Part shown: one piece after another, positions 1-61,265 of the stretch
Layout of the letters: each line of letters starts with the position of its first letter
Position numbering within the stretch: position 1 is the first letter of the stretch
Source of the DNA: Candidatus Acidiferrales bacterium
Lineage (GTDB): Bacteria > Acidobacteriota > Terriglobia > Acidiferrales > UBA7541
NCBI GenBank assembly: GCA_050747305.1
Contig: JBOGNS010000009.1
Coordinates: 1 to 61,265, forward strand
Direction of reading: 5' to 3'
Length of the DNA stretch: 61,265 nt
Program-made: the position numbers and the translations under genes
The notes under the pieces: generated by a model
Database searches by the model: none
What the model was told of the DNA's origin: nothing
What the model saw: only the letters and a program-made list of their open reading frames with translations

Positions 1-3
1 GCG

Positions 4-140
4 GTGAATTCCGTGCAGCGCACGGCGCGAAACTGCCACCGAATGGGCGCGTCCCGAACCCCAGTGGCACAGGCTTTTCAGCCTGTGTGCCTTGTTGGCG
101 CGAGTGAATTCCACAGAGCGAACAGGCTGAAAGCCTGTTC
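4..140. repeat. REP-like hairpin pair (CACAGGC-TTTTCA-GCCTGTG at 68-87; GAACAGGC-TGAAA-GCCTGTTC at 120-140), each preceded by the direct repeat GTGAATTCC (4-12, 104-112)
   Basis: Stems and direct repeats read directly. The second hairpin lies immediately 3' of the lpdA stop on the minus strand. Confidence 0.6.
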
Positions 141-142
141 CA

Positions 143-1570
143 CTATTTACGTTTCGCGGTGGCGAAGTGAGTGCTCTGGCCGAAGTAAACTTCGGCGGCT
201 TCCATCACCGTTTCCGAGAGCGTGGGATGCGGGTGGATGGTGAGCCTCAGGTCGCCGGCGACGCAATCCATCTCGATGGCCAGCACGCCCTCGGCGATCA
301 GCTCGCCCGCGCCGTAGCCCACGATGCCGACGCCGAGCACGCGCTCGGTGGCGGGATCAATCAGCAGCTTGGTGGCGCCGTCGTTGCGATCGTTGGCGGT
401 GGCGCGGCCGGAAGCGCCCCACGGGAAACGCGCCACTTTGTATTCGCGGTTCTGCTCCTTGGCCTGCGTTTCGGTGAGGCCGGCCCAGGCGATCTCCGGG
501 TCTGTGAAAACGACGGCGGGAATGGCGCGCGGCTCAAACACTGTCTTGTGCCCGCCAATGGCTTCCACTGCGACGCGCGCTTCGTGCGACGCCTTGTGCG
601 CCAGCATCGGCTCGCCGGCCACGTCGCCGATGGCGAAGATGGTCGGCTCAGCGGTGCGGCGCTGGCCGTCGGTTTCGATGAAGCCTTTCTTGTTTACTTT
701 CACTTTCGTTTTATCGAGGCCGGGGATTTTCGAGTTGGGCGTGCGGCCCACGGAAACCAGCACCGCGTCGAAAGTTTTCTCTTTCTCCTTTACGTCGCCG
801 TCGAACTTCACGCGGATGCCATCCTTAGCTTCCTTCATCTCCGCGACTTTGGTGTTGAGCAGGATGCCTTCCCAATTGGCTTCGAGGCGTTTGGCGAGCA
901 CGTTGACCAGGTCGCGGTCGGCGCCGGGCAGCAGGCCGGGCATCATCTCCACCACGGTGACCTTTGAGCCGAGTGCGTGGTACACCGTGCCCAGTTCCAG
1001 CCCGATGTAGCCGCCGCCAATCACCAGCAGCGACTTGGGCACGCTGGGCAAATCGAGCGCGGACGTGGAGTCCCACACCCGGTCGCTATCGACCGACAGG
1101 CTGGGAATCTTCGTCGGCTTCGAGCCGGTGGCGAGTATGATTGCGTCGAAGGTGAGCTTCTCTTCCCCGCCGGATTTTTTCGCCACCTTCAGCGTGCGGC
1201 CGTCCACGATTTCGGCGAGTCCCTGAATGTACTTCACGTTTCGTTGCTTGGAGAGCTGGCCGAGGCCGCCGGTATTCTTCTTCACCACATTTTCTTTGAA
1301 CGCGCGCAGCTTATCGAGATTGATCTTCGGCTTGCCGAACTCGATGCCCCATTGCGCGGCGTGCTGCGCTTCAGTAATCAGCACCGCGACGTGCAGCAGC
1401 GCCTTCGAGGGGATGCACCCGCGATAAAGACACACGCCGCCGGGATTCGCTTCCTCGTCAATCAGTGTGGCGGTCATGCCGAGGTCCGCGGCGTAAAATG
1501 CCGCCGCGTAACCGCCCGGGCCACCGCCTACCACCGCGATGTTCTTGTTGTAGTCGCCGCTCATCCGCAC
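143..1570 (-). CDS. lpdA: dihydrolipoyl dehydrogenase (E3)
   Basis: 475-aa ORF. FAD fold VVGGGPGGYAAAF, redox-active disulfide GGVCLYRGCIPSK and C-terminal HPHPTLSE. Lies downstream of the E1/E2 genes on the same strand. Confidence 0.95.
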   Translation of the reverse strand: MRMSGDYNKNIAVVGGGPGGYAAAFYAADLGMTATLIDEEANPGGVCLYRGCIPSKALLHVAVLITEAQHAAQWGIEFGKPKINLDKLRAFKENVVKKNTGGLGQLSKQRNVKYIQGLAEIVDGRTLKVAKKSGGEEKLTFDAIILATGSKPTKIPSLSVDSDRVWDSTSALDLPSVPKSLLVIGGGYIGLELGTVYHALGSKVTVVEMMPGLLPGADRDLVNVLAKRLEANWEGILLNTKVAEMKEAKDGIRVKFDGDVKEKEKTFDAVLVSVGRTPNSKIPGLDKTKVKVNKKGFIETDGQRRTAEPTIFAIGDVAGEPMLAHKASHEARVAVEAIGGHKTVFEPRAIPAVVFTDPEIAWAGLTETQAKEQNREYKVARFPWGASGRATANDRNDGATKLLIDPATERVLGVGIVGYGAGELIAEGVLAIEMDCVAGDLRLTIHPHPTLSETVMEAAEVYFGQSTHFATAKRK

Positions 1571-1582
1571 GCTCCGTCACAC

Positions 1583-1683
1583 GTAGGGGCGCCCCTTTGG
1601 CCGCCCTATTCGCGGCCGCCCTAGCCTGTGGCCGCCCTGGTCCATGCGCGAAAGAATGGGCGCACACAGAGGCGCGCCCCTAC
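1583..1683. repeat. GTAGG...CCTAC-bounded REP/MITE-like element (about 101 bp)
   Basis: GTAGGGGCGCCCC at 1583 and GGCGCGCCCCTAC ending at 1683 are inverted copies. Fills the aceF-lpdA intergenic space. Confidence 0.7.
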
Positions 1684-1706
1684 CAAGAAAACGAATCGGT
1701 CGCTGC

Positions 1707-3092
1707 TCACCCTTCGAACGACAGCAAGAACGGCTGCTCGAATGCCTCGACGACCCAGCGCAGGAAACGCGCCGCATCCGCGCCGTCAATTATGCGATGG
1801 TCATAGGAAAGCGAAAGCGGCAGCAGCGAGCGCGGCTCGAAATGGCCGTCCACGTGCACCGGCTCGGTGCGCGCGCGCGAAATTCCCAGGATGGCCACCT
1901 CCGGCGAATTCACGATAGGTGAAAAGTGCGTGCCGCCGATGCCACCCAGATTGGTGATGGTGAAGACGCCGCCTTGCATCTCTTCCAGCGTAAGCTTGCC
2001 GGCGCGCGACTTCTCGGCGAGTTTGCCGAGCTCGATGGAAAGCTCGAGAATGTTTTTGTGGTCGGCGTCGCGAATCACCGGCACCAGCAGGCCGCGCTCG
2101 GTATCAACGGCCACACCGATGTGGCAATACTTCTTGTAGATGATTTCTTCGCGCGCCAGATCGATGCTGGAGGCGAACTGCGGGAAAACTTTCAGCGCCG
2201 AGGCGGCCACCTTCAGCGCGATGGCCGTCATGGTGAGCTTGCCACCGGCCTGCTCGACTTTGGGGCCGAGCTTCTTCTGCATTTCGCTCAGGATGCTGAC
2301 GTCGGCCTTGTCGTGGTTGGTGACGTGCGGAATCGTCTGCCACGCATGGCTCAGGTGACGCGCGGTGGCGCGGCGAATGCCGGTCATGCCTTTGCGTTCG
2401 ACCGTGCCCCACTTTGAAAAATCCGGGAGCGACGGCGCCGCCACAGCCGGCCCTCCCGTAGCGCGGGTCTGCATCGCGGCTTTGACGTGGGCCTTGACGT
2501 CTTCGATGGAGATGCGCCCGCGCTCGCCGCTGCCGCGCACCGCGTGAACATCCACGCCGAGTTCGCGCGCCAGGCGCCGCACGGAAGGAGCGGCAGGAGC
2601 GGGCGCGCCTTTGGCGGGCTCAGGCTCCGCTTCGGCCAGCGGCTTCGCCACGGCTGGCTCACGCGACGGCTTTTCTTCTTTCGCCGGTTGCGCCTCGGCA
2701 ACTTCTGACTTGGCCGGCGTTTCGGCTTCTTGCGCTTCCGGCGCGACGGCGGCGGCCTTCGCTTCCTTCTTTTCTGCCGGTCGCCGTTCTTCTTTTTCTT
2801 CCTTCTTCTTTGCCGTTTCCGGCTTGGCTTCTTTTTTCTCGGCGGGAGCGGCGGCGCCGTCGTCAATGGTGAGAATCAATTCTCCGACTTTAACCTTCTG
2901 ACCCTGCTTGACGTGCACCTGCTTCACGGTGCCGGCGGCAGGAGAAGGCACTTCGATGGTGGCCTTCTCGGTTTCTAGCTCGACCACGGCCTGGTCTTTG
3001 GCGATGGAGTCACCCGGGGCAACGAGGATTTTGGTGACGTCGCCGGATTCGACGTTTTCGCCTAGCTCGGGGAGTTTGAACTCTGTCGGCAC
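1707..3092 (-). CDS. aceF: dihydrolipoamide acetyltransferase (E2) of pyruvate dehydrogenase complex
   Basis: 461 aa. One lipoyl domain (VELETEKATIEVPSP), an Ala/Pro/Lys/Glu-rich linker, an E3-binding segment PSVRRLARELGVD and the catalytic SYDHRIIDGA motif. Confidence 0.93.
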   Translation of the reverse strand: MPTEFKLPELGENVESGDVTKILVAPGDSIAKDQAVVELETEKATIEVPSPAAGTVKQVHVKQGQKVKVGELILTIDDGAAAPAEKKEAKPETAKKKEEKEERRPAEKKEAKAAAVAPEAQEAETPAKSEVAEAQPAKEEKPSREPAVAKPLAEAEPEPAKGAPAPAAPSVRRLARELGVDVHAVRGSGERGRISIEDVKAHVKAAMQTRATGGPAVAAPSLPDFSKWGTVERKGMTGIRRATARHLSHAWQTIPHVTNHDKADVSILSEMQKKLGPKVEQAGGKLTMTAIALKVAASALKVFPQFASSIDLAREEIIYKKYCHIGVAVDTERGLLVPVIRDADHKNILELSIELGKLAEKSRAGKLTLEEMQGGVFTITNLGGIGGTHFSPIVNSPEVAILGISRARTEPVHVDGHFEPRSLLPLSLSYDHRIIDGADAARFLRWVVEAFEQPFLLSFEG

Positions 3093-3114
3093 GATTCGTA
3101 GCCTTTTGAGAGAA

Positions 3115-3171
3115 AGTGGCTAGTGGTTTCAGCTGGACTCTTACTAGCCAACTAGTTAGACACTAGCCACT
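3115..3171. repeat. 11-bp perfect inverted repeat (AGTGGCTAGTG / CACTAGCCACT) between aceE and aceF
   Basis: Arms at 3115-3125 and 3161-3171 are exact reverse complements. ACTAG-rich sequence lies between them. Confidence 0.6.
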
Positions 3172-3176
3172 ATCCC

Positions 3177-5909
3177 CTATGAAGTCATCGGGTTCAGCTT
3201 GTCTGGATTGATTCCCAACTCTTTGATCGCTTTCTCGGCCACGGAAGTCTCAATCTGCTTCTCTCGCGCCAGCTCGGCAAGCGTGGCCAGCGCAACAAAC
3301 TTCGCATCCACCTCGAAAAAGTCGCGCAGCGAGGCGCGGCCTTCACTGCGGCCAAAGCCGTCGGTGCCGAGGCACGCCACGCGCCGCGGGCACCACTTGG
3401 CAATCAGATTCGGCAGCGCCTTCATGTAATCCGACGCGGCCACCAGCACACCCGGCGCGTCGGCGAGGCATTCGGTGACGTAGGGCGTGCGCGCGGGCTT
3501 GCCGGGATGCAGCATGTTCCAGCGCTCCACGTCCAGCCCATCGCGGTACAACTGCTTGTAACTGGTCACGCTCCACACGTCGGCGGCAACGCCATATTTC
3601 CCGAGCATCTCCTGCGCCACGAGCACTTCGTGCAGGATCGCACCGGAGCCGAAGAGTTGCGCGCGCAACTTGCTCCCGCCGTTCTGCGCCGCGCGCACGC
3701 GATACATCCCGCGCAGAATGCCCTCGCGCGCGCCATCGGGCATGGCCGGATGCGCGTAAGGCTCGTTCATCACCGTGATGTAGTAGAAGATGCTCTCCTG
3801 CTCTTTGTACATGCGGCGGATACCGTCTTCGATAATCACCGCGATTTCGTAGGCGAACGCTGGATCGTATGTCCGCACGTTGGGCACGGTGAGCGCCAGC
3901 ACGTGGCTGTGGCCGTCCTGATGCTGGAGTCCTTCGCCGGCCAGCGTAGTGCGTCCTGAGGTGCCGCCGAGCATGAAGCCGCGGCAGCGCGTGTCTGCGG
4001 CCGCCCAAATCAGATCACCGATGCGCTGGAAGCCAAACATCGAATAAAAAATGAAAAACGGAATGGTGTTGATGCCATGCGTGGCCGGTGCGGAACCGGC
4101 GGCGATGAACGACGACATCGAGCCGGCTTCCGTGATGCCTTCCTCTAGAATTTGTCCGTCCGTGGATTCTTTGTAGTAGAGCAGCGTGTCCATGTCCACC
4201 GGCTCGTAGAGCTGGCCGACGTGCGAATAGATGCCGACCTGGCGGAACAGCGACTCCATGCCGAAGGTGCGCGCTTCGTCGGGCACGATGGGCACGACGA
4301 GCTTGCCGATTTCCTTGTCGCGCAGCAGCTTGGCCAGCATGCGAACGAAAGCCATGGTGGTGGCGATCTCGCGGCCATCGGTGCCCTTGTGGAACTCATC
4401 GAACAGGTCGCCGAACTCCGCTTTGATGGGCTTGGAGCGCTGCTTGCGAGCCGGCACGAAACCGCCAAGCTCTTCGCGGCGCGCGCGGATGTATTGGACT
4501 TCGGGACTGTCCTCCGGCGGGCGATAGAACGGGGCCTTGGCGACATCTTGGTCATCCACCGGGATGCCGAAACGAGCGCGGAACTCGCGAAGCTCATCCT
4601 CGTTCAGCTTCTTCTGCTGGTGAGTGATGTTCCTACCTTCACCGCTCTCGCCCAGGCCGTAGCCCTTGATGGTGCGCGCGAGAATCACGGTGGGTGCGCC
4701 TTTGTGCTCCACGGCCGCGCGGAAGGCAGCATAAACTTTTTTCGGGTCGTGGCCGCCGAGGCGCATGCGGCGGAGTTGTTCGTCGGAGAGATGCTCCACC
4801 ATCTTGAGCAGCCGCTCGTCGTGCCCGAAAAACTTTTCGCGAAAGTAAGCGCCGGACTCCACCACCAGCTTCTGATACTCACCGTCAACGATCTCGCCCA
4901 TGCGCTGCACCAGCGCACCGTCCGTGTCCTTCTCGATGAGCGGATCCCAATCGCTGCCCCACAGCACTTTGATCACATTCCAGCCGGCGCCGCGGAAGCT
5001 GGCTTCCAGCTCCTGAATGATCTGGCCATTGCCGCGCACCGGACCATCGAGCCGCTGGAGGTTGCAGTTGACAACGAAGATCAGGTTGTCGAGTTTCTCG
5101 CGTGAGGCCAGCGTGATGGCGCCGAGTGATTCCGGCTCATCGGTCTCGCCGTCGCCGAGGAAAGCCCACACTTTGGCGTCGCTGTGCGGTTTGAGGCCGC
5201 GGTCTTCGAGGTAGCGATTGAACCGCGCCTGGTAGATGGCCATGATGGGGCTCAAGCCCATCGAGACCGTGGGGAACTCCCAGAACTCGGGCATCAGCCA
5301 CGGGTGCGGATAGGAGGATAGACCGCCGCCGGGACGCAACTCGCGGCGGAAATTCTCCAGTTGCTCGACGGAGAGCCGGCCCTCGAGGAATGCGCGGGCG
5401 TATATTCCCGGCGCGGCGTGACCTTGAAAATAAATCGTGTCGCCTTCGAAGTTTTCGCTACGCGCGCGAAAGAAATGGTTGAAGCCGATTTCGTAGAGCG
5501 TCGCTGCCGACGCATAGGTGGAAATGTGGCCGCCGATGCCGCTTTCCTGCTTATTGGCCCGCACCACCATGGCCAGCGCGTTCCAGCGCACTAGGCTCTT
5601 GATGCGCCGCTCGATTTCCTGGCTTCCGGGAAAAGGCGGCTGATGCTCAGTGTTGATAGTGTTGACGTAGGGAGTATTGGCGGTGAACGGGATTTGAACG
5701 CCGGCGAGCTTGGCGTGGACACGCAGGTGCTCGAGGAGGACGCGCGCGCGCTCGGGGCCGCCATCCTGAAGGACGTAATCGAGCGACTCCCGCCACTCGC
5801 GTAACTCGGTCTTTTCCAGTTGGCTCAGCTCGCGCGGCAGCTCTCTCTTTTTTGCCGCCGCCTCTACGGACGCAGCCTCCTTCGTCCGTTCCACCACTGT
5901 ACTCGCCAT
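3177..5909 (-). CDS. aceE: pyruvate dehydrogenase E1 component, homodimeric type
   Basis: The ORF runs to 6035. The ATG at 5909 (MASTVVERTKE...) is preferred because the upstream extension crosses a REP hairpin. ThDP motif FLGDGETDEPESLG; about 910 aa, typical of AceE. Confidence 0.9.
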   Translation of the reverse strand: MASTVVERTKEAASVEAAAKKRELPRELSQLEKTELREWRESLDYVLQDGGPERARVLLEHLRVHAKLAGVQIPFTANTPYVNTINTEHQPPFPGSQEIERRIKSLVRWNALAMVVRANKQESGIGGHISTYASAATLYEIGFNHFFRARSENFEGDTIYFQGHAAPGIYARAFLEGRLSVEQLENFRRELRPGGGLSSYPHPWLMPEFWEFPTVSMGLSPIMAIYQARFNRYLEDRGLKPHSDAKVWAFLGDGETDEPESLGAITLASREKLDNLIFVVNCNLQRLDGPVRGNGQIIQELEASFRGAGWNVIKVLWGSDWDPLIEKDTDGALVQRMGEIVDGEYQKLVVESGAYFREKFFGHDERLLKMVEHLSDEQLRRMRLGGHDPKKVYAAFRAAVEHKGAPTVILARTIKGYGLGESGEGRNITHQQKKLNEDELREFRARFGIPVDDQDVAKAPFYRPPEDSPEVQYIRARREELGGFVPARKQRSKPIKAEFGDLFDEFHKGTDGREIATTMAFVRMLAKLLRDKEIGKLVVPIVPDEARTFGMESLFRQVGIYSHVGQLYEPVDMDTLLYYKESTDGQILEEGITEAGSMSSFIAAGSAPATHGINTIPFFIFYSMFGFQRIGDLIWAAADTRCRGFMLGGTSGRTTLAGEGLQHQDGHSHVLALTVPNVRTYDPAFAYEIAVIIEDGIRRMYKEQESIFYYITVMNEPYAHPAMPDGAREGILRGMYRVRAAQNGGSKLRAQLFGSGAILHEVLVAQEMLGKYGVAADVWSVTSYKQLYRDGLDVERWNMLHPGKPARTPYVTECLADAPGVLVAASDYMKALPNLIAKWCPRRVACLGTDGFGRSEGRASLRDFFEVDAKFVALATLAELAREKQIETSVAEKAIKELGINPDKLNPMTS

Positions 5910-5996
5910 ACGGCGCTCCTCACTCTCTCGAATCCAACCATTATATGCGTTGCTGACCAATTTCCAAAGAAACGTAGACAGGCGCCGCCATGAAAA

Positions 5997-6025
5997 CAAA
6001 GCGGCAGCTTTGCTGCCGCACTCCA
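5997..6025. repeat. REP hairpin of the GGAGTGCGGC family (CAAAGCGGCAGC-TTT-GCTGCCGCACTCCA)
   Basis: Stem GCGGCAGC/GCTGCCGC read directly. Related copies at 17255, 48870, 49368 and 51461. Confidence 0.65.
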
Positions 6026-6069
6026 CATAAACCATCTGCTACACTCGCGTATTTCGACGGAGAGAATCA

Positions 6070-7473
6070 GTGCAACAGATATTCTTGCCTGCCGCGGAGA
6101 TGGCCAAGCTCGTAGCCGAGCGCAAGCTCTCCGCAGTAGAGCTGACGCAAGCGCACCTGGCGCGCATCGAGCAGCTTCAACCAAAGCTGAACGCGTTTGT
6201 GCATGTTGACGCCGAAGGCGCGCTCGCCGCGGCGCGCGCCGCCGACGCGGCCATGGCCCGTGGTGACGCGCTGGGGCCGCTACACGGCGTGCCGCTCACC
6301 ATCAAAAGCTCGATCGATGTGGCTGGCTGGCCGTGCGAAACGGGCTCGCGGCTGCGCGCAGGTAACATCCCGCAAACCGATGCCACGCTGGTGCGCCGCC
6401 TGAAGAAGGCGGGCGCGGTTCTGCTCGGCAACACAAACGTGGCCGAGATGCTGATGGCCTACGAGAGCGACAACCTCTTGTATGGCCGCACCAGCAACCC
6501 GTGGGACCTTTCGCGCACCGCTGGCGGCTCCTCCGGGGGCGAATCGGCGGCGATCGCGGCAGGCTGTTCAGCGGGCGGCGTAGGCAGCGATGGCGGCGGG
6601 TCGATTCGCGTACCCGCACACTTCACTGGGATCTGTGGACTGAAGCCCACGCCCGGACGCATACCAGCGAGCGGCCACTTTCCGGTTTCCAGCGGGCCCT
6701 TCGCGCAGTTGGGCGTCGTGGGTCCAATGGCGCGTACCGTAGACGATGTCGAGATGCTCGCGCATGTGATGACCGGCTTCGACGATGGCGACGTGAAGTC
6801 CACACCGCTGGCATGGCGTCGTGTGCGTGATGAAGAGGCCAAGCGGCTGCGCGTCGGGTTCTTCGAAGACGACGGCATCGTGGCCGTCACACCCGAGACG
6901 CGCGCGGCCGTTCAAACGGCCGCAAAGGCCCTGACCGAGCAAGGCTTCACGGTTGAGCCGTTTCGTCCGGATGCCCTTGAAGCGATGCGCGAAACGTGGT
7001 GGTTTTTCTTCGGAGTTTGCGTCAATCACGTTCTGCGCCCGATGTACGACGGGCGCGAGGCGGACATCAGCCCTCCGCTGCGCGCGTTCTTTGACCGCGC
7101 CGGCAGCGAGCCGCCGCTGACATCATCATCATTGCTCGATGCATGGTTCACGCGCGATGCGCTCACGCTCGCGCTGCGTCGGCAGATGGAGCAGTTCCCC
7201 ATCCTGCTATGCCCTGTCGCTTCCGGTCCGGCATTCCTGCACGGACAGGGCGGCTGGGCGCCGCCCGCGTTAAACTATGCCCAGGCCATGCGCTACTGCC
7301 AGTGGTTCAATCTTACCGGCAACCCGGGCGCGGTGGCGCCGGTGGGCCGCTCGCCGGAGGGCTTGCCCATCGGCGTGCAGATTGTGGCGCGGCATCATCA
7401 CGACGAGGAGGCACTCGCCGTGGCCCGTGCAATCGAACGAGCCACCGGCGGCTTCCAGCGACCACCGCTGTAG
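6070..7473 (+). CDS. amidase-signature family amidase
   Basis: 467 aa with a GTG start. Amidase signature GGSSGGESAAIAAG...GSDGGGSIRVPA and Lys in LTIKSSIDV. Confidence 0.85.
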   Translation: MQQIFLPAAEMAKLVAERKLSAVELTQAHLARIEQLQPKLNAFVHVDAEGALAAARAADAAMARGDALGPLHGVPLTIKSSIDVAGWPCETGSRLRAGNIPQTDATLVRRLKKAGAVLLGNTNVAEMLMAYESDNLLYGRTSNPWDLSRTAGGSSGGESAAIAAGCSAGGVGSDGGGSIRVPAHFTGICGLKPTPGRIPASGHFPVSSGPFAQLGVVGPMARTVDDVEMLAHVMTGFDDGDVKSTPLAWRRVRDEEAKRLRVGFFEDDGIVAVTPETRAAVQTAAKALTEQGFTVEPFRPDALEAMRETWWFFFGVCVNHVLRPMYDGREADISPPLRAFFDRAGSEPPLTSSSLLDAWFTRDALTLALRRQMEQFPILLCPVASGPAFLHGQGGWAPPALNYAQAMRYCQWFNLTGNPGAVAPVGRSPEGLPIGVQIVARHHHDEEALAVARAIERATGGFQRPPL

Positions 7474-7630
7474 GGGCGGGCCCCTGTGCCCGCCCCTTGC
7501 GGCGTGCAGAGCACCTTGTGCCTTTGTATTAAGGAAGGGGCAGACACAGGTCGCCGTAGGAGTCTTTCAACACAATCGCCCTTGTGCCTTTGTATTAGGG
7601 AAGGGGCAGACACAGGGGTCTGCCCCTACG
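7470..7630. repeat. composite GTAGG...CCTAC-bounded REP array (about 161 bp) with an internal direct repeat of about 37 bp
   Basis: GTAGGGGCGGGCCCCTGTGCCCGCCCC at 7470-7496. CCTTGTGCCTTTGTATTA(A/G)GGAAGGGGCAGACACAGG occurs twice (7513-7550 and 7580-7617). Ends in GGGGTCTGCCCCTAC at 7630. Confidence 0.8.
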
Positions 7631-7642
7631 CACGAACGAACC

Positions 7643-8818
7643 GTGGCGAGCACCAGCAAAATCGGCATCCTCACCGGCGGCGGTGATGTCCCCGGCCTCA
7701 ACTCCGTGATCAAGTCCGTGGTGTACCGCGCCAGTGAAATGAACCGCGGGGTGATTGGCATCCGCAAAGGCTGGGAAGGGCTCACGCACCTCAATCCATC
7801 GAATGAGCTCGACCCATCCTACGTGCTGCAGCTTACGCGCGAGAACACCCGCACCATCGACCGGCGCGGCGGCACCGTGCTGCACACGTCGCGCACCAAC
7901 CCGCAGCGCATGAAGCACAACCGCCTGCCCGGCCACCTGTCGCACGCCGAAATCGACACCTTGCAGCGCAACGGCGACTATCTCGACCTCACACCCATCG
8001 TGCTGCGCAATCTCGAGCGGCTCGGCATCGGCTGCCTGATTGCCATCGGCGGCGACGACACCCTCACCTTTGCCGCGCGGCTGAACCGCGAAGGCTTCCC
8101 GGTGATCGCCATTCCCAAAACGATGGACAACGATGTGCAAGGCACCGAATACTGCATTGGCTTCTCCACCGCCATCACCCGCGCGCGCGAGTTGATTACG
8201 CGCCAGCGCACCACACTCGGCTCGCACGAACGCATCGGCATCTTCCGCATCTTCGGGCGCGATGCGGGTTATACCGCGCTTTACACCGGGTACGTCACGT
8301 CCGCGCGCTGTCTGATCCCTGAGTACGCATTCGATCTCGACCGGCTGTGCGCGTTGCTGATGGAGGACAAGCGCAACAACCCCAGCAATTACTCGCTGGT
8401 AGTGGTCTCGGAGGGCGCGGTGTGGCAGGGCCAGCAAGTGGCCGATTACGGCGAAACCGACGCCTACGGCCACAAGAAGAAAGTCGATATCGGCCACGCG
8501 CTCGCCGCGGAAGTCAGTCGCCGTACCGGCGAAGACACTATGGTCAGCGATCTCACCTACGACTTGCGCAGCGGCGAGCCGGATGCAGTGGATACGCTGG
8601 TCGGCAACACGTTCGCGAATATCGCGCTCGACTTGCTCGCCGGCAATACCACCGGCCGTATGACTGCGATCCGCGACGGCCGCTATGCGCACTCGCCGCT
8701 GCCCGACCCCACACTCGGCCCGCGCAAAGTGGACGTAACCTCGCTCTACAATACCGAACGCTATCGCCCCAATTACGCCAGCAAGCTCGGCGCGCCCCTG
8801 CTCCTCGATGCGATCTGA
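7643..8818 (+). CDS. pfp: 6-phosphofructokinase, probably pyrophosphate-dependent
   Basis: GTG at 7643 gives VASTSKIGILTGGGDVPGLNS..., a typical PFK N-terminus. Has IGGDDT (Asp rather than Gly) and PKTMDND (Lys rather than Gly). The ORF track opens at 7277, but that extension is translated REP sequence. Confidence 0.85.
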   Translation: MASTSKIGILTGGGDVPGLNSVIKSVVYRASEMNRGVIGIRKGWEGLTHLNPSNELDPSYVLQLTRENTRTIDRRGGTVLHTSRTNPQRMKHNRLPGHLSHAEIDTLQRNGDYLDLTPIVLRNLERLGIGCLIAIGGDDTLTFAARLNREGFPVIAIPKTMDNDVQGTEYCIGFSTAITRARELITRQRTTLGSHERIGIFRIFGRDAGYTALYTGYVTSARCLIPEYAFDLDRLCALLMEDKRNNPSNYSLVVVSEGAVWQGQQVADYGETDAYGHKKKVDIGHALAAEVSRRTGEDTMVSDLTYDLRSGEPDAVDTLVGNTFANIALDLLAGNTTGRMTAIRDGRYAHSPLPDPTLGPRKVDVTSLYNTERYRPNYASKLGAPLLLDAI

Positions 8819-8891
8819 AGCTGCGGTTTTTTGGCGTTGACACTCCACCGGCAAGTGTGAAAACTTTGAAGCCTCCAGGGGTGAAGCCTGC

Positions 8892-11756
8892 GTGAAACGC
8901 ATTCGGCAGACCGCCGTAGTGTTGCTTTTGCTGACGGGGGTCTGCGTGTATGCGCTTCCATCCGCCACGCTGTTCGTCGCCGGCGTCTTCTACATTCATC
9001 TCCTGGTGGGCGTTCTCTTCCTGCTGGTCTTGCTGCCGACCCTGGCGCGGGTGTTCCGCGGATGCAATACAGAAGGGCGTATCGGCTGGGCGCTGATTGC
9101 GTTCGGGGGCTTGCTAGGCGTCGCGCTGATGTTTACCGGCGGCACGCGGCCCTTCACTGCCTTGCTCTACTCGCACATCGGGGCCAGCCTGCTCGGTGTG
9201 GTGTTCCTGGCCGCGAAATGGCTGGGAGATGCGCCGCGCGCGGCTGCGGTGCGATTAGCGCCGCACGGCCCGCTGCTGCGGTTCGGTTCGGTGCTGCTCG
9301 TGGCCGCCGTGCTTTCAGCCGCTGCTTGGTGGGTGCGTGTCCCGCTGTGGCAGCAGGCGTACCGCATTACCAATCCCGAGTTGGCCCCAGCTTCCATGGA
9401 AGGCGAAGGCGACGGGCCTAGGGGCCCGTTCTTCCCCAGTTCGGCGCAGACAGCGCACGGCGGCACCATCCCAGCCAAGTACTTCATGCAGTCGCAGACC
9501 TGCGAGCGCTGCCATGCGGACATCTATCACCAATGGTCCGGCTCGATGCACCGCTTCTCTTCCTTCAATAATCAGTGGTACCGCAAGAGCATAGAGTATA
9601 TGCAGGAAGTGAATGGCGTGCAGTCGTCGAAGTGGTGCGCCGGCTGTCATGACCCGGCCATGCTCTTCACCGGCCTGTTCGAGAAGCCCGCCGTAGAAAA
9701 CCTGAGCAGGCCGGAGGCGCATGCCGGCCTCGGCTGCGTGATGTGCCACTCCATGGTGCAGGTGAAGAGCACCATGGGCCAGGGCGACTTCGGGCTGGAA
9801 TACCCGGAGATCAATGAACTCGCCACAAGCGAGAATCCGCTGGTGCGCTTTGTACACGACTTCTTCGTGAAAGTGAACCCCGAGCCGCACCGCCGCACGT
9901 TTATGAAGCCGTTCGTGCGCCAGCAGACCGCGGAGTTCTGCTCGTCCTGCCACAAGGTGCACCTCGATGTGCCGGTCAATAATTACCGCTGGATTCGCGG
10001 CTTCAACGATTACGACAACTGGCAGGCCAGCGGCATCTCCGGGCAGGGCGCGCGCTCCTTCTACTATCCCGCGCAGCCGCAGAAATGCGTGGATTGCCAC
10101 ATGCCCCTTGTGCCCTCCGAGGACTTCGGCAACGTGGATGGCATGGTGCACTCGCATCGCTTCCCCGCCGCCAACACCGCTGTGCCATTCGCCAATCAGG
10201 ATCAGGCGCAGTTCGAGGCCACGGAAAAATTCCTGAAGGATGGGCAACTTACGGTGGACATCTTCGCCGTGTCGCCCGCGCGCGAAATCACCGGAGGCGG
10301 CGAAGCCCGGCCCAGCCAATTGATGAGCACCTTCGCCGTGGGCGAGGAGGCTGAGCTTTCCGTCACGCCGGGCGGCGTGGAAGCGGCGCCGGTAACCGCG
10401 CCGCTCAATCGTGTGGGCGCGACGGTGCGGCGCGGCGATGAAGTGCGTGTGGATGTGGTGGTGCGCACGCGCAAGGTCGGTCACTTCTTCCCCGGCGGCA
10501 CGGTGGATGCCTTCGACGTGTGGGTCGAGCTGCAAGCTACCGACGAAAAAGGTCAAGTCGTTTTCTGGAGCGGCGCGGTCGAAGACGGCGGCAAGGGCCC
10601 GGTGGAAAAAGGCGCGCACTTTTATCGCGCGCTGCTGGTGGACGCGCACGGCAACGTAATCAACAAGCGCAATGCCTTCGCCGCGCGCGCCGTCGTCTAT
10701 GTGCGGATGATCCCGCCCGGCGCGGCGGACACCGTCCACTACCGTATGCGCATCCCTGAAAACGCCGGCGAGAAAATCACGCTGAAGGCCAAGCTGCACT
10801 ATCGCAAATTCATGTGGTGGAACACGCAGTTCGCCTTCGCGGGGATTCCCGATCCATTGCAGCCGCAGGGTGAAGTCACCAAAGATTATGACGACCGCAA
10901 GTTCCGTTTCACCGGCGACACCTCGGGCGTCTCTGGCCAGCTCAAGCACATTCCGAATCTGCCCATCATCACGCTGGCGTCGGATGAAGTTGCGCTCAAC
11001 GTAGCGCCGCGCAGCGCGCCTGTGCCCGAGCCGAGAGTAGTTTTGCAAGCGGACGACTGGACGCGCTGGAACGATTACGGCATCGGCCTGCTGCTGCAAG
11101 GCGATCTGAAGGGCGCGGAAGCCGCGTTTGCGAAGATCACCGAGATAGACTCGAAGAATGCCGATGGCTGGAACAATATCGGCCGCGTGCGCGTCGCTGA
11201 AGGCAACCTGGAGGGCGCGCGCGAAGTGTTGCAGAAAGCTCTGGAACTGAAACCGGAACTCGCCAGCGCGCACTATTTCTACGCGCGCGTCCTGAAGGCG
11301 GAAGGCGATTACGAGAAGGCCGTCGAGCACTTGCAGCGCGCGCTCGATCAGTATCCGCGCGATCGCGTGGTGCGCAACGAGCTGGGCCGCGTGCGTTTCC
11401 TGCAAAAGCGCTACCGCGACGCCGTCAGTGAGTTCAGGAAGACTCTGGCCATTGATCCCGAAGACTTGCCGGCGCACTACAACCTCATGCTCAGCTACAA
11501 CGGGCTCGGCGACACCGAGCGTGCGCTCGCGCACCAACAGCGCTACCTGCGCTTCAAGGCCGACGAGGCTTCGCAGGCCATCACCGGCCCCTATCGCCGC
11601 CTGAATCCCGAAGACAATAACGAGCGGCAAGCCATCCACGAGCACGCCTCACTGCCCCAGGTCAAAATCCGCGCCGCGCTCGAAGCCTTCGCCGCCGAGC
11701 AGCGCGCCCGCGCGCAGCGCCCGCCGGTGGCCGGTCATTCAGGCGGCGGCCCGTGA
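8892..11756 (+). CDS. membrane-anchored multihaem c-type cytochrome with C-terminal TPR repeats
   Basis: 954 aa with a GTG start. About 4 N-terminal hydrophobic helices. Five CxxCH motifs (CERCH, CAGCH, CVMCH, CSSCH, CVDCH). C-terminal TPR-like repeats (GWNNIGRVRVAEGNLEGAREVLQKALELKP...). Confidence 0.8.
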   Translation: MKRIRQTAVVLLLLTGVCVYALPSATLFVAGVFYIHLLVGVLFLLVLLPTLARVFRGCNTEGRIGWALIAFGGLLGVALMFTGGTRPFTALLYSHIGASLLGVVFLAAKWLGDAPRAAAVRLAPHGPLLRFGSVLLVAAVLSAAAWWVRVPLWQQAYRITNPELAPASMEGEGDGPRGPFFPSSAQTAHGGTIPAKYFMQSQTCERCHADIYHQWSGSMHRFSSFNNQWYRKSIEYMQEVNGVQSSKWCAGCHDPAMLFTGLFEKPAVENLSRPEAHAGLGCVMCHSMVQVKSTMGQGDFGLEYPEINELATSENPLVRFVHDFFVKVNPEPHRRTFMKPFVRQQTAEFCSSCHKVHLDVPVNNYRWIRGFNDYDNWQASGISGQGARSFYYPAQPQKCVDCHMPLVPSEDFGNVDGMVHSHRFPAANTAVPFANQDQAQFEATEKFLKDGQLTVDIFAVSPAREITGGGEARPSQLMSTFAVGEEAELSVTPGGVEAAPVTAPLNRVGATVRRGDEVRVDVVVRTRKVGHFFPGGTVDAFDVWVELQATDEKGQVVFWSGAVEDGGKGPVEKGAHFYRALLVDAHGNVINKRNAFAARAVVYVRMIPPGAADTVHYRMRIPENAGEKITLKAKLHYRKFMWWNTQFAFAGIPDPLQPQGEVTKDYDDRKFRFTGDTSGVSGQLKHIPNLPIITLASDEVALNVAPRSAPVPEPRVVLQADDWTRWNDYGIGLLLQGDLKGAEAAFAKITEIDSKNADGWNNIGRVRVAEGNLEGAREVLQKALELKPELASAHYFYARVLKAEGDYEKAVEHLQRALDQYPRDRVVRNELGRVRFLQKRYRDAVSEFRKTLAIDPEDLPAHYNLMLSYNGLGDTERALAHQQRYLRFKADEASQAITGPYRRLNPEDNNERQAIHEHASLPQVKIRAALEAFAAEQRARAQRPPVAGHSGGGP

Positions 11757-11790
11757 TCCGACCCGAGAAAGGCTACGCGGAAGCTAACGA

Positions 11791-12429
11791 ATGACCTGGA
11801 TCAAAACCATACCCCTGCCCGAAGCGAGCGAAGCGCTAGTCAAGGCAATTACTTCGCAGCGCGATCTTTATCCGGTGGAGTACGCAGCACCGGTGCAGCC
11901 CACGCCGGACGGCGTAGCCGGCATCGTTGCCTCGCACAGCCTCATCCCGCAGGCGCTCTATCACGCATTTTCCACGTTCGGTGCGCTGATGTCGCCGGAG
12001 CTTCCGCTTACGCGACGGCAACATGAGATGATCACTACCGTCGTCTCGGCGCAGAACCGCTGCCATTATTGAATTACGTCTCACGCAGAGTTTCTGCGTC
12101 GCGTCACTCTGGATGAGGAATTTGTGGAGCAACTGAAGCGAGATTACACCCAGGCTGAGCTTTTGGAGCCGGATCGCGCCATGCTCGATTATGTCGTGAC
12201 CATTACGAAGGACGCCACACAGGTAGGCCCGCGCGATCACCAGCGCCTGCGCGCCGCGGGCTTCGACGACACCGGCATCCTGCAAATCACACTGATCGCC
12301 TCGTGGTTCAACTACATCAACCGCGTTGCCGACGCACTCGGCGTTGGCCGCGAGCCCGCCGATGCGACTGCTTCTGCATCCGCGTCCGTTGCCGTATCTG
12401 CGTCCAACCCAGCCGGAGGCACTCCGTGA
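11791..12429 (+). CDS. AhpD/carboxymuconolactone-decarboxylase-like peroxidase-related protein with an in-frame TGA at 12070-12072 (candidate selenocysteine; alternatively a nonsense pseudogene)
   Basis: ORFs 11791-12072 and 12124-12429 share one frame and are separated only by this single TGA. Reading through gives ...[10 protein letters not shown][TGA][11 protein letters not shown]..., so the TGA sits where the second Cys of the family CxxC...H motif is expected. Confidence 0.55.
12076..12104 (+). promoter_or_regulatory. SECIS-like stem-loop immediately 3' of the in-frame UGA
   Basis: ACGCAG(12083-88)-AGUUU-CUGCGU(12094-99) forms a perfect 6-bp stem with a GU-containing loop, starting 10 nt after the UGA. 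It can be extended by ACG(12076-78)/CGU(12102-04) across an internal loop. Confidence 0.4.
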
Positions 12430-14186
12430 CCAGACCCCGTAGGGGCGGGCCCCAGTGCCCGCCCCTTTTTCTTGCAACATTCGTAGGGGCGCTGCTAGCT
12501 GCGCCGTCTTTCTTGCTATGCGCCGCGCCGCAGTCGAAGCCGGCGAAGGATTCGGCCAAGCCAGCGCCACTGATAGCGCCAACCCGCATCGCCTTCACCG
12601 ATATCACCGCGAAAGCCGGCATCCGCTTCACGCACAACACCGGCGGCTTCGGCAAAAAGTTTCTGCCGGAAACCATGGGCGCCGGCGTGGCCTTCATTGA
12701 CTACGACGGCGACGGCTGGCAAGACATTTTTTTCGTCAACTCCAGCGACTTCCCCGGCCACAAGCGGCGCACCACCGCGCCCGCTCTCTACCGCAACAAT
12801 CGCAACGGCACCTTCACCGACGTAACGCGCGCCAGCGGCCTAGCCATCGAAATCTACGGGCTGGGCGTCGCCGTCGGCGATTACGACAACGACGGTGACG
12901 ACGACATTTACCTCACCGCGCTTGGGCAAAACCGCCTCGTCCGCAACAACGGCAAGGGCGCCTTCACCGATGCGACCACCGCGGCGGGCCTCGCGGGACA
13001 CAACGACTTCAGCTCCTCCGCTGCATGGGTGGATTACGACAAAGATGGCCACCTTGATCTCTTCGTCGCCAATTACGTGCAGTGGACGCCGGAAACCGAT
13101 CTTTTCTGCACGCTGGATGGCACGCGCAAATCGTACTGCACGCCGGAGTCGTACAAAGGCGCGACAGCGCGGCTGTGGCGCAATCGCGGCGACGGCACAT
13201 TTGAAGACGTGACGCGCGCCGCCGCATTGGAAGATGCCACGTCAAAAGGGCTGGGCGTGGCGGTGCTCGACTCCAACATGGACGGCTGGCCAGACCTGCT
13301 GCTGGTCAACGACACCGAGCCCAACAAGCTCTACATCAGCGACGGCAAGGGAAAGTTCACCGAGCGCGGCGTGCTCGCGGGCATCGGCTTCAGCGAGAAC
13401 GGCGTGGCGCGCGCCGGGATGGGCACTGATGCCGCCGATTACGACCGCAGCGGCTACCCCAGCATTCTCATCAGCAATTTTTCCAATCAGATGCTCGCGC
13501 TCTACCACAACGAAGGCAACGGACTTTTTGTGGATGAAGCGCCGCGCTCGGAAGTCGGCCGGCGCAGCTTGCTCTCGCTGGGCTTCGCCGCATTTTTTTA
13601 CGACTACGATCTCGACGGCTGGCTGGATATTTTTGTCGCCAATGGGCACATCGAAGATGAGATCGAGCGCATCCAGCAGCGCGTTACTTACGCGCAGCCG
13701 CCGCACGTGTTTCGCAATACCGGCGGCGGCAAGTTCGTCGAAACTACCGAATCGCTTGGCGCGGCATTCAACAAAAGGCGCGTAGCGCGCGGCGCCGCTT
13801 ACGGTGACATCGACAACGACGGCGACCTCGATCTGGTGATGACCACCAACGGCGGCCCGGCCGTGCTCTTCCGCAACGATGGCGTGAGCAACCGCAGTGT
13901 GCGCATCAAGCTCGCCGGCACAAAGTCGAATCGTAATGGCCTCGGCGCAATGGTGACAGCTACCGTCGGCGGCGCTTCGCAAACCCAAATGCTGCGCAGC
14001 GGCTCCAGCTATCTTTCCGCCAGCGAACTGCTTCTCACCTTCGGCCTCGGCTCCGCTGCGCACGCCGATTCCATCGAGATTCGCTGGCCCTCCGGCCAAA
14101 TCGACAAGCTCGAGAAAGTCGCCGCCGGCCAAACCATCACCGTGCAGGAAGGCAAAGGCCAAATCTCCGCTACACCGCACAGGTAG
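12426..14186 (+). CDS. CRTAC1-like FG-GAP/VCBS repeat protein with ASPIC/UnbV C-terminal domain
   Basis: Seven D-x-D-x-DG-type FG-GAP calcium motifs ([41 protein letters not shown]...). C-terminal [15 protein letters not shown]...[10 protein letters not shown]. Start placed at the GTG at 12426, which overlaps the upstream stop (GTGA) and gives a signal-like N-terminus; this start is uncertain. Confidence 0.8.
12439..12505. repeat. two GTAGGGGCG-type REP hairpins
   Basis: GTAGGGGCGGGCCCCAGTGCCCGCCCC (12439-12465) and GTAGGGGCGCTGCTAGCTGCGCC (12483-12505). Both lie within the predicted signal-peptide coding region. Confidence 0.7.
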
Positions 14187-14207
14187 GACAGGCACTCCTG
14201 CCTGTCC
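14183..14207. repeat. REP hairpin GTAGGACAGGCACTCCTGCCTGTCC
   Basis: Stem GGACAGGCA/TGCCTGTCC. The 25-mer is identical at 24222 and 48468. The TAG at 14184-86 is the stop of the upstream gene. Confidence 0.85.
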
Positions 14208-14404
14208 GTTTCACCTTGCGCCGCACCTGCCGGCCTGTCCACATCACCTCAGCGCGCTGCGCACGGACAGATAGGGCAGCCCGCGAACGCTGTGTTGCCC
14301 CGGCGCGTTTAATCTTGGTCGATATTATTTCCCGGCCTCTGCGATCTCCGCGACTCTCTGTGCCTCTGTGTTTCTCCTATGTTAAGGTTTTTCCTGCAAG
14401 GCTG

Positions 14405-17400
14405 ATGGATATGGTCGCTCGCATCCTCCGTTACCGAAGGCACCGGGCCGTGCTGCTGCTTTGTGCGCTCGCGCTGCTTTTTGGCGTTCGCCTGGGATCG
14501 CAGCAGCGGCAGCCGTCGCAGAAACAGCCGCCAGCCGATCCGCACGCCGCAATTCGCGCCAACAATCTGGGCGCGGCGTACCTGAACCAGCAGCGCACGG
14601 AGCAGGCGCTCGCGCAATTCAAGCAAGCACAAGCCGCCGACCCCAAGCTAGCCGTCGCGCGCGTGAATGAAGCCATCGCCCTGCTGAACCTGCAGCGCAT
14701 CGAGCCGGCACGTGCGCTATTGAGTGAAATTGTCGCGCAAGACTCGAAAAATGTTCGCGCGTGGTATAACCTCGGCCTGCTCGAGAAAAATTCCGGCGAC
14801 GCAGAAAAGGCGCTCGCCGCATTCGAAAAAGCCGCCGCGCTCGACCCCGGCGACCCCGATACCCACTACTTCATCGGCACGCTGCACTCTCAGCTTCAAA
14901 AGTACGACGACGCCATCGCTGCCTTCCAGCGCGCCATCAAGTCTAATCCCTTCCACGTCTCCGCCGAGTTCGGTCTCGCCCGCGCGCAGCAGCGCCTCGG
15001 CAACGCCGAGCAAGCCCGCCTGCACCTCGCCCGCTTCCAGCACCTCAACACCGAAAAACTTGGCGCGCCCATGAGCCTCGCCTACGGCGACCAAGGTAAG
15101 TACTCCCTCGCCGAAACCGTCACCCTGCCGCCCACCGCCGCCCCGCCCCCCATCCCCATCAAGTTCACTCTTGTTCCGGAAAGCGCTTCGGGTCTGAAAG
15201 TGGAGTGGTTGAATCCCAACAAGCGCAAGGCCTACGAAGGGATGACCCGTGTAGCGCCGAAACACGCACTTCCCCCAATGCCTGGCACCCACTGCCTCTT
15301 TGATTACGACAACGATGGAGATGGGGACGTGTTTCTTGCAGTCAGGCAGATCGATGAAGTCGGAGCAAGGTTATTCCAACGAACTAAGAACCAATATGTG
15401 GATGCGACTCCCTCAGCGGGCTTCGAGGTAATTCAGTCTGTGGACCATTGCGCTGCCGGAGACTACGACAACGACGGGTGGACCGACTTGGCCCTCGGCG
15501 CGGTCGGAGGGACGGCTATTTACCGCAATCTAGGGAATGGTACCTTTCAGAATGTAACGGCGAAAGTTGGCCTGCCAACAGACCTTTCTACCAGCGCTCT
15601 AACTTGGGTTGATCTCGACCACGACGGCGACCTCGATCTTTACGTTTCCCACGCCGTCCCGCCCACACGAGACACTTTCTGGCGCAACAATGGGAATGGC
15701 ACTTTTTCTGACTGGACTGAGCCCTCCGGGCTTCTGATCGGAGGCGGGTGGAGCGGTAAGACCCTGGCTATGGACGTGAATAATGACCGCGCCATCGACC
15801 TCATCAAAGCAGGAGACCGCTCCTCGCTCGATCAGTTTCGAGCGGGGCCGCCAGACTCCCAGGGCCGCCTGCCACGCCCGGCACGTCCGGAAAGCTTGGG
15901 TGTGTATCTCAATCCTCGCGAAGGCAAGTTTAAGCGGACGGATTCCGTCACGTCTGGAGTTCCACCGGAGCAATACCATGTGCGGTCACTCGATTTCGAT
16001 CGAGACGGGTGGATGGACCTTGCCATCGCACACATGAATGACGGGCTTACTCTTTGGAGGAACGTAGGAGGTGTGCGTTTCGAGCAAGTTAAGTTGCCTG
16101 TCCCTAGTAGGCGGTGGGTTTCTGACCTCGTAGTCTTGGACTATGACAACGACGGCTGGCAAGACCTGGCTTTTGTGGACGACCAGTCCTTCGAGGATAC
16201 TGCACAACAGCAACTCCCACAAAAGTTCGCACCAAGGCTCAACCTCCTCCGAAACCTTGGAGGCTCTCGATTCGAGCTTCGGTCCAAGGGGACGGCCTTG
16301 GCAGAACTTAGCTTGTCCCTTCTCCATCTCTCCGCGGGCGACGTGGACTCCGACGGAGATCCAGACCTGTTGGTCAGCGTCCCATTCGCCGTAACTCTTC
16401 TGCGCAACGACGGCGGGAACAAGAACAACTGGCTGAAGCTATCGCTGAAGGGGCTGGCGGACAACAAGAGCGCGATTGGGACGAAGGTGGAAGTGTTTGC
16501 GGGCGCTACGTATCAGAAATTCGAAGTCACGACGCCGAACGATTTGCTGATCGGGCTGGGGCAGGAGAAGCAGGCCGACGTGGTGCGGCTGCTGTGGCCC
16601 ACCGGCGTGTTGCAAGACGAAGTAAATCTGGCTGCGAATCAGCGGCACGAAATCATGCAGATTGACCGTCGCGGCAGCTCCTGCCCGGTGCTGTTTGCGT
16701 GGAACGGCAGCCGCTACGAATTTATCGCCGACGCCATCGGCCCCGGCATCGTCGGCCACTGGGTCGCGCCCGGCCTGCGCAACACGTCCGATCCCACTGA
16801 GTACATCAAAGTGCCCGGCTCGCTGCTGCGCGAGCGGCGCGGCCCGCGCGGCGAACGCCTGCTCAGCTTCCGCTTCGCCGAGCCGATGGAGGAGATCGTT
16901 TATCTCGATCAGTTGCGTCTGTTCGCGATCGATCATCCATCCGGCACGGACGTGAATCCCAGCGAGCGCTTCTATGCCAGCGGCCCGCCTTTTCCCACCG
17001 GCGAGCCGGTGTTCACGCTACAGAGCAACGCACGGCCGCCGGTGAGCGCGAGCGATCATCACGGCCGCGACGTCACCGCGCTGCTGCGCGAGCGCGACCG
17101 CCGCTACGTCAGCGATTTTGCCGACGCGCCCTACAAAGGCTTCGCCGAATTGCACTGGATCGAGTTCGACCTCGGCGAGGCGGCCCAAACCACGGCCCAG
17201 GACCCGGTAGGGGCGCCGCTTGCTGCGCCCCGGAATGCCGCGCATCCGCGCGGCTTTGGAGTGCGGCTCGACGCCGCTTTGCCCTCGAGACACGGGCAGA
17301 CGAACGGGGCGCAGCAAGCAGCGCCCCTACGGCTGCTGCTGCACGGCTACACCGACTACTTCACCGCCACATCCGTTTATGCGGCGCATCAGGGCGGCTT

Positions 17401-18157
17401 GACGGCGATCGTACCCTACGTCGAAGCGCTCACCCAGGCAGGCGAGTGGGTGCGCATCGCCGACGACATGGGCTTCCCAGCCGGACTGGCGCGCACCATG
17501 GTTGCGGATCTCACCGGCAAGCTGCCGTTAGGCACGCGGCGCATCCGCATCTCCACGAACCTGAAAGTCTACTGGGACCAGATCCTCATCGACACCACGC
17601 CCGAGGGCACGCCGCATCGCATCAGCGAAGCGCCGCTGGCCGGCGCGCGCGCCGGCTATCTCGGCTATCCGCGCGAAATCCGCGGCACGCCGGCGAGCGA
17701 CATTCGCTACGACTATCACACCGTGAGCGCCACCGGCCCTTACGCGCGCGCCGCCGGCCACTACACGCGCTATGGCGACGTGCGCGCGCTTATCGAGGGC
17801 GCCGACGACCGCTTCGTGCTCATGGGCTCCGGCGACGAGGTAGCGGTCGACTTCGATGCCGCTGCGCTGCCGCCGGTACCCGAAGGCTGGACGCGCGACT
17901 GGTTCTTCTACGTAGACGGTTTCGCGAAAGATATGGACTTCTACGCCGCGCATCCCTTCACCGTCACGCCGCTGCCGTATCACGCCATGCCCGGCTACCC
18001 TTACGGCGACGAACACCGCTACCCCAACCGCGGCGCGCACCTCGAAGATCAACTCGAACTCAACACCCGCGCCGTCTCCGGCCGCCCCGCATCCTCCTAC
18101 CGTTACCAGTATCGCGAGCCCCGCGCGACCACGCCTGCGCCGCCCCAGCCGCGTTGA
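14405..18157 (+). CDS. TPR + FG-GAP/VCBS + ASPIC/UnbV multidomain secreted protein
   Basis: About 1250 aa from the ATG at 14405 (MDMVARILRYRRHRAVLLLCALALLFG, signal/anchor). Contains TPR repeats (NNLGAAYLNQQRTEQALAQFKQA...), FG-GAP motifs (DYDNDGWTDLAL, DLDHDGDLDLYV, DYDNDGWQDLAF) and an ASPIC-like segment NKSAIGTKVEVFAG. A long C-terminal domain follows. Confidence 0.8.
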   Translation: MDMVARILRYRRHRAVLLLCALALLFGVRLGSQQRQPSQKQPPADPHAAIRANNLGAAYLNQQRTEQALAQFKQAQAADPKLAVARVNEAIALLNLQRIEPARALLSEIVAQDSKNVRAWYNLGLLEKNSGDAEKALAAFEKAAALDPGDPDTHYFIGTLHSQLQKYDDAIAAFQRAIKSNPFHVSAEFGLARAQQRLGNAEQARLHLARFQHLNTEKLGAPMSLAYGDQGKYSLAETVTLPPTAAPPPIPIKFTLVPESASGLKVEWLNPNKRKAYEGMTRVAPKHALPPMPGTHCLFDYDNDGDGDVFLAVRQIDEVGARLFQRTKNQYVDATPSAGFEVIQSVDHCAAGDYDNDGWTDLALGAVGGTAIYRNLGNGTFQNVTAKVGLPTDLSTSALTWVDLDHDGDLDLYVSHAVPPTRDTFWRNNGNGTFSDWTEPSGLLIGGGWSGKTLAMDVNNDRAIDLIKAGDRSSLDQFRAGPPDSQGRLPRPARPESLGVYLNPREGKFKRTDSVTSGVPPEQYHVRSLDFDRDGWMDLAIAHMNDGLTLWRNVGGVRFEQVKLPVPSRRWVSDLVVLDYDNDGWQDLAFVDDQSFEDTAQQQLPQKFAPRLNLLRNLGGSRFELRSKGTALAELSLSLLHLSAGDVDSDGDPDLLVSVPFAVTLLRNDGGNKNNWLKLSLKGLADNKSAIGTKVEVFAGATYQKFEVTTPNDLLIGLGQEKQADVVRLLWPTGVLQDEVNLAANQRHEIMQIDRRGSSCPVLFAWNGSRYEFIADAIGPGIVGHWVAPGLRNTSDPTEYIKVPGSLLRERRGPRGERLLSFRFAEPMEEIVYLDQLRLFAIDHPSGTDVNPSERFYASGPPFPTGEPVFTLQSNARPPVSASDHHGRDVTALLRERDRRYVSDFADAPYKGFAELHWIEFDLGEAAQTTAQDPVGAPLAAPRNAAHPRGFGVRLDAALPSRHGQTNGAQQAAPLRLLLHGYTDYFTATSVYAAHQGGLTAIVPYVEALTQAGEWVRIADDMGFPAGLARTMVADLTGKLPLGTRRIRISTNLKVYWDQILIDTTPEGTPHRISEAPLAGARAGYLGYPREIRGTPASDIRYDYHTVSATGPYARAAGHYTRYGDVRALIEGADDRFVLMGSGDEVAVDFDAAALPPVPEGWTRDWFFYVDGFAKDMDFYAAHPFTVTPLPYHAMPGYPYGDEHRYPNRGAHLEDQLELNTRAVSGRPASSYRYQYREPRATTPAPPQPR
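17207..17330. repeat. 124-bp MITE/REP-like element with about 25-bp terminal inverted repeats, inside the coding frame
   Basis: GTAGGGGCGCCGCTTGCTGCGCCCC at 17207 and GGGGCGCAGCAAGCAGCGCCCCTAC ending at 17330 (24/25 complementary). It also encloses a GGAGTGCGGC-type hairpin. Translated as VGAPLAAPRNAAHPRGFGVRLDAALPSRHGQTNGAQQAAPL. Confidence 0.8.
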
Positions 18158-18279
18158 CTGGCACCGCGCGCAGAATAATTCCTTAACCTTTCGCAGCGCA
18201 GGCAACCCGCCTTCATCGCGCTGCAACCAACGAATCAAATCTCGGTCGGATGCTGTTCATCCGCTTCAGGGGTGGGGCG

Positions 18280-21200
18280 ATGCGACAGAAGTGTACATTT
18301 GCGTCTCTTCTCGTAGTGTTTTTGTTTCAGGCAGGATCTTTCGCCACGGCGCGCCTGCGCGTGGATGAGTCTGCGACCACTATCCGCTTCGGCGCAACCG
18401 GCGCGGAAAATCAACTTCAACTCGTGGTCGAGAATCCCGGCAGCCCGCTGCACGTGCGCCTGCAACTCGAATGGCTCGACACGGACGACCGCGTGCGCGG
18501 TCGTATCGAACGTGACGAGCGCTTGCGCGCGGGGCGCAACCGGCTCGTAGTTCGCTTCCCGTTCGACTTCGCGGCGCTGAGGCAAGACGATCGGCGCGAA
18601 TTTCTCTGGTATCGCGTGCAGTATCGAATCGAGCCGGCCTCAGCGGAGCAAAGCTTCGAGCCTGTAATCGGTGTGCTGACCGTCGGGCAAATCAGCCCGG
18701 CGGCATTTGTCTTGCGGCTCGCGCATCCGGCTGGAGTCGCAGCGGGCACCCCGCTGCGAGTCCGTGTACGGTCACTGCACCCGCTCACCGAGAAAGGGGT
18801 TGCCGGCGTTCAACTCAACGGCATCGCAACGTACGAAAACGAAGACTTCGATGCGGTGAAAGTCAGCGCTGGCTCTCGCACCGACAACGACGGCCATGCC
18901 GTGCTGGAATTTCCCCTCCCTGCAAACTTTCACTCGGAAGTGGATATCGAAATCACCGGCCGCCACGGCGGATTCGAGGATGTGGCGGAGTCCACGGCGT
19001 ATCCGGCGGGCCTGCCGCGAATCCTGCTGACCACGGACAAACCCATCTACCAGCCCGGGCAAACGCTGCGCGTGCGCCTGCTGGCTTTCGACGGCGCAGA
19101 ACGCGCGATGTCCGGCCAAGTCGTCGGCGTGCGCGTCGAGGATCCTGAAGGCACGCTGGTGTACCGCGCCGAGCTCACCACTTCGCGGTTTGGTGTGGCC
19201 AGCAGCGAATGGATGGTTCCCGAGAGCCTGCGGCTGGGCGAATACTCCATCCAAGCCTCGCTCGAGGACAGTCCCTTTGAAGATGAAGTGGGAGCTCGCA
19301 AGCTTGTGCGAATCAGCCGCTACGAGTTGCCCGCTTTTACCGTGACCGTGGAGCCTAACCGGCAATTCTATCTGCGCGGGCAGGATGCCGAGGTCCGCGT
19401 GCGCGCCGACTATCTCTTCGGCAAGCCGGTCACGCAAGGACGCGCGCGCATCGTGCGCGAGGAAGGCCGCCACTGGAACTACCGCAAACAGAAATGGGAA
19501 TTCACGGAATCGGAAAAGTATGAAGGGGAAGCTGCGACTGGCGAGTTTCGCGTGACGATTCCTCTGGCCCAGCATCACGACGACTTGAGCGATCACCAGC
19601 GGTTCGACGACATCGAGTACGCCGCCTATCTCACCGATGCCTCCACCGGCCGCACCGAGCAGCGGCGGTTTGCCCTCCGCGTCACGCGCGATCCGATCCA
19701 CATCTACGTGATTGATTCCAACTATGCGGCCGAAGGCGTCCCGCAACGCTTCTATGTTTCCACGTCTTACGCCGACGGCATGCCGGCCTCGTGCGACGTA
19801 GTGGTGCAGCAGGCGCTGCCGGCACAGACTGCGGCCGGCAAGGAGGATGCGCCGGTGTATCGCGACGTCCGCAAGGTGCGCACGAATCGATACGGGCTGG
19901 TGCGTGTGGATGACTTGCTGCTCGCGTGGGACAAGGAGGGCGGCAACAACCTGCTGCTTCATGCCCGCGATGGAAAAGGCGCAAGCGGCAGTCAATCTCA
20001 TCACATCTGGAAATCACCATTTCCGGTGCTGCGCGTTGAGACCAATAAGGCGCTCTACCGCGCCGGCGAGCCCATCGAGATTCGCCTGAAATCGGATGTA
20101 GCAAATGCCACGGCCTTCGTAGATGTAACCGTCGACAACGCAACCGTTACATCGCGGCGAGTGCGGCTCAAGAACGGCCGCGCGTGGCTGTCGCTGCCCT
20201 GGCGATCCGAGTACTCCGGGGAAGTGACGCTGTTTACTTACTTCCTCGGCCAGAATCGCGGCTACTCCTACGAGCGTTCGGCTGCCGCCAGCCACACCGT
20301 GCTCTTCCCTGCCCCGCGCGCGGTTCGACTCGATGTGCGCTGGAGCCAGCCAGAATACCAGCCGGGCGAAAAAGCGCGCGCCGATTTCCGTGTGCGTTTG
20401 CCGGGCGGGCGCATGGCCCCGGCGGCACTCGGGCTTGTGGTCTTCGATAAGGCGGTCGAGGAGCGCGTACGCACCGATACCGATTTTGGCGGGCGCGCGC
20501 CACGCTTCGGGTTCTGCGCGGATTATGAGTCGTGGATCAATGAGCAGGCGGTGGCGGGCATGCGCCGCGCCGATCTCGACGCCCTGGATATGACGCAACC
20601 CTTGCCCGACGGCCTGGATCTGGTGGCGGAGGTTCTGCTTCGCGATGCGCCGGGCTGGCTACGGTTTGACGAAGGCCGCACTTCGACAGACGCAAGCGAG
20701 GCCTACGGCGATTTGGCGCGCCGCCGCGTGCACCACATTCGCGAGGCGCTTGCCGACCATTACAAAGCCATGACCGATTTTCCCGAGGATGCAACTGCAC
20801 TCCGGCGAATCTTGAACGAAGAACATGTGGATTTCGACGCCGCACTCGATCCATGGGGCATGGCCTTCGAGCCGCAGTTCCGTTTCCAACGGGAAAAGAC
20901 GGTGCTCGATTTGCAGAGCCGCGGCCCGGATAAGCAACTCGGCACCGACGATGATTTCAGCGCGCTCTCCACCGGATGGCCATACTTCTTGCCGATCGGC
21001 ACGCGGATTACGGAAGCAGTCGGCGACCATGTGCGGAAGTCAGGCCGGTTTGTGCGCGACTTCAAGACACTGGCATGGCTGATGGGCGCTCGCGGCGTGG
21101 ATCTCACCACTCTCCGCGACCCGTGGGGCTCGCCCTACCGCTTCGAGTTTGATGTGCAGCGCGAGCGCTACACCATCACCGTGGTCAGTGCAGGGCCGGA

Positions 21201-24200
21201 TCGCAAATTTGCAAACCGCGAGCGGACCTGGGGCGACGACTTCGCGCTGTGGACCGTGGCCACCGATTACTTCGCGTCCCTGCGCGAACCCGTGGAGGCA
21301 GCGCTCGCAACTTTTGTGGCGCGCCGCGGACGCTTTTTCGAGAGTGAGCAGGAGGCCGCGCAGGCGCTGGCGACTGCACAGTTTGGCCCCGAGAAGCTGC
21401 TCGATCCGTGGGGCCGCCCCTACTATTTCGAGCTCACCCGGATGGCGCGCTACAGCGACACAGCGTCTGTGCGCTCTTACGCCGACGTGAGCGGGCGCCC
21501 AACTGTACGGCGCACCATCGTTCCCGTTACACAGGTGATGAATTGGATTAACCTGCGCAGCATGGGCCCCGATGGCACGCGCGGCGGCGACGATTTCGAT
21601 GTAGCCAGCTTTCGCCGCCTCGCGCTGGAAAGCGGCGGTACGTTTGAAATGCGCAAGCTTGCCACAAGCCCGCTGCTGCCGGGAAGCACCGGCGCAATCG
21701 TCGGCATCATCACGGATGTCAGTGGCGCAGTCGTCCCGGAAACACAGGTGACAGCGATGACTAACTCCAGGGAAAATACGTTGGAGACTGCAACCAACGA
21801 GGCGGGCGAGTATTTACTGAGCAATCTTCCGCCGGGCTTCTATCGCGTTGAGTTTAAGGCGGCTGGATTCAGGCTCTCGGTTGTCGCGGATGTTCCCGTC
21901 GGCTCGTCGAGTATCACGCGGCTCAACGCAACGTTGGACATCGGTGATGTAACCGCGACCGTCGAGGTGCAGGCCGCAGTGCTCCCACTTCAAACTACTA
22001 ACGCAACCATCGCGGATTACAAGGCGCCGATGAGCACCCGCCCGCGGCCCCCGGGTCCAATCGCCACGCCGCGGTTGCGCGAATACTTTCCCGAAACGCT
22101 CTACTGGCAGCCCGAAATCATCACCGATGCGCAAGGCCGCGCGCGCATCGAGTTCCCACTGGCCGACAACATCACCACATGGCGCATCTCCGCGCTGGCG
22201 TCCACCGAAGACGGCAAGCTCGGGTCGTTTGAAGGCGAGATACGCGCCTTCCAGCCCTTCTTCGTCGAGCACGACCCGCCGCGCGCACTCACCGCAGGCG
22301 ACCAAATCGCCCTACCCGTGGTGCTGCGCAACTATCATGACAAAGCGCAAGCCGTGGACCTCGAGATGCACTCTGCGCCGTGGTTTTCGTTGTTGGGCGA
22401 GGCGCGCAAGCACGTCGACGTGCCCGCCGGCGATTCAGCGCGCGAAATTTTCTCCTTCCGCGCGGATTCTCCGGTGAAGCAAGGCCAGCAGCGCATCACC
22501 GCAGCCGGCCGCAGCGCCGGCGACGCGGTGGAAAAGGCGGTACTGGTACGCCCGGACGGCAACGAAATCGTTATCACAGCCGGCCAGGTGTTCGGCGCCA
22601 CCGCGCAATTTACACTGGAGATTCCACGCCACGCGATTGACGGCTCGACGGAAGCGCAACTCAAGCTCTATCCGAACCTGATGGCTCACGTTGCGGAAAG
22701 CGTGGAGGGAATTCTGCAGCGGCCCTACGGCTGCGCGGAGCAAACCATCTCGTCCACCTATCCCAGCTTGTTGGTTGTGCGTTACGCCAAAGAAGGCGCG
22801 GAGGCGCCGCTGGTGAATCGCGCGCGGCGCTACCTGCGCCTCGGCTATGAACGGCTGCTTGGCTACCGCGCGGAAGGCGGCGGCTTCAGCTATTGGGGCA
22901 AGGGCGAAGCCGACGCGGCGCTCACCGCCTATGCGCTGCGCTTCCTGCGCGATGCCTCCATCGTGATCAGCGTGGATGAGGAGCTCATCCGCTCCACCGG
23001 TGCATGGCTCGCGCAGCAGTTGCAAGCCGACGGGAGTTGGCGCTGGCACAATTGGCATGGCGAAGAGCATCCGCGGCGTTCGCTGATGCAAACGGCATAC
23101 ATCGCGCGTGTGCTCGCAGGGGTCGCCACGACCGCTAACGCGAAGTCCGCAGCGCGCTCGCCCGAGATGCAAGCGCTCGATCGCGCACTCGACTACCTGG
23201 CCGTCCGCGTAGCAGAAATGGACGAGCCGTACGCGCTCGCGTCGTTCGCCCTCGCCGCGGCCGATGCTGGCCGCGAACATCACGCCGCGCAAGCCGTAGC
23301 GCGGCTGCGCACCATGGCGCGTGATGAGGGCGACGGGTCGTATTGGGTGCTGGAAACCAACTCGCCGTTCTATGGCTGGGGGCTTGCCGGGCGCGTGGAA
23401 ACCACGGCGCTGGTGATGCAGGCGCTGCTGCGGGCAGGAACCGTGCTCGACGACGCGCTGGTGAACCGCGGCACGCTTTTCCTGCTGCGCGCGAAAGACC
23501 GTTACGGCGTGTGGCACTCGACGCAGGCCACCGTGCAAGTGCTCGATACGTTGCGGGCCATCATTTCGCACTCGCAGCCGGCCGCAGGCGGTGAGCAGCG
23601 CGCCGAAGTGCTGGTAGATGGCACCGTCGCCGCCACGCTGGCGCTTCCCTCTCCCACGCAGCTCACTGGCCCTGTGGCGATTCATCTCGGCTCGCAACTC
23701 GGCGCAGGCGCGCATCGCATTGAGATTCGGCGGCCGGCCGGCTCGACTGCCGCCAGTGCACAACTTGTGGCCAGTTATTACGTGCCGTGGCGCGAAGTCG
23801 AAAATCGGTCCGGCGCGTTACGTCTCGATGTGCGCTTCGATAAAACCGACGCGCGCGAAGGCGAAGAAGTCCGCTGCAAAGTCGTTGCCGAGCGCATCGG
23901 GCATCGCGGCTACGGCATGATGATCGCGGAGATAGGCCTGCCGCCGGGCGCGGATGTGGATCGCGCTTCGCTGGAACGCGCCAAGGAAAATTCCCGCTGG
24001 TCCCTGAATCACTACGACGTGCTGCCGGATCGCGTGGTGGTTTACCTGTGGCCGCGCGCGGGCGGCATGGAGTTCGAGTTCGTGTTCAAGCCGCGCTTCG
24101 GCATGACGGCCAAAACCGCGCCATCCCAACTCTACGATTACTACAACCCGGAAGCGCGCGTCGTGCTGGCGCCGGCGCTCTTCCGCGTGGCCAGCGGCAC

Positions 24201-24225
24201 ACCGCAGCTTCGCGCCGCCCAGTAG
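18280..24225 (+). CDS. alpha-2-macroglobulin/thioester-containing protein family, very large secreted protein
   Basis: ATG at 18280 preceded by GGGGTGGGG; signal-like MRQKCTFASLLVVFLFQAGSFATA. MG-domain hallmarks (RYELPAFTVTVEP, YFPETLYWQPEI...NITTWR). Thioester motif PYGCAEQT (Cys at 22732-34, Gln at 22741-43). Also has a CarboxypepD_reg-like insert and three GspG-like modules. Confidence 0.85.
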   Translation: MRQKCTFASLLVVFLFQAGSFATARLRVDESATTIRFGATGAENQLQLVVENPGSPLHVRLQLEWLDTDDRVRGRIERDERLRAGRNRLVVRFPFDFAALRQDDRREFLWYRVQYRIEPASAEQSFEPVIGVLTVGQISPAAFVLRLAHPAGVAAGTPLRVRVRSLHPLTEKGVAGVQLNGIATYENEDFDAVKVSAGSRTDNDGHAVLEFPLPANFHSEVDIEITGRHGGFEDVAESTAYPAGLPRILLTTDKPIYQPGQTLRVRLLAFDGAERAMSGQVVGVRVEDPEGTLVYRAELTTSRFGVASSEWMVPESLRLGEYSIQASLEDSPFEDEVGARKLVRISRYELPAFTVTVEPNRQFYLRGQDAEVRVRADYLFGKPVTQGRARIVREEGRHWNYRKQKWEFTESEKYEGEAATGEFRVTIPLAQHHDDLSDHQRFDDIEYAAYLTDASTGRTEQRRFALRVTRDPIHIYVIDSNYAAEGVPQRFYVSTSYADGMPASCDVVVQQALPAQTAAGKEDAPVYRDVRKVRTNRYGLVRVDDLLLAWDKEGGNNLLLHARDGKGASGSQSHHIWKSPFPVLRVETNKALYRAGEPIEIRLKSDVANATAFVDVTVDNATVTSRRVRLKNGRAWLSLPWRSEYSGEVTLFTYFLGQNRGYSYERSAAASHTVLFPAPRAVRLDVRWSQPEYQPGEKARADFRVRLPGGRMAPAALGLVVFDKAVEERVRTDTDFGGRAPRFGFCADYESWINEQAVAGMRRADLDALDMTQPLPDGLDLVAEVLLRDAPGWLRFDEGRTSTDASEAYGDLARRRVHHIREALADHYKAMTDFPEDATALRRILNEEHVDFDAALDPWGMAFEPQFRFQREKTVLDLQSRGPDKQLGTDDDFSALSTGWPYFLPIGTRITEAVGDHVRKSGRFVRDFKTLAWLMGARGVDLTTLRDPWGSPYRFEFDVQRERYTITVVSAGPDRKFANRERTWGDDFALWTVATDYFASLREPVEAALATFVARRGRFFESEQEAAQALATAQFGPEKLLDPWGRPYYFELTRMARYSDTASVRSYADVSGRPTVRRTIVPVTQVMNWINLRSMGPDGTRGGDDFDVASFRRLALESGGTFEMRKLATSPLLPGSTGAIVGIITDVSGAVVPETQVTAMTNSRENTLETATNEAGEYLLSNLPPGFYRVEFKAAGFRLSVVADVPVGSSSITRLNATLDIGDVTATVEVQAAVLPLQTTNATIADYKAPMSTRPRPPGPIATPRLREYFPETLYWQPEIITDAQGRARIEFPLADNITTWRISALASTEDGKLGSFEGEIRAFQPFFVEHDPPRALTAGDQIALPVVLRNYHDKAQAVDLEMHSAPWFSLLGEARKHVDVPAGDSAREIFSFRADSPVKQGQQRITAAGRSAGDAVEKAVLVRPDGNEIVITAGQVFGATAQFTLEIPRHAIDGSTEAQLKLYPNLMAHVAESVEGILQRPYGCAEQTISSTYPSLLVVRYAKEGAEAPLVNRARRYLRLGYERLLGYRAEGGGFSYWGKGEADAALTAYALRFLRDASIVISVDEELIRSTGAWLAQQLQADGSWRWHNWHGEEHPRRSLMQTAYIARVLAGVATTANAKSAARSPEMQALDRALDYLAVRVAEMDEPYALASFALAAADAGREHHAAQAVARLRTMARDEGDGSYWVLETNSPFYGWGLAGRVETTALVMQALLRAGTVLDDALVNRGTLFLLRAKDRYGVWHSTQATVQVLDTLRAIISHSQPAAGGEQRAEVLVDGTVAATLALPSPTQLTGPVAIHLGSQLGAGAHRIEIRRPAGSTAASAQLVASYYVPWREVENRSGALRLDVRFDKTDAREGEEVRCKVVAERIGHRGYGMMIAEIGLPPGADVDRASLERAKENSRWSLNHYDVLPDRVVVYLWPRAGGMEFEFVFKPRFGMTAKTAPSQLYDYYNPEARVVLAPALFRVASGTPQLRAAQ

Positions 24226-24258
24226 GACAGGCACTCCTGCCTGTCCGCCTTTTCTTTT
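24222..24258 (+). terminator. REP hairpin GTAGGACAGGCACTCCTGCCTGTCC followed by a T-rich run; likely terminator of the A2M-like gene
   Basis: 9-bp stem with a 4-nt loop, then GCCTTTTCTTTT. The TAG at 24223-25 is the gene's stop codon. Confidence 0.6.
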
Positions 24259-24308
24259 GAGCACACGGAAACAGAAAGTCACGCTTCTTTTTTTTTCAAT
24301 CAGCTGCT

Positions 24309-24337
24309 TTGACAAAACCGGACCAATTGGCGAGAAT
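24309..24337 (+). promoter_or_regulatory. sigma70-like promoter candidate upstream of tRNA-Glu
   Basis: TTGACA (24309-14), a 17-nt spacer, then GAGAAT (24332-37). Lies about 100 nt upstream of the tRNA. Confidence 0.4.
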
Positions 24338-24408
24338 TTGTGCATCGTCGCGATTGCATGCGCGTAACGCGAAGGCAAAAGGGCGGCAACGCTGCGATCA
24401 CTTGCAAC

Positions 24409-24434
24409 CGGACAGGCAAGAATGCCTGTCCTAC
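24409..24434. repeat. REP hairpin GGACAGGCAAGAATGCCTGTCCTAC, in inverted orientation relative to 24222
   Basis: Same stem as the 24222 copy with a different loop. Ends 5 nt before the tRNA. Confidence 0.8.
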
Positions 24435-24439
24435 TGTGT

Positions 24440-24514
24440 GGCCCTATCGTCTAATGGTTAGGACGTTGCCCTCTCAAGGCAAAAATACGGGTTCGACTCC
24501 CGTTAGGGCTACCA
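24440..24514 (+). tRNA. tRNA-Glu (anticodon CUC)
   Basis: Cloverleaf folded by hand: acceptor GGCCCTA/TAGGGCT (G1:U72); D arm GTCT/GGAC; anticodon arm TTGCC-CTCTCAA-GGCAA; T arm ACGGG-TTCGACT-CCCGT. Discriminator A plus an encoded CCA. Confidence 0.9.
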
Positions 24515-24593
24515 ACTGGAACTTTCTGCGTTCCCCCCCATCTTGCCGTAGAATCCGCCATGTTCGCTCCTGGGATTGCGATTGGAGGCTGCT

Positions 24594-25721
24594 ATGTCCG
24601 CTGTGACGCGTTCCGCTTTAGCGATCCCCTTGGCGATCTGTGCCGGATTAGCGCTCTCGGGCACCGCGCCTGCGCAGCGGCAGCAGCAAAGGGCCGCGCA
24701 CCCCGCGCAGCAAACTTGGCCGGAGCAGAAGGAAGGCGATTACACCGCGCAGAATTTTCGCTTCGGCAGCGGCGAGGTGCTGCCGGAGCTGCGGCTGCAT
24801 TACATCACGATGGGCACGCCGCAGCGCGATGCGAACGGGCGGGTGACCAATGCCGTGCTGATCATGCACGGCACGGGCGGCAGCGGCCGGCAATTTCTAT
24901 CGCGGCAATTTGCGGGTGAACTTTACGGCCCCGGCCAGCCGCTCGATGCGTCGCGCTACTTCATCATTCTGCCGGATGCCATCGGCCACGGCGGCTCGTC
25001 GAAGCCCAGCGACGGCCTGCGCATGAAATTTCCGCAGTTCGACTACGACGACATGGTGCGCGCGCAGCACTTGCTGGTCACCGAAGGTTTGGGCCTAAAC
25101 CACCTGCGGCTGGTGATGGGCACGTCGATGGGCTGCATGCACTCGTTTGTGTGGGCCGAGACGTACCCGGACATGATGGACGCGCTGCTGCCGCTGGCGT
25201 GCCTGCCGGTGGAGATCGCGGGCCGCAACCGGCAATGGCGCAAGCTGGCGATGGACGCGATCCGCAACGACCCATCGTGGCAGGACGGCAATTACACCGA
25301 GCAGCCCGTCGGCCTGCGCTCGTCGATCGCCCTACTGCAAATCGTCGGGCTGGCGCCGCATCAGCAGCAGAAGAGCCTGTCCACGCGCGAGCAGGCCGAT
25401 AAGGCGCTGGAGGATTACGTCGCCACGCGCATGCGCACCACCGACGCCAACGACTTCCTCTATCAGTTCAATTCGTCGCGCAACTACCATCCCGCGCCGC
25501 ACCTCGGGAAAATCACTGCCCCGGTCGTGCACATTAACTTCGCCGACGACTTCATCAATCCGCCCGAGCTGGGCATCGCCGAGCGCGAAATCAAGAAAGT
25601 GAAACGCGGCCGCTACATCCTCGTGCCCATCGGCGACGACACTGTCGGCCACGGCACGCACACCCGCGCCCGCGTGTGGAAGCACCACCTCGTCGAACTC
25701 CTGCACGATACCGAGCCCTGA
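24594..25721 (+). CDS. secreted alpha/beta hydrolase (MetX/homoserine O-acetyltransferase-like fold)
   Basis: GGAGG, then 5 nt, then the ATG at 24594. Signal peptide MSAVTRSALAIPLAICAGLALSGTAPAQ. Nucleophile elbow GTSMGCM. Confidence 0.7.
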   Translation: MSAVTRSALAIPLAICAGLALSGTAPAQRQQQRAAHPAQQTWPEQKEGDYTAQNFRFGSGEVLPELRLHYITMGTPQRDANGRVTNAVLIMHGTGGSGRQFLSRQFAGELYGPGQPLDASRYFIILPDAIGHGGSSKPSDGLRMKFPQFDYDDMVRAQHLLVTEGLGLNHLRLVMGTSMGCMHSFVWAETYPDMMDALLPLACLPVEIAGRNRQWRKLAMDAIRNDPSWQDGNYTEQPVGLRSSIALLQIVGLAPHQQQKSLSTREQADKALEDYVATRMRTTDANDFLYQFNSSRNYHPAPHLGKITAPVVHINFADDFINPPELGIAEREIKKVKRGRYILVPIGDDTVGHGTHTRARVWKHHLVELLHDTEP

Positions 25722-25771
25722 AAGCGCCGCACCCGGCTAACCCGCTGGTCAGCTTGCCGTCGAACGATCTG

Positions 25772-26698
25772 ATGAAACTCAACGTTCTGCTACGTAGCAC
25801 TGCTTTGCTTTTTGCGGTTTCACCGGTGGCGAGGGCTCAAGGGCAGCCGGGATCCACCTTGCGCGGAGAACTCAGGACTCACGTGATTGAAAGCCGCGTG
25901 CTCGACAAGTCGCGTACCATCCGCGTGCTGCTGCCCGCGGACTACGACGACCCCGCCAATGCGGAGCGGCGCTATCCCGTGCTGTATATGAACGACGGGC
26001 AAAACCTTTTTGATGTGGCGACTTCCGTCTTCAACCGCATGGAGTGGCGCGCGGATGAGACGCTTCGTGAATTAGCCGGCCGCGATGAAATCCAGCCTAT
26101 GATTATCGTCGGCGTGGATAGCGCGGGGCGGCGCGGTCGCGGCACAGAATATCTGCCGTATGAAGATGAATATCTCCGGCCTGCGGAGCCAAATCCGCGC
26201 GGGAAGCATTACCCGCGCTTCCTGACGGAGGAAGTGCTTCCGCTGGTGAACCGCACGTATCGCACAAAGACCGGTCCGGCTAGCACCGGTATCGGCGGCG
26301 CCTCGTATGGCGCTCTCGCCGCGCTTTATGCGGGTATGACGCGGCCTGACGTCTTTGGCCTCATGCTGCTGGAGAGCCCTTCACTCTACGTCGGCGGCGG
26401 AAAAATTCTCAACGACGCGAAGAACGCAAGAGCGTGGCCGAAAAAAATCTACCTTGGAGTTGGCACCAACGAAGGGGGCCGCGCGAATTGTTCTGAAAGC
26501 GATCCCACTCCGGAAGCCGTCGCGGACGTGAAAAAGCTGGAGACAATCCTGAACGCGGCGCCGAACAGCCCACAGCTACTCACCGTCGTGGAAACGTGCG
26601 CGCTGCACAACGAAAATGCATGGGCCAAACGCCTGCCGGATGCATTGCGATTCTTGTTTGCGTCGCAGGCCTCGGCCAGAACCGTCCGCGATGGCTGA
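25772..26698 (+). CDS. putative esterase family protein (esterase D / enterochelin esterase-like)
   Basis: ATG at 25772 gives signal MKLNVLLRSTALLFAVSPVARAQ. Contains YPVLYMNDGQNLF and GGASYGALAA (a GxSxG-type elbow). Confidence 0.65.
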   Translation: MKLNVLLRSTALLFAVSPVARAQGQPGSTLRGELRTHVIESRVLDKSRTIRVLLPADYDDPANAERRYPVLYMNDGQNLFDVATSVFNRMEWRADETLRELAGRDEIQPMIIVGVDSAGRRGRGTEYLPYEDEYLRPAEPNPRGKHYPRFLTEEVLPLVNRTYRTKTGPASTGIGGASYGALAALYAGMTRPDVFGLMLLESPSLYVGGGKILNDAKNARAWPKKIYLGVGTNEGGRANCSESDPTPEAVADVKKLETILNAAPNSPQLLTVVETCALHNENAWAKRLPDALRFLFASQASARTVRDG

Positions 26699-26717
26699 TT
26701 TACGCATAGAGAGCGCG

Positions 26718-27398
26718 CTAGGCCGGTGCGGCGAACTTGATAAAGGGCGTGTCGGCGCCCATGACCAGAGGCGGCTCGGTGAGCTGTTGCACTTCGGCGG
26801 GCGTCCAGCCCGGAGCGACTTCGCGCAGCATGAGCCCTTCGCGCGTTACGTCGATCACCGCCAGATCGGTGACGATAGTCTTCACGCACTCGATGGCGGT
26901 GACAGGATAAGTGCAGCGGCGCACGATTTTTGGCGCTCCGTCCTTCGCGGTGTGCTCCATCGTCACAATCAGCCGCCGCGCGCCCACCGCGATATCCATC
27001 GCGCCGCCGATCCCGCCGGAGCCTCTTGCGCCGGGCACTTTCCAGTTCGCGAGGTCGCCGTTCTCGCCTACTTGCAACCCGCCGAGTACAGCGACGTCGA
27101 GATGGCCGCCGCGCGTCATCATATGCGAGTCAAGCTGGCTGAAGAAGGCCGCGCCGGGAATCAACGTGACCGGCACCTTCATCGCATCCACCAGATCGGG
27201 GTCTTCTTCGCCGGGTTTCGCGCGCGGCCCCATGCCGAGGATCCCATTCTCGCTGTGAAAATAGATCGTGCGACCGGCGGGCACACAATCGGCGATCAAG
27301 CTGGGAATGCCCCAGCCGAGATTGACGCACGCGCCGTCGGGCAATTCCAGCGCAGCGCGCTGCGCGATCTGCTCGCGAGTGAGGCGCGGCTTACGCAT
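26718..27398 (-). CDS. scoB: 3-oxoacid CoA-transferase subunit B
   Basis: 226 aa. Catalytic-Glu motif [11 protein letters not shown]. Overlaps scoA by 8 nt. Confidence 0.9.
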
Positions 27399-28065
27399 TG
27401 TCTCTACCCGCTACTGGCACGATGCGGTCCACGAAGATCGAAGGCGTCATGATGGCTTCCGGGTCCAGCGCGCCGACTTCGACGACTTGCTTAGCCTCCA
27501 CAATCGTAATGCGCGCCGCGGAGGCCATAATCGGATTGAAGTTGCGCGCGGCCTTGCGATAAATCAGGTTCCCGATGCGGTCCGCCTTATGCGCGCGGAT
27601 CAGCGCGTAGTCGGCCGAGAGCGCCGTCTCCAGAATCGCGCGCTTGCCGTTGAACGTGCGCTCCTCTTTGCCGGCGCCCACTTCGGTGCCCACGCCGACC
27701 GGGGTGTAAAAGGCGGGCAGGCCCGCCGCGGCAGCACGCATGCGTTCGCAGAGCGTGCCCTGCGGCACCAACTCCAGCTCGATGGCGCCGACGGCAAACT
27801 GCTCCTGAAAGTATTTCGAGTCCGGGCCGGGAAACGACGCGATCACGCGACGGATTTGCCGCGCGCGAAACAGCACGCTCAACTCGCCCTCGCCGCGCCC
27901 GCAATTGTTGCTGATCACGGTGAGCTCGCGCACGCCCTTGCGCTCCAGCCCGCGCACCAGATGGTAGGGGAAGCCCGCGCCGCCGAAGCCGCCGAACATG
28001 ATGCTCGCGCCGTCCGAAATATCCGCGAGCGCCTCCTCCACCGTGCTGTGGACCTTATTCTTCAC
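27391..28065 (-). CDS. scoA: 3-oxoacid CoA-transferase subunit A
   Basis: 224 aa. Typical N-terminus ...ALADISDGASIMFGGFGGAGFP and the conserved layout upstream of subunit B. Confidence 0.9.
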   Translation of the reverse strand: MKNKVHSTVEEALADISDGASIMFGGFGGAGFPYHLVRGLERKGVRELTVISNNCGRGEGELSVLFRARQIRRVIASFPGPDSKYFQEQFAVGAIELELVPQGTLCERMRAAAAGLPAFYTPVGVGTEVGAGKEERTFNGKRAILETALSADYALIRAHKADRIGNLIYRKAARNFNPIMASAARITIVEAKQVVEVGALDPEAIMTPSIFVDRIVPVAGRDNA

Positions 28066-28121
28066 AGCCGCACGCGCTGCTCCTCACGCGGCAAACATTC
28101 TAGCGCGCCGCGCGGGATTTG

Positions 28122-29516
<1,395 letters not shown>

Positions 29517-29568
29517 TACATCTCTCCTCTGGTGCGATCACTTGCCGCTGGGCTTTAGCGCGCAGCAT

Positions 29569-30027
29569 TCAAGTGCGCGGATGACCGATGGCGCCGTGAC
29601 ATCGAACGCATCCCGAAGCCGCCCCGGTAGCGTGCCGGCCATCCATCGCCTGCACAAGATCCGCATGACACTTCCGGCAACTCTGCTCGGCGATTTCGCG
29701 GTTGTGCGGCTTGATGCGCAAAGGGTCGGGAAAATCGCCGGTGGTAAACGCAAACGAATGCCAGAAACCGTTCGACACCTTCGTGGTGTACTTTCCCACG
29801 AATCCCGCTGGCGTATGACAATCGTTGCACACCGCCACGCTGCGATGGCTGGACTTAATCCAGCCGTCGAAATATTCCTGCATTACGTGGCAATTGGCGC
29901 AAGCCGCCGGGTCGTTCGCCAAATACGAATAGCCGCGGGCGTAGGCAAAGGTGTATGCGCCCACGCCGAGCGCGACGCCGAAAGTCGCTCCCAGCACCAA
30001 CAGCACAAAGCCAGTCTTGCTTCGCAT
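29569..30027 (-). CDS. nrfH: NrfH, tetrahaem NapC/NirT-family quinol dehydrogenase
   Basis: 152 aa with an N-terminal TM helix and four CxxCH motifs (CANCH, CNDCH, CRKCH, CVRCH). Immediately upstream of nrfA. Confidence 0.85.
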   Translation of the reverse strand: MRSKTGFVLLVLGATFGVALGVGAYTFAYARGYSYLANDPAACANCHVMQEYFDGWIKSSHRSVAVCNDCHTPAGFVGKYTTKVSNGFWHSFAFTTGDFPDPLRIKPHNREIAEQSCRKCHADLVQAMDGRHATGAASGCVRCHGAIGHPRT

Positions 30028-30170
30028 CGAATCTCGCTGCGCCGTGGGCGCTGACTGCGGATCTTTCGGCGGCCGCGTGGCGGATCGCCGCCATAAGGAT
30101 AACCCTCAGGCGCATGATAAACCGCTCGATGGAAAAAGTGATGGCGATTTGCGAATCCGGCGTTCCGCAG

Positions 30171-30683
30171 TCATGCTGCCTTGCGCTCGGACTGCCGTTC
30201 CGGGGCTAACTGCAGCGGATGCGAAGGATGAAGGCCCAATTCGAAGACGTCCATCTGCGTGCCCGGAAGGAAGCCGAGCGAACGCAGCAGGCGCAGCATC
30301 GGCAGGTTGTCAGGCTCGGTGATTCCCCAGGCGCGACGGATGCCCAGCTCACGAGCGCGATCCAGCAACGCCTGCATCAGCCGGCGTCCCAGGCCGCGGC
30401 CGCGATGACACTGATGCACAAAGACGACGATTTCCGCGGCATCGCCCTGTGGGCAGAGGATACCGTGCGCGACTGCTTGGCCCTCCCTTTCGGCGAGCAC
30501 GGCAGGGCATTCTGCAAGCCGATCAAGCCATCCTCCCACGTCGGTGCGCGGCGGTAGGCCAAGGAATCCGCCGCGTGGCTCGAATTGCTGGTAAAGCTCC
30601 AGCAAGCGAGTGCGATCCGCCGACTGCACATCGCGGACACGAGCGGCGAAAGTTCCGGCTTCATTGGCGGCGAAGGATTTCAT
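30171..30683 (-). CDS. GNAT family N-acetyltransferase
   Basis: 170 aa. Acetyl-CoA motif A: VFVHQCHRGRGLGRRLMQALLDRARELG. Confidence 0.7.
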   Translation of the reverse strand: MKSFAANEAGTFAARVRDVQSADRTRLLELYQQFEPRGGFLGLPPRTDVGGWLDRLAECPAVLAEREGQAVAHGILCPQGDAAEIVVFVHQCHRGRGLGRRLMQALLDRARELGIRRAWGITEPDNLPMLRLLRSLGFLPGTQMDVFELGLHPSHPLQLAPERQSERKAA

Positions 30684-31120
30684 GATTCCTCCTCTCTGGG
30701 CAGGCCCAGCGCCTGGCGCAAGACCCGCCGAAACTCTTGCACAGTCTCGCTGGAGTGCGGCGTTTCCACCAGGTCATAAGCACCCGCGCGCAATGCCTCC
30801 AGCCAGTCGGCTTCGGTCGGGCACGGCGAAACAAGGATCACTCGCGGCCACACAGGGAGATGCTGCTGATCCGGCGGGAGTGGGCTGTGCGCTACCCAGT
30901 CCACCCAGTTCCAAATCAGCAGGTCGCACCCAAAGAGTGCGTGCTCGGTGGCCGCGCGCGATGAAACGCGATGCGGCCGGCACCCCAATTCGGCGAGCAG
31001 GCACAGCAGGCGGGAACGAACTGCCGGGTCCGGCTCGATTACGTGTACGAGAGCGCCTGCGGCAACTGCCGGCCGCGGCGGCGCGGTGGGTCTTTCGAGC
31101 GACGTTGCGATGGCACTCAT
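30680..31120 (-). CDS. degenerate response-regulator receiver-like protein
   Basis: 146 aa with a REC-like pattern (VHVIEPDPAVRSRL...CDLLIWNW...VILVSP...AGAYDLVETP). The conserved KP Lys is replaced (ETP) and the acidic pocket is atypical. ATGA overlap with the GNAT gene. Confidence 0.4.
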   Translation of the reverse strand: MSAIATSLERPTAPPRPAVAAGALVHVIEPDPAVRSRLLCLLAELGCRPHRVSSRAATEHALFGCDLLIWNWVDWVAHSPLPPDQQHLPVWPRVILVSPCPTEADWLEALRAGAYDLVETPHSSETVQEFRRVLRQALGLPREEES

Positions 31121-31192
31121 GGTTTGTCTCCTTTCTTTGCTTTGCGGCTATTTCTGACTACTTAGTCATAAATAGCCGCAAAAAAAAATCCG

Positions 31193-31630
31193 TTAGCCGC
31201 GGCGGGCTTGCATCGCCTTTTTCCGCTCCACGGCGTGCGCCATATCGGCCAGGCTCGTCGACTCCAGGTATTTCTCGATCCGCTGCCGCACGTCCTTCCA
31301 CATATGGTGCAGCGGACACGGCATGCGGTCGGAGCACTCCGCAAGACCGACAGCGCACTCCTTCAGGCCGCTTAAACCATCAATCACTCCCACGATGTCG
31401 CGCAACCGAATTTCGCGCGCATCGCGAGCCAGCCGGAATCCCCCACCCGGCCCTTTCCGCGAGTGCACCAGCCCCGCCTTCGCCAGTTGGAACATGGTGC
31501 GTGCCAGAAAAGGCCCCGCCAGCCGCTCGCGTTTTGCCACTTCCCCGGCGGCCACCCAGCGTTCGCCGGATTGGCGCGCTAGGTAGGACATCGCGCGGAT
31601 GGCGTCTTCGCATGGCCTGGAGTAGAGCAT
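31193..31630 (-). CDS. Rrf2 family transcriptional regulator (IscR/NsrR-like, probable Fe-S)
   Basis: 145 aa. N-terminal winged helix (YSRPCEDAIRAMSYLARQ) and three clustered Cys (CAVGLAECSDRMPC). Confidence 0.85.
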   Translation of the reverse strand: MLYSRPCEDAIRAMSYLARQSGERWVAAGEVAKRERLAGPFLARTMFQLAKAGLVHSRKGPGGGFRLARDAREIRLRDIVGVIDGLSGLKECAVGLAECSDRMPCPLHHMWKDVRQRIEKYLESTSLADMAHAVERKKAMQARRG

Positions 31631-31832
31631 CGTTCACCTATTTCTGATTAAAGTATCATTATATAGGCTTCGTTTGTCAAGCATTTTTGGTTTCTTGGGG
31701 TGGGGCCGCCTGTGCGGTGCCGGGGGGAATCGATCCTGCGGCCTTGTTCGGGATTATTTGCTCTGTTACCATCTGCGCGCAAAGTTGCAGTCGCCACGCC
31801 CGCTCCAGCGGGCGCATTCTGGGGCAGATGGT

Positions 31833-34373
31833 TTGCGTCGCGTAGTCCAGTCCACTCTGCGAACTTGTGTCTCTGTGATGGCGCTGGCGCCGGTGTGTGC
31901 CTTCAGCGCCTGCGGTGGAGGCACCGTATCGAGATCAGCAGGCCCGCCCCCGCCTCCGCCACCGCCAATCACCGTTAGTGTGTCGCCCGCTGCGGCAAGC
32001 CTATTCCTAGGCGCTACGCAGCAGTTTTCTGCCGCGGTAACCGGCTCGCTCAACATGGCGGTGAATTGGACCGTGAACAACATTCCCGGTGGCAACGCCA
32101 CAGTGGGGACGATTTCCGCCGCGGGGCTCTACACCGCGCCGGCCAACTTACCGGCGGCGATGATCAGCGTGCAGGCCGCGAGCAACGCGGACCCCGCGAA
32201 GTCTGCGACAGCCAGCGTGACCGTGCAAAGCGATGTGGCGGTCAGCGTGTCACCCGCTGCGGCTTCGGTTGAGTTGGGCGCCCAGCAACAATTCACGGCT
32301 GCGGTGAGTGGCAGCGGCAACCCCAACGCGACTGTGACCTGGACCGTCAATGGCGTGGCGGGCGGCAACGCAATGCTGGGAACTGTGGACGCGAGCGGGC
32401 TTTACCTTGCGCCTTCGATTCTCCCCATGCCTGCCGCAGTGAATGTCACCGCCACTAGCGTGGCCGATTCCGCCAAAAGCTCCGCCGCATCCGCAACCAT
32501 CACCAGCAACCTCAGCGTTTCGGTCAGCGGGCCGGCGAACGTCGACAACGGGGCCGTGGCGCAATTCACTGCCACGGTGTTGCCGGCGCCGATGTCGAAC
32601 CCGAGCCTCGGAGTGACTTGGTCCGTGAATGCCATTACGGGCGGCGACGCAACGTTCGGCACGATTGATGCCGCCGGGCTTTACACGGCGCCGCTGCACT
32701 CCGCGCCGCCCACGGTAACCATCACTGCGGCCAGCTTCGCGGATCCGGCAAAGTCAGACTCGCTGGTGGTGGCCATCAATCCCGTCATTTCGATCAGCAT
32801 CTCGCCTTCCCCCACAGTGAACGTGCCGCTGGAAGGAATGCAGGCGTTCACTGCCACCGTGACCGGTACAACCAATCAGAATGTGATCTGGGATGTGAAC
32901 GGCGTCGTCGGCGGCGACCAAAACACGATCGGCGCCATCGACAATTCCGGCATCTACTTCGCGCCGATGAACATGCCCGCGCCGGGCGCCACGATCACCG
33001 TGCGGGCGGCGAGCCAGGCGGACCCAACCAAATCCGCCTCTGCCAGCGTGACGCTCATAAGCAACATCCTTGTGGGCGCAAGCACGCTATCCGGAGCGAA
33101 TGCTTCGGTGCGCGCCGTCGGCCGTCGCGAAACCATCTGCGCGGTGCTCTCCGGCACGACAAACCCGAGTCCGGTGCTGGGGTGGCGCGTCAACGGCATT
33201 CTTGATGGCGATGCGGTCGTGGGGCAGATTGTCTCCTCGCCGGTGATGCCATTGATGTGCCCGCAGCCGGGCATCGCGGGCGCATTCCTCTTTACGATGG
33301 ACTACGTAGCGCCGGTGGCCGTGCCGGCCACATATCCAGTGAAGGTGAGAATTTCCAGCGCGGCCGATCCCGCGAAGTCTGCCGAGGTGCAGATTATGAT
33401 TGTTTCCGCCGTTACTGTGACCGTGGCGCCGGCGAGCGTCACCGTGGCGCCGGGAGCAAGCGAGCAATTCTCAGCAACCGTGGTCGGCAGCCCTGATACA
33501 ACGACAAACTGGAGTGTGGCCGGAACCGGCTGCGGCGGCATGGCGTGCGGCACCGTGTCGATGAGCGGTCTGTACACTGCGATGCCGATGGCCACGGCGA
33601 TGGCCAGCGACACAGTGACGGCGACCAGCCAGGACGGCGGCGCCAGCGACTCGGCGACGGTGACGATCGCCGGTCCAGCGCCAGTGATCAGCGGGCTGGC
33701 GCCCGGCAGCGCGAACGCCGGCGCCGCTTCGCAATTCCTGTTGCGGGTGCTCGGCGTGAATTTCGCTTCCGGTGCGGAGCTCGTGATCAATGGTGCGTCG
33801 CGAAGCACATCCTGTCTGTCCGCGACCGAATGCACGACCACAATTCAACCGGCCGATGTGGCTGCCGCCGGCAGCATCTCGATCCAGATCCGCAACGGCG
33901 TGGCGCCCGCGGAGCATTCCAACGCAGTCGCTTTCGAGGTGGTCGCTCCAGTGACCACCGAAGAAGTGATTCTCCTCGATGCAGCAGCCCCGCAAGCGAC
34001 GGGCAAAGACATCGCCGTCGTTGATTTCGTGCCCGCACCCGGCGCTGAAAATAACGTGACGCTGCTGGGTCTGTTCGTCAACAACAACTGCAATGCCAGC
34101 GGCGGACCGGTGACGATTCAGCGGCCTCCCTCGGCTGCCACGAACTTTACTCTCTGCCTCGGCGGTGCGGATGCTACGCAGACTTTCACGCTCAGCGGGC
34201 CGAGTTTGCCGGACATAACCATCTCGAATGTGCGGCCGCTCCTGCTGGGCTTCGTGCAGGTGCAACTTACGCTGAACGTGCCGCACAGTGCGCAGCCCGG
34301 TTTGCGCACGCTGTTTGTGCGCGATTCCAACGGCAATACAACGGCCGTCGCGGGCGGGATCGCGGTGAAATGA
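31833..34373 (+). CDS. surface/lipoprotein candidate with about 7 tandem Ig-like repeats and C-terminal IPT/TIG-like domains
   Basis: The ORF opens at 31674. The TTG at 31833 gives LRRVVQSTLRTCVSVMALAPVCAFSACGG, which is lipobox-like; the ATG at 31878 is an alternative start. Recurrent motif TVNG(V/I)xGGxxxxGTIxxxGLYTAP. Confidence 0.65.
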   Translation: MRRVVQSTLRTCVSVMALAPVCAFSACGGGTVSRSAGPPPPPPPPITVSVSPAAASLFLGATQQFSAAVTGSLNMAVNWTVNNIPGGNATVGTISAAGLYTAPANLPAAMISVQAASNADPAKSATASVTVQSDVAVSVSPAAASVELGAQQQFTAAVSGSGNPNATVTWTVNGVAGGNAMLGTVDASGLYLAPSILPMPAAVNVTATSVADSAKSSAASATITSNLSVSVSGPANVDNGAVAQFTATVLPAPMSNPSLGVTWSVNAITGGDATFGTIDAAGLYTAPLHSAPPTVTITAASFADPAKSDSLVVAINPVISISISPSPTVNVPLEGMQAFTATVTGTTNQNVIWDVNGVVGGDQNTIGAIDNSGIYFAPMNMPAPGATITVRAASQADPTKSASASVTLISNILVGASTLSGANASVRAVGRRETICAVLSGTTNPSPVLGWRVNGILDGDAVVGQIVSSPVMPLMCPQPGIAGAFLFTMDYVAPVAVPATYPVKVRISSAADPAKSAEVQIMIVSAVTVTVAPASVTVAPGASEQFSATVVGSPDTTTNWSVAGTGCGGMACGTVSMSGLYTAMPMATAMASDTVTATSQDGGASDSATVTIAGPAPVISGLAPGSANAGAASQFLLRVLGVNFASGAELVINGASRSTSCLSATECTTTIQPADVAAAGSISIQIRNGVAPAEHSNAVAFEVVAPVTTEEVILLDAAAPQATGKDIAVVDFVPAPGAENNVTLLGLFVNNNCNASGGPVTIQRPPSAATNFTLCLGGADATQTFTLSGPSLPDITISNVRPLLLGFVQVQLTLNVPHSAQPGLRTLFVRDSNGNTTAVAGGIAVK

Positions 34374-34930
34374 TGCGTAGGATGCCGTACATTTCGTGCG
34401 CGCTTACGTTGCTGCTGGCGGCTGCGGCGGCGCAGGCCACTACGCTGCGCCGCATGAGCCTCGATGAGCTGACCGCCGATTCCGGCGTCGTGGCGCGCGT
34501 GCGCTGCATGGCCAGCGAAAGCCGCTGGGAAGGCGGCCGCATCTGGACTTTCACCACATTCGAAGTGATCGAAACGCTGAAGGGCCGTGCGCCCTCCACA
34601 ATTCGCGTGCGGCTGATTGGCGGCCGCGCGGGCAGCCTGACGTCTCGGGTGGAGGGCGTACCGCGATTCCGCGCCGGCGAAGAGACGTTTGTTTTTCTCG
34701 CGCCAGCGGCGCAGGGCGATTGGACGGTCACCGGCTGGGTGCTGGGCACATTTCGCCTCACGCGCGATAAGCGCACCGGACAAGAAGCTGTGACGCAGGA
34801 CACCGCCGGTCTCACGTTATTCGATCCGATCACACGACGCTTCGAGCCCGGCGGTGTGCGCCAGATGCCGCTCGACGACTTTCGCGGCCGCGTGAGACGC
34901 GCGGTGTCGCGCCGCGGAGCCTCGCAATGA
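34370..34930 (+). CDS. hypothetical secreted protein
   Basis: 186 aa. Signal peptide MMRRMPYISCALTLLLAAAAAQA. ATGA overlaps with both neighbouring genes. No family recognised. Confidence 0.6.
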   Translation: MMRRMPYISCALTLLLAAAAAQATTLRRMSLDELTADSGVVARVRCMASESRWEGGRIWTFTTFEVIETLKGRAPSTIRVRLIGGRAGSLTSRVEGVPRFRAGEETFVFLAPAAQGDWTVTGWVLGTFRLTRDKRTGQEAVTQDTAGLTLFDPITRRFEPGGVRQMPLDDFRGRVRRAVSRRGASQ

Positions 34931-36249
34931 ACGGCGCCAACCGCCGGCCCCGCGCAGCGGTAGGACAGACCTCCTGGTCTGTCCTGAGTAGCTACAAGTC
35001 GCGGCGCGGACAGACCGGGAGGTCGGCTCTCAGCCGCGTCCGAGCCCGACTAGGACAGACCGGGAGGTCTGTCCTACGCATCGCGCTCAGCGTGCTGCTC
35101 GCGACATCGTGCGCGTGGCAGGAAGCGAGCGCGTACACTCTGAATCGCACCGTCACGGATATGCGCGTCGCGGCAAACGCGGGGCTCGGCGCTTGCCCGC
35201 AACTGAACCGTTTTGACACCCAGACGCCGGGCAAACTGATCGACCGCCGCTGGAACACCACATTCGGCGCCAACATTCGCACCACGGCCACCCTTGCCGC
35301 GGATCGTGTGAATGAAGTCCGTCAGTCGGTGATCGCTTCGTTTGCGGCGTGGACCTCGGTTGCCAGCGCCGCGTTGGGGCCGGCCCTCGATCCTACACTG
35401 AACGAAACGACGCAGATGCCTTCGTGCGCCAGCAACGATGGGCTTAATACGATTTGCTTTGCGCAAAGCGATGCAGGCTTTTCGCCGGGCGTGCTCGCGT
35501 TCACGAATACGGTGACGTCGGACATCCTCGGCGAACAATTCCCAGCATCCTCGCCTTCCGTTTTCGTCGGTGAGATTCTCGATGCGGATGTGCTGTTCAA
35601 TCCCACGGTTACTTTCGCCACGCCCTCGGCGCTGAACTTCTCCGCGTTTGATCTGGAGTCGGTGCTGATTCATGAGCTGGGGCACGCATTTGGATTCAGC
35701 CACTCGGGCGTGTGGGGCGCCATCATGTATCCCTTTGCGCCGTTGCCGGGCCAATTCGCCGGAAGCCGCCCGACGGCAACCGCGCCGGATGCGCCACTTT
35801 CCGATGACGACCGCGCGGGCCTGCGCGTGCTTTATCCCGATGCGAACGACACGCTGCACACCGGCTCGATTCGTGGGCGCATCGTGCCGGTCAACCCGCT
35901 ATCGCTCGCGGGGCAGCCCACAGGCGTCACCGGTATTTTCGGCGCGCATGTGGTGGCGATTGACGACGTCACCGGCGCGGTAGCGGGCGCCACGCTGGCC
36001 GGCTGGTCGTGCAGCGACCCCGGGCCACCCGTCTTTGACGGCAGCTACGCCATCGAACGCTTGCCCGTGGGACGCAGTTACCGCGTGTTCGTCGAGCCAC
36101 TCGATGGCCCGGTTGACAGCGGCAACGTCAGCAACAGCATCCAGTCGCTGTGTCGCAACAACACTACCGATCCCGGCTGGCCCGCGCAATTTGCCTGCAC
36201 CGTGCCGCCGGTAAATACTACCTTCACCACGCGAGCAAAAGGCCAGTGA
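34927..36249 (+). CDS. matrixin-like (M10 metzincin) zinc metalloprotease with C-terminal CarboxypepD_reg-like domain
   Basis: HELGHAFGFSH zinc motif followed by a Met-turn (AIMYP). C-terminal GSIRGRIVPV...SYAIERLPVGRSYRVFVEP. The N-terminal 50 codons are REP-derived. Confidence 0.8.
   Translation: MNGANRRPRAAVGQTSWSVLSSYKSRRGQTGRSALSRVRARLGQTGRSVLRIALSVLLATSCAWQEASAYTLNRTVTDMRVAANAGLGACPQLNRFDTQTPGKLIDRRWNTTFGANIRTTATLAADRVNEVRQSVIASFAAWTSVASAALGPALDPTLNETTQMPSCASNDGLNTICFAQSDAGFSPGVLAFTNTVTSDILGEQFPASSPSVFVGEILDADVLFNPTVTFATPSALNFSAFDLESVLIHELGHAFGFSHSGVWGAIMYPFAPLPGQFAGSRPTATAPDAPLSDDDRAGLRVLYPDANDTLHTGSIRGRIVPVNPLSLAGQPTGVTGIFGAHVVAIDDVTGAVAGATLAGWSCSDPGPPVFDGSYAIERLPVGRSYRVFVEPLDGPVDSGNVSNSIQSLCRNNTTDPGWPAQFACTVPPVNTTFTTRAKGQ
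34960..35077. repeat. three GGACAGACC...GGTCTGTCC REP hairpins bounded by GTAGG...CCTAC (118 bp), inside the 5' coding region
   Basis: GTAGGACAGACCTCCTGGTCTGTCC (34960-84), a degenerate copy near 35008-35030, and TAGGACAGACCGGGAGGTCTGTCCTAC (35051-77). Translated as GQTSWSVL, GQTGRSAL and GQTGRSVL. Confidence 0.8.
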
Positions 36250-36329
36250 GTGAAGCGCCCGCGAACAGGTTTTGACAACGTCGCCGGCTCCATGTAGGAT
36301 CTAGTCAGTCTAGTCAGGAGAGGCTTACG

Positions 36330-36635
36330 ATGACAAAACCTGTTTCCCGCAGGCGGCGGACGGCAAAGAACCGGCCGAGGAAGCGCTGGCAACTGCAGAC
36401 CGCCAAAGCCCAGTTCAGCGAGCTTTTCCGACGCGCGCGCGCCGAAGGCCCGCAGTGGGTCACCCGCCAGGACAGGGACGCGGTTGTTGTGCTGCCCGCC
36501 GAAGAATTCGAACGCCTGCGAGCGCGTTCGCGCCAGCCTCTGAGTCTCGTAGAATTCTTTGCGGAATCACCGCTTGCCAGGGTGACAATCGACCTGGAGC
36601 GCCAGCCGGACTACGGGCGGACGGTCAAGCTGTGA
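36330..36635 (+). CDS. Phd/YefM-type antitoxin
   Basis: 101 aa. WQLQTAKAQFSELFRRARAEGPQWVTRQDRDAVVVLPAEEFERL. Its stop overlaps the vapC start (GTGA). Confidence 0.75.
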   Translation: MTKPVSRRRRTAKNRPRKRWQLQTAKAQFSELFRRARAEGPQWVTRQDRDAVVVLPAEEFERLRARSRQPLSLVEFFAESPLARVTIDLERQPDYGRTVKL

Positions 36636-37051
36636 GCGGTTTTCTGCTCGATACCAACATCATCTCCGACCTGGTGCGCACCAGGCCGGAGCCGAAGGTG
36701 GCGCACTGGGTTGCGGCGACGGACGAGAGCCTGCTCCATCTTAGCGTTCTCACACTCGGAGAGATTCGGAGAGGGATCGCATTGCTCAGGGACGCTTTAC
36801 GCCGCGTTGCGCTCGAAGCCTGGCTCGATAGCGACTTGGCCTTGCGTTTCGCAGGGCGCATCCTCCCGATTGATGAGGCTGTAGCGGATCGCTGGGGCCA
36901 CCTGACCGCGCGGGCACACCCGAGACCCCTGCCTGTGATTGACGCCCTTCTCGCGGCCACGGCTTTGCACCATAACCTCACGCTCGTGACCCGCAATACG
37001 AAGGATGTTGCGGCAACCGGCGTTCCCGTATTCAACCCCTGGCAGGCTTAG
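36632..37051 (+). CDS. vapC: VapC PIN-domain toxin
   Basis: GTG at 36632: VSGFLLDTNIISDLV... PIN acidic residues (LLDTN, LGEIRRG, LVTRNTKDV). Confidence 0.85.
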   Translation: MSGFLLDTNIISDLVRTRPEPKVAHWVAATDESLLHLSVLTLGEIRRGIALLRDALRRVALEAWLDSDLALRFAGRILPIDEAVADRWGHLTARAHPRPLPVIDALLAATALHHNLTLVTRNTKDVAATGVPVFNPWQA

Positions 37052-37192
37052 CAGGAATGCCTGAAGAACTGCCATCTCTGAAGGCGCTGTATGTCCAGGG
37101 CCGGGAACCCAATCGTTCCAAGCAGCGACCGAAGCGGTAATTCCTCCCGGACTGACGCCGGTCGGCAGGATGTCAACAGAGCCAACAAAAAG

Positions 37193-37220
37193 AAGAAACC
37201 CGGGTGAGCCCGGGTTTCTT
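37193..37220. terminator. bidirectional intrinsic terminator hairpin between convergent vapC and the pilX-like gene
   Basis: AAGAAACCCGGG-TGAG-CCCGGGTTTCTT is a perfect 12-bp stem, flanked by an A-run on one side and a T-rich sequence on the other. Confidence 0.7.
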
Positions 37221-37245
37221 CGGTTAGGCCGAGACGATGCGCGGA

Positions 37246-39180
37246 TTACTTCGCGCTCGTGTTGAACCAGCGCTGCCGCTGGGTATTGGAGTTAAACGTC
37301 GCGGTCGCAACTCCCGGCGGAGTAATACTTGTGGACGGGAACCACGGTGGCGCAAACCCCGCGGCAAAACGCCGGTCGTAGAACACGTTTCGGGTTACGG
37401 AGTTAATGTTCTTGATTTGGTTCTGAATACGGCCGCCGACGATGTTCAGCACGTCGAGACGCGACCCCACGTTGATCAGGCCGCCGGTTCCGCCGTTGGA
37501 TATAGTGGCCAGGCTGGCATCAATTTCCATCGTGGGAAAGGGCTGATTGTTATCCAGTTGGATATCGCCGGTGGCGGTGAAGATGCCAAGCACCTGCCCG
37601 CTGTCGTTGCCCGGAATCGGCGTACCCGGAGGCGTGCCCGGGCAGCACGGGTCGTTGGCCGTCTTGGTGACCGGCGGCGTCTTATAGAGCAAGTCGCCTG
37701 TGATGGTCACATCGCCGGAGGCCGTGACCGTGATCGAGGAGCCATCCTGAATGGCAGCGACACCCTGAGCCGGCCCGCTCATGGAAGTGATATCACCCTG
37801 CACGTAAAGCATGGTGGCATCGGTGGGCGGGGTCTTGGTGAAGTCCATCGGGACACCCTGGATCACTGTTGCTGGATTCGCGCCGGACTGCATCGTTGTA
37901 GTGCCGGCCGCGGGGTCAATGGTAATCGTCGTAGTTACCCCGCCCTGCGTGATGGTCATTCGCTGGCCGTCCGTGCCGACCGTGGACATCACTACCGACG
38001 CGTTGCCCTCAACGTAGATACCGCCACCGGTCATGGTCTTAACCCCGGTGACGGGATCGATGTCATAGGGCATATAGACGCCGTTGGCACCAACCGGGGG
38101 ATCGGGATAGGCAGTGCCGTTGATTCGCTTTAGCGCACCCTTCATTTCCGCAGACGTCACCGAATCTGCCTGGTTATCCCCGTTGATGTCTTCCATACCC
38201 CGCCCGTCGAGCACGGCGCGCTTTTGGCTGAAATCGTTCGTCGGAAGCAACACGCTGGCCGTGGCGGTCGAGTAGCCTGCCTGGAAGGTCGGGTCTATGG
38301 TCAGATTGCCGCGCGATTGCGGCGGCGTGGGATCCAAGCGGCAGGAGTTGTTGCTGAAGCGAAAGCCGAAGTCTTGATCCACTTGTGTAAGCGGATCCGT
38401 GAAGATGTAGGCGCCGCTGGTGCCGAAGGTCCAACCGCCATTGGTGTGCACCGGACCGCTGATGATACCCGGCGCAAGCGTGGAGGCGCAGGGTTGCTGG
38501 TCATCCACGAAGAAGCCCCAGTTCGCGAAGCTGACAGTCATCGGGGCCGCGGCACTGAGTGCGGCGTTCAGGATGATGCTGCCGCTTTCCTCGACTTCGG
38601 ATTCTTCGGCGCCCGTCGAGCGCCCACGCGCGTGGATCTCATAGACATAAATGTATTGGTAGCCGGTGGGCTGGCCACCAGCCGGGCACTGCGCCGGGTT
38701 GACTACCGGGGGACCCAAAGGGGCACACGACGTGACCACGGGTTGGATCCCGGCCGCCGGCGCTAGTTGAAAATTGTCGATGCGGAAGTTGCCCGGCCAC
38801 GAATTCGCCGCCCCACCGCTATTCAAGTTTGTGTATGCGCCATACTGGCCCAGGATCGCGGCCTGCACGGTGGCTGCGGCGTTGGCCGGCAGCGGCGGGG
38901 TTCCCGGCGGAAAGGTCACCGGCGCCAGTGCCGCCAGTTGGTTGCCCACCTGCTGGCGAACGATGCTGAGACCAGAGTCGGCGGAATAGAAAGCGCCGCG
39001 GTGGCTGCGGTAATGGCCGCCAATCAGCAAGTCCGAGCCGGAAGCCAGCACCATGGCCACGGCCAACGCCATCATCATCAGCAGCAGCAGCAGGGTAATA
39101 ACCAGCGCCACGCCGCGTTGCGAACTTTGTGGCCGCGGTGCCGTTACCGGTGCGCGCCGAGTTGTGTGCGTGATTTTCAT
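37246..39180 (-). CDS. PilX-like large minor pilin / pilus tip-associated protein
   Basis: 644 aa. PilX-type N-terminus QRGVALVITLLLLLMMMALAVAMVLASGSDL. Last gene of the minor-pilin operon. Confidence 0.65.
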   Translation of the reverse strand: MKITHTTRRAPVTAPRPQSSQRGVALVITLLLLLMMMALAVAMVLASGSDLLIGGHYRSHRGAFYSADSGLSIVRQQVGNQLAALAPVTFPPGTPPLPANAAATVQAAILGQYGAYTNLNSGGAANSWPGNFRIDNFQLAPAAGIQPVVTSCAPLGPPVVNPAQCPAGGQPTGYQYIYVYEIHARGRSTGAEESEVEESGSIILNAALSAAAPMTVSFANWGFFVDDQQPCASTLAPGIISGPVHTNGGWTFGTSGAYIFTDPLTQVDQDFGFRFSNNSCRLDPTPPQSRGNLTIDPTFQAGYSTATASVLLPTNDFSQKRAVLDGRGMEDINGDNQADSVTSAEMKGALKRINGTAYPDPPVGANGVYMPYDIDPVTGVKTMTGGGIYVEGNASVVMSTVGTDGQRMTITQGGVTTTITIDPAAGTTTMQSGANPATVIQGVPMDFTKTPPTDATMLYVQGDITSMSGPAQGVAAIQDGSSITVTASGDVTITGDLLYKTPPVTKTANDPCCPGTPPGTPIPGNDSGQVLGIFTATGDIQLDNNQPFPTMEIDASLATISNGGTGGLINVGSRLDVLNIVGGRIQNQIKNINSVTRNVFYDRRFAAGFAPPWFPSTSITPPGVATATFNSNTQRQRWFNTSAK

Positions 39181-39190
39181 TTCCTTCTCC

Positions 39191-40315
39191 TCAATCCCTC
39201 ATGCTCAAGTTTCTCGGGTTCACCACCACCGATGCGCCCAGAATCTGGTACCGCCCGTTATCAAACGTGTTGCGGAACGTGTACAGAGGATCGGGGTTGG
39301 GGCGGGTACGTCCGATCAGGGAAACGCGGATCGAGCGGACCAGCGTATAATCGAAGGGGGAGGAGTAGGGCAGCCCCGCCACGCCATCCGTATCGTACGT
39401 CGCCGCGTCGTAGTTGTACGCCTCGGAGCTAGTATTGGCGCCATTCCATAAGGTAGCGCCGACTTTGAAACCGATTACTTGGTCGGCCACCACGTCCGCC
39501 ACACCGCTGACCACGCGCTCCAGCATTGGATTGTTCGGATTGGCGGTATTGACGCGGTAGCTGATCGGACGCAGCTTGATCACCCAGTCGTTGTCGCAGA
39601 ATGTGCTTCCCAGTTTGTTGTTCGGATTATTGGTAATGAAGAGCGGATCTCCGCCCGTGCCGTCGGTCGCCGTGGGGTTATGCTGCAACTGAGCCTTGCC
39701 GCCCGACGCCTGCCCGTCCTGAGAAAGCATCACGGAAGTCATTTTTGACCCGTCACTCTTGACGAAGAGCAGTTGGTCCCCGGCGGAGAAGTGGGCGGCG
39801 GTTTGTGCAGGCGTCTCTCCAGGCGCCGGATTGACAAAAGCCGTTGAACTCGTGGTGCTCACGCAGTTGGTGCCGATGTCGGTGGGGTGCACCGGCGGCA
39901 CGTTCGGGTCCGCCGCCACCACATGCATGATGTCGAAGCAAGCTGCGGTGTAAGTCTGAGTGGCGGGGTCAAAGCAACTGCCGCCACCACCGCCGCCCGC
40001 CACGCTGTTTTGCACCGTGACGCCGATCGGCCAACTGGGCACATTCGCGCCTACAAACACTCCGGTGCCGGCATTGGAGACGTCGAGCTGGATCATGGTC
40101 AGCGCGTTCCGCAGGCCCAGGTTGACGCTGGTCAGGTCCTGCTGCGACGAAAAATGGCGCGCGTGGTTGTCGAAGAGCTGAAAGGCAGCCGCCGACACGA
40201 TGCCAAAGACCGCCAGCGCCACCAGGATTTCGATCATCGAGAACCCGCGCTGCTTTCCGCTATCGCTCGAAAGGAATGTCATCGTGCGTCTCCTTGCGGT
40301 CGCCCTTACGCTCAT
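39191..40315 (-). CDS. PilW-like type IV minor pilin (prepilin-type N-terminal methylation domain)
   Basis: Class III signal ...KQRG|FSMIEILVALAVFGIVSAAAF. The ATG at 40315 overlaps the upstream stop (ATGA); an alternative ATG lies at 40282. Confidence 0.75.
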   Translation of the reverse strand: MSVRATARRRTMTFLSSDSGKQRGFSMIEILVALAVFGIVSAAAFQLFDNHARHFSSQQDLTSVNLGLRNALTMIQLDVSNAGTGVFVGANVPSWPIGVTVQNSVAGGGGGGSCFDPATQTYTAACFDIMHVVAADPNVPPVHPTDIGTNCVSTTSSTAFVNPAPGETPAQTAAHFSAGDQLLFVKSDGSKMTSVMLSQDGQASGGKAQLQHNPTATDGTGGDPLFITNNPNNKLGSTFCDNDWVIKLRPISYRVNTANPNNPMLERVVSGVADVVADQVIGFKVGATLWNGANTSSEAYNYDAATYDTDGVAGLPYSSPFDYTLVRSIRVSLIGRTRPNPDPLYTFRNTFDNGRYQILGASVVVNPRNLSMRD

Positions 40316-40902
40316 GGCCGCACCGTGCTCATCTGGAAGGTAACCGGGCCCGCCGGGTTCTGGTTGGTGACGAACACCGTGATGCGCCGCACGCCGGGGA
40401 CCGGCTGGTCACCCTCAATCGTCCAGCGACGCTTGAAGGAACTGCCTGCGGGCGCGGCGCCGCTCACGGAAGTGGTTACCGTGCCGTCCGGGGCGTGGGT
40501 CGTGGTTGTGTAGATAACGCCGCCCGACACAGGATCAATGCCGCTCACCGTTTCCGAAAAGAAGCCGGGCGTCTGACCTTCCACAATGTCATCGAAATAG
40601 GCGATGGTGGTCGCAACCCCGCCGACAACCACGTTGGCGGTGGTATCGGCCGCCAAGCTGCCCGCCGTCAGGCCGGGCCCCACTGTCACATGCGGGTCCG
40701 TCGCCGGCCAGCGGTTCAAGTCCTCCAGCTTCTCAGAGGCCAGCAGGGCTGCCAGGCTCATCTCCCGCGATTGGGCAGTATCCTTCAACGTCCGCGTGAT
40801 GAGAGCGGCGACCGCCATCAAGCCAACGGCCAGAATGCCGACCGCCAACATCACCTCGATCAACGAAAAACCGCGCGATTGTTTTTTATTGAACGCTGAC
40901 AC
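40312..40902 (-). CDS. PilV-like type IV minor pilin
   Basis: MSAFNKKQSRG|FSLIEVMLAVGILAVGLMAV, a prepilin cleavage/methylation motif. Confidence 0.75.
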   Translation of the reverse strand: MSAFNKKQSRGFSLIEVMLAVGILAVGLMAVAALITRTLKDTAQSREMSLAALLASEKLEDLNRWPATDPHVTVGPGLTAGSLAADTTANVVVGGVATTIAYFDDIVEGQTPGFFSETVSGIDPVSGGVIYTTTTHAPDGTVTTSVSGAAPAGSSFKRRWTIEGDQPVPGVRRITVFVTNQNPAGPVTFQMSTVRP

Positions 40903-41377
40903 GTCCCACCCTCGATACAGAGATAGTCTTAGTCTGCGAGCCGTAGCTCAATGCGAAACTCAGGTTGCCGACGGTAGCTTGTACTGTCCCGTTGGGGCTG
41001 AACTCCAGGCGCGTCTGCTGGCTGATCACCGCCAATCCGCCCTCGAGCGGTATCGGCCCCCCTACGTTGGCAAATGGAGCGGCAGGAACCGGGCGGTTGG
41101 ACACCTGGTAGGTGTTGGTCGCAGGCGCGAACTCAATCGCATACGGGAATCCATTGCGAATCGCCTGAAAACGAGTGGCTTGGATGGCCATGGTGGCGGC
41201 TACTACCGCGTTGCGGTAGCGGTATTGCCTTATCGTCGACTGCACCATAGGGATGCTGAAGGCCAGCAAAATCAAACTCACGACCATTACAAGGGCCAGC
41301 TCAATCATGCTGAACCCAGCGGCGGCCCGACCACCCGCCCGTTTTGCGATCATTGTCTGCTGCTGATTACCGTTCAC
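40886..41377 (-). CDS. GspH/FimT-like minor pilin
   Basis: ...RAAAG|FSMIELALVMVVSLILLAF. The GTG at 41377 is preceded by GGAGAGGGAGAG. An alternative ATG lies at 41353, and the ORF track opens at 41473. Confidence 0.7.
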   Translation of the reverse strand: MNGNQQQTMIAKRAGGRAAAGFSMIELALVMVVSLILLAFSIPMVQSTIRQYRYRNAVVAATMAIQATRFQAIRNGFPYAIEFAPATNTYQVSNRPVPAAPFANVGGPIPLEGGLAVISQQTRLEFSPNGTVQATVGNLSFALSYGSQTKTISVSRVGRVSVQ

Positions 41378-41431
41378 CGCGCTCTCCCTCTCCAAACAAG
41401 TGTCGCCTACGCTAGAAATCGAGCAAGAAGG

Positions 41432-41447
41432 AGCATTCAGTCTGCCA
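41432..41447 (-). promoter_or_regulatory. candidate sigma54 (-24/-12) promoter for the minor-pilin operon
   Basis: The minus strand reads TGGCAGACTGAATGCT, compared with the consensus TGGCAC-N5-TTGCW. GG and GC are separated by 10 nt. Lies about 55 nt upstream of the GTG at 41377. Confidence 0.3.
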
Positions 41448-41634
41448 AAGGCTAAATTATGGCGTAAGTGCATGAATATTAGTGGTTTATGTTGATTGGA
41501 GTGGTAGCCGCTATCGCGTCCAGTCGCGGGCTATGTTACAAAACGAAACGGATTGAACCCATGATCTCAGCTCCCAAGAATGCTCGCGCGGCGAGAGAGC
41601 CTGTTCCGGTGGCTCCATTTGTCGCCTTCGCCGA

Positions 41635-42789
41635 CTAGCGACAACAGGTTGCGAGGGCGAGCCTGTGGAGGACTTCAGCGCATGTGGCCACCGACCCGAG
41701 CTCGACGTATTCATCCGCACCATGCAGCCCGCGGCCGCGCGGGCCGAAAACCACGCCGGGAATTCCGGCCTCTGCCAGCAACGCGGTGTCGGTCCAGAAT
41801 GACATGCCGCAAACGTCGGGTGAGCCGGTTACCTGCCGCAACGCCGCAGCAGCAGCCGTTGCGATCGGCGCGGTCGAAGCGATTTCATACGGCTGGCGCG
41901 ACGCCAGCAACTTCACTTCGCTGCGGAAATCCCGATCGGCGCGCGCGAGCGAGGCGATCAGGCTGCGCAGCTCGCTTTCGATCTGGGCATCGGATTCCCC
42001 CGGCAGCGTGCGCCGCTCCACGTGCAAGCGGCACTCCGCCGGATAGCTCGAGAGCTCGTGTCCGCCGCTGATGAGTGACGCATGCACTGACGCGCGGCCC
42101 AGCAGCGGGTGAGGCGTGGAAACCGCCAGGCCCGCATCGAAAACTTCCAGTTGCGCGAGCACGCGGCCCATGTGCGCGATGGCATCGCGGCCTTCCTCCG
42201 GCAGGCTGCCGTGCGCCGCGCGGCCGCGCGTAGTCACTTCCAGCCATGCGTAACCCTTGTGCGCGATGCACAGACGCAGGTCCGTCGGCTCCATCACCAC
42301 TGCCGCTTCGGCGGCAACGCGCTTCACCAGGGCTTGGGTGCCGATGCTGTTGCATTCTTCGTCCACCACTGCAGCGATCACCAGCGGCCTGCCGAGTTTC
42401 GCCTTCTGCTGCGCCAAACGTGCCGCGGCAGCGCACATTGCCGCCACGCCGCTTTTGATGTCGAGTGCGCCGCGGCCGTAGAGGCGGCCGTCGCGCTCGC
42501 GCGGCGTGAATGGCTCCGGCATGTCGCCCGCGCCGACCGTGTCCATGTGCGCCACAATCAGCAACGCTGCGCGCCCGCTTTCAGGCCCGAGCCGCGCAAT
42601 CACATTTGGCCGGCTGAGCGTTTCATCGCTGCTTGCTTCCTGTAATTCGGCTTCCACGCCGTGCTTCGCAAGCCAGTCGCGCAGGAAGTGCGCTGCCTCG
42701 GCCTCGCCGCGCGCACCCGGCGCCAGCGATGGATTCACCGAATCAATCGCCACCAAATCGCAAAGCAAAGTGTGCCCGAGCATCTGCAT
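41635..42789 (-). CDS. M20 family metallopeptidase (ArgE/DapE-like deacylase)
   Basis: 384 aa. LIVAHMDTVG, VVDEECNSIG and a dimerisation-domain layout typical of ArgE/DapE. Confidence 0.8.
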   Translation of the reverse strand: MQMLGHTLLCDLVAIDSVNPSLAPGARGEAEAAHFLRDWLAKHGVEAELQEASSDETLSRPNVIARLGPESGRAALLIVAHMDTVGAGDMPEPFTPRERDGRLYGRGALDIKSGVAAMCAAAARLAQQKAKLGRPLVIAAVVDEECNSIGTQALVKRVAAEAAVVMEPTDLRLCIAHKGYAWLEVTTRGRAAHGSLPEEGRDAIAHMGRVLAQLEVFDAGLAVSTPHPLLGRASVHASLISGGHELSSYPAECRLHVERRTLPGESDAQIESELRSLIASLARADRDFRSEVKLLASRQPYEIASTAPIATAAAAALRQVTGSPDVCGMSFWTDTALLAEAGIPGVVFGPRGRGLHGADEYVELGSVATCAEVLHRLALATCCR

Positions 42790-42791
42790 AG

Positions 42792-43090
42792 GTAGGGGAA
42801 GGCCCCTGTGCCTGCCCGCTCCGGTGCTGCCTCGCTCCGGTGCTGCCCGCTCCCGTGCTGCCCGCTCCCGTGCTGCGTCGCTCGGGTGCTGCCCCGCTCC
42901 CGTACTGCCCCGCCCCTCTGCCTGCCCCGCTCCGGTGCCTGACCCCGTTTACCCTGAGCTCGCGCACAGCGAGCGAAGGGTGCCTGCCCTTTCTCGCTGC
43001 GATGCCGCACCTTCGCACGAAAGGAACGCCGCTTCTTCCCACCCAGATCGCCCTCGCGGAAGAAGTGGCGGCCACAGGGGCCGCTCCTAC
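42792..43090. repeat. 299-bp GTAGG...CCTAC-bounded composite element containing about 8 degenerate tandem 15-16-bp units
   Basis: GTAGGGGAAGGCCCCTGTGCCTGCCC at 42792. Tandem GCTCC(G/C)GTGCTGCC(C) units across 42817-42945. Several hairpins. Ends in CCACAGGGGCCGCTCCTAC at 43090. Confidence 0.8.
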
Positions 43091-44364
43091 GAAAGCACGG
43101 TCCCGCCGAACAACAGTCCGGGGCCCAGCGACGCGACAAAAATCGGTCCCGCATTGCGCCCGGCAGCGCCCGCCGACGCAAGTACCTGCGCCAGCGCCAC
43201 ACCGCAAGTCGAAGAGCCCAGATTGCCGTACGTGCGCGCCACCGGCGGAAATCTCTCCGCCGGGACGCCAAGCTGCTTCGCCAGCACGGCAACCAAGCGG
43301 GGGTTCGGCTGGTGCGTGGCAAATCCCAATGCTGACTTACGACGGAAGCCCGTGCGCAATTCAAGATCGGCAATCAACTCTTCGAGCTTGCCGACCGCGG
43401 CGCGCGAAAGCGATTCTCCTTCAAAGACCAAATCAAGCCCGTTGCGCTCGTTCATCCCGACGCGAATGGCTGCGGCGGCCGCCGCATCGCAGCCCAGGGC
43501 AACTTCCCCAACGCGGTAGTGCCCGCCCTGCCCATCGCCAGCCCCGCGCAACACGAATGCGCTGGCCCCATCGCCAAACAGCGCGCCGAATTCGCCTTTC
43601 ACGCGCGCCGGCGTAAGCTGGCGGCTATGTACGTCCGCAGTCACGATCAGCACGGTGCGAAAACGTCCGGTGAAGATGAATTGCTGTGCGACGGCCAGCG
43701 CGTTGATCACACCAAGGCAAGCGCCGCCAATATCCAGCGCCGCGGTGCGCTCATCGGCCAGCAATTGCGCGTGCAGCCGCGCACCGAGCGAAGGATAGCC
43801 AACGTGTGTCTCGCTGGTTGCGATCACGCAATCCACGTCGCCGATGCCCACGCGCGCAGTGGCCAGCGCTGCCTCCGCAGCCTGCATCGCCAGCGTGACC
43901 TCATCTTGCCCTTCCGCGACGCGCGCCACAGACTCAATGCCCGCGCCTGTGGTTATCTTGCCGCGCTTCAGCGCAAACTCGGTCTCCAGTTCCGCCGCAC
44001 TCACGCGCCGCGATGCAATCGCCGTGCCCCAGCCTGATACCGCCGCAGCAAAACCGCCTGCGGAATGCACCATGGGAGCGATTGCGGGGGCGGCCATAGT
44101 TTCCACGCGAGAGCCTTCAAGAGCTGCCACCATGGCTTTGATCGAGCGCGGTTGGTCGAGCATGCGCTCGCCGAAATCCGGATCGCCGCTGGCCGCTTCG
44201 ATGCAGCGAATCACGCCGACCCACGCCATCGAGTCCACTGCTCCGCTCTCCACCACGTCTTCCTCTGGAGCAGGTGCCTGCGCTCCCTGGGACATCTCAC
44301 GGCGTATGCATTGCTCCACGATTTCCTCTGCGCGCTGCTCGCTGATCTTTTCGCCTCGACTCAT
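43087..44364 (-). CDS. carrier-protein-like domain fused to a KASIII (FabH-like) condensing enzyme
   Basis: 425 aa. The N-terminal roughly 85 aa resemble an ACP/PCP around GAVDSMAWVGVIRCIE (Ser codon 44230-32). The remainder has the KASIII triad context DIGGACLG (Cys), THQPN (His) and YGNLGSST (Asn). Confidence 0.8.
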   Translation of the reverse strand: MSRGEKISEQRAEEIVEQCIRREMSQGAQAPAPEEDVVESGAVDSMAWVGVIRCIEAASGDPDFGERMLDQPRSIKAMVAALEGSRVETMAAPAIAPMVHSAGGFAAAVSGWGTAIASRRVSAAELETEFALKRGKITTGAGIESVARVAEGQDEVTLAMQAAEAALATARVGIGDVDCVIATSETHVGYPSLGARLHAQLLADERTAALDIGGACLGVINALAVAQQFIFTGRFRTVLIVTADVHSRQLTPARVKGEFGALFGDGASAFVLRGAGDGQGGHYRVGEVALGCDAAAAAAIRVGMNERNGLDLVFEGESLSRAAVGKLEELIADLELRTGFRRKSALGFATHQPNPRLVAVLAKQLGVPAERFPPVARTYGNLGSSTCGVALAQVLASAGAAGRNAGPIFVASLGPGLLFGGTVLS

Positions 44365-44365
44365 C

Positions 44366-45088
44366 TCAGACCCGGGACGCCTCGAACTCGCCCACCCACG
44401 ACTTGCGCGGCAACGGAAAGAGGGTATCCACCATCAACTGGCAGCGGCCCCAGCGCGGAGGATGCGGGCGCGTCAGGCCGATGCGCACAAACAAGTCCGG
44501 CTCGGATTGCAAGCGCTCGCCCAGATAGCGATTGAGGCGCTGAAAACGGTTGGCGCCCTCTATTTTTCCCAGCAGCGTCTCTACATAGCGGTGCCAACTG
44601 CGATCCACGACCGGCAGGTCCGGCAGCAAATCGCCCGAAGCCAGCGCAACATGCGCCCGAAGCTGCGTGGCTTCCCACTTCAATCGCACGCGGCCGGCGC
44701 GTGCGCCGCAAATCGAGCGGCACCCTTTAGGGGCGTGAATCGAAGCGCCGGTCTTCCCGGGCCGCACCGCGCAGCCAAACAATTCCGAAACGCGTGGCGC
44801 CATTTCCGCCTGCGCCATACACGCCAGCAACTCCTCTTCGGAGAGGTAGCCGGCTTGCCCAAGCACGCCCCCGGTCAGCCGATCCTCAACGTGCGGCCGA
44901 ATCACCTCAACCGCGGTGAAATTGAATTGAAGCTTATCTCCCCGTCGATAGGCGAAGCTTTGCGGCCAGGCGTGGCCCGACGGCGGCATGGGACGAACCG
45001 ACCGAAAGCCGTTGCCGTGCGGCTCGAGTCCGATTACGCAGTAACCGCCGGCCATGCGCGTGATGTCACTGAGAATCAGTTCGGTCAT
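44366..45088 (-). CDS. hypothetical protein (no family recognised)
   Basis: 240 aa from the ATG at 45088 (MTELILSDITRMAGGYCVIGLEPHGNGFRSVRP...). Balanced composition, unlike the antisense ORF. The start overlaps the upstream gene by 23 nt, and the stop is 1 nt from the downstream start. Confidence 0.6.
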   Translation of the reverse strand: MTELILSDITRMAGGYCVIGLEPHGNGFRSVRPMPPSGHAWPQSFAYRRGDKLQFNFTAVEVIRPHVEDRLTGGVLGQAGYLSEEELLACMAQAEMAPRVSELFGCAVRPGKTGASIHAPKGCRSICGARAGRVRLKWEATQLRAHVALASGDLLPDLPVVDRSWHRYVETLLGKIEGANRFQRLNRYLGERLQSEPDLFVRIGLTRPHPPRWGRCQLMVDTLFPLPRKSWVGEFEASRV

Positions 45089-45587
45089 CGAGGGCTCGCT
45101 GGGCTTTGCGAGATTTCTTTTTGTGTGGCTCGGAAACAAGGTGACGGATCTCGATGTCATGGCCCTGTCCGCGCCAATGCTCAGCGCAAAGTTCCGCCAC
45201 AAGCCGGCGATGGCATTTCTCCGGGCCAGGTTCAGAGCATAACAACGCCACTGTGCCGGTGAATTCGCGCGCATCGAGCGAGCCGGGGATGTTGCGCTCG
45301 CGCATCAGCGCGAGGAACGCGGGCTCGTACTGCGGCCAATCACGCGTGGCGCGGTATGCTGCGCGGATTTCAGGCGACGGCGCGAGGCGTAGCTCGTGGA
45401 CGTAGGCAATACCGGCAACGGTGCGGAGAAAAAATTCGATGTCAGGATGCTTTGCGTAACCGGAAAGCTGCCCGCCGCGGTTTTCGCGCACATCGATCAC
45501 TTTCTGCACGCCAGCTTCCGTAAGCAGGCGGAAAAAATCTTCCGCGCTCTTCCCCGCGAAACCGATAGTGCAGAGCGTGAAGTGCAT
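45066..45587 (-). CDS. DUF488 family protein
   Basis: 173 aa. MHFTLCTIGFAGKSAEDFFRLL...VIDVRE... and the C-terminal hallmark LLCSEPGPEKCHRRLVAE. Confidence 0.8.
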   Translation of the reverse strand: MHFTLCTIGFAGKSAEDFFRLLTEAGVQKVIDVRENRGGQLSGYAKHPDIEFFLRTVAGIAYVHELRLAPSPEIRAAYRATRDWPQYEPAFLALMRERNIPGSLDAREFTGTVALLCSEPGPEKCHRRLVAELCAEHWRGQGHDIEIRHLVSEPHKKKSRKAQRALDDRTDSQ

Positions 45588-45600
45588 CGGCGGGCATAGG

Positions 45601-46215
45601 CTACCACACGTCTACGGCTTGCGGGTCGGCTCGAAAGGCGCACTTCTCGGCCTGCGCGACGTATGCATCTTCCAGCGACCCTTGGCGGTCAGCCGCAAAA
45701 AGCGAATCAGAACGCACGTCGCTGAAATGCACGGCGGCAAGCAGGCGGTCTTCGGCCTGCTGCTGCGATTCCAGCACAGCATCCTTGCGGATATGGTGCG
45801 GCTCGATCCCCAGCGCGATCAGCTCGGGGCAAATCATCAGGAAGCGATGACAGGTGATGGGGTCTTCTTCGGCGCACATCAGTACGAGTGGCTGCTTTTC
45901 CAGCTCCAGCGCAACGCGCTCGAGGCCCGCGCAAAAACCGTAGGACTTGCGCCGCGCCCTGTAATTCACGAGGCCGTCAGCGCGATAGGCTTTGGGATCG
46001 TCGGGCCGCCCGCCTAATTCCTCGCCGAGAAAAAGATACGCGAGGCCCGCATCGCGCAAGCCCATCTCAAACTCCGGCTGGCTGAACTGCGGATGGCGCA
46101 TGCTGCGCGGCCGGCTGCGCACGTCAGCCACGGCCCGTACGGCATGCTGCTGCAGCGCATAAACGAAATGAGGCAGCGAGAGATTCGAATGGCCGATGGT
46201 GAAGAGGGAGTGCAT
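45601..46215 (-). CDS. DUF488 family protein (divergent paralogue)
   Basis: 204 aa. LFTIGHSNLSLPHFVYALQQHAVRAVADVRS... and LMCAEEDPITCHRFLMI. Confidence 0.8.
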   Translation of the reverse strand: MHSLFTIGHSNLSLPHFVYALQQHAVRAVADVRSRPRSMRHPQFSQPEFEMGLRDAGLAYLFLGEELGGRPDDPKAYRADGLVNYRARRKSYGFCAGLERVALELEKQPLVLMCAEEDPITCHRFLMICPELIALGIEPHHIRKDAVLESQQQAEDRLLAAVHFSDVRSDSLFAADRQGSLEDAYVAQAEKCAFRADPQAVDVW

Positions 46216-46230
46216 GACGATTGAGCTCGC

Positions 46231-48819
46231 CTACAGCGGCACGCGGCGCAGACGCAGCGCGTTCATAATGACGGAAACGGAGCTGAACGTCATCGCCACG
46301 CTGGCGATCATCGGGCTCAGCAGCAAACCAAAAAAAGGATACAACACGCCCGCCGCAATCGGCACGCCCAGCAAATTGTATATGAACGCGAAAAACAAAT
46401 TCTGGCGGATATTGCGCATCACCGCCCGGCTCAACCGTCGCGCGCGCACAATTCCATTCAAGTCGCCCTTCACCAACGTCACCGACGCGCTTTCCATGGC
46501 CACGTCCGTGCCCGTCCCCATGGCGATGCCAGCGTCGGCCTGCGCCAGCGCCGGCGCATCGTTGATGCCATCGCCCGCCATGGCCACGCGGCGCCCTTCG
46601 CTTTGCAGCTTTTTCACCGCCTCCACCTTGTGCTCCGGCAACACTTCCGCTTCGAACTGGTCGATGCCCAGCCGCCGCGCCACCGATTCCGCCGTCGCGC
46701 GATTGTCTCCTGTGAGCATCACAACCTTTACGTCCTCCGCGTGCAATGCGTCGATGGCGCGCGGCGTGCTCTCCTTGATCGGATCGCTCACGCCCAGCAG
46801 CCCGGCCGGCCGCCCATCGATGGCCACGAACATCACCGTCTGCCCCTCGCGCTGCAGCGGCCCCGCCTTCGCTGCAAACCTTCCATCGCTCGCGCCGACT
46901 TCCTCGAGCAACCGCGCGTTGCCCACCGCTACCGCTTTGCCTTCCACCGTCGCGCTCACGCCTTTGCCCGTGAACGAACGAAAATCGTCCGCGCGCGCCA
47001 GCGCCACTCCTTTTTCTCTTGCGCCCGCCACAATCGCGGCGGCCAGCGGATGTTCGCTGGCCTGCTCCAGGCTGGCCGCCAGCCGCAGCAGCATCGCTTC
47101 GTCGAAACTATCGAGCGGCTGCACCGTGACCAGCTTCGGCTTGCCTTCGGTCAGCGTGCCGGTCTTATCGATCACCAGCGTATCAATTTTCTCCAGCACC
47201 TCGAGCGCCTCCGCGTTTCGCACCAGCACGCCGGCTTGCGCCCCGCGCCCCGTGCCTACCATGATGGACATCGGCGTGGCCAGTCCCAGCGCGCACGGGC
47301 ACGCGATAATCAGCACCGCCACCGCATTCACCAGTGCGTGTGCCATGCGCGGCTCCGGGCCAAAGAGGCCCCACACAATCGCCGTGGCCACCGCCACCAG
47401 CACCACCGCCGGCACGAACCACGCAGACACCGTGTCCGCCAGCCGCTGGATTGGCGCGCGCGACCGCTGTGCCTCGCTCACCAGGCGCACGATTTGCGCC
47501 AGCAGCATGTCGGCGCCCACGCGCTCCGCTTCCATCACAAAGCCGCCGGTCGCGTTCACTGTGCCGCCCGTGACTTTGCTTCCCGGCTGCTTCTCCACGG
47601 GCATCGACTCGCCGGTCACCATGGATTCATCCACCGCGCTGCGCCCTTCGCGCACCCTGCCATCCACCGGAACTTTCTCGCCCGGGCGCACGCGCAGCAT
47701 GTCGCCGGGATGCACTTGCTCCAGCGGCACATCGCGCTCTTCTCCGCTCGCATCAATCAGCCGCGCCGTCTTCGGCGCCAGTCCCAGCAGCGCGCGGATC
47801 GCGCTCGAAGTCTGGCTGCGCGCGCGCAACTCCAGCACTTGTCCCAGCAGCACCAGCGTCACAATTACCGCCGCTGGTTCGAAGTACACCGCTGGCAAAC
47901 CAGTACGAGGATCTCGAAACGACTCGGGGAACGCAGCGGGAAACAACACTGCGGCTACGCTGAAGAAATACGCCGCGGCCACTCCCAGCGCGATCAGCGT
48001 GAACATGTTCAGGCTGCGGTTCACCACCGACTGCCAGCCGCGCACAAAAAACGGCCAGCCGCCCCACAACACCACCGGCGTTGCCAGCGCAAACTGCAGC
48101 CACACCGCGCCCGCGCCCAGCCACACCTGCAGCGGCTTGCCCGGCAACATCTCGGAGATCATCAGCGCCAGAATCGGCGCCGTCAGCGCCGCACTCACCC
48201 AGAAGCGCCGCGACATCTCGCGCAACTCCGGATTCTCTTCCTCCGCCGTCACCGTGCGCGGCTCCAGCGCCATCCCGCAAATGGGGCACGACCCCGGTTC
48301 GGTGCGCACAATCTCGGGATGCATCGGGCAGGTCCACTCCGTGCGCGTCATTGGTGGTGCGACCGTCGCAGGTTCCAACGCCATTCCGCACTTCGGACAC
48401 GCGCCCGGCCCCTTCTGCCGCACCTCGGGATCCATCGGGCAGGTGTACTCGATTTCGCTCGCGCGATGTAGGACAGGCACTCCTGCCTGTCCGCCTTTCT
48501 TGTGCTCACCGGTAACGCGACGCGCGCCCCGCCCCGTGGCCTGGGTCACGTCTTCCTGCGAAGCGTGTGTTGCTCCACGCTGTTCGTGCTCGCCTGCGCC
48601 GTGCGACGATTCGTCGGGCTTTCCCTTGGCTGCTGCCCTCGCGGCGTAACGCTCTGGCTCCGCCTCAAACTTAGCCAAGCAATGCTTGCTGCAAAAATAG
48701 TAGGTCTGCCCGGCGTGCGTCGCCGTGCCCGCCGCCTTCGCCGGGTCCACCGTCATCCCGCACACCGGATCAATGGCCGCAGCCTTCCCCTGCGACGGAT
48801 GCATCGGCAAATCTCTCAT
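46231..48819 (-). CDS. copA: copper-type P1B heavy-metal translocating ATPase
   Basis: 862 aa. CPC metal site ([13 protein letters not shown]), [16 protein letters not shown]-terminal YHS/TRASH-like CGMTVDP...YYFCSKHC plus two YTCPM-x-PE...CPxCGMALEP modules. No MxCxxC motif. Confidence 0.9.
48468..48492. repeat. REP hairpin GTAGGACAGGCACTCCTGCCTGTCC inside the copA coding frame
   Basis: Identical 25-mer to those at 14183 and 24222. On the minus strand it is translated as [10 protein letters not shown], between the YHS-like domain and the first CPxCGM module. Confidence 0.85.
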
Positions 48820-48869
48820 GCGCCTCTTTCCTCGTTCTTCCGCAAGCCACCCTTATCAGCCGGCGCGCC

Positions 48870-48895
48870 GTGTGGAGTGCGGCGGCTTGTTTACC
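48870..48895. repeat. truncated GGAGTGCGGCGGC-family REP
   Basis: GTGTGGAGTGCGGCGGCTTGTTTAC. Compare the full copy at 49368-49400. Confidence 0.6.
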
Positions 48896-48989
48896 CTTCG
48901 TTCGCTGGAAGCCAACGAAGCTCCTGCCGCCTTCTGAGCGGCCGAGTGCCCAGTCCCGCAGCCCAAGTCCCTCATTATATAATCGCCGC

Positions 48990-49364
48990 GTGACTCGTCC
49001 CGACGCCGCGCACCGCATCAAAAGCTACTCCAGCGAAACCGGCTACACCTTCCAATACTACTTCCACGAGGTCAACAAATCGCGTCGCGGCTTCGCAGCC
49101 GGCAATGAATACGTCTTCATGATTTCCGCCGACCGCAAAACGATGTTCCCACTGCGCATTTTCGTCCGCGCCGACGCGGTGCGCCGCTGGGGCCAGCAGG
49201 TCGGACGCCCGTTGAGCGGCACCGAGGAATACGCCGCAGCCAAGATGCGCCTGTTTCAGGCGCTCGACGAAGTCGAAGCGCTGGCACAATCACCGCCGCA
49301 GGCCCCTGAGCTGGAAGTGAACAGCTCCAATCTCGACGACCTGCTGCGCCGCCTCGACATTTGA
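48990..49364 (+). CDS. hypothetical protein
   Basis: 124 aa from the GTG at 48990 (VTRPDAAHRIKSYSSETGYTFQYYFHEVNK...). The longer ORF from 48870 runs through REP sequence. A perfect TATAAT lies at 48978-83. Confidence 0.45.
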   Translation: MTRPDAAHRIKSYSSETGYTFQYYFHEVNKSRRGFAAGNEYVFMISADRKTMFPLRIFVRADAVRRWGQQVGRPLSGTEEYAAAKMRLFQALDEVEALAQSPPQAPELEVNSSNLDDLLRRLDI

Positions 49365-49367
49365 ACA

Positions 49368-49400
49368 TGGAGTGCGGCGGCTTGCCGCCGCTTTGTTTAC
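49368..49400. repeat. REP hairpin TGGAGTGCGGCGGC-TT-GCCGCCGCTTTGTTTAC
   Basis: Stem GCGGCGGC/GCCGCCGC read directly. Confidence 0.75.
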
Positions 49401-49552
49401 AGCTCGCTGAGAACGATACTTGGCCTACACCCGGGACATCAGACTCTGCACTGCTAAGCGGAGTGCTCGTCGGTCGCATCACAGTGAACCAAAAACTACA
49501 CGGCGGCGTCTTTCCCATGGGAGCCAGAGTCGCGAGAAGCTTCGCGCCCAAC

Positions 49553-50089
49553 ATGAATGCCGTGGCACACGTCTTGCCGGAGCGCCTGGTGAGCCTGGAC
49601 ACTGCGCTCGAGCGCGAATTTGAAGAGCGGCTCGCCGACTCCAGCTCGCTGGCCTTCCGCGTCGCGCTCGGCGTGCTGCGCAACCGCGCCGACGCGGAAG
49701 AAGTGGCGCAGGAGAGTTTCGTGCGCGCTTACCGCGCCTTCGCCGGCCTGCGTGACCGCGAAAAATTTCGCGGCTGGCTGGTGCGCATCGTGTGGCGGCT
49801 GGCGCTCGACCGCATTCGCGCGCAAAAGCGTCGCGAGCGTCGCGAGCTGGCTGCGTTGCGCGAGCCGGCCCCGCCAACGGTGGAAGACGTGGCCGCCTCG
49901 CGCGAATTTCACAATCGCCTGGCCGCTGCCATCGCGCAATTGCCTGAGAAGTTGCGCATGGTGCTGATCCTCGCCGCCGTGCAAGGCCACGACACTGCCG
50001 AAGTCGCGCAGATGCTTGCGCTCCCCGAAGGCACGGTGAAATCCCGCTTGCATCTGGCCCGCAAGCGGCTCACGGAGGTATTGCGATGA
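49553..50089 (+). CDS. ECF-type RNA polymerase sigma-70 family factor
   Basis: Region 2 (AEEVAQESFVRAYRAF...FRGWLVRIVWRLALDRIR) and region 4 (LPEKLRMVLILAAVQGHDTAEVAQMLALPEGTVKSRLHLARKRL). Start at 49553, or alternatively 49517. Confidence 0.8.
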   Translation: MNAVAHVLPERLVSLDTALEREFEERLADSSSLAFRVALGVLRNRADAEEVAQESFVRAYRAFAGLRDREKFRGWLVRIVWRLALDRIRAQKRRERRELAALREPAPPTVEDVAASREFHNRLAAAIAQLPEKLRMVLILAAVQGHDTAEVAQMLALPEGTVKSRLHLARKRLTEVLR

Positions 50090-50814
50090 ACTGCCAAGAT
50101 TATCGCGACGCACTCACCGGCGCCGCCCTCGACCCCCAAGCCGATGCCGCGCCCCGCGCCTCGCGCGATGCCGCTCTGCGCGCGCATCTCGATGCGTGCG
50201 CAGCCTGCCGCGCCGAACTCGGCCGCCTCACCGCACTCACCGCTGCCATCGATGCCGGCCTCGCGCAAATCGTCAGCGCAGACCCGTCTCCCGCCTTCGC
50301 CGCCCGCGTCCGCTCCCGCCTCGCAGAGCGAGCCGAAGAACGCGCTTCTCGCTGGCATGCGTGGGCGCCTGCCCTCGCCGGTGCGCTCACTGCGGCCGTG
50401 TTGATCGCATGGTTTGTGACGCGCTTCGCCTCGGAGCCGGACTCCCCTTCCCAAACAGCCATCGCTCGCCCGCCTACACAGATTGCGCCCCACCACGGCG
50501 AGCCTCCGAGACTCGTAGCTCCGTTGCCAAACAAATTGAATGGCACGGGCCGCAACCGCCGGCCCCGAGTGCGTGCGCTGCGCCCCGCGCCTGTGAGTAA
50601 CGAGCCTGCCTTGCTTCCTGTGCTGGTGTCGGGCGACGAATGGCAACAGGTCGCCAAGCTCTACGCGCTCGTGCAAAGCGGCCAGGCCGATGCGGAGACA
50701 CTTGCACCGCCGGATTCGGCGCCATTGGCTGAAAAATTCCAGCCGCTGGTAATTGCGCCGATGGATCCCATCAAGCTTCTGGACGCAAAACCGTTGCACG
50801 CGCAGCCGGATTGA
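50086..50814 (+). CDS. anti-sigma factor (zf-HC2 type, single TM)
   Basis: ATGA overlap with the sigma gene. HLDACAACRAEL matches H-x3-C-x2-C. TM segment WAPALAGALTAAVLIAWFV. Confidence 0.7.
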   Translation: MNCQDYRDALTGAALDPQADAAPRASRDAALRAHLDACAACRAELGRLTALTAAIDAGLAQIVSADPSPAFAARVRSRLAERAEERASRWHAWAPALAGALTAAVLIAWFVTRFASEPDSPSQTAIARPPTQIAPHHGEPPRLVAPLPNKLNGTGRNRRPRVRALRPAPVSNEPALLPVLVSGDEWQQVAKLYALVQSGQADAETLAPPDSAPLAEKFQPLVIAPMDPIKLLDAKPLHAQPD

Positions 50815-50873
50815 ACCAGCGGCCAGCGCGCGGAGTCTTGCTGGTGGAGGATGCAACTCTAAGGAGTGAGAAA

Positions 50874-51449
50874 ATGAGATGCACACACGCGGTGCTTTTG
50901 CTGACGGCAACCCTAATCGGCGCGGGCGCGTACGGCCAGGAAAAACCTGCGGCCGAAAAGCAGATGCCGGTACCTCTCATTATCCAAGTAGTTTTCACCG
51001 AGTACGAGGGCGAGAAAAAGATCAGCAGCCTCCCTTATTCAATGCCTGTGAACACAGAGGTGGGAAGTGCTCGTCCCTACTATCAGTTGCGCATGGGCGT
51101 CCGCGTCCCGCTCACAGTGTCCGGCAAAGACGACGCGGCGCCGCGAATTCAGTACATGGATGTGGGAACCGACATTGATTGCCGGGCGCGAAGCCGTGAG
51201 GCTGGATACTTCGAGGTTGACTTACAGCTCGAGCGCAGCTCCATCTACTCTGTCGGGGGCGATGGTAAGCACATGGAATGGGACCCCGACGATCGCCTTG
51301 GGGTAGCCCCGCAGCCCATTATCCGGCGATATCGCTCGACGATGGAGCTGCTGATGAAAGATGGGCAGACAATTCGGCGCTCCATCGCAACCGATCCGCT
51401 CAGCGGCCGCGTGCTCAAAGTGGATGTCACCCTCAACGTTGTGAAGTAG
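50874..51449 (+). CDS. hypothetical secreted protein
   Basis: AAGGAG, a spacer, then the ATG at 50874. Signal peptide MRCTHAVLLLTATLIGAGAYGQE. Confidence 0.6.
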   Translation: MRCTHAVLLLTATLIGAGAYGQEKPAAEKQMPVPLIIQVVFTEYEGEKKISSLPYSMPVNTEVGSARPYYQLRMGVRVPLTVSGKDDAAPRIQYMDVGTDIDCRARSREAGYFEVDLQLERSSIYSVGGDGKHMEWDPDDRLGVAPQPIIRRYRSTMELLMKDGQTIRRSIATDPLSGRVLKVDVTLNVVK

Positions 51450-51460
51450 TTCGCAACGCC

Positions 51461-51491
51461 GTGTGGAGTGCGGCGGCTGGCCGCCGTTCTC
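51461..51491. repeat. GGAGTGCGGCGGC-family REP
   Basis: GTGTGGAGTGCGGCGGCTGGCCGCCGTTCTC. Confidence 0.65.
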
Positions 51492-51492
51492 C

Positions 51493-51524
51493 CCGGCAGG
51501 AGCTTGCTCCTGCCGGTTTCGTTT
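51493..51524 (+). terminator. intrinsic terminator
   Basis: CCGGCAGGAG-CTTG-CTCCTGCCGG is a 10-bp perfect stem, followed by TTTCGTTTG. Confidence 0.7.
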
Positions 51525-51631
51525 GCCGCGGAGTTAGCCCGCGAATCCATCCACGACCCGCAGAGCGCCGCGCCGTATCCGCATCGCCCGTGGGGCCAAT
51601 GATGTAAAATGCGCGTTCGCTTCACGGAGGC

Positions 51632-52339
51632 GTGAGCTTGCCCGCGAAAATCAGCGCGCGAAGAAAACTCAAGCCCGGGGCAGGGCGCATGAGAGAGCGG
51701 GGCACGCATCCGCGGCGCGTGCGCGCCATCCTCGAAAAGCTTGACGCGGCATATCCGGACGCGCACTGCGAGCTGAATCACAAGAATGCTTTTCAATTGC
51801 TGGTGGCCACGATTCTCTCCGCGCAGTGTACCGACGTGCGTGTGAACATGGTCACGCCCGGCCTGTTCGAGAAGTATCCCGTGCCGGACCGCTTGGCCTA
51901 TGCAAACCCGCGAGACATCGAAGAGGAAATCCGCTCCACGGGCTTCTTTCGCGCCAAAACCAAATCCATCATGGGGGCCTGCAAGCGCATCGTGGAAGAA
52001 TTTGGCGGTAAAGTGCCGAAAACGATGGAGGAGATTCTCACGCTGCCCGGCGTGTCGCGAAAAACTGCCAACGTGGTGCTCGGCACGGCTTACGGCATTC
52101 CCTCCGGCGTAGTCGTGGATACGCACATGCTCCGCGTGGCCAAGCGCCTCGACCTCACTCGCCACAACGAGCCTAAGAAAGTCGAGCAAGACTTGATGAA
52201 AGTGATCCCGCAAGATCGCTGGATCCAATTCTCTCACCAGATTATCTGGCACGGCCGCCGCCGCTGCTCCGCCCGTAAACCCAACTGCCCCGACTGCAAC
52301 CTCGAACGCGTCTGCTACGCGAAGGACAAGACTGTTTAG
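51632..52339 (+). CDS. nth: endonuclease III
   Basis: HhH-GPD motif (LPGVSRKTANVVLG, VVDTH). [4Fe-4S] motif CSARKPNCPDCNLERVC matches C-x6-C-x2-C-x5-C. The start may be the internal ATG at 51689. Confidence 0.9.
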   Translation: MSLPAKISARRKLKPGAGRMRERGTHPRRVRAILEKLDAAYPDAHCELNHKNAFQLLVATILSAQCTDVRVNMVTPGLFEKYPVPDRLAYANPRDIEEEIRSTGFFRAKTKSIMGACKRIVEEFGGKVPKTMEEILTLPGVSRKTANVVLGTAYGIPSGVVVDTHMLRVAKRLDLTRHNEPKKVEQDLMKVIPQDRWIQFSHQIIWHGRRRCSARKPNCPDCNLERVCYAKDKTV

Positions 52340-52356
52340 TGCGAAGCAGGGTCAAA

Positions 52357-52510
52357 GGTTGAAAGTTGAAGGTTGAAATGTTGAAAGCTAGCTGACAGCT
52401 CACAGCCGACAGCTTTCAGCCTGAAGTCAGCATTTCGCTTTTGGCCTGCTGTAATCTGTCGACTGCGAGCTGTCAGCTTCGTTTGAGTTCTGCGTTCATA
52501 GTTCTGCGTT
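52357..52510. repeat. intergenic repeat cluster
   Basis: Four GTTGAA units at 7-8-bp spacing (52358-52385). A 12-bp perfect inverted repeat AGCTGACAGCTC / GAGCTGTCAGCT (52390-401 and 52467-478). A direct repeat AGTTCTGCGTT x2 (52486-96 and 52500-10). Confidence 0.65.
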
Positions 52511-52543
52511 GTTGAGTTTCCTCTACACCCCGGCCTTTGCCCC

Positions 52544-52552
52544 TGTTATATT
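52544..52552 (+). promoter_or_regulatory. extended -10 promoter candidate (TGTTATATT)
   Basis: TGn plus TATATT, 28 nt upstream of the ATG at 52580, which itself has an AGGAG Shine-Dalgarno sequence. Confidence 0.3.
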
Positions 52553-52579
52553 CCCGTCACCACAGCCCAGGAGCGGCGG

Positions 52580-53089
52580 ATGGAACTCGTCACCGGCAAG
52601 GAAATCGCCACGCGCATCAGCGGCCTGATCAGCGCCAAGCACCAGGTGCACGCCTACACGGTGGATGTCACTGTGATGATGATTCATTCCGTGGACCCCA
52701 CCGGGCGCGTGGACTTCGGCGGCAGCGAATACATCCCCGCCGGGAAGATGCCCATCGCCCCGCAGCGCCACAATCTCGAAGACAAATACATGTGGTGGGA
52801 TCTTGGCCGCGGCTCGTACTTCGTGGAATTCAACGAATCGGTCGAGCTCACGCCGGAAGAGTTCGGGTACCTGGAAGCCGACGACCGCCTGATTCGTGCC
52901 GGCGCCACACTCGCGCCTCTGTATCTCCGCGGCCGCGCTGCCCCGTTGGAGACGCTGCTGACACTCGAGACCGTGCGCCTGCAAATCAAGCAGAACGCCC
53001 GTATCGCCCGCATCCGCATCTTCCGCGGGCCATCCGCGACCGGGCAAGCTGCCGTTTCCAAATCGCCGGGTCCGCGCAAGAAAAAGTAG
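52580..53089 (+). CDS. dUTPase/dCTP-deaminase-fold-like protein (tentative)
   Basis: 169 aa. The pattern LGRGSYFVEFNESVELTPEEFGYLEADDRLIRAGATL...QNARIARIRIF resembles the dCTP deaminase/dUTPase beta-barrel family. This was not verified. Confidence 0.4.
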   Translation: MELVTGKEIATRISGLISAKHQVHAYTVDVTVMMIHSVDPTGRVDFGGSEYIPAGKMPIAPQRHNLEDKYMWWDLGRGSYFVEFNESVELTPEEFGYLEADDRLIRAGATLAPLYLRGRAAPLETLLTLETVRLQIKQNARIARIRIFRGPSATGQAAVSKSPGPRKKK

Positions 53090-53118
53090 TGCACAAATCA
53101 AATAAGGAGACCAAGCGC

Positions 53119-53676
53119 ATGGTTGATCTGACTGCATTATGGCTGCCGATTCTGCTTTCGTCGGTCATCGTCTTCGTTGCCAGCTCCGTTCTTCACATGG
53201 TGATTCCGTACCATCGCAGCGATTATCAGAAGCTGCCGGACGAAGAAAAGCTGCTGGAAGCCATGCGCAACGCCGGCGTGGCGCCTGGCAACTATCACTT
53301 CCCCCATTGCACCCACAAGGAAATGAAGTCTCCCGAGGTTCAGGAGAAAATCAAGCGCGGCCCTGTCGGATTGTTGAACGTTATCCCCAGCGGCCCGCCC
53401 AACATGGGGAAGTATCTCGGGCAGTGGTTTCTGCTTTGCCTACTGATCGGCGTGTTCGTGGCTTATGTGGCCGGACGCACCCTCGCGCCGGGCACGGACT
53501 ACCTTGCCGTCTTCCGCATTGCTGGTACCGTAGCCTTTGTGGCCTACGCGGGCGGCCAGTTGAGCGACTCCATCTGGAAGGGCCAGCGCTGGCGTGTAAC
53601 CGCGAAGCACGTCGTCGACTCCCTGATTTACGCGCTGCTTATCGCCGGCACCTTCGGCTGGCTCTGGCCGCGCTAA
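53119..53676 (+). CDS. hypothetical integral membrane protein
   Basis: AAGGAG, then the ATG at 53119. 185 aa with about 4 hydrophobic helices. Confidence 0.6.
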   Translation: MVDLTALWLPILLSSVIVFVASSVLHMVIPYHRSDYQKLPDEEKLLEAMRNAGVAPGNYHFPHCTHKEMKSPEVQEKIKRGPVGLLNVIPSGPPNMGKYLGQWFLLCLLIGVFVAYVAGRTLAPGTDYLAVFRIAGTVAFVAYAGGQLSDSIWKGQRWRVTAKHVVDSLIYALLIAGTFGWLWPR

Positions 53677-53744
53677 GGCCGCGGGCAAAAGGCAAGCAGG
53701 GAAACCATTGGCTCCGGCCCGCCACGCCGGAAAGTGCGGCCGCG

Positions 53745-56700
53745 TCACGGCTCCATCGTCGTCTTGATCTGGCCTGTGGGCTCTTTCCACCACCAGAATG
53801 GAGGAAGGTCTTTCTGCGCAGGCCACACTTGCTTCAGCGTGTCGGCTTCGAACAGTTCGCCATTTTTCATCACGTAGCGAACGGTGTTGGTGTTCTTGAT
53901 GTCGTCGAGCGGATTTTTCGCCAGCACTACCAAATCCGCCAGCTTGCCCTGCTCGATGCTGCCGAGATCCTGCCGCAGCCCGATGATATCTGCGCCATCC
54001 ATGGTGGCCGCGCGCAACACTTCGCGCGGCGTCATGTCGCCGGAGGCCAGCGACCACATTTCCCAGTGGTAGCCCAGCCCCTGCAATTGGCCGTGCCCGC
54101 CCACGCCGACCCGCCCGCCGGCGCGCTGGATCTTCGCGGCCTGTGCCGCTGCTTTAGGGAACGAGTGTTCATCCACGTGGAACCACGGCCGCCGCCGCGT
54201 TTTGTCGTCGAGCTCGTTGTGCGGCGTGAACCGCGCCAGCTTGCTGTTGCCGTGAACGTCGGTCGTCTCGTAGTAATAGTTCTCCGCCCACGGTCCGCCG
54301 TAGAGCACCAGCAGCGTCGGCGTATACGACGTTTTCGATTGCGCGAACAGCTCGACCACATCCTTATATAGGGGCACGATGGGCAGCGTGTGCTCATTGC
54401 CGCCGAAGCCGTCAATCGCATGCGTCATATCCAACCGCAGATCCAGAGCGCCCTCGGTGGTGACCGTCAGCCCCAGCTCGTTCGCCGCCTGTATCACGAA
54501 TTGCCGCTGCTTGCGGTTGCCCACGACGTAGGATTTTAGATTGTCGTTGCGGTAGTGCTTCTTGTACTTCTCGAGGTAGAACTTCGCCGCTTCCGGCGTC
54601 TGGAAGTCCGTGTAACCGAACACGCCCGGCCCCGTGGAGTAAGCGCGCGGCCCCAGCATCATGCCGGCTTCCACCAGATCGAAGTAGGTCAGATAGTCGT
54701 TGGTGGACGTCTGCACATCCAGCCCGGCGGTGACGCCGTACGCCAGGTTCGCGAGGAAGCTCCAGTTGTACGTTTCCAGCACGCCTTCCGTGCGCATCTC
54801 GTAGTGCGCGTGGGTATCGATAAAGCCGGGCACGATGTACGCGCCATTGACGTCAATAACCTTCGCGCCTGCGGGCACGTTCACCTTGCCGCGTGCGCCG
54901 ACTCCAGCGATGCGGTTCTCGGTTACTACCACGTCGGCATTCGCGAGCACTTCCTCGCCCTTCATGGTGATCACTGTGGCGCCGCGCAGCACCACCGTGC
55001 CTTGCGGCTTGTGACGGGGGAACTCCAGCGCCACTTCGAACGACTCCACGCCCTTCTCCGCTTCCCGTGGCTTCTTGGCTTCCTTCTTTTTCTCGTCTTT
55101 CTTTTCTTCTTTCTTTTCGCCTTCCTGCTTGGCGGTGCCCTCCGGCTTGGCCTCTCCTTTCTTGGCGGCGTCGCCTTCCGGCTTGGCCTCGCCCTCTTTC
55201 TTCTCTTCATCTTCTTTTTTCGGTGGGTCGAATGCGATGGAATCAAACGGCCGCCGGAAAAACGTCGCGCCCACTGCCCAGGTCACCGTCTTGCCGCCAT
55301 CGGCCCACGCAAACGAATCCGCGCCGATATCCGTCAACTGCTTCGACGGCACGGAAGGTGACGCCACGTTGACCGCCGGCGCGTCGTTGCCGCCAATCAC
55401 CGGCACGGCCAGCACGTAAAGCTCGTTGAACACGTTGGCCAGCGCCCAGCGTCCATCCGGACTTACCAGCGCGTCAAATGCCGGCGGTGGCTGCTGCTGG
55501 CCCGGTAGCGGCTTGCCCGTGATCTTGATGTGCGACCTTCGATCGGTGCCGTCGTAGCGCATCGAAACGATCCCGTCGCGCGAGTACAAGTAAATCCGAT
55601 CCTTCTCCTTCGAGAAGTGCGGCTGGCCCAGCCCGCGCGCCGGCACGATCATCGTCACGTTGCCGCCGGTGGCCGGCAGCCACACCACGTCCAGCGGGAT
55701 GCGCAGCCCGCCGAACTCGCTCGGCGACTGCGTGCGCATCCACGCGTTGCCGCGGCGCGCCACCAGCCGCTCGCCATCCGGCGAGTACGCCAAGTCGGTG
55801 TAGAACGCCGCCACATTCGTCAGCTTCTGCAAGCCCGAGCCATCCGCGCGAATGCGCCAGATGTGCCCGTCACCCTCGTAATCCCACGTCACAAACGCGA
55901 TCCACTGCCCGTCCGGCGACCACACCGGCTTGAACTCGAACGCGCTATCGCCGGTCAGCCGGCGCGGTTTACCCTGAGCGGCGCCTGGCGACGCGAAGGG
56001 CTTCCCGTCGGGAATATCCATCACGTACAGCTTGGTCATCGCCGAAAACACCACGCGCTTGCCATCCGGCGATTGCTTCGGATCCTGAATCAGCCGCGAG
56101 CGCACCGGCCCTTCTTCCACGCGCCGCTGATAGCTTTGCAGCGGCCCCAGATCCAGCGCCACCTTCGCGGTGAACGGCACTACGCGCGACTCGCCGTTCT
56201 CCACGCGCACGCGGTTGATTTTGCCGCCGAACGTCACCACCACTTCGCGCCCGTCTGGTGTGAAGGCATAGCCAGGCAGCAGGTCGCGCGTGCCCGCGCT
56301 TTCCATGTCGTCGCGCTGAATCGGATACTTCAGCCAGCGGTCTTCGCCGCTATCGAGATTGCGGATGCGCAGTCCGGTCTGCGTTTCGAAGCGCGTGGCA
56401 TACACCAGCCACCTGCCGTCCGGCGAAAGCACCGGACGGATTGCGCCACCGCCGGCCTGCGTGATGGTATCCACATCCCCGGTTTCCATATCGCGACGCG
56501 CGATCTGCCAGCCAAAGTCCATCTGGTTGTAGACGCTGGTGCCGCCGCGCTTCTGCGCGTAGTAAAGGTAGCGATTATCGGGAGAAAACGCCGCGCCTTG
56601 CCGCACCGGCTGCGCTGCCTGCGCCGGGGGGCCGCCTGGTCCCGCCGCTGGCGGCCGGCCACTGCCAGTGATGTTGATGCCCGAGCCGCCCATCACGTGG

Positions 56701-57227
56701 TACATCCAGAAATGCATGCCCCGCTGCAACTTCGTCACCACCACATATTGGCTGTCATTCGTCCAGATGGGCGAGCGCACGCCGGAGCGCGTCTCCTTGC
56801 TCAATTTCTTCGGCTCGCTGCCATCGGGCTTGGCTATCCATAGGTTGTCCGCACCGTCGCGGTCGCTCACGAATGCGAGCCACTTCCCGTCCGGCGAGTA
56901 ACGCGGCTGGCTATCGAATCCCATGCCGTTGGTGATGCGCTTGGCTTCGCCGCCTTCCATGGGAATGGTGTAAAGGTCGCCCAGCAGCTCGAACACGATG
57001 GTCTTCCCGTCCGGCGCCACGTCCAGTGAAATCCACGTTGCCTCATCGGTGGTGAACTCGATCTTGCGCGTCGCCTCCAGCGGCAGGTCCGGCTTCTTCT
57101 TCTCATCCTTCTTTTCCGTCTTGGCCTTTTCCGGCGTAGCCGGCTTTTCCTGCGCGGGAAGCATTCCACCCCACGCCAGCACGCCGGCCACCAACACCGT
57201 CAAACAAACCCAACGGTACGCTTTCAT
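53745..57227 (-). CDS. TolB-like beta-propeller domains fused to an amidohydrolase domain
   Basis: 1160 aa with a signal peptide. Repeated PD40-like SPDG(K/R)W(L/I)AF motifs. A Lys/Glu-rich linker. C-terminal metal motif PGFIDTHAHY. Confidence 0.85.
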   Translation of the reverse strand: MKAYRWVCLTVLVAGVLAWGGMLPAQEKPATPEKAKTEKKDEKKKPDLPLEATRKIEFTTDEATWISLDVAPDGKTIVFELLGDLYTIPMEGGEAKRITNGMGFDSQPRYSPDGKWLAFVSDRDGADNLWIAKPDGSEPKKLSKETRSGVRSPIWTNDSQYVVVTKLQRGMHFWMYHVMGGSGINITGSGRPPAAGPGGPPAQAAQPVRQGAAFSPDNRYLYYAQKRGGTSVYNQMDFGWQIARRDMETGDVDTITQAGGGAIRPVLSPDGRWLVYATRFETQTGLRIRNLDSGEDRWLKYPIQRDDMESAGTRDLLPGYAFTPDGREVVVTFGGKINRVRVENGESRVVPFTAKVALDLGPLQSYQRRVEEGPVRSRLIQDPKQSPDGKRVVFSAMTKLYVMDIPDGKPFASPGAAQGKPRRLTGDSAFEFKPVWSPDGQWIAFVTWDYEGDGHIWRIRADGSGLQKLTNVAAFYTDLAYSPDGERLVARRGNAWMRTQSPSEFGGLRIPLDVVWLPATGGNVTMIVPARGLGQPHFSKEKDRIYLYSRDGIVSMRYDGTDRRSHIKITGKPLPGQQQPPPAFDALVSPDGRWALANVFNELYVLAVPVIGGNDAPAVNVASPSVPSKQLTDIGADSFAWADGGKTVTWAVGATFFRRPFDSIAFDPPKKEDEEKKEGEAKPEGDAAKKGEAKPEGTAKQEGEKKEEKKDEKKKEAKKPREAEKGVESFEVALEFPRHKPQGTVVLRGATVITMKGEEVLANADVVVTENRIAGVGARGKVNVPAGAKVIDVNGAYIVPGFIDTHAHYEMRTEGVLETYNWSFLANLAYGVTAGLDVQTSTNDYLTYFDLVEAGMMLGPRAYSTGPGVFGYTDFQTPEAAKFYLEKYKKHYRNDNLKSYVVGNRKQRQFVIQAANELGLTVTTEGALDLRLDMTHAIDGFGGNEHTLPIVPLYKDVVELFAQSKTSYTPTLLVLYGGPWAENYYYETTDVHGNSKLARFTPHNELDDKTRRRPWFHVDEHSFPKAAAQAAKIQRAGGRVGVGGHGQLQGLGYHWEMWSLASGDMTPREVLRAATMDGADIIGLRQDLGSIEQGKLADLVVLAKNPLDDIKNTNTVRYVMKNGELFEADTLKQVWPAQKDLPPFWWWKEPTGQIKTTMEP

Positions 57228-57395
57228 CTCATCCCCCTGAATGGCTACGAGGCTACGAATTCCAACCTCCCGAAATGCGCGAGTGTCTCACGGCTCCGGC
57301 CCAGGCGACCCAAGCTATTTTGCTGCTCGCATAGCCCTACCGTGACGCAAGCATCTCGACGCCGGGAGGCGCACAAGCGTCAGTCGTCGTTCCTG

Positions 57396-58514
57396 TCAGA
57401 CATAAGGCAACGGACCCGGGTCCCCCATTGCCTCCAGGAGATGCTTCTTGGTGAACTCCAGGGCACGGAGGGATTTGTGAACCCGCACGGAAACGCCGAG
57501 GGCCCGCGCAATCGGATCCAGGACGGGCATGTACGCGGCGTTCCCTACGCGGATTTCCCGTGGCAACATCCGTCCACTCTCAATAGCGTTCAGGACCACA
57601 TTGGCCAGCGCCTCGCCGGTGGAGGCTGACGGCAGGGAAAGCTCCGGCGGGTATGCGAAGGCCGTTTGGGCATCGACGGCAAGCGCCATGCGAAAACAGG
57701 CCTTGCGCTGATTTCTATCGCCAATCATCCCCGCGCCGTGGAAATGGTCCACCTCCAACACCACAGCCCTCCGAGGATACTGGCCCTCTCGAATTTTCTG
57801 GAGGCGCGACTCATCCACGGCGGGACACTCCAGGGGCGGCGCAGGACTCGACTTCACCTGAGTGGCCTCGATTCGAAATTCCGGTTGACTGCCCGCTCCG
57901 TCTACTCGCGATAATACTGGATAAGTATCCGGACTGCTCCAGTAAGACGCGCCCGAATTGGCCGCAACCAGATCGCAGATGGTGATCACTGCCCGCTGGC
58001 ATTCGGCCAAGGCGAGCGCTTCCTCCTCGGTGACATACCAGGGGTGATATCCCGGTCGGATCGCCCGGAAAACAGGCACCAGAGCCCCTCGCTTCAAAGC
58101 AAGATCCAACCCGCGAAATACCTGCCGATCCGCCGCCGTCAACTCGGCGATTCGGACGAATTCCACTGAAACGCTGCGCTGCGATGCCAGGAATTCGCCC
58201 ATTGTTACGGGCTTACCGGCCTCAAGCTTCCGGAACAGGCGGAAGCTCTCCTCACCCACATACGCGTGCAAGGCAAACACCTGCCCCGCTTGACCCATGA
58301 CCGAGCAATGACACATTGCGGCAGATACGGGGTCCTTGACCAAGACCAATTCGCTTTCGTTCAGCACATCCCAGGGGCGGCGAAGAAACAATTGCGCAGC
58401 GAGCTCGCAGAGCCGCTCCATGGTCTCGCGGCGTGGAGCAGCTTCATCGGCAAGCTCTTTCACGAAAAAACGATCGGCTGGATCACTCGAAAGTGCTGCG
58501 GCCGTATGTGGCAT
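57396..58514 (-). CDS. hypothetical protein
   Basis: 372 aa from the ATG at 58514 (MPHTAAALSSDPADRFF...). Coding-like composition. No family recognised with confidence. Confidence 0.55.
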   Translation of the reverse strand: MPHTAAALSSDPADRFFVKELADEAAPRRETMERLCELAAQLFLRRPWDVLNESELVLVKDPVSAAMCHCSVMGQAGQVFALHAYVGEESFRLFRKLEAGKPVTMGEFLASQRSVSVEFVRIAELTAADRQVFRGLDLALKRGALVPVFRAIRPGYHPWYVTEEEALALAECQRAVITICDLVAANSGASYWSSPDTYPVLSRVDGAGSQPEFRIEATQVKSSPAPPLECPAVDESRLQKIREGQYPRRAVVLEVDHFHGAGMIGDRNQRKACFRMALAVDAQTAFAYPPELSLPSASTGEALANVVLNAIESGRMLPREIRVGNAAYMPVLDPIARALGVSVRVHKSLRALEFTKKHLLEAMGDPGPLPYV

Positions 58515-58612
58515 GGATGCGGGTCCTTCTGTCTGCTTTGACGACCGATGAGGATAGCACGTTATCGAACGGAATGCGGTTTCCCGCATGGCCCTTCAGG
58601 TCGAGCCGACTA

Positions 58613-60562
58613 ATGCCGGCACGCAAGCCGCGTCGTATACTCCTGGGCGTGACATCGGGGAACTCACTCCTGAACGCCCTGCGTCGGTGTTGGGGTTACG
58701 ACTCCTTCCGCCCCCTGCAAGAACGCATTGTGGGCAGCATTTTGGCCGCGAAGGACACCTGCGTGGTGATGCCCACGGGCGGCGGCAAATCGCTGTGCTA
58801 CCAACTGCCCGCCGCGCTGATGCCCGAAAAAACGGCCTTAGTTGTGTCGCCGCTGATTGCCCTGATGCAGGATCAAGTGGCGCAGCTCGAGCAAATCGGG
58901 ATTCCCAGCGCGGCCCTCAATAGCACGCTGCCTGCTGACCAGCAAGCCCGCGTGATGCGCAATGCTGCAAAGGGGGAGTACCGCCTGCTCTATTTGTCGC
59001 CGGAGCGGCTAGCACGCAACGATTCTCTCGCCTGGCTGGCGCAGGTTCCCGTTTCGCTCTTCGTGATTGACGAGGCGCACTGCATCTCCGAGTGGGGACA
59101 CGAATTCCGCCCTGAATACCGCCAGCTCAGCCGCCTGCGCGAGCGCTTTCCCGGCCCGCCGATTGCCGCCTTCACGGCGAGCGCCACTCGCCGGGTGCGT
59201 CACGACATCATCGAACAGCTCCATCTCCGCGATCCGCACAAATACATCGCCAGTTTCCACCGTCCTAACCTGCGCTACGCCGCGCTGCAATGCTCCGCGT
59301 ACGATCAAAGCGCGCTGCTGCTCAGCGCCCTGCGCGCCTACCCGCAAGGCAACATCATCGTCTACGCCCCAACCATCGCCAGCGTCGAAACTACCGTTGA
59401 CTTTCTCGAAGAGCGCGGCATCCCCGCCGTCGCCTACCACGGTCAGATGGACGCGCCCTCCCGCCGGCGCAATCAGGAACGCTGGATGTCCGACGAAGTG
59501 CGCGTGCTCGTCGGCACCATCGCCTTCGGGCTGGGCATCAACAAAGCCGCGGTGCGCGCCGTGATTCACCTCTCGCTGCCCAAATCCATCGAGCAGTATT
59601 ATCAGGAAGCGGGCCGTGCCGGACGCGACGGCCTGCCTTCCGACTGTGTGATGCTCTGGCAAAAACGCGATGTGGGGCTTTTGACCTACTTCATCCAGCA
59701 GATCACCGACCCAGCGGAAGCCGAACGGGCCTGGCAGCGCTACCGCGACATCATCCGCTTTGCGGAATCCAAAGCTTGCCGCCATCGCCAAATCTGCGCG
59801 CACTTCGGCGAAATTCCCAAATGGACTTCGTGTCGAGCCTGCGACGCCTGCGGCGTGCGCCCCGCCTGGCTCACACAACCGCTTGACGAGCAGCAGCCAC
59901 GCCACTCTAAAAAGCGAAAGCGCGGAACTGCCGCGCCGCAGCGTGTTTTCTCAGAAGGGCCCGCCGGCGCTTCCACCGCCTCGGCCGATCATACCGAGCT
60001 GCGGGAATATCTGCGCCAGTGGCGCCGCGAAGCCGCCGGGCGCCTCGGCATTCCCGCCTTCACAGTGATGCACGATTCTTCGCTCGAAGAGATCTGCCAA
60101 AAGCGCCCGCAAACGCTGGCCCAACTCCGCCTTGTTTTCGGCTTCGGCGAGCACAAAACCAACGCGTACGGCACGCAAATCCTCGAAACTCTGGCAAAAT
60201 TCCAACACGGGGCAAGAGCCAGCACCGCGCTGGTCGGCAAGCCGAAGCCGGCCGAAGAAACCGCACAACTACTCGCGGCGGGGCGCACGTTGCAAGAGAT
60301 TGCCAACCTCCGCGGGCGCAGGCTCGCCACCGTCGTGGCGCTGGTCGCAGAAATGGTCGAGCGCGGCGACCTCCAGTTCCAGCCCGCGTGGCTCGACGCC
60401 CACAAGTTCTCGCAAATCGAAGTCGCCTGCGCCGCCCACGGCCTCGACCGTCTCAAGCTGCTCAAAGACGCCCTGCCACCCGAAATCACGTACGACGAAA
60501 TCCGCCTCGTCGTTGCCCACCGTCGCGCCCTGGCAAACATTGCCGGAAACGGTGCATCCTAA
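58613..60562 (+). CDS. recQ: ATP-dependent DNA helicase RecQ
   Basis: WGYDSFRPLQ, Walker A MPTGGGKSLCYQLPA, DEAHCISEWGHEFRPEY, a Zn-binding Cys cluster (CRHRQICAHFGE...CRACDAC), and an HRDC-like region followed by a C-terminal HTH-like tail. Confidence 0.9.
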   Translation: MPARKPRRILLGVTSGNSLLNALRRCWGYDSFRPLQERIVGSILAAKDTCVVMPTGGGKSLCYQLPAALMPEKTALVVSPLIALMQDQVAQLEQIGIPSAALNSTLPADQQARVMRNAAKGEYRLLYLSPERLARNDSLAWLAQVPVSLFVIDEAHCISEWGHEFRPEYRQLSRLRERFPGPPIAAFTASATRRVRHDIIEQLHLRDPHKYIASFHRPNLRYAALQCSAYDQSALLLSALRAYPQGNIIVYAPTIASVETTVDFLEERGIPAVAYHGQMDAPSRRRNQERWMSDEVRVLVGTIAFGLGINKAAVRAVIHLSLPKSIEQYYQEAGRAGRDGLPSDCVMLWQKRDVGLLTYFIQQITDPAEAERAWQRYRDIIRFAESKACRHRQICAHFGEIPKWTSCRACDACGVRPAWLTQPLDEQQPRHSKKRKRGTAAPQRVFSEGPAGASTASADHTELREYLRQWRREAAGRLGIPAFTVMHDSSLEEICQKRPQTLAQLRLVFGFGEHKTNAYGTQILETLAKFQHGARASTALVGKPKPAEETAQLLAAGRTLQEIANLRGRRLATVVALVAEMVERGDLQFQPAWLDAHKFSQIEVACAAHGLDRLKLLKDALPPEITYDEIRLVVAHRRALANIAGNGAS

Positions 60563-60579
60563 GGCTGCGCGGGTGAAAC

Positions 60580-61265
60580 ATGTACCCCTCGGTTCTCGTG
60601 CCAACGCTCCTAACCGCCGCGGCCGGCGCGACACTTTGCGCTTCCATGCTTTCCGCGCAAATTCCCAACCGCTGCCGCGCCCATCCCGCTCCTCGTGAAG
60701 ACAGCCGAGTGACGAACGCGAAGGCGCCGCATCGTATTGTCGCAGTGGACTCGCTGGACTTGAGGGACGCGCACGCCGGCCCGGAACTGGCACAGCAGCT
60801 TGTCGAGGCGCTGCAGAGCCGCGAGTTCGATGCCGATTCGAACTGGCCGGCGCAGGTCGCCGAGCAGATCGTGCGGGACGCGTGGCAGCGTCGCGGCTAT
60901 TTCCGAGTGATGGTCAAGGCCGATTACAAGGTACTGAGCAACGACAAGGCGCAGGCTCGCGTCTCACTCGCGCTCCGCGTGACGCCGGGGCTTCCCTATC
61001 GCCTCGCAGACCTGCAATTCGCCAGCGACGACCCACAGCAGCGCGCCCCCATGTTCGCATCGGCAGTTTTGCGCCCGCTGTTCCCGCTCGAGGAGGGAGA
61101 CGTCTTCGACGTCGACAAGATTCGTCAGGGCCTTGAGGCGCTAAAGAAATTGTACGGATCCGCCGGCTACATCGACATGGTCGCGCAGCCCGAGTTCACA
61201 ATAGACGACACCATGCAACGCATCGTTCTTCGGATTATCGTCGATGAAGGCGCACAGTTCGTGGT
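60580..61265 (+). CDS. POTRA-domain outer-membrane protein, BamA-like (5' fragment that runs off the window)
   Basis: The ATG at 60580 gives signal MYPSVLVPTLLTAAAGATLCASMLSAQ. POTRA-like segments (RPLFPLEEGDVFDVDKIRQGLEALKKLYGSAGYIDMVAQPEFTIDD...IVDEGAQF). The frame stays open to the end of the window. Confidence 0.6.
   Translation, partial: MYPSVLVPTLLTAAAGATLCASMLSAQIPNRCRAHPAPREDSRVTNAKAPHRIVAVDSLDLRDAHAGPELAQQLVEALQSREFDADSNWPAQVAEQIVRDAWQRRGYFRVMVKADYKVLSNDKAQARVSLALRVTPGLPYRLADLQFASDDPQQRAPMFASAVLRPLFPLEEGDVFDVDKIRQGLEALKKLYGSAGYIDMVAQPEFTIDDTMQRIVLRIIVDEGAQFV

Follow-up and report, generated by a model that had tools for sequence, protein, structure and literature searches.

A probable AhpD-like selenoprotein gene with an in-frame UGA and a near-invariant SECIS hairpin embedded in its coding sequence

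Within the window, namely the whole 61-kb stretch of DNA (61,265 nt) analysed in this study, positions 11791 to 12429 are very probably one functional gene. It would encode a thiol/selenol oxidoreductase of the AhpD-like kind, with an in-frame UGA that specifies selenocysteine (Sec) and a hairpin shortly downstream that acts as the SECIS element. The residue encoded by the UGA is almost certainly selenocysteine, and the product has a well-supported place in a family of selenoproteins on record since 2005. The annotation should read one 212-residue selenoprotein instead of two fragments. The features of the gene are as follows.

11791–12429, plus strand: predicted complete gene for an AhpD-like (TIGR01926, peroxidase-related) selenoprotein, 212 codons, with Sec as codon 94
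12025–12027, plus strand: codon of Glu79, 12 residues ahead of Cys91, putative counterpart of the Glu in the proton relay, without variation in alignments A1 and A3
12061–12072, plus strand: redox motif C91-H-Y-U94 (TGC CAT TAT TGA), with Cys91 and Tyr93 conserved at 90% or more
12070–12072, plus strand: in-frame UGA, codon 94, predicted to be read as selenocysteine; a TGA column in relatives and Cys in 46 homologues
12082–12099, plus strand: near-invariant 18-nt block CACGCAGAGTTTCTGCGT, codons H98 to R103, holding the putative SECIS hairpin; exact in 149 of 159 sequences
12427–12429, plus strand: true stop TGA of the AhpD-like gene, at the end of the read-through frame

The sequence-only reading of this DNA had pointed to two open reading frames that share one frame and are split by a single TGA, and the sequence bore this out: the ORFs at 11791–12072 (93 aa) and 12124–12429 (101 aa) are separated solely by the TGA at 12070–12072. 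Read-through gives a product of 212 aa containing the segment ...V-S-A-Q-N-R-C91-H-Y-U94-I-T-S-H98-A-E-F-L-R..., and its N-terminus, MTWIKT, agrees with those of homologues. With Cys standing in for U in the query, the joined product scored 110.4 bits against TIGR01926 (peroxidase-related enzyme, AhpD/CMD superfamily), the curated cut-off of which is 81.8 bits, and 35.2 bits against Pfam CMD (PF02627; cut-off, 23), which confirmed the proposed membership in the AhpD/CMD family. The family profile also found the solved structures 2PFX, 3C1L, 2OYO, 6K40, and 2PRR, with E-values of 1e-30 to 1e-23. Since all of these relatives show the motif N-x-C-x-Y-C-x-x-[S/A]-H with Cys at the U column, the UGA takes the place of the second Cys in CxxCxxxH, as had been claimed, and alignment to the Cys-containing homologues upheld the UGA/Cys column in 46 full-length Cys forms.

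The fold was modelled on a homologue, P0013 (71% identical), standing in for the window protein. The AlphaFold model of P0013 was all-helical, consisting of ten helices with a pLDDT of 80, and gave TM-scores of 0.68–0.71 against 2PFX, 6K40, 2PRR, 3C1L, and 2OYO; judging from this model, the window protein is predicted to adopt the all-alpha AhpD-like fold.

The protein search yielded 797 homologues, and in the best 120, for which the column residue was read, Cys was present in 46 and "W" in 71. At face value, the latter would suit translation table 4 or 25, under which UGA stands for an amino acid (Trp or Gly) and not for a stop. In the JGI contig that was checked (L002), however, the codon underlying the database "W" is TGA, so that the "W" is a translation-table artefact. 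As for the ENA contigs, L001 truly has TGG at the column, the one contig in which this was seen, and L003 has TTA. Furthermore, TGA terminates 15 of the 32 Pfam-supported genes of the window, this gene included; because it is the commonest true stop there, a reassigned code was excluded, the probability left to it being vanishingly small. Public protein collections often show the full-length protein with an active-site "W", which would mislead motif or structure analyses.

At the DNA level, the Sec form prevailed among the retrieved loci. The GTDB scan, made with one genome per species, found more than 595 relatives, and TGA occupied the column in all of the best 80 loci, which were analysed (80/80). 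These loci came from Pyrinomonadaceae, Blastocatellia, Vicinamibacterales, Terriglobales, and other Acidobacteriota, as well as from Gemmatimonadota and from a handful of bins with a Planctomycetota or Patescibacteria label, with Acidobacteriota or Gemmatimonadota accounting for most of the TGA loci. In the JGI metagenome scan, 79 of the best 80 loci carried TGA and one was a Cys form, even though the scan had been seeded with Cys forms. Together with the window and L002, the TGA is thus found at one column in 161 independent sequences. The Sec forms make up a coherent clade, the nearest neighbour also being a Sec form in 69 of 71 cases, and they have Ile right after Sec, a position at which Ser or Thr stands in Cys forms.

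The two ORFs listed by a standard gene caller, as well as the finding that the 71-nt stretch round the site folds no better than shuffled sequences (z = -0.19, not significant), would be in keeping with the TGA being a genuine stop, whether through a recent nonsense mutation, in a pseudogene, by a sequencing error, or in a split gene encoding a 93-aa protein and a 101-aa protein from GTG 12124. Such a stop is nevertheless highly improbable, given the identical TGA in the 161 sequences, which derive from several phyla. Among 78 genes aligned codon by codon, each with exactly one internal stop, the codon-position entropy was 0.53/0.35/1.36 bits ahead of the UGA and 0.49/0.36/1.36 bits after it. 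This equal variation on both sides demonstrated that the part after the UGA is translated and constrained by purifying selection just as the first part is. The coding-type variation also spans codons 95–111, which lie ahead of GTG 12124, and a split gene would part the CxxC partner and the motif His onto different polypeptides. Conservation of both the UGA and the coding signal ruled out the pseudogene, the sequencing error, and the split gene, and the uninterrupted 212-codon reading is the one followed below.

Ten nucleotides after the UGA (spacer, 12073–12082), ACGCAG (12083–12088), AGTTT (12089–12093), and CTGCGT (12094–12099) can form a hairpin at +11 to +27 from the UGA, with the loop AGUUU lying 16 nt past it. 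The perfect 17-nt stem-loop described at this site by the sequence-only reading was found in the sequence and proved frozen at its synonymous sites in about 160 orthologues; its stem is perfect, with 6 bp, or with 7 bp and a GUU triloop in the minimum free energy (MFE) fold. When the window sequence alone was folded, the 17-mer gave z = -4.46, and the 41 nt from the UGA gave z = -2.07, with 7 of 200 shuffles folding equally well. As this single-sequence significance was modest, the case for the hairpin was made by comparison.

For this comparison, 159 TGA-bearing sequences were used, of which 155 were unique over 81 nt. The hairpin proved to sit within an 18-nt block, CACGCAGAGUUUCUGCGU, that is almost invariant, synonymous sites included, and in which His98 is the motif His. 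The synonymous entropy of codons 98–103 (H-A-E-F-L-R) was 0, 0.1, 0, 0.1, 0, and 0.2 bits, as against 0.6–2.1 bits for the flanking codons, including those of the fully conserved S97, R104, and T106. RNAalifold, applied to the 155 unique sequences, returned the hairpin as the sole consensus structure, and the hairpin was present in the MFE structure of 149 of the 155. The only change within a pair of the stem was A-U to G-U; the other variants of the block had either a U-to-C change in the loop or a change at the final base of the 3' arm, which leaves a stem of 5 bp. Compensatory covariation was not seen among these 155 sequences, the stem being nearly free of variation. A lower SECIS helix was also considered as a conserved feature and rejected, since the 4-bp lower stem in the MFE fold of the window was absent from the RNAalifold consensus of the 155 sequences.

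The residues HAEFLR are themselves conserved, and the argument at the RNA level therefore rests on the synonymous sites and on three Cys-form DNAs, the only distinct ones (L084/85, L086, and L088), in which the synonymous sites of the block differ and the stem is broken or weakened. The 18-mer occurs once in the window, where 0.07 occurrences would be expected at three or fewer mismatches, and neither the rest of the window nor 1.6 Mb of related loci contained a further copy of the hairpin motif. A search of the region round the site against Rfam at permissive E-values gave no family match, only noise. Taken together, the comparative sequence data show that the hairpin is no chance feature and strongly suggest that it is a SECIS embedded in the coding sequence, for which synonymous freezing of this kind would be the expected signature. 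In the proposed decoding, SelB.GTP.Sec-tRNA(Sec) would bind the hairpin while the UGA occupies the ribosomal A site, Sec would be inserted at the UGA (12070–12072), and translation would run on to the TGA at 12427–12429.

With respect to the decoding machinery, ARAGORN and Rfam detected only a tRNA-Glu in the 61-kb window and no tRNA-Sec, and Pfam scans revealed no SelA, SelB, or SelD among 40 window ORFs. Neither was a tRNA-Sec found by ARAGORN within 10 kb of the gene in 60 related loci, nor a SelD by tblastn in the window or any locus, the query being an E. coli SelD sequence. No credible candidate for a second selenoprotein was found among the other TGA-split genes of the window. As the Sec machinery does not lie in the 61-kb window, Sec decoding here was deduced from the family-wide signature, which strongly suggests that the source organism would decode the UGA as Sec in dependence on SelB and tRNA-Sec. 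The AhpD-like gene accordingly marks the acidobacterium-like source as a likely selenocysteine user.

The lack of Sec machinery in the window and of a tRNA-Sec near the 60 related loci would also be compatible with decoding of the UGA without Sec-tRNA(Sec), either by a selC* tRNA(Cys) acting through SelB and the hairpin or by an allo-tRNA serving as an opal suppressor, which would place Cys or Ser at position 94. Allo-tRNAs of the 8/4 and 9/3 types, possible nonsense suppressors, occur in Acidobacteria, and selC* tRNA(Cys) species that mimic tRNA(Sec) are known from other phyla (PMC5389517). We nonetheless regard such decoding as improbable. A conserved local hairpin is not what a general opal suppressor would select for, and such a suppressor would clash with the use of TGA as the commonest stop of the window; the reports of selC* cover Firmicutes, Thermodesulfobacteria, Nitrospirae, and Proteobacteria but no Acidobacteria (PMC5389517); and a Cys product would need only TGC or TGT, as in the Cys clade. 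Insertion of Sec at position 94 hence remains the preferred reading.

With Sec at position 94, the residues E79, C91, Y93, U94, and H98 match the spacing of the AhpD proton relay, which comprises Glu118/Cys130/His132/Cys133/His137 in the M. tuberculosis enzyme and Glu36/Cys48/Tyr50/Cys51/His55 in PA0269 (PMC3141380), and the Glu, His, and second-Cys columns were invariant or near-invariant in alignments A1 and A3. By analogy, the redox centre would be C91-x-x-U94, with Glu79, Tyr93, and His98 as the counterparts of the AhpD proton relay. The sequence-only reading had assigned the resolving Cys to the UGA column. This label is probably wrong: in M. tuberculosis AhpD (MtAhpD), it is Cys133, the second of the motif, that lies exposed and attacks, cross-linking with AhpC, and Cys130 is partly buried (PMC6626918). 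Considering this exposure and cross-linking, Sec94 is most likely the attacking nucleophile and Cys91 its resolving partner; an exposed Sec94 selenolate would attack, and Cys91 would then close a selenenylsulfide. These catalytic roles of the individual residues are assigned from the family. Physiologically, the enzyme may act on a peroxiredoxin or on a different partner, be it a disulfide or a hydroperoxide. Pfam scans of 40 window ORFs found no ahpC/Prx gene in the 61-kb window, and no ahpC lies beside the AhpD-like gene.

The gene lies between the following features.

8892–11756, plus strand: upstream gene for a membrane multihaem cytochrome with TPR repeats (954 aa, five CxxCH motifs, cytochrome c554 domain)
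12426–14186, plus strand: downstream gene for a secreted FG-GAP/UnbV_ASPIC (CRTAC1-type) protein, whose GTG at 12426 overlaps the stop of the AhpD-like gene (GTGA)
12441–12474, plus strand: terminator-like GC-rich hairpin (10 bp; 12441–12466) followed by TTTTTCTT, z = -2.84, 12 nt past the stop

The neighbours named by the sequence-only reading, a multihaem cytochrome and a CRTAC1-like gene, were both recovered, the former by its five CxxCH motifs and c554 and TPR domains and the latter by its FG-GAP/UnbV_ASPIC domains. The GTGA overlap at 12426–12429 is likewise present, with GTG 12426 in frame with the FG-GAP/UnbV ORF and the only start that gives the protein a signal peptide. Two related loci (L077 and L147) repeat the order multihaem-TPR, AhpD-like (Sec), FG-GAP/UnbV, so that an operon is plausible; in both, the downstream gene starts 12–20 nt past the stop, behind a Shine-Dalgarno sequence. 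The translational coupling that had been proposed for the overlap gains plausibility from this recurring order but is clouded by the strong terminator-like hairpin (12441–12466), which together with its T-run would lie inside the downstream ORF if GTG 12426 is the start, and coupling is accordingly possible, not established.

In the GTDB loci, the commonest neighbour was an APC amino-acid permease, found directly upstream in 31 of 80, with the genes often overlapping, and a TonB-dependent-type outer-membrane protein often lay one gene beyond it. The invariant hairpin spans Acidobacteriota, Gemmatimonadota, and some bins labelled Planctomycetota. It is conceivable, though unlikely, that the bulge-less 17-nt hairpin of the soil clade constitutes a distinct SECIS class, recognised by its sequence and not by its shape, that spread with the gene by horizontal transfer and that the enzyme has a role other than AhpC recycling, acting on an imported or envelope-derived substrate. 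Such a role is what the permease and outer-membrane neighbours, and in the window's lineage the multihaem-TPR cytochrome and FG-GAP/UnbV neighbours, might point to.

The gene introduces no new biological principle, as the family, its CxxU motif, and decoding directed by a SECIS were all known before. What it adds is modest, namely the near-invariant SECIS block in the sampled soil sequences and the finding that protein databases mistranslate the Sec codon. AhpD-like CxxU selenoproteins were described from the Sargasso Sea as 27 sequences assigned to COG2128 (PMC1088965), and two CxxU forms, AhpD-like 1 and AhpD-like 2, were found in the GOS data, of which the second is commoner in non-marine samples (PMC2398784). 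An entry for an AhpD-like protein, TIGR01926, with CxxU appears in a review of 2026 (PMC13188914). These reports substantiate the earlier remark that AhpD-like selenoproteins were already on record, and Acidobacteria were already known as holders of selenoproteins (PMC1794560). The window clade has in common with the published family (COG2128/TIGR01926) the HMM family, the CxxU motif with Sec in second place, and widespread Cys homologues, in addition to a SECIS hairpin with an apical-loop G just downstream (PMC1088965, PMC2398784, PMC13188914). It differs in being drawn from soil Acidobacteriota and Gemmatimonadota, whereas the published family comes from marine plankton, and in its 18-nt SECIS block, almost invariant over about 160 sequences. 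The link to the published family, whose Sec representative in TIGR01926 is MCB9421940.1, was drawn at the level of the HMM family and the motif.

As for proteins of known structure, the closest solved relatives are 2PFX, 3C1L, 2OYO, and 2PRR, which are uncharacterized peroxidase-related proteins, and 6K40, the AhpD of D. radiodurans. The window protein resembles them in length class (about 190 aa) and in the N-x-C-x-Y-C-x-x-[SA]-H motif, but they carry Cys where it has Sec, and the identity is only 25–33%. With MtAhpD (1KNC/1GU9) and AhpD of the PA0269 type it has in common the all-helical AhpD/CMD fold, as predicted from the P0013 model, and the pattern Glu-12-Cys-x-[His/Tyr]-Cys-3-His; MtAhpD itself is only remotely similar (Foldseek E about 0.1, TM about 0.5), and the second Cys of its motif corresponds to Sec in the window protein.

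At the RNA level, the system for comparison is the minimal SECIS of E. coli fdhF, a 17-nt hairpin that an 11-nt spacer separates from the UGA; the fdhF sequence with this arrangement was confirmed in 5419 of 5426 E. coli genomes. According to work attributed to Liu and colleagues in 1998, fdhF reportedly needs the 17-nt element at a distance of 11 nt. The window hairpin is likewise 17 nt long and follows a 10-nt spacer, and both elements have GU in the loop and a common GCAG...CUGC core. The window hairpin, by contrast, is without the bulged U, having a perfect stem of 6–7 bp, and its loop is AGUUU or GUU where that of fdhF is GGUC; the window clade, unlike fdhF, also has no conserved lower helix. 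The fdhF-like geometry that had been proposed from the sequence alone therefore holds for size and spacing and fails for the bulge and the loop, which argues for a hairpin that works in the manner of fdhF and does not belong to the fdhF sequence class.

As for the protein databases, 71 of the 120 best homologues (out of 797) displayed "W" at the selenocysteine (Sec) column in full-length proteins. In the JGI contig that was checked (L002: 558-632), the codon beneath this "W" was TGA, and the collection had therefore rendered UGA as Trp. Such a translation conceals the selenoprotein and gives a wrong active site.

Replacements of the UGA were found in a few members nested within the Sec clade (contigs L001 and L003; proteins P0013, P0080, and P0052), namely TGG (Trp) in L001 (940-1010) and TTA (Leu) in L003 (2583-2650), each a single-base difference, and Cys (C-I-E-S-H) or Ser at the Sec position in others. 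An assembly error is a possible explanation for these non-UGA codons. In both L001 and L003, the 18-nt hairpin was unbroken despite replacement of the UGA. The non-UGA members look like secondary losses of Sec.

The surroundings of the AhpD-like(Sec) gene in the window and in related loci were as follows.

Window 8892-14186; L077: 7089-12265; L147: 3-3554: multihaem-TPR cytochrome, AhpD-like(Sec), and FG-GAP/UnbV genes
Window 12441-12474: terminator-like GC-rich hairpin of 10 bp, then TTTTTCTT (z = -2.84)

The order cytochrome, AhpD-like(Sec), FG-GAP/UnbV was kept in at least two further acidobacterial contigs (L077 and L147). In three loci (L042, L037, and L066), the cytochrome adjoined the UnbV gene and the AhpD-like gene lay elsewhere nearby, and a Cys-form homologue (P0071) was likewise followed by a 993-aa multihaem-TPR gene. 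The terminator-like hairpin, located 12 nt 3' of the AhpD-like stop codon, would fall inside the first 16 codons of the FG-GAP/UnbV gene if translation of the latter starts at GTG 12426, and could partly terminate or attenuate transcription passing from one gene to the other.

In 31 of the best 80 GTDB species loci (of more than 595 relatives), an APC-family amino-acid permease gene was situated directly upstream of the Sec gene on the same strand (e.g., L005, and L023 upstream of 10001), the two genes frequently overlapping. At least 14 GTDB loci carried a CarboxypepD_reg plus beta-barrel (TonB-dependent-like) outer-membrane protein two genes upstream, and in nine a 715-aa protein without a Pfam match came next after the Sec gene.

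Other genes of the window were as follows.

143-6035 (-): pyruvate dehydrogenase E1, E2 (lipoyl), and E3 (dihydrolipoamide dehydrogenase) cluster
18250-24225: bacterial alpha-2-macroglobulin gene, 1991 aa
28122-30027 (-): cytochrome c552 nitrite reductase (NrfA-like) gene and adjoining NapC/NirT (NrfH-like) gene

Two genes downstream of the Cys-form AhpD-like homologue in L084 (2490-2567) lay a T4_deiodinase-family gene, a family counted among the bacterial selenoprotein families. The pyruvate dehydrogenase cluster lies 6-12 kb upstream of the AhpD-like gene on the opposite strand, and this nearness is probably coincidental; in Mycobacterium tuberculosis, the reducing power for AhpD comes from E2-bound lipoamide and Lpd.

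Follow-up and report, generated by a model that had tools for sequence, protein, structure and literature searches.

Genes and features of the locus

The window, i.e., the analyzed 61,265-nt stretch of Candidatus Acidiferrales bacterium contig JBOGNS010000009.1 (assembly GCA_050747305.1), carries four tightly packed minus-strand genes, here named G1 to G4 (Table 1). ORF calls and inspection of the sequence reproduced all gene calls and spacings given in a preliminary description of this DNA. The G1 start lies 15 nt from the copA stop (46231), G1 and G2 are separated by 13 nt, G2 and G3 overlap by 23 nt, and a single nucleotide lies between G3 and G4. The long ORF of G3 covers 44366-45274, and the start used by its homologues is the ATG at 45088 (MTELILSD), giving a protein of 240 aa.

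Table 1. Features of the cassette and of its immediate surroundings.
Feature	Coordinates	Strand	Description
copA	46231..48819	-	P-type Cu ATPase with YHS and two HMBD domains (Pfam)
G1	45601..46215	-	DUF488 protein, 204 aa, PDC-M45B type; conserved C-terminal helical extension
G2	45066..45587	-	DUF488 protein, "active N3" subclade, 173 aa, PDC-M45C type
G3	44366..45088	-	Divergent DuOB (dual OB-fold) protein, 240 aa; PDC-M45A counterpart
G4	43087..44364	-	Carrier-like domain, then KASIII, 425 aa
G4 residues 1-87	44104..44364	-	Carrier-protein-like four-helix domain; putative phosphopantetheine Ser45 (codon 44230-44232)
G4 residues 88-103	44056..44103	-	Disordered linker; repeated breakpoint of deletions, replacements and recombination
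G4 residues 104-425	43087..44055	-	FabH-fold KASIII; Cys216 43717-43719, His351 43312-43314, Asn381 43222-43224
Tandem repeat	42812..42947		GC-rich, period 15-16, ~8 copies, 136 nt (Tandem Repeats Finder)
M20 peptidase	41635..42789	-	Pfam; part of the stable HD_4-KAS-M20 backbone in relatives

The neighbours of the cassette are pseudopilins, the M20 peptidase, copA and an ECF sigma factor. As stated previously, no fab or other lipid genes were found within ~10 kb of the cassette, nor were mobile-element genes (integrase, transposase) or other defence genes found adjoining the locus. Here copA, which does not belong to the system, is probably co-transcribed with the cassette. The adjacency to copA, stressed in the preliminary description, is also seen in the one close relative examined (L100, 89% identical, with a gap of 92 nt) but absent in all other related loci, where the upstream gene is HD_4, BaxI, PMSR or FKBP. 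What had been called a 299-bp repeat composite is the 297-nt spacer between G4 and the M20 gene, which does contain a tandem array. The array unit was found nowhere else in the window, and the length of this spacer varies from 0 to 440 nt in relatives. The repeat is an adjacent feature, with no evidence of membership in the system.

Relationship of G1, G2 and G3 to PDC-M45

Both G1 and G2 matched Pfam PF04343 (76 and 58.7 bits, respectively), and G2 also matched PF22751 (DUF488-N3a, 37 bits). The two proteins are 27% identical and both retain D31, R33, Y60, C114-x-E116, P119 and C122-H123-R124, in line with their earlier description as DUF488 paralogues. The GHS, DxR, CxE and CHR motifs are all present in G1; DxR, CxE and CHR are found in G2, whose GHS motif lacks its His-Ser. 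Among the PADLOC models, G1 matched PDC-M45B (E 3.9e-54) and G2 matched PDC-M45C (E 3.7e-45), both over their full length. No biochemical characterization of DUF488 was found in the searchable literature.

The third gene, previously said to match nothing recognised, is on the evidence of profile searches and shared motifs a divergent member of the Pfam DuOB family. As a single sequence, G3 scored only 13.5 bits on the DuOB model, and its comparison with the PDC-M45A models returned nothing at E ≤ 10. The G3 family profile reached DuOB proteins at E 1e-16 to 1e-8 among 1.8 billion representatives, and its alignment with 46 DuOB proteins (hhalign) gave a probability of 99.95% and an E of 1e-37 over 217 columns. 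The motifs common to both are ITRM..C.(I/A)G, RP, PH.ED, RS(I/L), LP..D, GL.RP and CWL. An HRDC domain is fused to one DuOB relative. Structure prediction and fold search, both suggested in the preliminary description, yielded an AF2 model with a pLDDT of 95.3, whose best Foldseek matches were the tandem-OB DNA binders HIN-200, RPA and baculovirus LEF-3. These modules likewise consist of two consecutive OB barrels, although the TM is just ~0.3 and the identity 6-8%. Unlike them, DuOB proteins carry a near-invariant PH.ED as well as RS and GL.RP motifs. Such motifs are not known to be typical of plain OB binders; they hint at a catalytic or ligand-binding role. No members of the G3 family were found in viral contigs, and canonical DuOB proteins gave no match against phage genomes.

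PDC systems are "guilt-by-embedding" candidates, and PDC-M45 is a three-family cassette (bioRxiv 10.1101/2024.01.29.577857). In PADLOC, it is listed as a candidate phage-defence system made of DuOB, DUF488 and DUF488-N3a. Because G1 and G2 match PDC-M45B and PDC-M45C while G3 is assigned to DuOB, which corresponds to PDC-M45A, G1-G3 is therefore a permuted PDC-M45 triad. The same three families form a tight same-strand operon here as in Allochromatium tepidum pAt1 and Agrobacterium tumefaciens pAt1D1108a, and G3 keeps every DuOB hallmark motif. However, the genes follow the order B-C-A where canonical copies have A-B-C, no PDC-M45A model recognises the divergent G3, and a fourth gene encoding carrier-KASIII is present, whereas the canonical copies examined (L088, L089) lack any carrier or KAS partner. 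Those canonical triads lie on plasmids, beside type III CRISPR and CBASS; the present cassette is chromosomal, vertically inherited and located among housekeeping genes. On other plasmids, DuOB and DUF488 are paired with DUF4326 instead. Although the cassette had been presented as an undescribed pathway, its triad is already catalogued, as a candidate, and only the coupling to carrier-KASIII is undescribed.

The carrier-KASIII protein and its module boundary

G4 had been described as a carrier-like domain followed by a KASIII with an intact Cys/His/Asn context, and this architecture was supported. The KAS domain matched both ACP_syn_III and ACP_syn_III_C in Pfam, retrieved FabH in a PDB profile search at E 3e-38 and adopts the thiolase fold, with a target-normalised TM of 0.88 against FabH (E. 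coli 1HN9; Aquifex 2EBD) in Foldseek. Cys216, His351 and Asn381 align in register with the E. coli FabH residues Cys112, His244 and Asn274, and this catalytic triad is invariant. The domain nevertheless differs from FabH by an identity of 21-28%, by a score of 142 bits on the NCBIfam FabH models (under the 249-bit cut-off, and below every FabH cut-off of that collection), by HQPN and GNLGSS motifs in place of HQAN and GNTSAAS, by the carrier-like domain at its N-terminus and by its location outside any fab cluster.

The N-terminal domain resembles type II carrier proteins (DltC, PCPs, ACPs) in its size of ~85 aa and its four helices, predicted by AF2 at residues 9-23, 45-59, 64-67 and 75-84. 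The Ser of the "DSM" motif, residue 45, begins helix 2. D44, S45 and W48 are invariant in alignments of 51 and 22 sequences, M46, V49, R53 and E56 being also invariant in the smaller set; a D44E variant occurs in a few family members. A PDB profile search returned carrier proteins only (DltC, PCPs and a putative ACP), at E 0.06-1, and their modified Ser aligns with S45. On the other hand, this domain is fused to a KASIII and gave no match to Pfam PP-binding, an outcome that the preliminary description had listed as counting against its proposal. Despite this absence, we favour the carrier reading: the predicted structure is in line with it, the D-S motif is invariant, and the PDB matches are carrier proteins only. 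A search for other members of this carrier family returned only fragments of these same carrier-KAS proteins. The linker that follows has a pLDDT below 50.

The neighbourhood survey called for in the preliminary description covered 87 related loci, 80 from a scan of GTDB species genomes and 7 from metagenome and MAG contig look-ups. Almost all belong to Terriglobia, and they fall into two chromosomal contexts. All untruncated loci have the G1-G2-G3-G4 order, which persists down to ~37% identity in G3, the identity of G1 ranging from 49 to 68%. Since no locus of sufficient length departs from this order, the arrangement is not chance; the four genes are co-conserved, so the proposal does not fall for want of co-conservation. 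In a metagenome sample seeded with the KAS motif, G3 or the triad accompanied 62 of the 63 carrier-bearing loci with enough upstream sequence. One context is the HD_4-KAS-M20 backbone, in which M20 directly follows the KAS gene with or without the triad, often with an overlap of 4 nt; all four genes, with the carrier domain, are also found together in a second context without HD_4 and M20.

The carrier domain goes with the variable triad module and the KAS domain with the stable HD_4-KAS-M20 backbone, as deletions, a replacement and a jump in dS all end at the carrier/KAS linker. Deletions span G1 through the carrier domain in L091, L096 and L098, and G2 through the carrier domain in L103. In L093, PDC-M19 sits between G1 and the KAS domain, precisely where G2, G3 and the carrier domain would otherwise be. 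PDC-M19 is likewise a DUF488-based candidate, of two genes (DUF488 and a partner of ~260 aa); unlike in the present cassette, the partner is not a DuOB protein by sequence and the carrier domain is absent. Between L183, in which the triad is present, and L181, in which it is absent, dS reaches 0.41-0.94 in G4 codons 1-120, against 0.22 in HD_4, ~0.17 in KAS and 0.13 in M20, the discontinuity falling at about codon 120. In several independent lineages, the KAS domain is still intact although the triad is missing, which indicates that its function needs no triad. In L122 and L181, a carrier-KAS protein persists without the triad; its omega of ~0.3 points to some remaining constraint.

Possible role of the cassette

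These data could reflect simple proximity with no functional link: a PDC-M45-type cassette would have landed in a resident HD_4-KAS-M20 operon and been passed on as part of it, with a carrier that would serve the KAS only and be lost with the triad through adjacency. KAS-only orthologues with intact catalytic residues in the same setting, the acquisition of a different DUF488 system at the same site in L093 and the triad-less proteins of L122 and L181 are all in line with this scenario. We consider it possible but doubtful, given that the whole unit is also found away from HD_4 and M20, that the association holds in nearly all loci of the KAS-seeded sample, that at least five independent events end at the linker and not inside or before the carrier domain, and that the divergent history of the carrier region matches the triad side, not the KAS side. 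A domesticated housekeeping role appears unlikely. Under that hypothesis, the triad and carrier-KAS would perform a non-defence transaction on the cell's own DNA or RNA (repair, modification or processing), maybe using an acyl-thioester. Vertical inheritance in a class-level clade, conserved sites flanked by isc, PMSR, BaxI, serA, BamD and rpe, the lack of integrase, transposase or other defence genes nearby and the absence of the G3 family from viral contigs would fit such a role. However, repeated independent losses and one swap for another candidate defence cassette are typical of accessory conflict genes, and the closest canonical relatives lie in plasmid defence islands.

The preliminary description had proposed either a self-contained acyl- or ketide-forming module or a modification/defence-type system. 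In the former, carrier-KASIII would make a small beta-keto product for the DUF488 and DuOB proteins to tailor, bind or regulate. The intact Cys-His-Asn, the carrier-like domain in cis and the adjoining HD_4 and M20 hydrolases, which could act on small molecules, agree with it. Yet the triad is an autonomous cassette elsewhere, without KAS, the fold of G3 is that of a DNA-binder-like tandem OB, and the unit comprises no fabD, KR, DH, TE or adenylation genes. Besides, the KAS appears, from relatives, to work without all other cassette genes. Because its catalytic domain persists in this way, the cassette as a whole is better described otherwise than as a self-contained acyl-forming module, a reading that we regard as improbable.

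Of the two proposals, the modification/defence-type hypothesis fits best, G1-G3 being a PDC-M45 triad with close canonical copies in plasmid defence islands. We tentatively read the cassette as a chromosomally fixed, Terriglobia-lineage-specific derivative of PDC-M45, joined to a resident FabH-like KASIII via a carrier-like domain that in evolutionary terms goes with the triad module, the acyl product serving the triad. The vertical inheritance of the locus among housekeeping genes, outside defence islands, speaks against this reading, as do the KAS and carrier-KAS proteins that persist in relatives lacking the triad, the canonical copies devoid of a KAS partner, the missing Pfam PP-binding match and the absence of the G3 family from viral contigs. 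In such a system, the tandem-OB protein G3, linked to nucleic acids by its DNA-binder-like fold and by the HRDC-fused DuOB relative, would bind nucleic acid and supply target recognition, and the DUF488 paralogues G1 and G2 would form the catalytic part. The carrier domain may be phosphopantetheinylated at Ser45 and loaded or extended in cis by the KASIII, through acylation of Cys216 followed by decarboxylative condensation. The resulting acyl or beta-ketoacyl thioester could then be handed to the triad as a co-substrate or licensing signal, possibly in a conflict or defence role. The coupling of the triad to carrier-KASIII in one group of soil Acidobacteria may thus provide a first experimental handle on DUF488 function.

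Organisation and conservation of the cassette

The preliminary description had reported four tightly packed minus-strand genes behind copA, and both their coordinates and their spacing were confirmed from the ORF table and the sequence. G1 starts 15 nt after the copA stop, G1 and G2 are 13 nt apart, G2 and G3 overlap by 23 nt, and a single nucleotide separates G3 from G4. Chromosomal genes fill the 20 kb around the cassette, among them those for pseudopilins, an M20 peptidase, copA and an ECF sigma factor. No fab, lipid or mobile-element genes were found in this interval, in line with the earlier statement that lipid genes are missing from the vicinity. Since copA lies upstream of the cassette only in the window and in L100, an 89%-identical relative and the sole close relative examined, a link to copper homeostasis was rejected. 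The tandem array 3' of G4, with a unit of about CTGCCCGCTCCGGTG, occurs nowhere else in the window, and the spacer between G4 and the M20 gene ranges from 0 to 440 nt in relatives. Being local and not conserved, this repeat was rejected as a component of the system.

Features of the cassette, of the G4 protein and of the surrounding window
Feature	Position	Strand	Description
G1	45601-46215	minus	DUF488 protein, 204 aa (ORF table and sequence)
G2	45066-45587	minus	DUF488 protein, 173 aa (ORF table and sequence)
G3	44366-45088	minus	240 aa; start MTELILSD as in nearly all homologues
G4	43087-44364	minus	carrier-KAS protein, 425 aa (ORF table and sequence)
G4, N-terminal domain	residues 1-87		predicted four-helix bundle (AF2 helices 9-23, 45-59, 64-67, 75-84)
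G4, linker	residues 88-103		predicted disordered linker
G4, C-terminal domain	residues 104-425		FabH-fold KASIII
GC-rich tandem array	42812-42947		136 nt, period 15-16, about 8 copies, in the 297-nt G4/M20 spacer
ORF between copA and the ECF sigma factor gene	48870-49364	plus	164 aa; no Pfam or PADLOC match
Bacterial alpha-2-macroglobulin	18250-24225		1991 aa, internal stretch resembling T2SS protein G; unrelated to the cassette
RecQ helicase	58433-60562		HRDC and HTH_40 domains, near the window end; unrelated to the cassette

Conservation was assessed by a G3-seeded scan (pattern and tblastn, one genome per GTDB species), from which 107 G3 relatives were obtained and 80 loci kept, almost all of them in Acidobacteriota/Terriglobia MAGs (Acidiferrales/Acidoferrum). 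Look-ups of metagenome and MAG contigs contributed seven further loci. The order and strand of G1-G2-G3-G4 were kept in every locus not cut by a contig end, at G3 identities of 37-68%, so that the neighbourhood survey proposed in the preliminary description showed co-conservation of DUF488-DUF488-X-KASIII in all uncut loci of the 80 plus seven. In an independent metagenome sample seeded with KAS motifs, G3 was present in 62 of the 63 loci having a carrier domain and sufficient upstream sequence. In approximately 55 loci the unit has an isc/PMSR/bPH_2/BaxI/HD_4 block on one side and an M20 peptidase or pseudopilin cluster on the other. All four genes, among them one for a 443-aa carrier-KAS protein, are also present in a divergent subgroup, but there in another context made of serA, BamD, rpe, STAS and FKBP genes. 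The acidobacterial cassette and its flanking synteny also recur in L013, L030, L034 and L053, from MAG bins assigned to Cybelea, Betaproteobacteria, Limnocylindria and Verrucomicrobiia; mis-binning of these contigs is probable. The closest database relative of G3, at 93% identity, is annotated as Candidatus Acidiferrales (Acidobacteriota).

The DuOB/DUF488 triad

The presence of two DUF488 paralogues was upheld by Pfam PF04343, with 76.1 bits for G1 and 58.7 bits for G2 (gathering cut-off 22.2 bits), G2 additionally matching PF22751, the "active N3" subclade. The two proteins are 27% identical and have in common D31, R33, Y60, C114-x-E116, P119 and C122-H123-R124, hence the conserved DxR, CxE and CHR residues of DUF488 are kept in both. 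In PADLOC, G1 matched PDC-M45B, a DUF488 model of about 204 aa (E 3.9e-54, 181 bits, profile positions 4-196 of 204), and G2 matched PDC-M45C, a DUF488-N3a model of about 145 aa (E 3.7e-45, 151 bits, positions 2-139 of 145). NCBIfam gave no match to G1, G2 or G3, and sequence and profile searches of the PDB with DUF488 returned no solved relative. DUF488 is, to our knowledge, a widespread domain of unknown function. A solitary DUF488 of the PDC-M45B type was also observed on two Bosea plasmids (L185 and L186), between three-hypothetical-gene blocks and a dcm cytosine methyltransferase, with AbiEii and DUF262 genes also nearby in L185. This setting is a further DNA-modification or restriction-type context for DUF488.

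The third gene had been described as resembling nothing recognisable, a view overturned by profile-profile comparison. For DuOB, a newly defined domain, the Pfam model (PF22557) gave G3 only 13.5 bits (E 0.075), below the 27-bit gathering threshold; P0021, a protein 55% identical to G3, reached 28.6 bits. PADLOC had no match to G3 even at E<=10, PDC-M45A included. A profile of the G3 family (58 members) searched against 1.8 billion representatives retrieved Pfam DuOB proteins, 230-260 aa long, with E values from 1e-16 to 1e-8, and hhalign aligned the family with 46 DuOB proteins at a probability of 99.95% (E 1.1e-37, 217 columns). This alignment succeeded only with the 46 sequences together, a single canonical DuOB sequence giving a probability of 0.1. 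The motifs ITRM..C.G, RP, PH.ED, RS, LP..D, GL.RP and CWL are common to G3 and DuOB. The AF2 model of G3 (pLDDT 95.3) is strand-rich and two-lobed; its best Foldseek matches were HIN-200, RPA and LEF-3, all tandem-OB DNA binders, at E values of only 7e-4 to 2e-3, and model and matches together place two OB-fold barrels in G3, as expected of a DuOB member. By its profiles and motifs, G3 can be assigned as a divergent DuOB protein. A nucleic-acid role of DuOB is supported by the 535-aa protein P0309, in which DuOB is fused to HRDC, a module with which RecQ and RNase D bind nucleic acid. Neither G3-family members in the IMG/VR viral collection nor canonical DuOB in phage genomes were found.

PDC-M45 is a three-family cassette, one of 145 PDC systems that are candidates only, proposed by "guilt-by-embedding" (bioRxiv 10.1101/2024.01.29.577857). 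As in PDC-M45, G1 to G3 are adjacent on one strand (gaps of +13 and -23 nt), whereas their order is B-C-A instead of the A-B-C of PDC-M45 in L088, L089 and L184. PADLOC would not call the cassette as PDC-M45, given the lack of a PDC-M45A match and the altered gene order. Canonical PDC-M45A proteins match the PDC-M45A models at E 3e-75 to 2e-88, and DuOB-DUF488-DUF488 triads on Allochromatium and Agrobacterium plasmids match the PDC-M45A/B/C models at E 1e-68 to 1e-88, with type III CRISPR and CBASS loci adjoining them. DuOB is also encoded on small plasmids (10-47 kb) of Citrobacter, Salmonella, Acinetobacter and Moraxella. The two loci inspected both carry a triplet of DuOB, a 146-aa DUF488 and DUF4326 (L187:3986-5653 in Citrobacter; L188:3998-5686 in Acinetobacter), so the DuOB/DUF488 core does not always have the same third partner. 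The cassette descends from the candidate DuOB/DUF488 system and probably works like it, a carrier-KASIII having been added. No functional study of DUF488, DuOB or PDC-M45 was found in literature searches, and neither a biochemical characterisation of DUF488 nor a description of the four-gene arrangement or of ACP-KASIII fusions was found in the searchable literature.

The KASIII protein with its carrier-like domain and the module boundary

The reading of G4 as a carrier-KASIII fusion stood for the KASIII part and for the four-helix bundle with its Asp-Ser motif, while the expected PP-binding profile match did not materialise. Pfam gave ACP_syn_III at 55.2 bits and ACP_syn_III_C at 36.1 bits, and Foldseek aligned the KAS domain with FabH structures of the thiolase fold at a target-normalised TM of 0.88. 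The catalytic Cys-His-Asn triad, C216, H351 and N381, does not vary across 51 homologues and aligns with C112, H244 and N274 of FabH. With a best NCBIfam FabH score of 141.8 bits against a cut-off of 249 bits, G4 falls below all FabH cut-offs and would not be classed as FabH by these curated values. PADLOC matched none of G4, copA and the M20 peptidase at E<=10.

In the carrier-like domain, Asp44-Ser45 opens helix 2 and is invariant in alignments of 51 and 22 sequences, Asp44 being replaced by Glu in a few family members. The AF2 model and the alignments thus describe a four-helix bundle whose second helix opens with (D/E)-S, as in carrier proteins. Pfam PP-binding (PF00550) matched neither full-length G4 (E<=0.01) nor residues 1-99 (E<=10). 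All eight PDB matches to the carrier-domain profile at E<=1 were carrier proteins (DltC, PCPs and a putative ACP), and their modified serine aligns to Ser45, although the best E value was only 0.058. A search with the carrier-domain profile returned only N-terminal fragments of carrier-KAS proteins and no other architecture, a weak result as full-length proteins were missing from it.

In the neighbour-joining tree of the clade nearest the window, carrier-KAS genes are mixed with genes for a KASIII of 309-356 aa that has no carrier domain and shares 63-73% identity with the KAS part of G4, which points to several independent events. The carrier-less genes occur in HD_4-KAS-M20 lacking the triad (L091/L092), in methyltransferase-KAS-M20 (L096/L097), in HD_4-KAS where the two genes overlap by 4 nt (L098/L099), immediately after the C-terminus of G1 (L103), and after G1, PDC-M19A and PDC-M19B (L093). 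On their right-hand side, all these deletions and replacements terminate in the carrier/KAS linker. At L093:4712-5943, PDC-M19A (DUF488, E 1.5e-33) and PDC-M19B (263 aa, E 1.3e-34), families of another phage-defence candidate, replace G2, G3 and the carrier domain, G1 and a carrier-less KAS being kept on either side. The site acts as though DUF488-based cassettes could be exchanged there.

The same boundary was seen between L183, which has HD_4, the triad, carrier-KAS and M20, and its sisters L181 and L122, which lack the triad but have HD_4, carrier-KAS and M20. Identity between them amounts to 97-98% in the KAS domain but only 77-80% in the carrier domain, with changes at carrier positions invariant elsewhere (D44E, M46K/R, V49A/D and R53G/A). 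Between L183 and L181, dS reaches 0.41-0.94 in G4 codons 1-120, compared with 0.22 in HD_4, about 0.17 in KAS and 0.13 in M20. Hence, the carrier segment has a history different from that of both its flanks, with a recombination boundary at the carrier/KAS linker. Neutral decay of the carrier after triad loss was rejected, because omega in this region is 0.17-0.31 and dS is itself 3-5 times higher; recombination is therefore the main cause of the divergence. The carrier domain belongs evolutionarily to the variable DuOB/DUF488 module, and the KAS domain to the stable HD_4-KAS-M20 backbone. This backbone, in which HD_4 is a RelA/SpoT-type HD hydrolase, was observed with or without the triad (L098:4507-6002; L181:1235-4362; L001:8725-11171), frequently with 4-nt gene overlaps, and may form a small-molecule pathway of its own.

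Proposed mechanism, alternatives and significance

The preliminary interpretation, a self-contained acyl- or ketide-forming module or a modification/defence-type system, was partly supported, the observation behind it being confirmed. The best-supported reading is that of a PDC-M45-type system directed at nucleic acids which would here be coupled to KASIII through a phosphopantetheine-type carrier domain. DuOB would recognise the nucleic acid and the two DUF488 proteins would be the enzymes. In the simplest chemistry, an acyl-CoA would acylate Cys216, malonate would be loaded on Ser45-Ppant, condensation would yield a beta-ketoacyl-S-carrier, and the triad would use or sense this thioester. 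A further and improbable reading is that the DUF488 pair draws on the thioester built by KASIII on the cis carrier domain for acylation, or another covalent modification, of a nucleic acid or nucleotide bound by the DuOB protein.

Several observations count against coupling: KAS persists without the triad, carrier-KAS can do so as well, canonical triads occur without any KAS, DuOB and DUF488 are partnered by DUF4326 on small plasmids of Citrobacter and Acinetobacter, and the locus is inherited vertically among housekeeping genes. The first two of these would suit a mere juxtaposition of triad and KAS, an explanation considered less likely; on the other side, the carrier domain and condensing enzyme, once acquired, have persisted in two chromosomal contexts and in loci where G3 identity is as low as about 37%. 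The vertical inheritance would be compatible with a domesticated, non-defence function. This is judged rather less probable, the plasmid triads beside CRISPR and CBASS loci pointing to defence. That the cassette is a small biosynthetic module, as the condensing enzyme could suggest, is improbable; the unit contains no further biosynthetic genes, and canonical triads occur without KAS. Coupling of the nucleic-acid-directed system to KASIII is kept as the working interpretation.

The cassette is a variant of the candidate-only DuOB/DUF488 system, and not a new category, and it offers a specific biochemical lead into two uncharacterised families, the three-gene system itself being a computational defence candidate only. 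Its carrier-KASIII coupling points to thioester or acyl chemistry as an entry into DUF488/DuOB function, and relatives supply natural comparison genotypes, with KAS only, with carrier-KAS but no triad, or with PDC-M19 where the triad would be. If the link is real, fatty-acid-type enzymology would be joined to a nucleic-acid-directed conflict system; if not, the locus would still illustrate clearly how a defence-type cassette can become fixed within a housekeeping operon. Should the thioester-modification reading be true, this would be a carrier-protein-dependent chemistry of nucleic-acid modification or defence without described precedent, and it would provide the first biochemical activity for the large DUF488 family.
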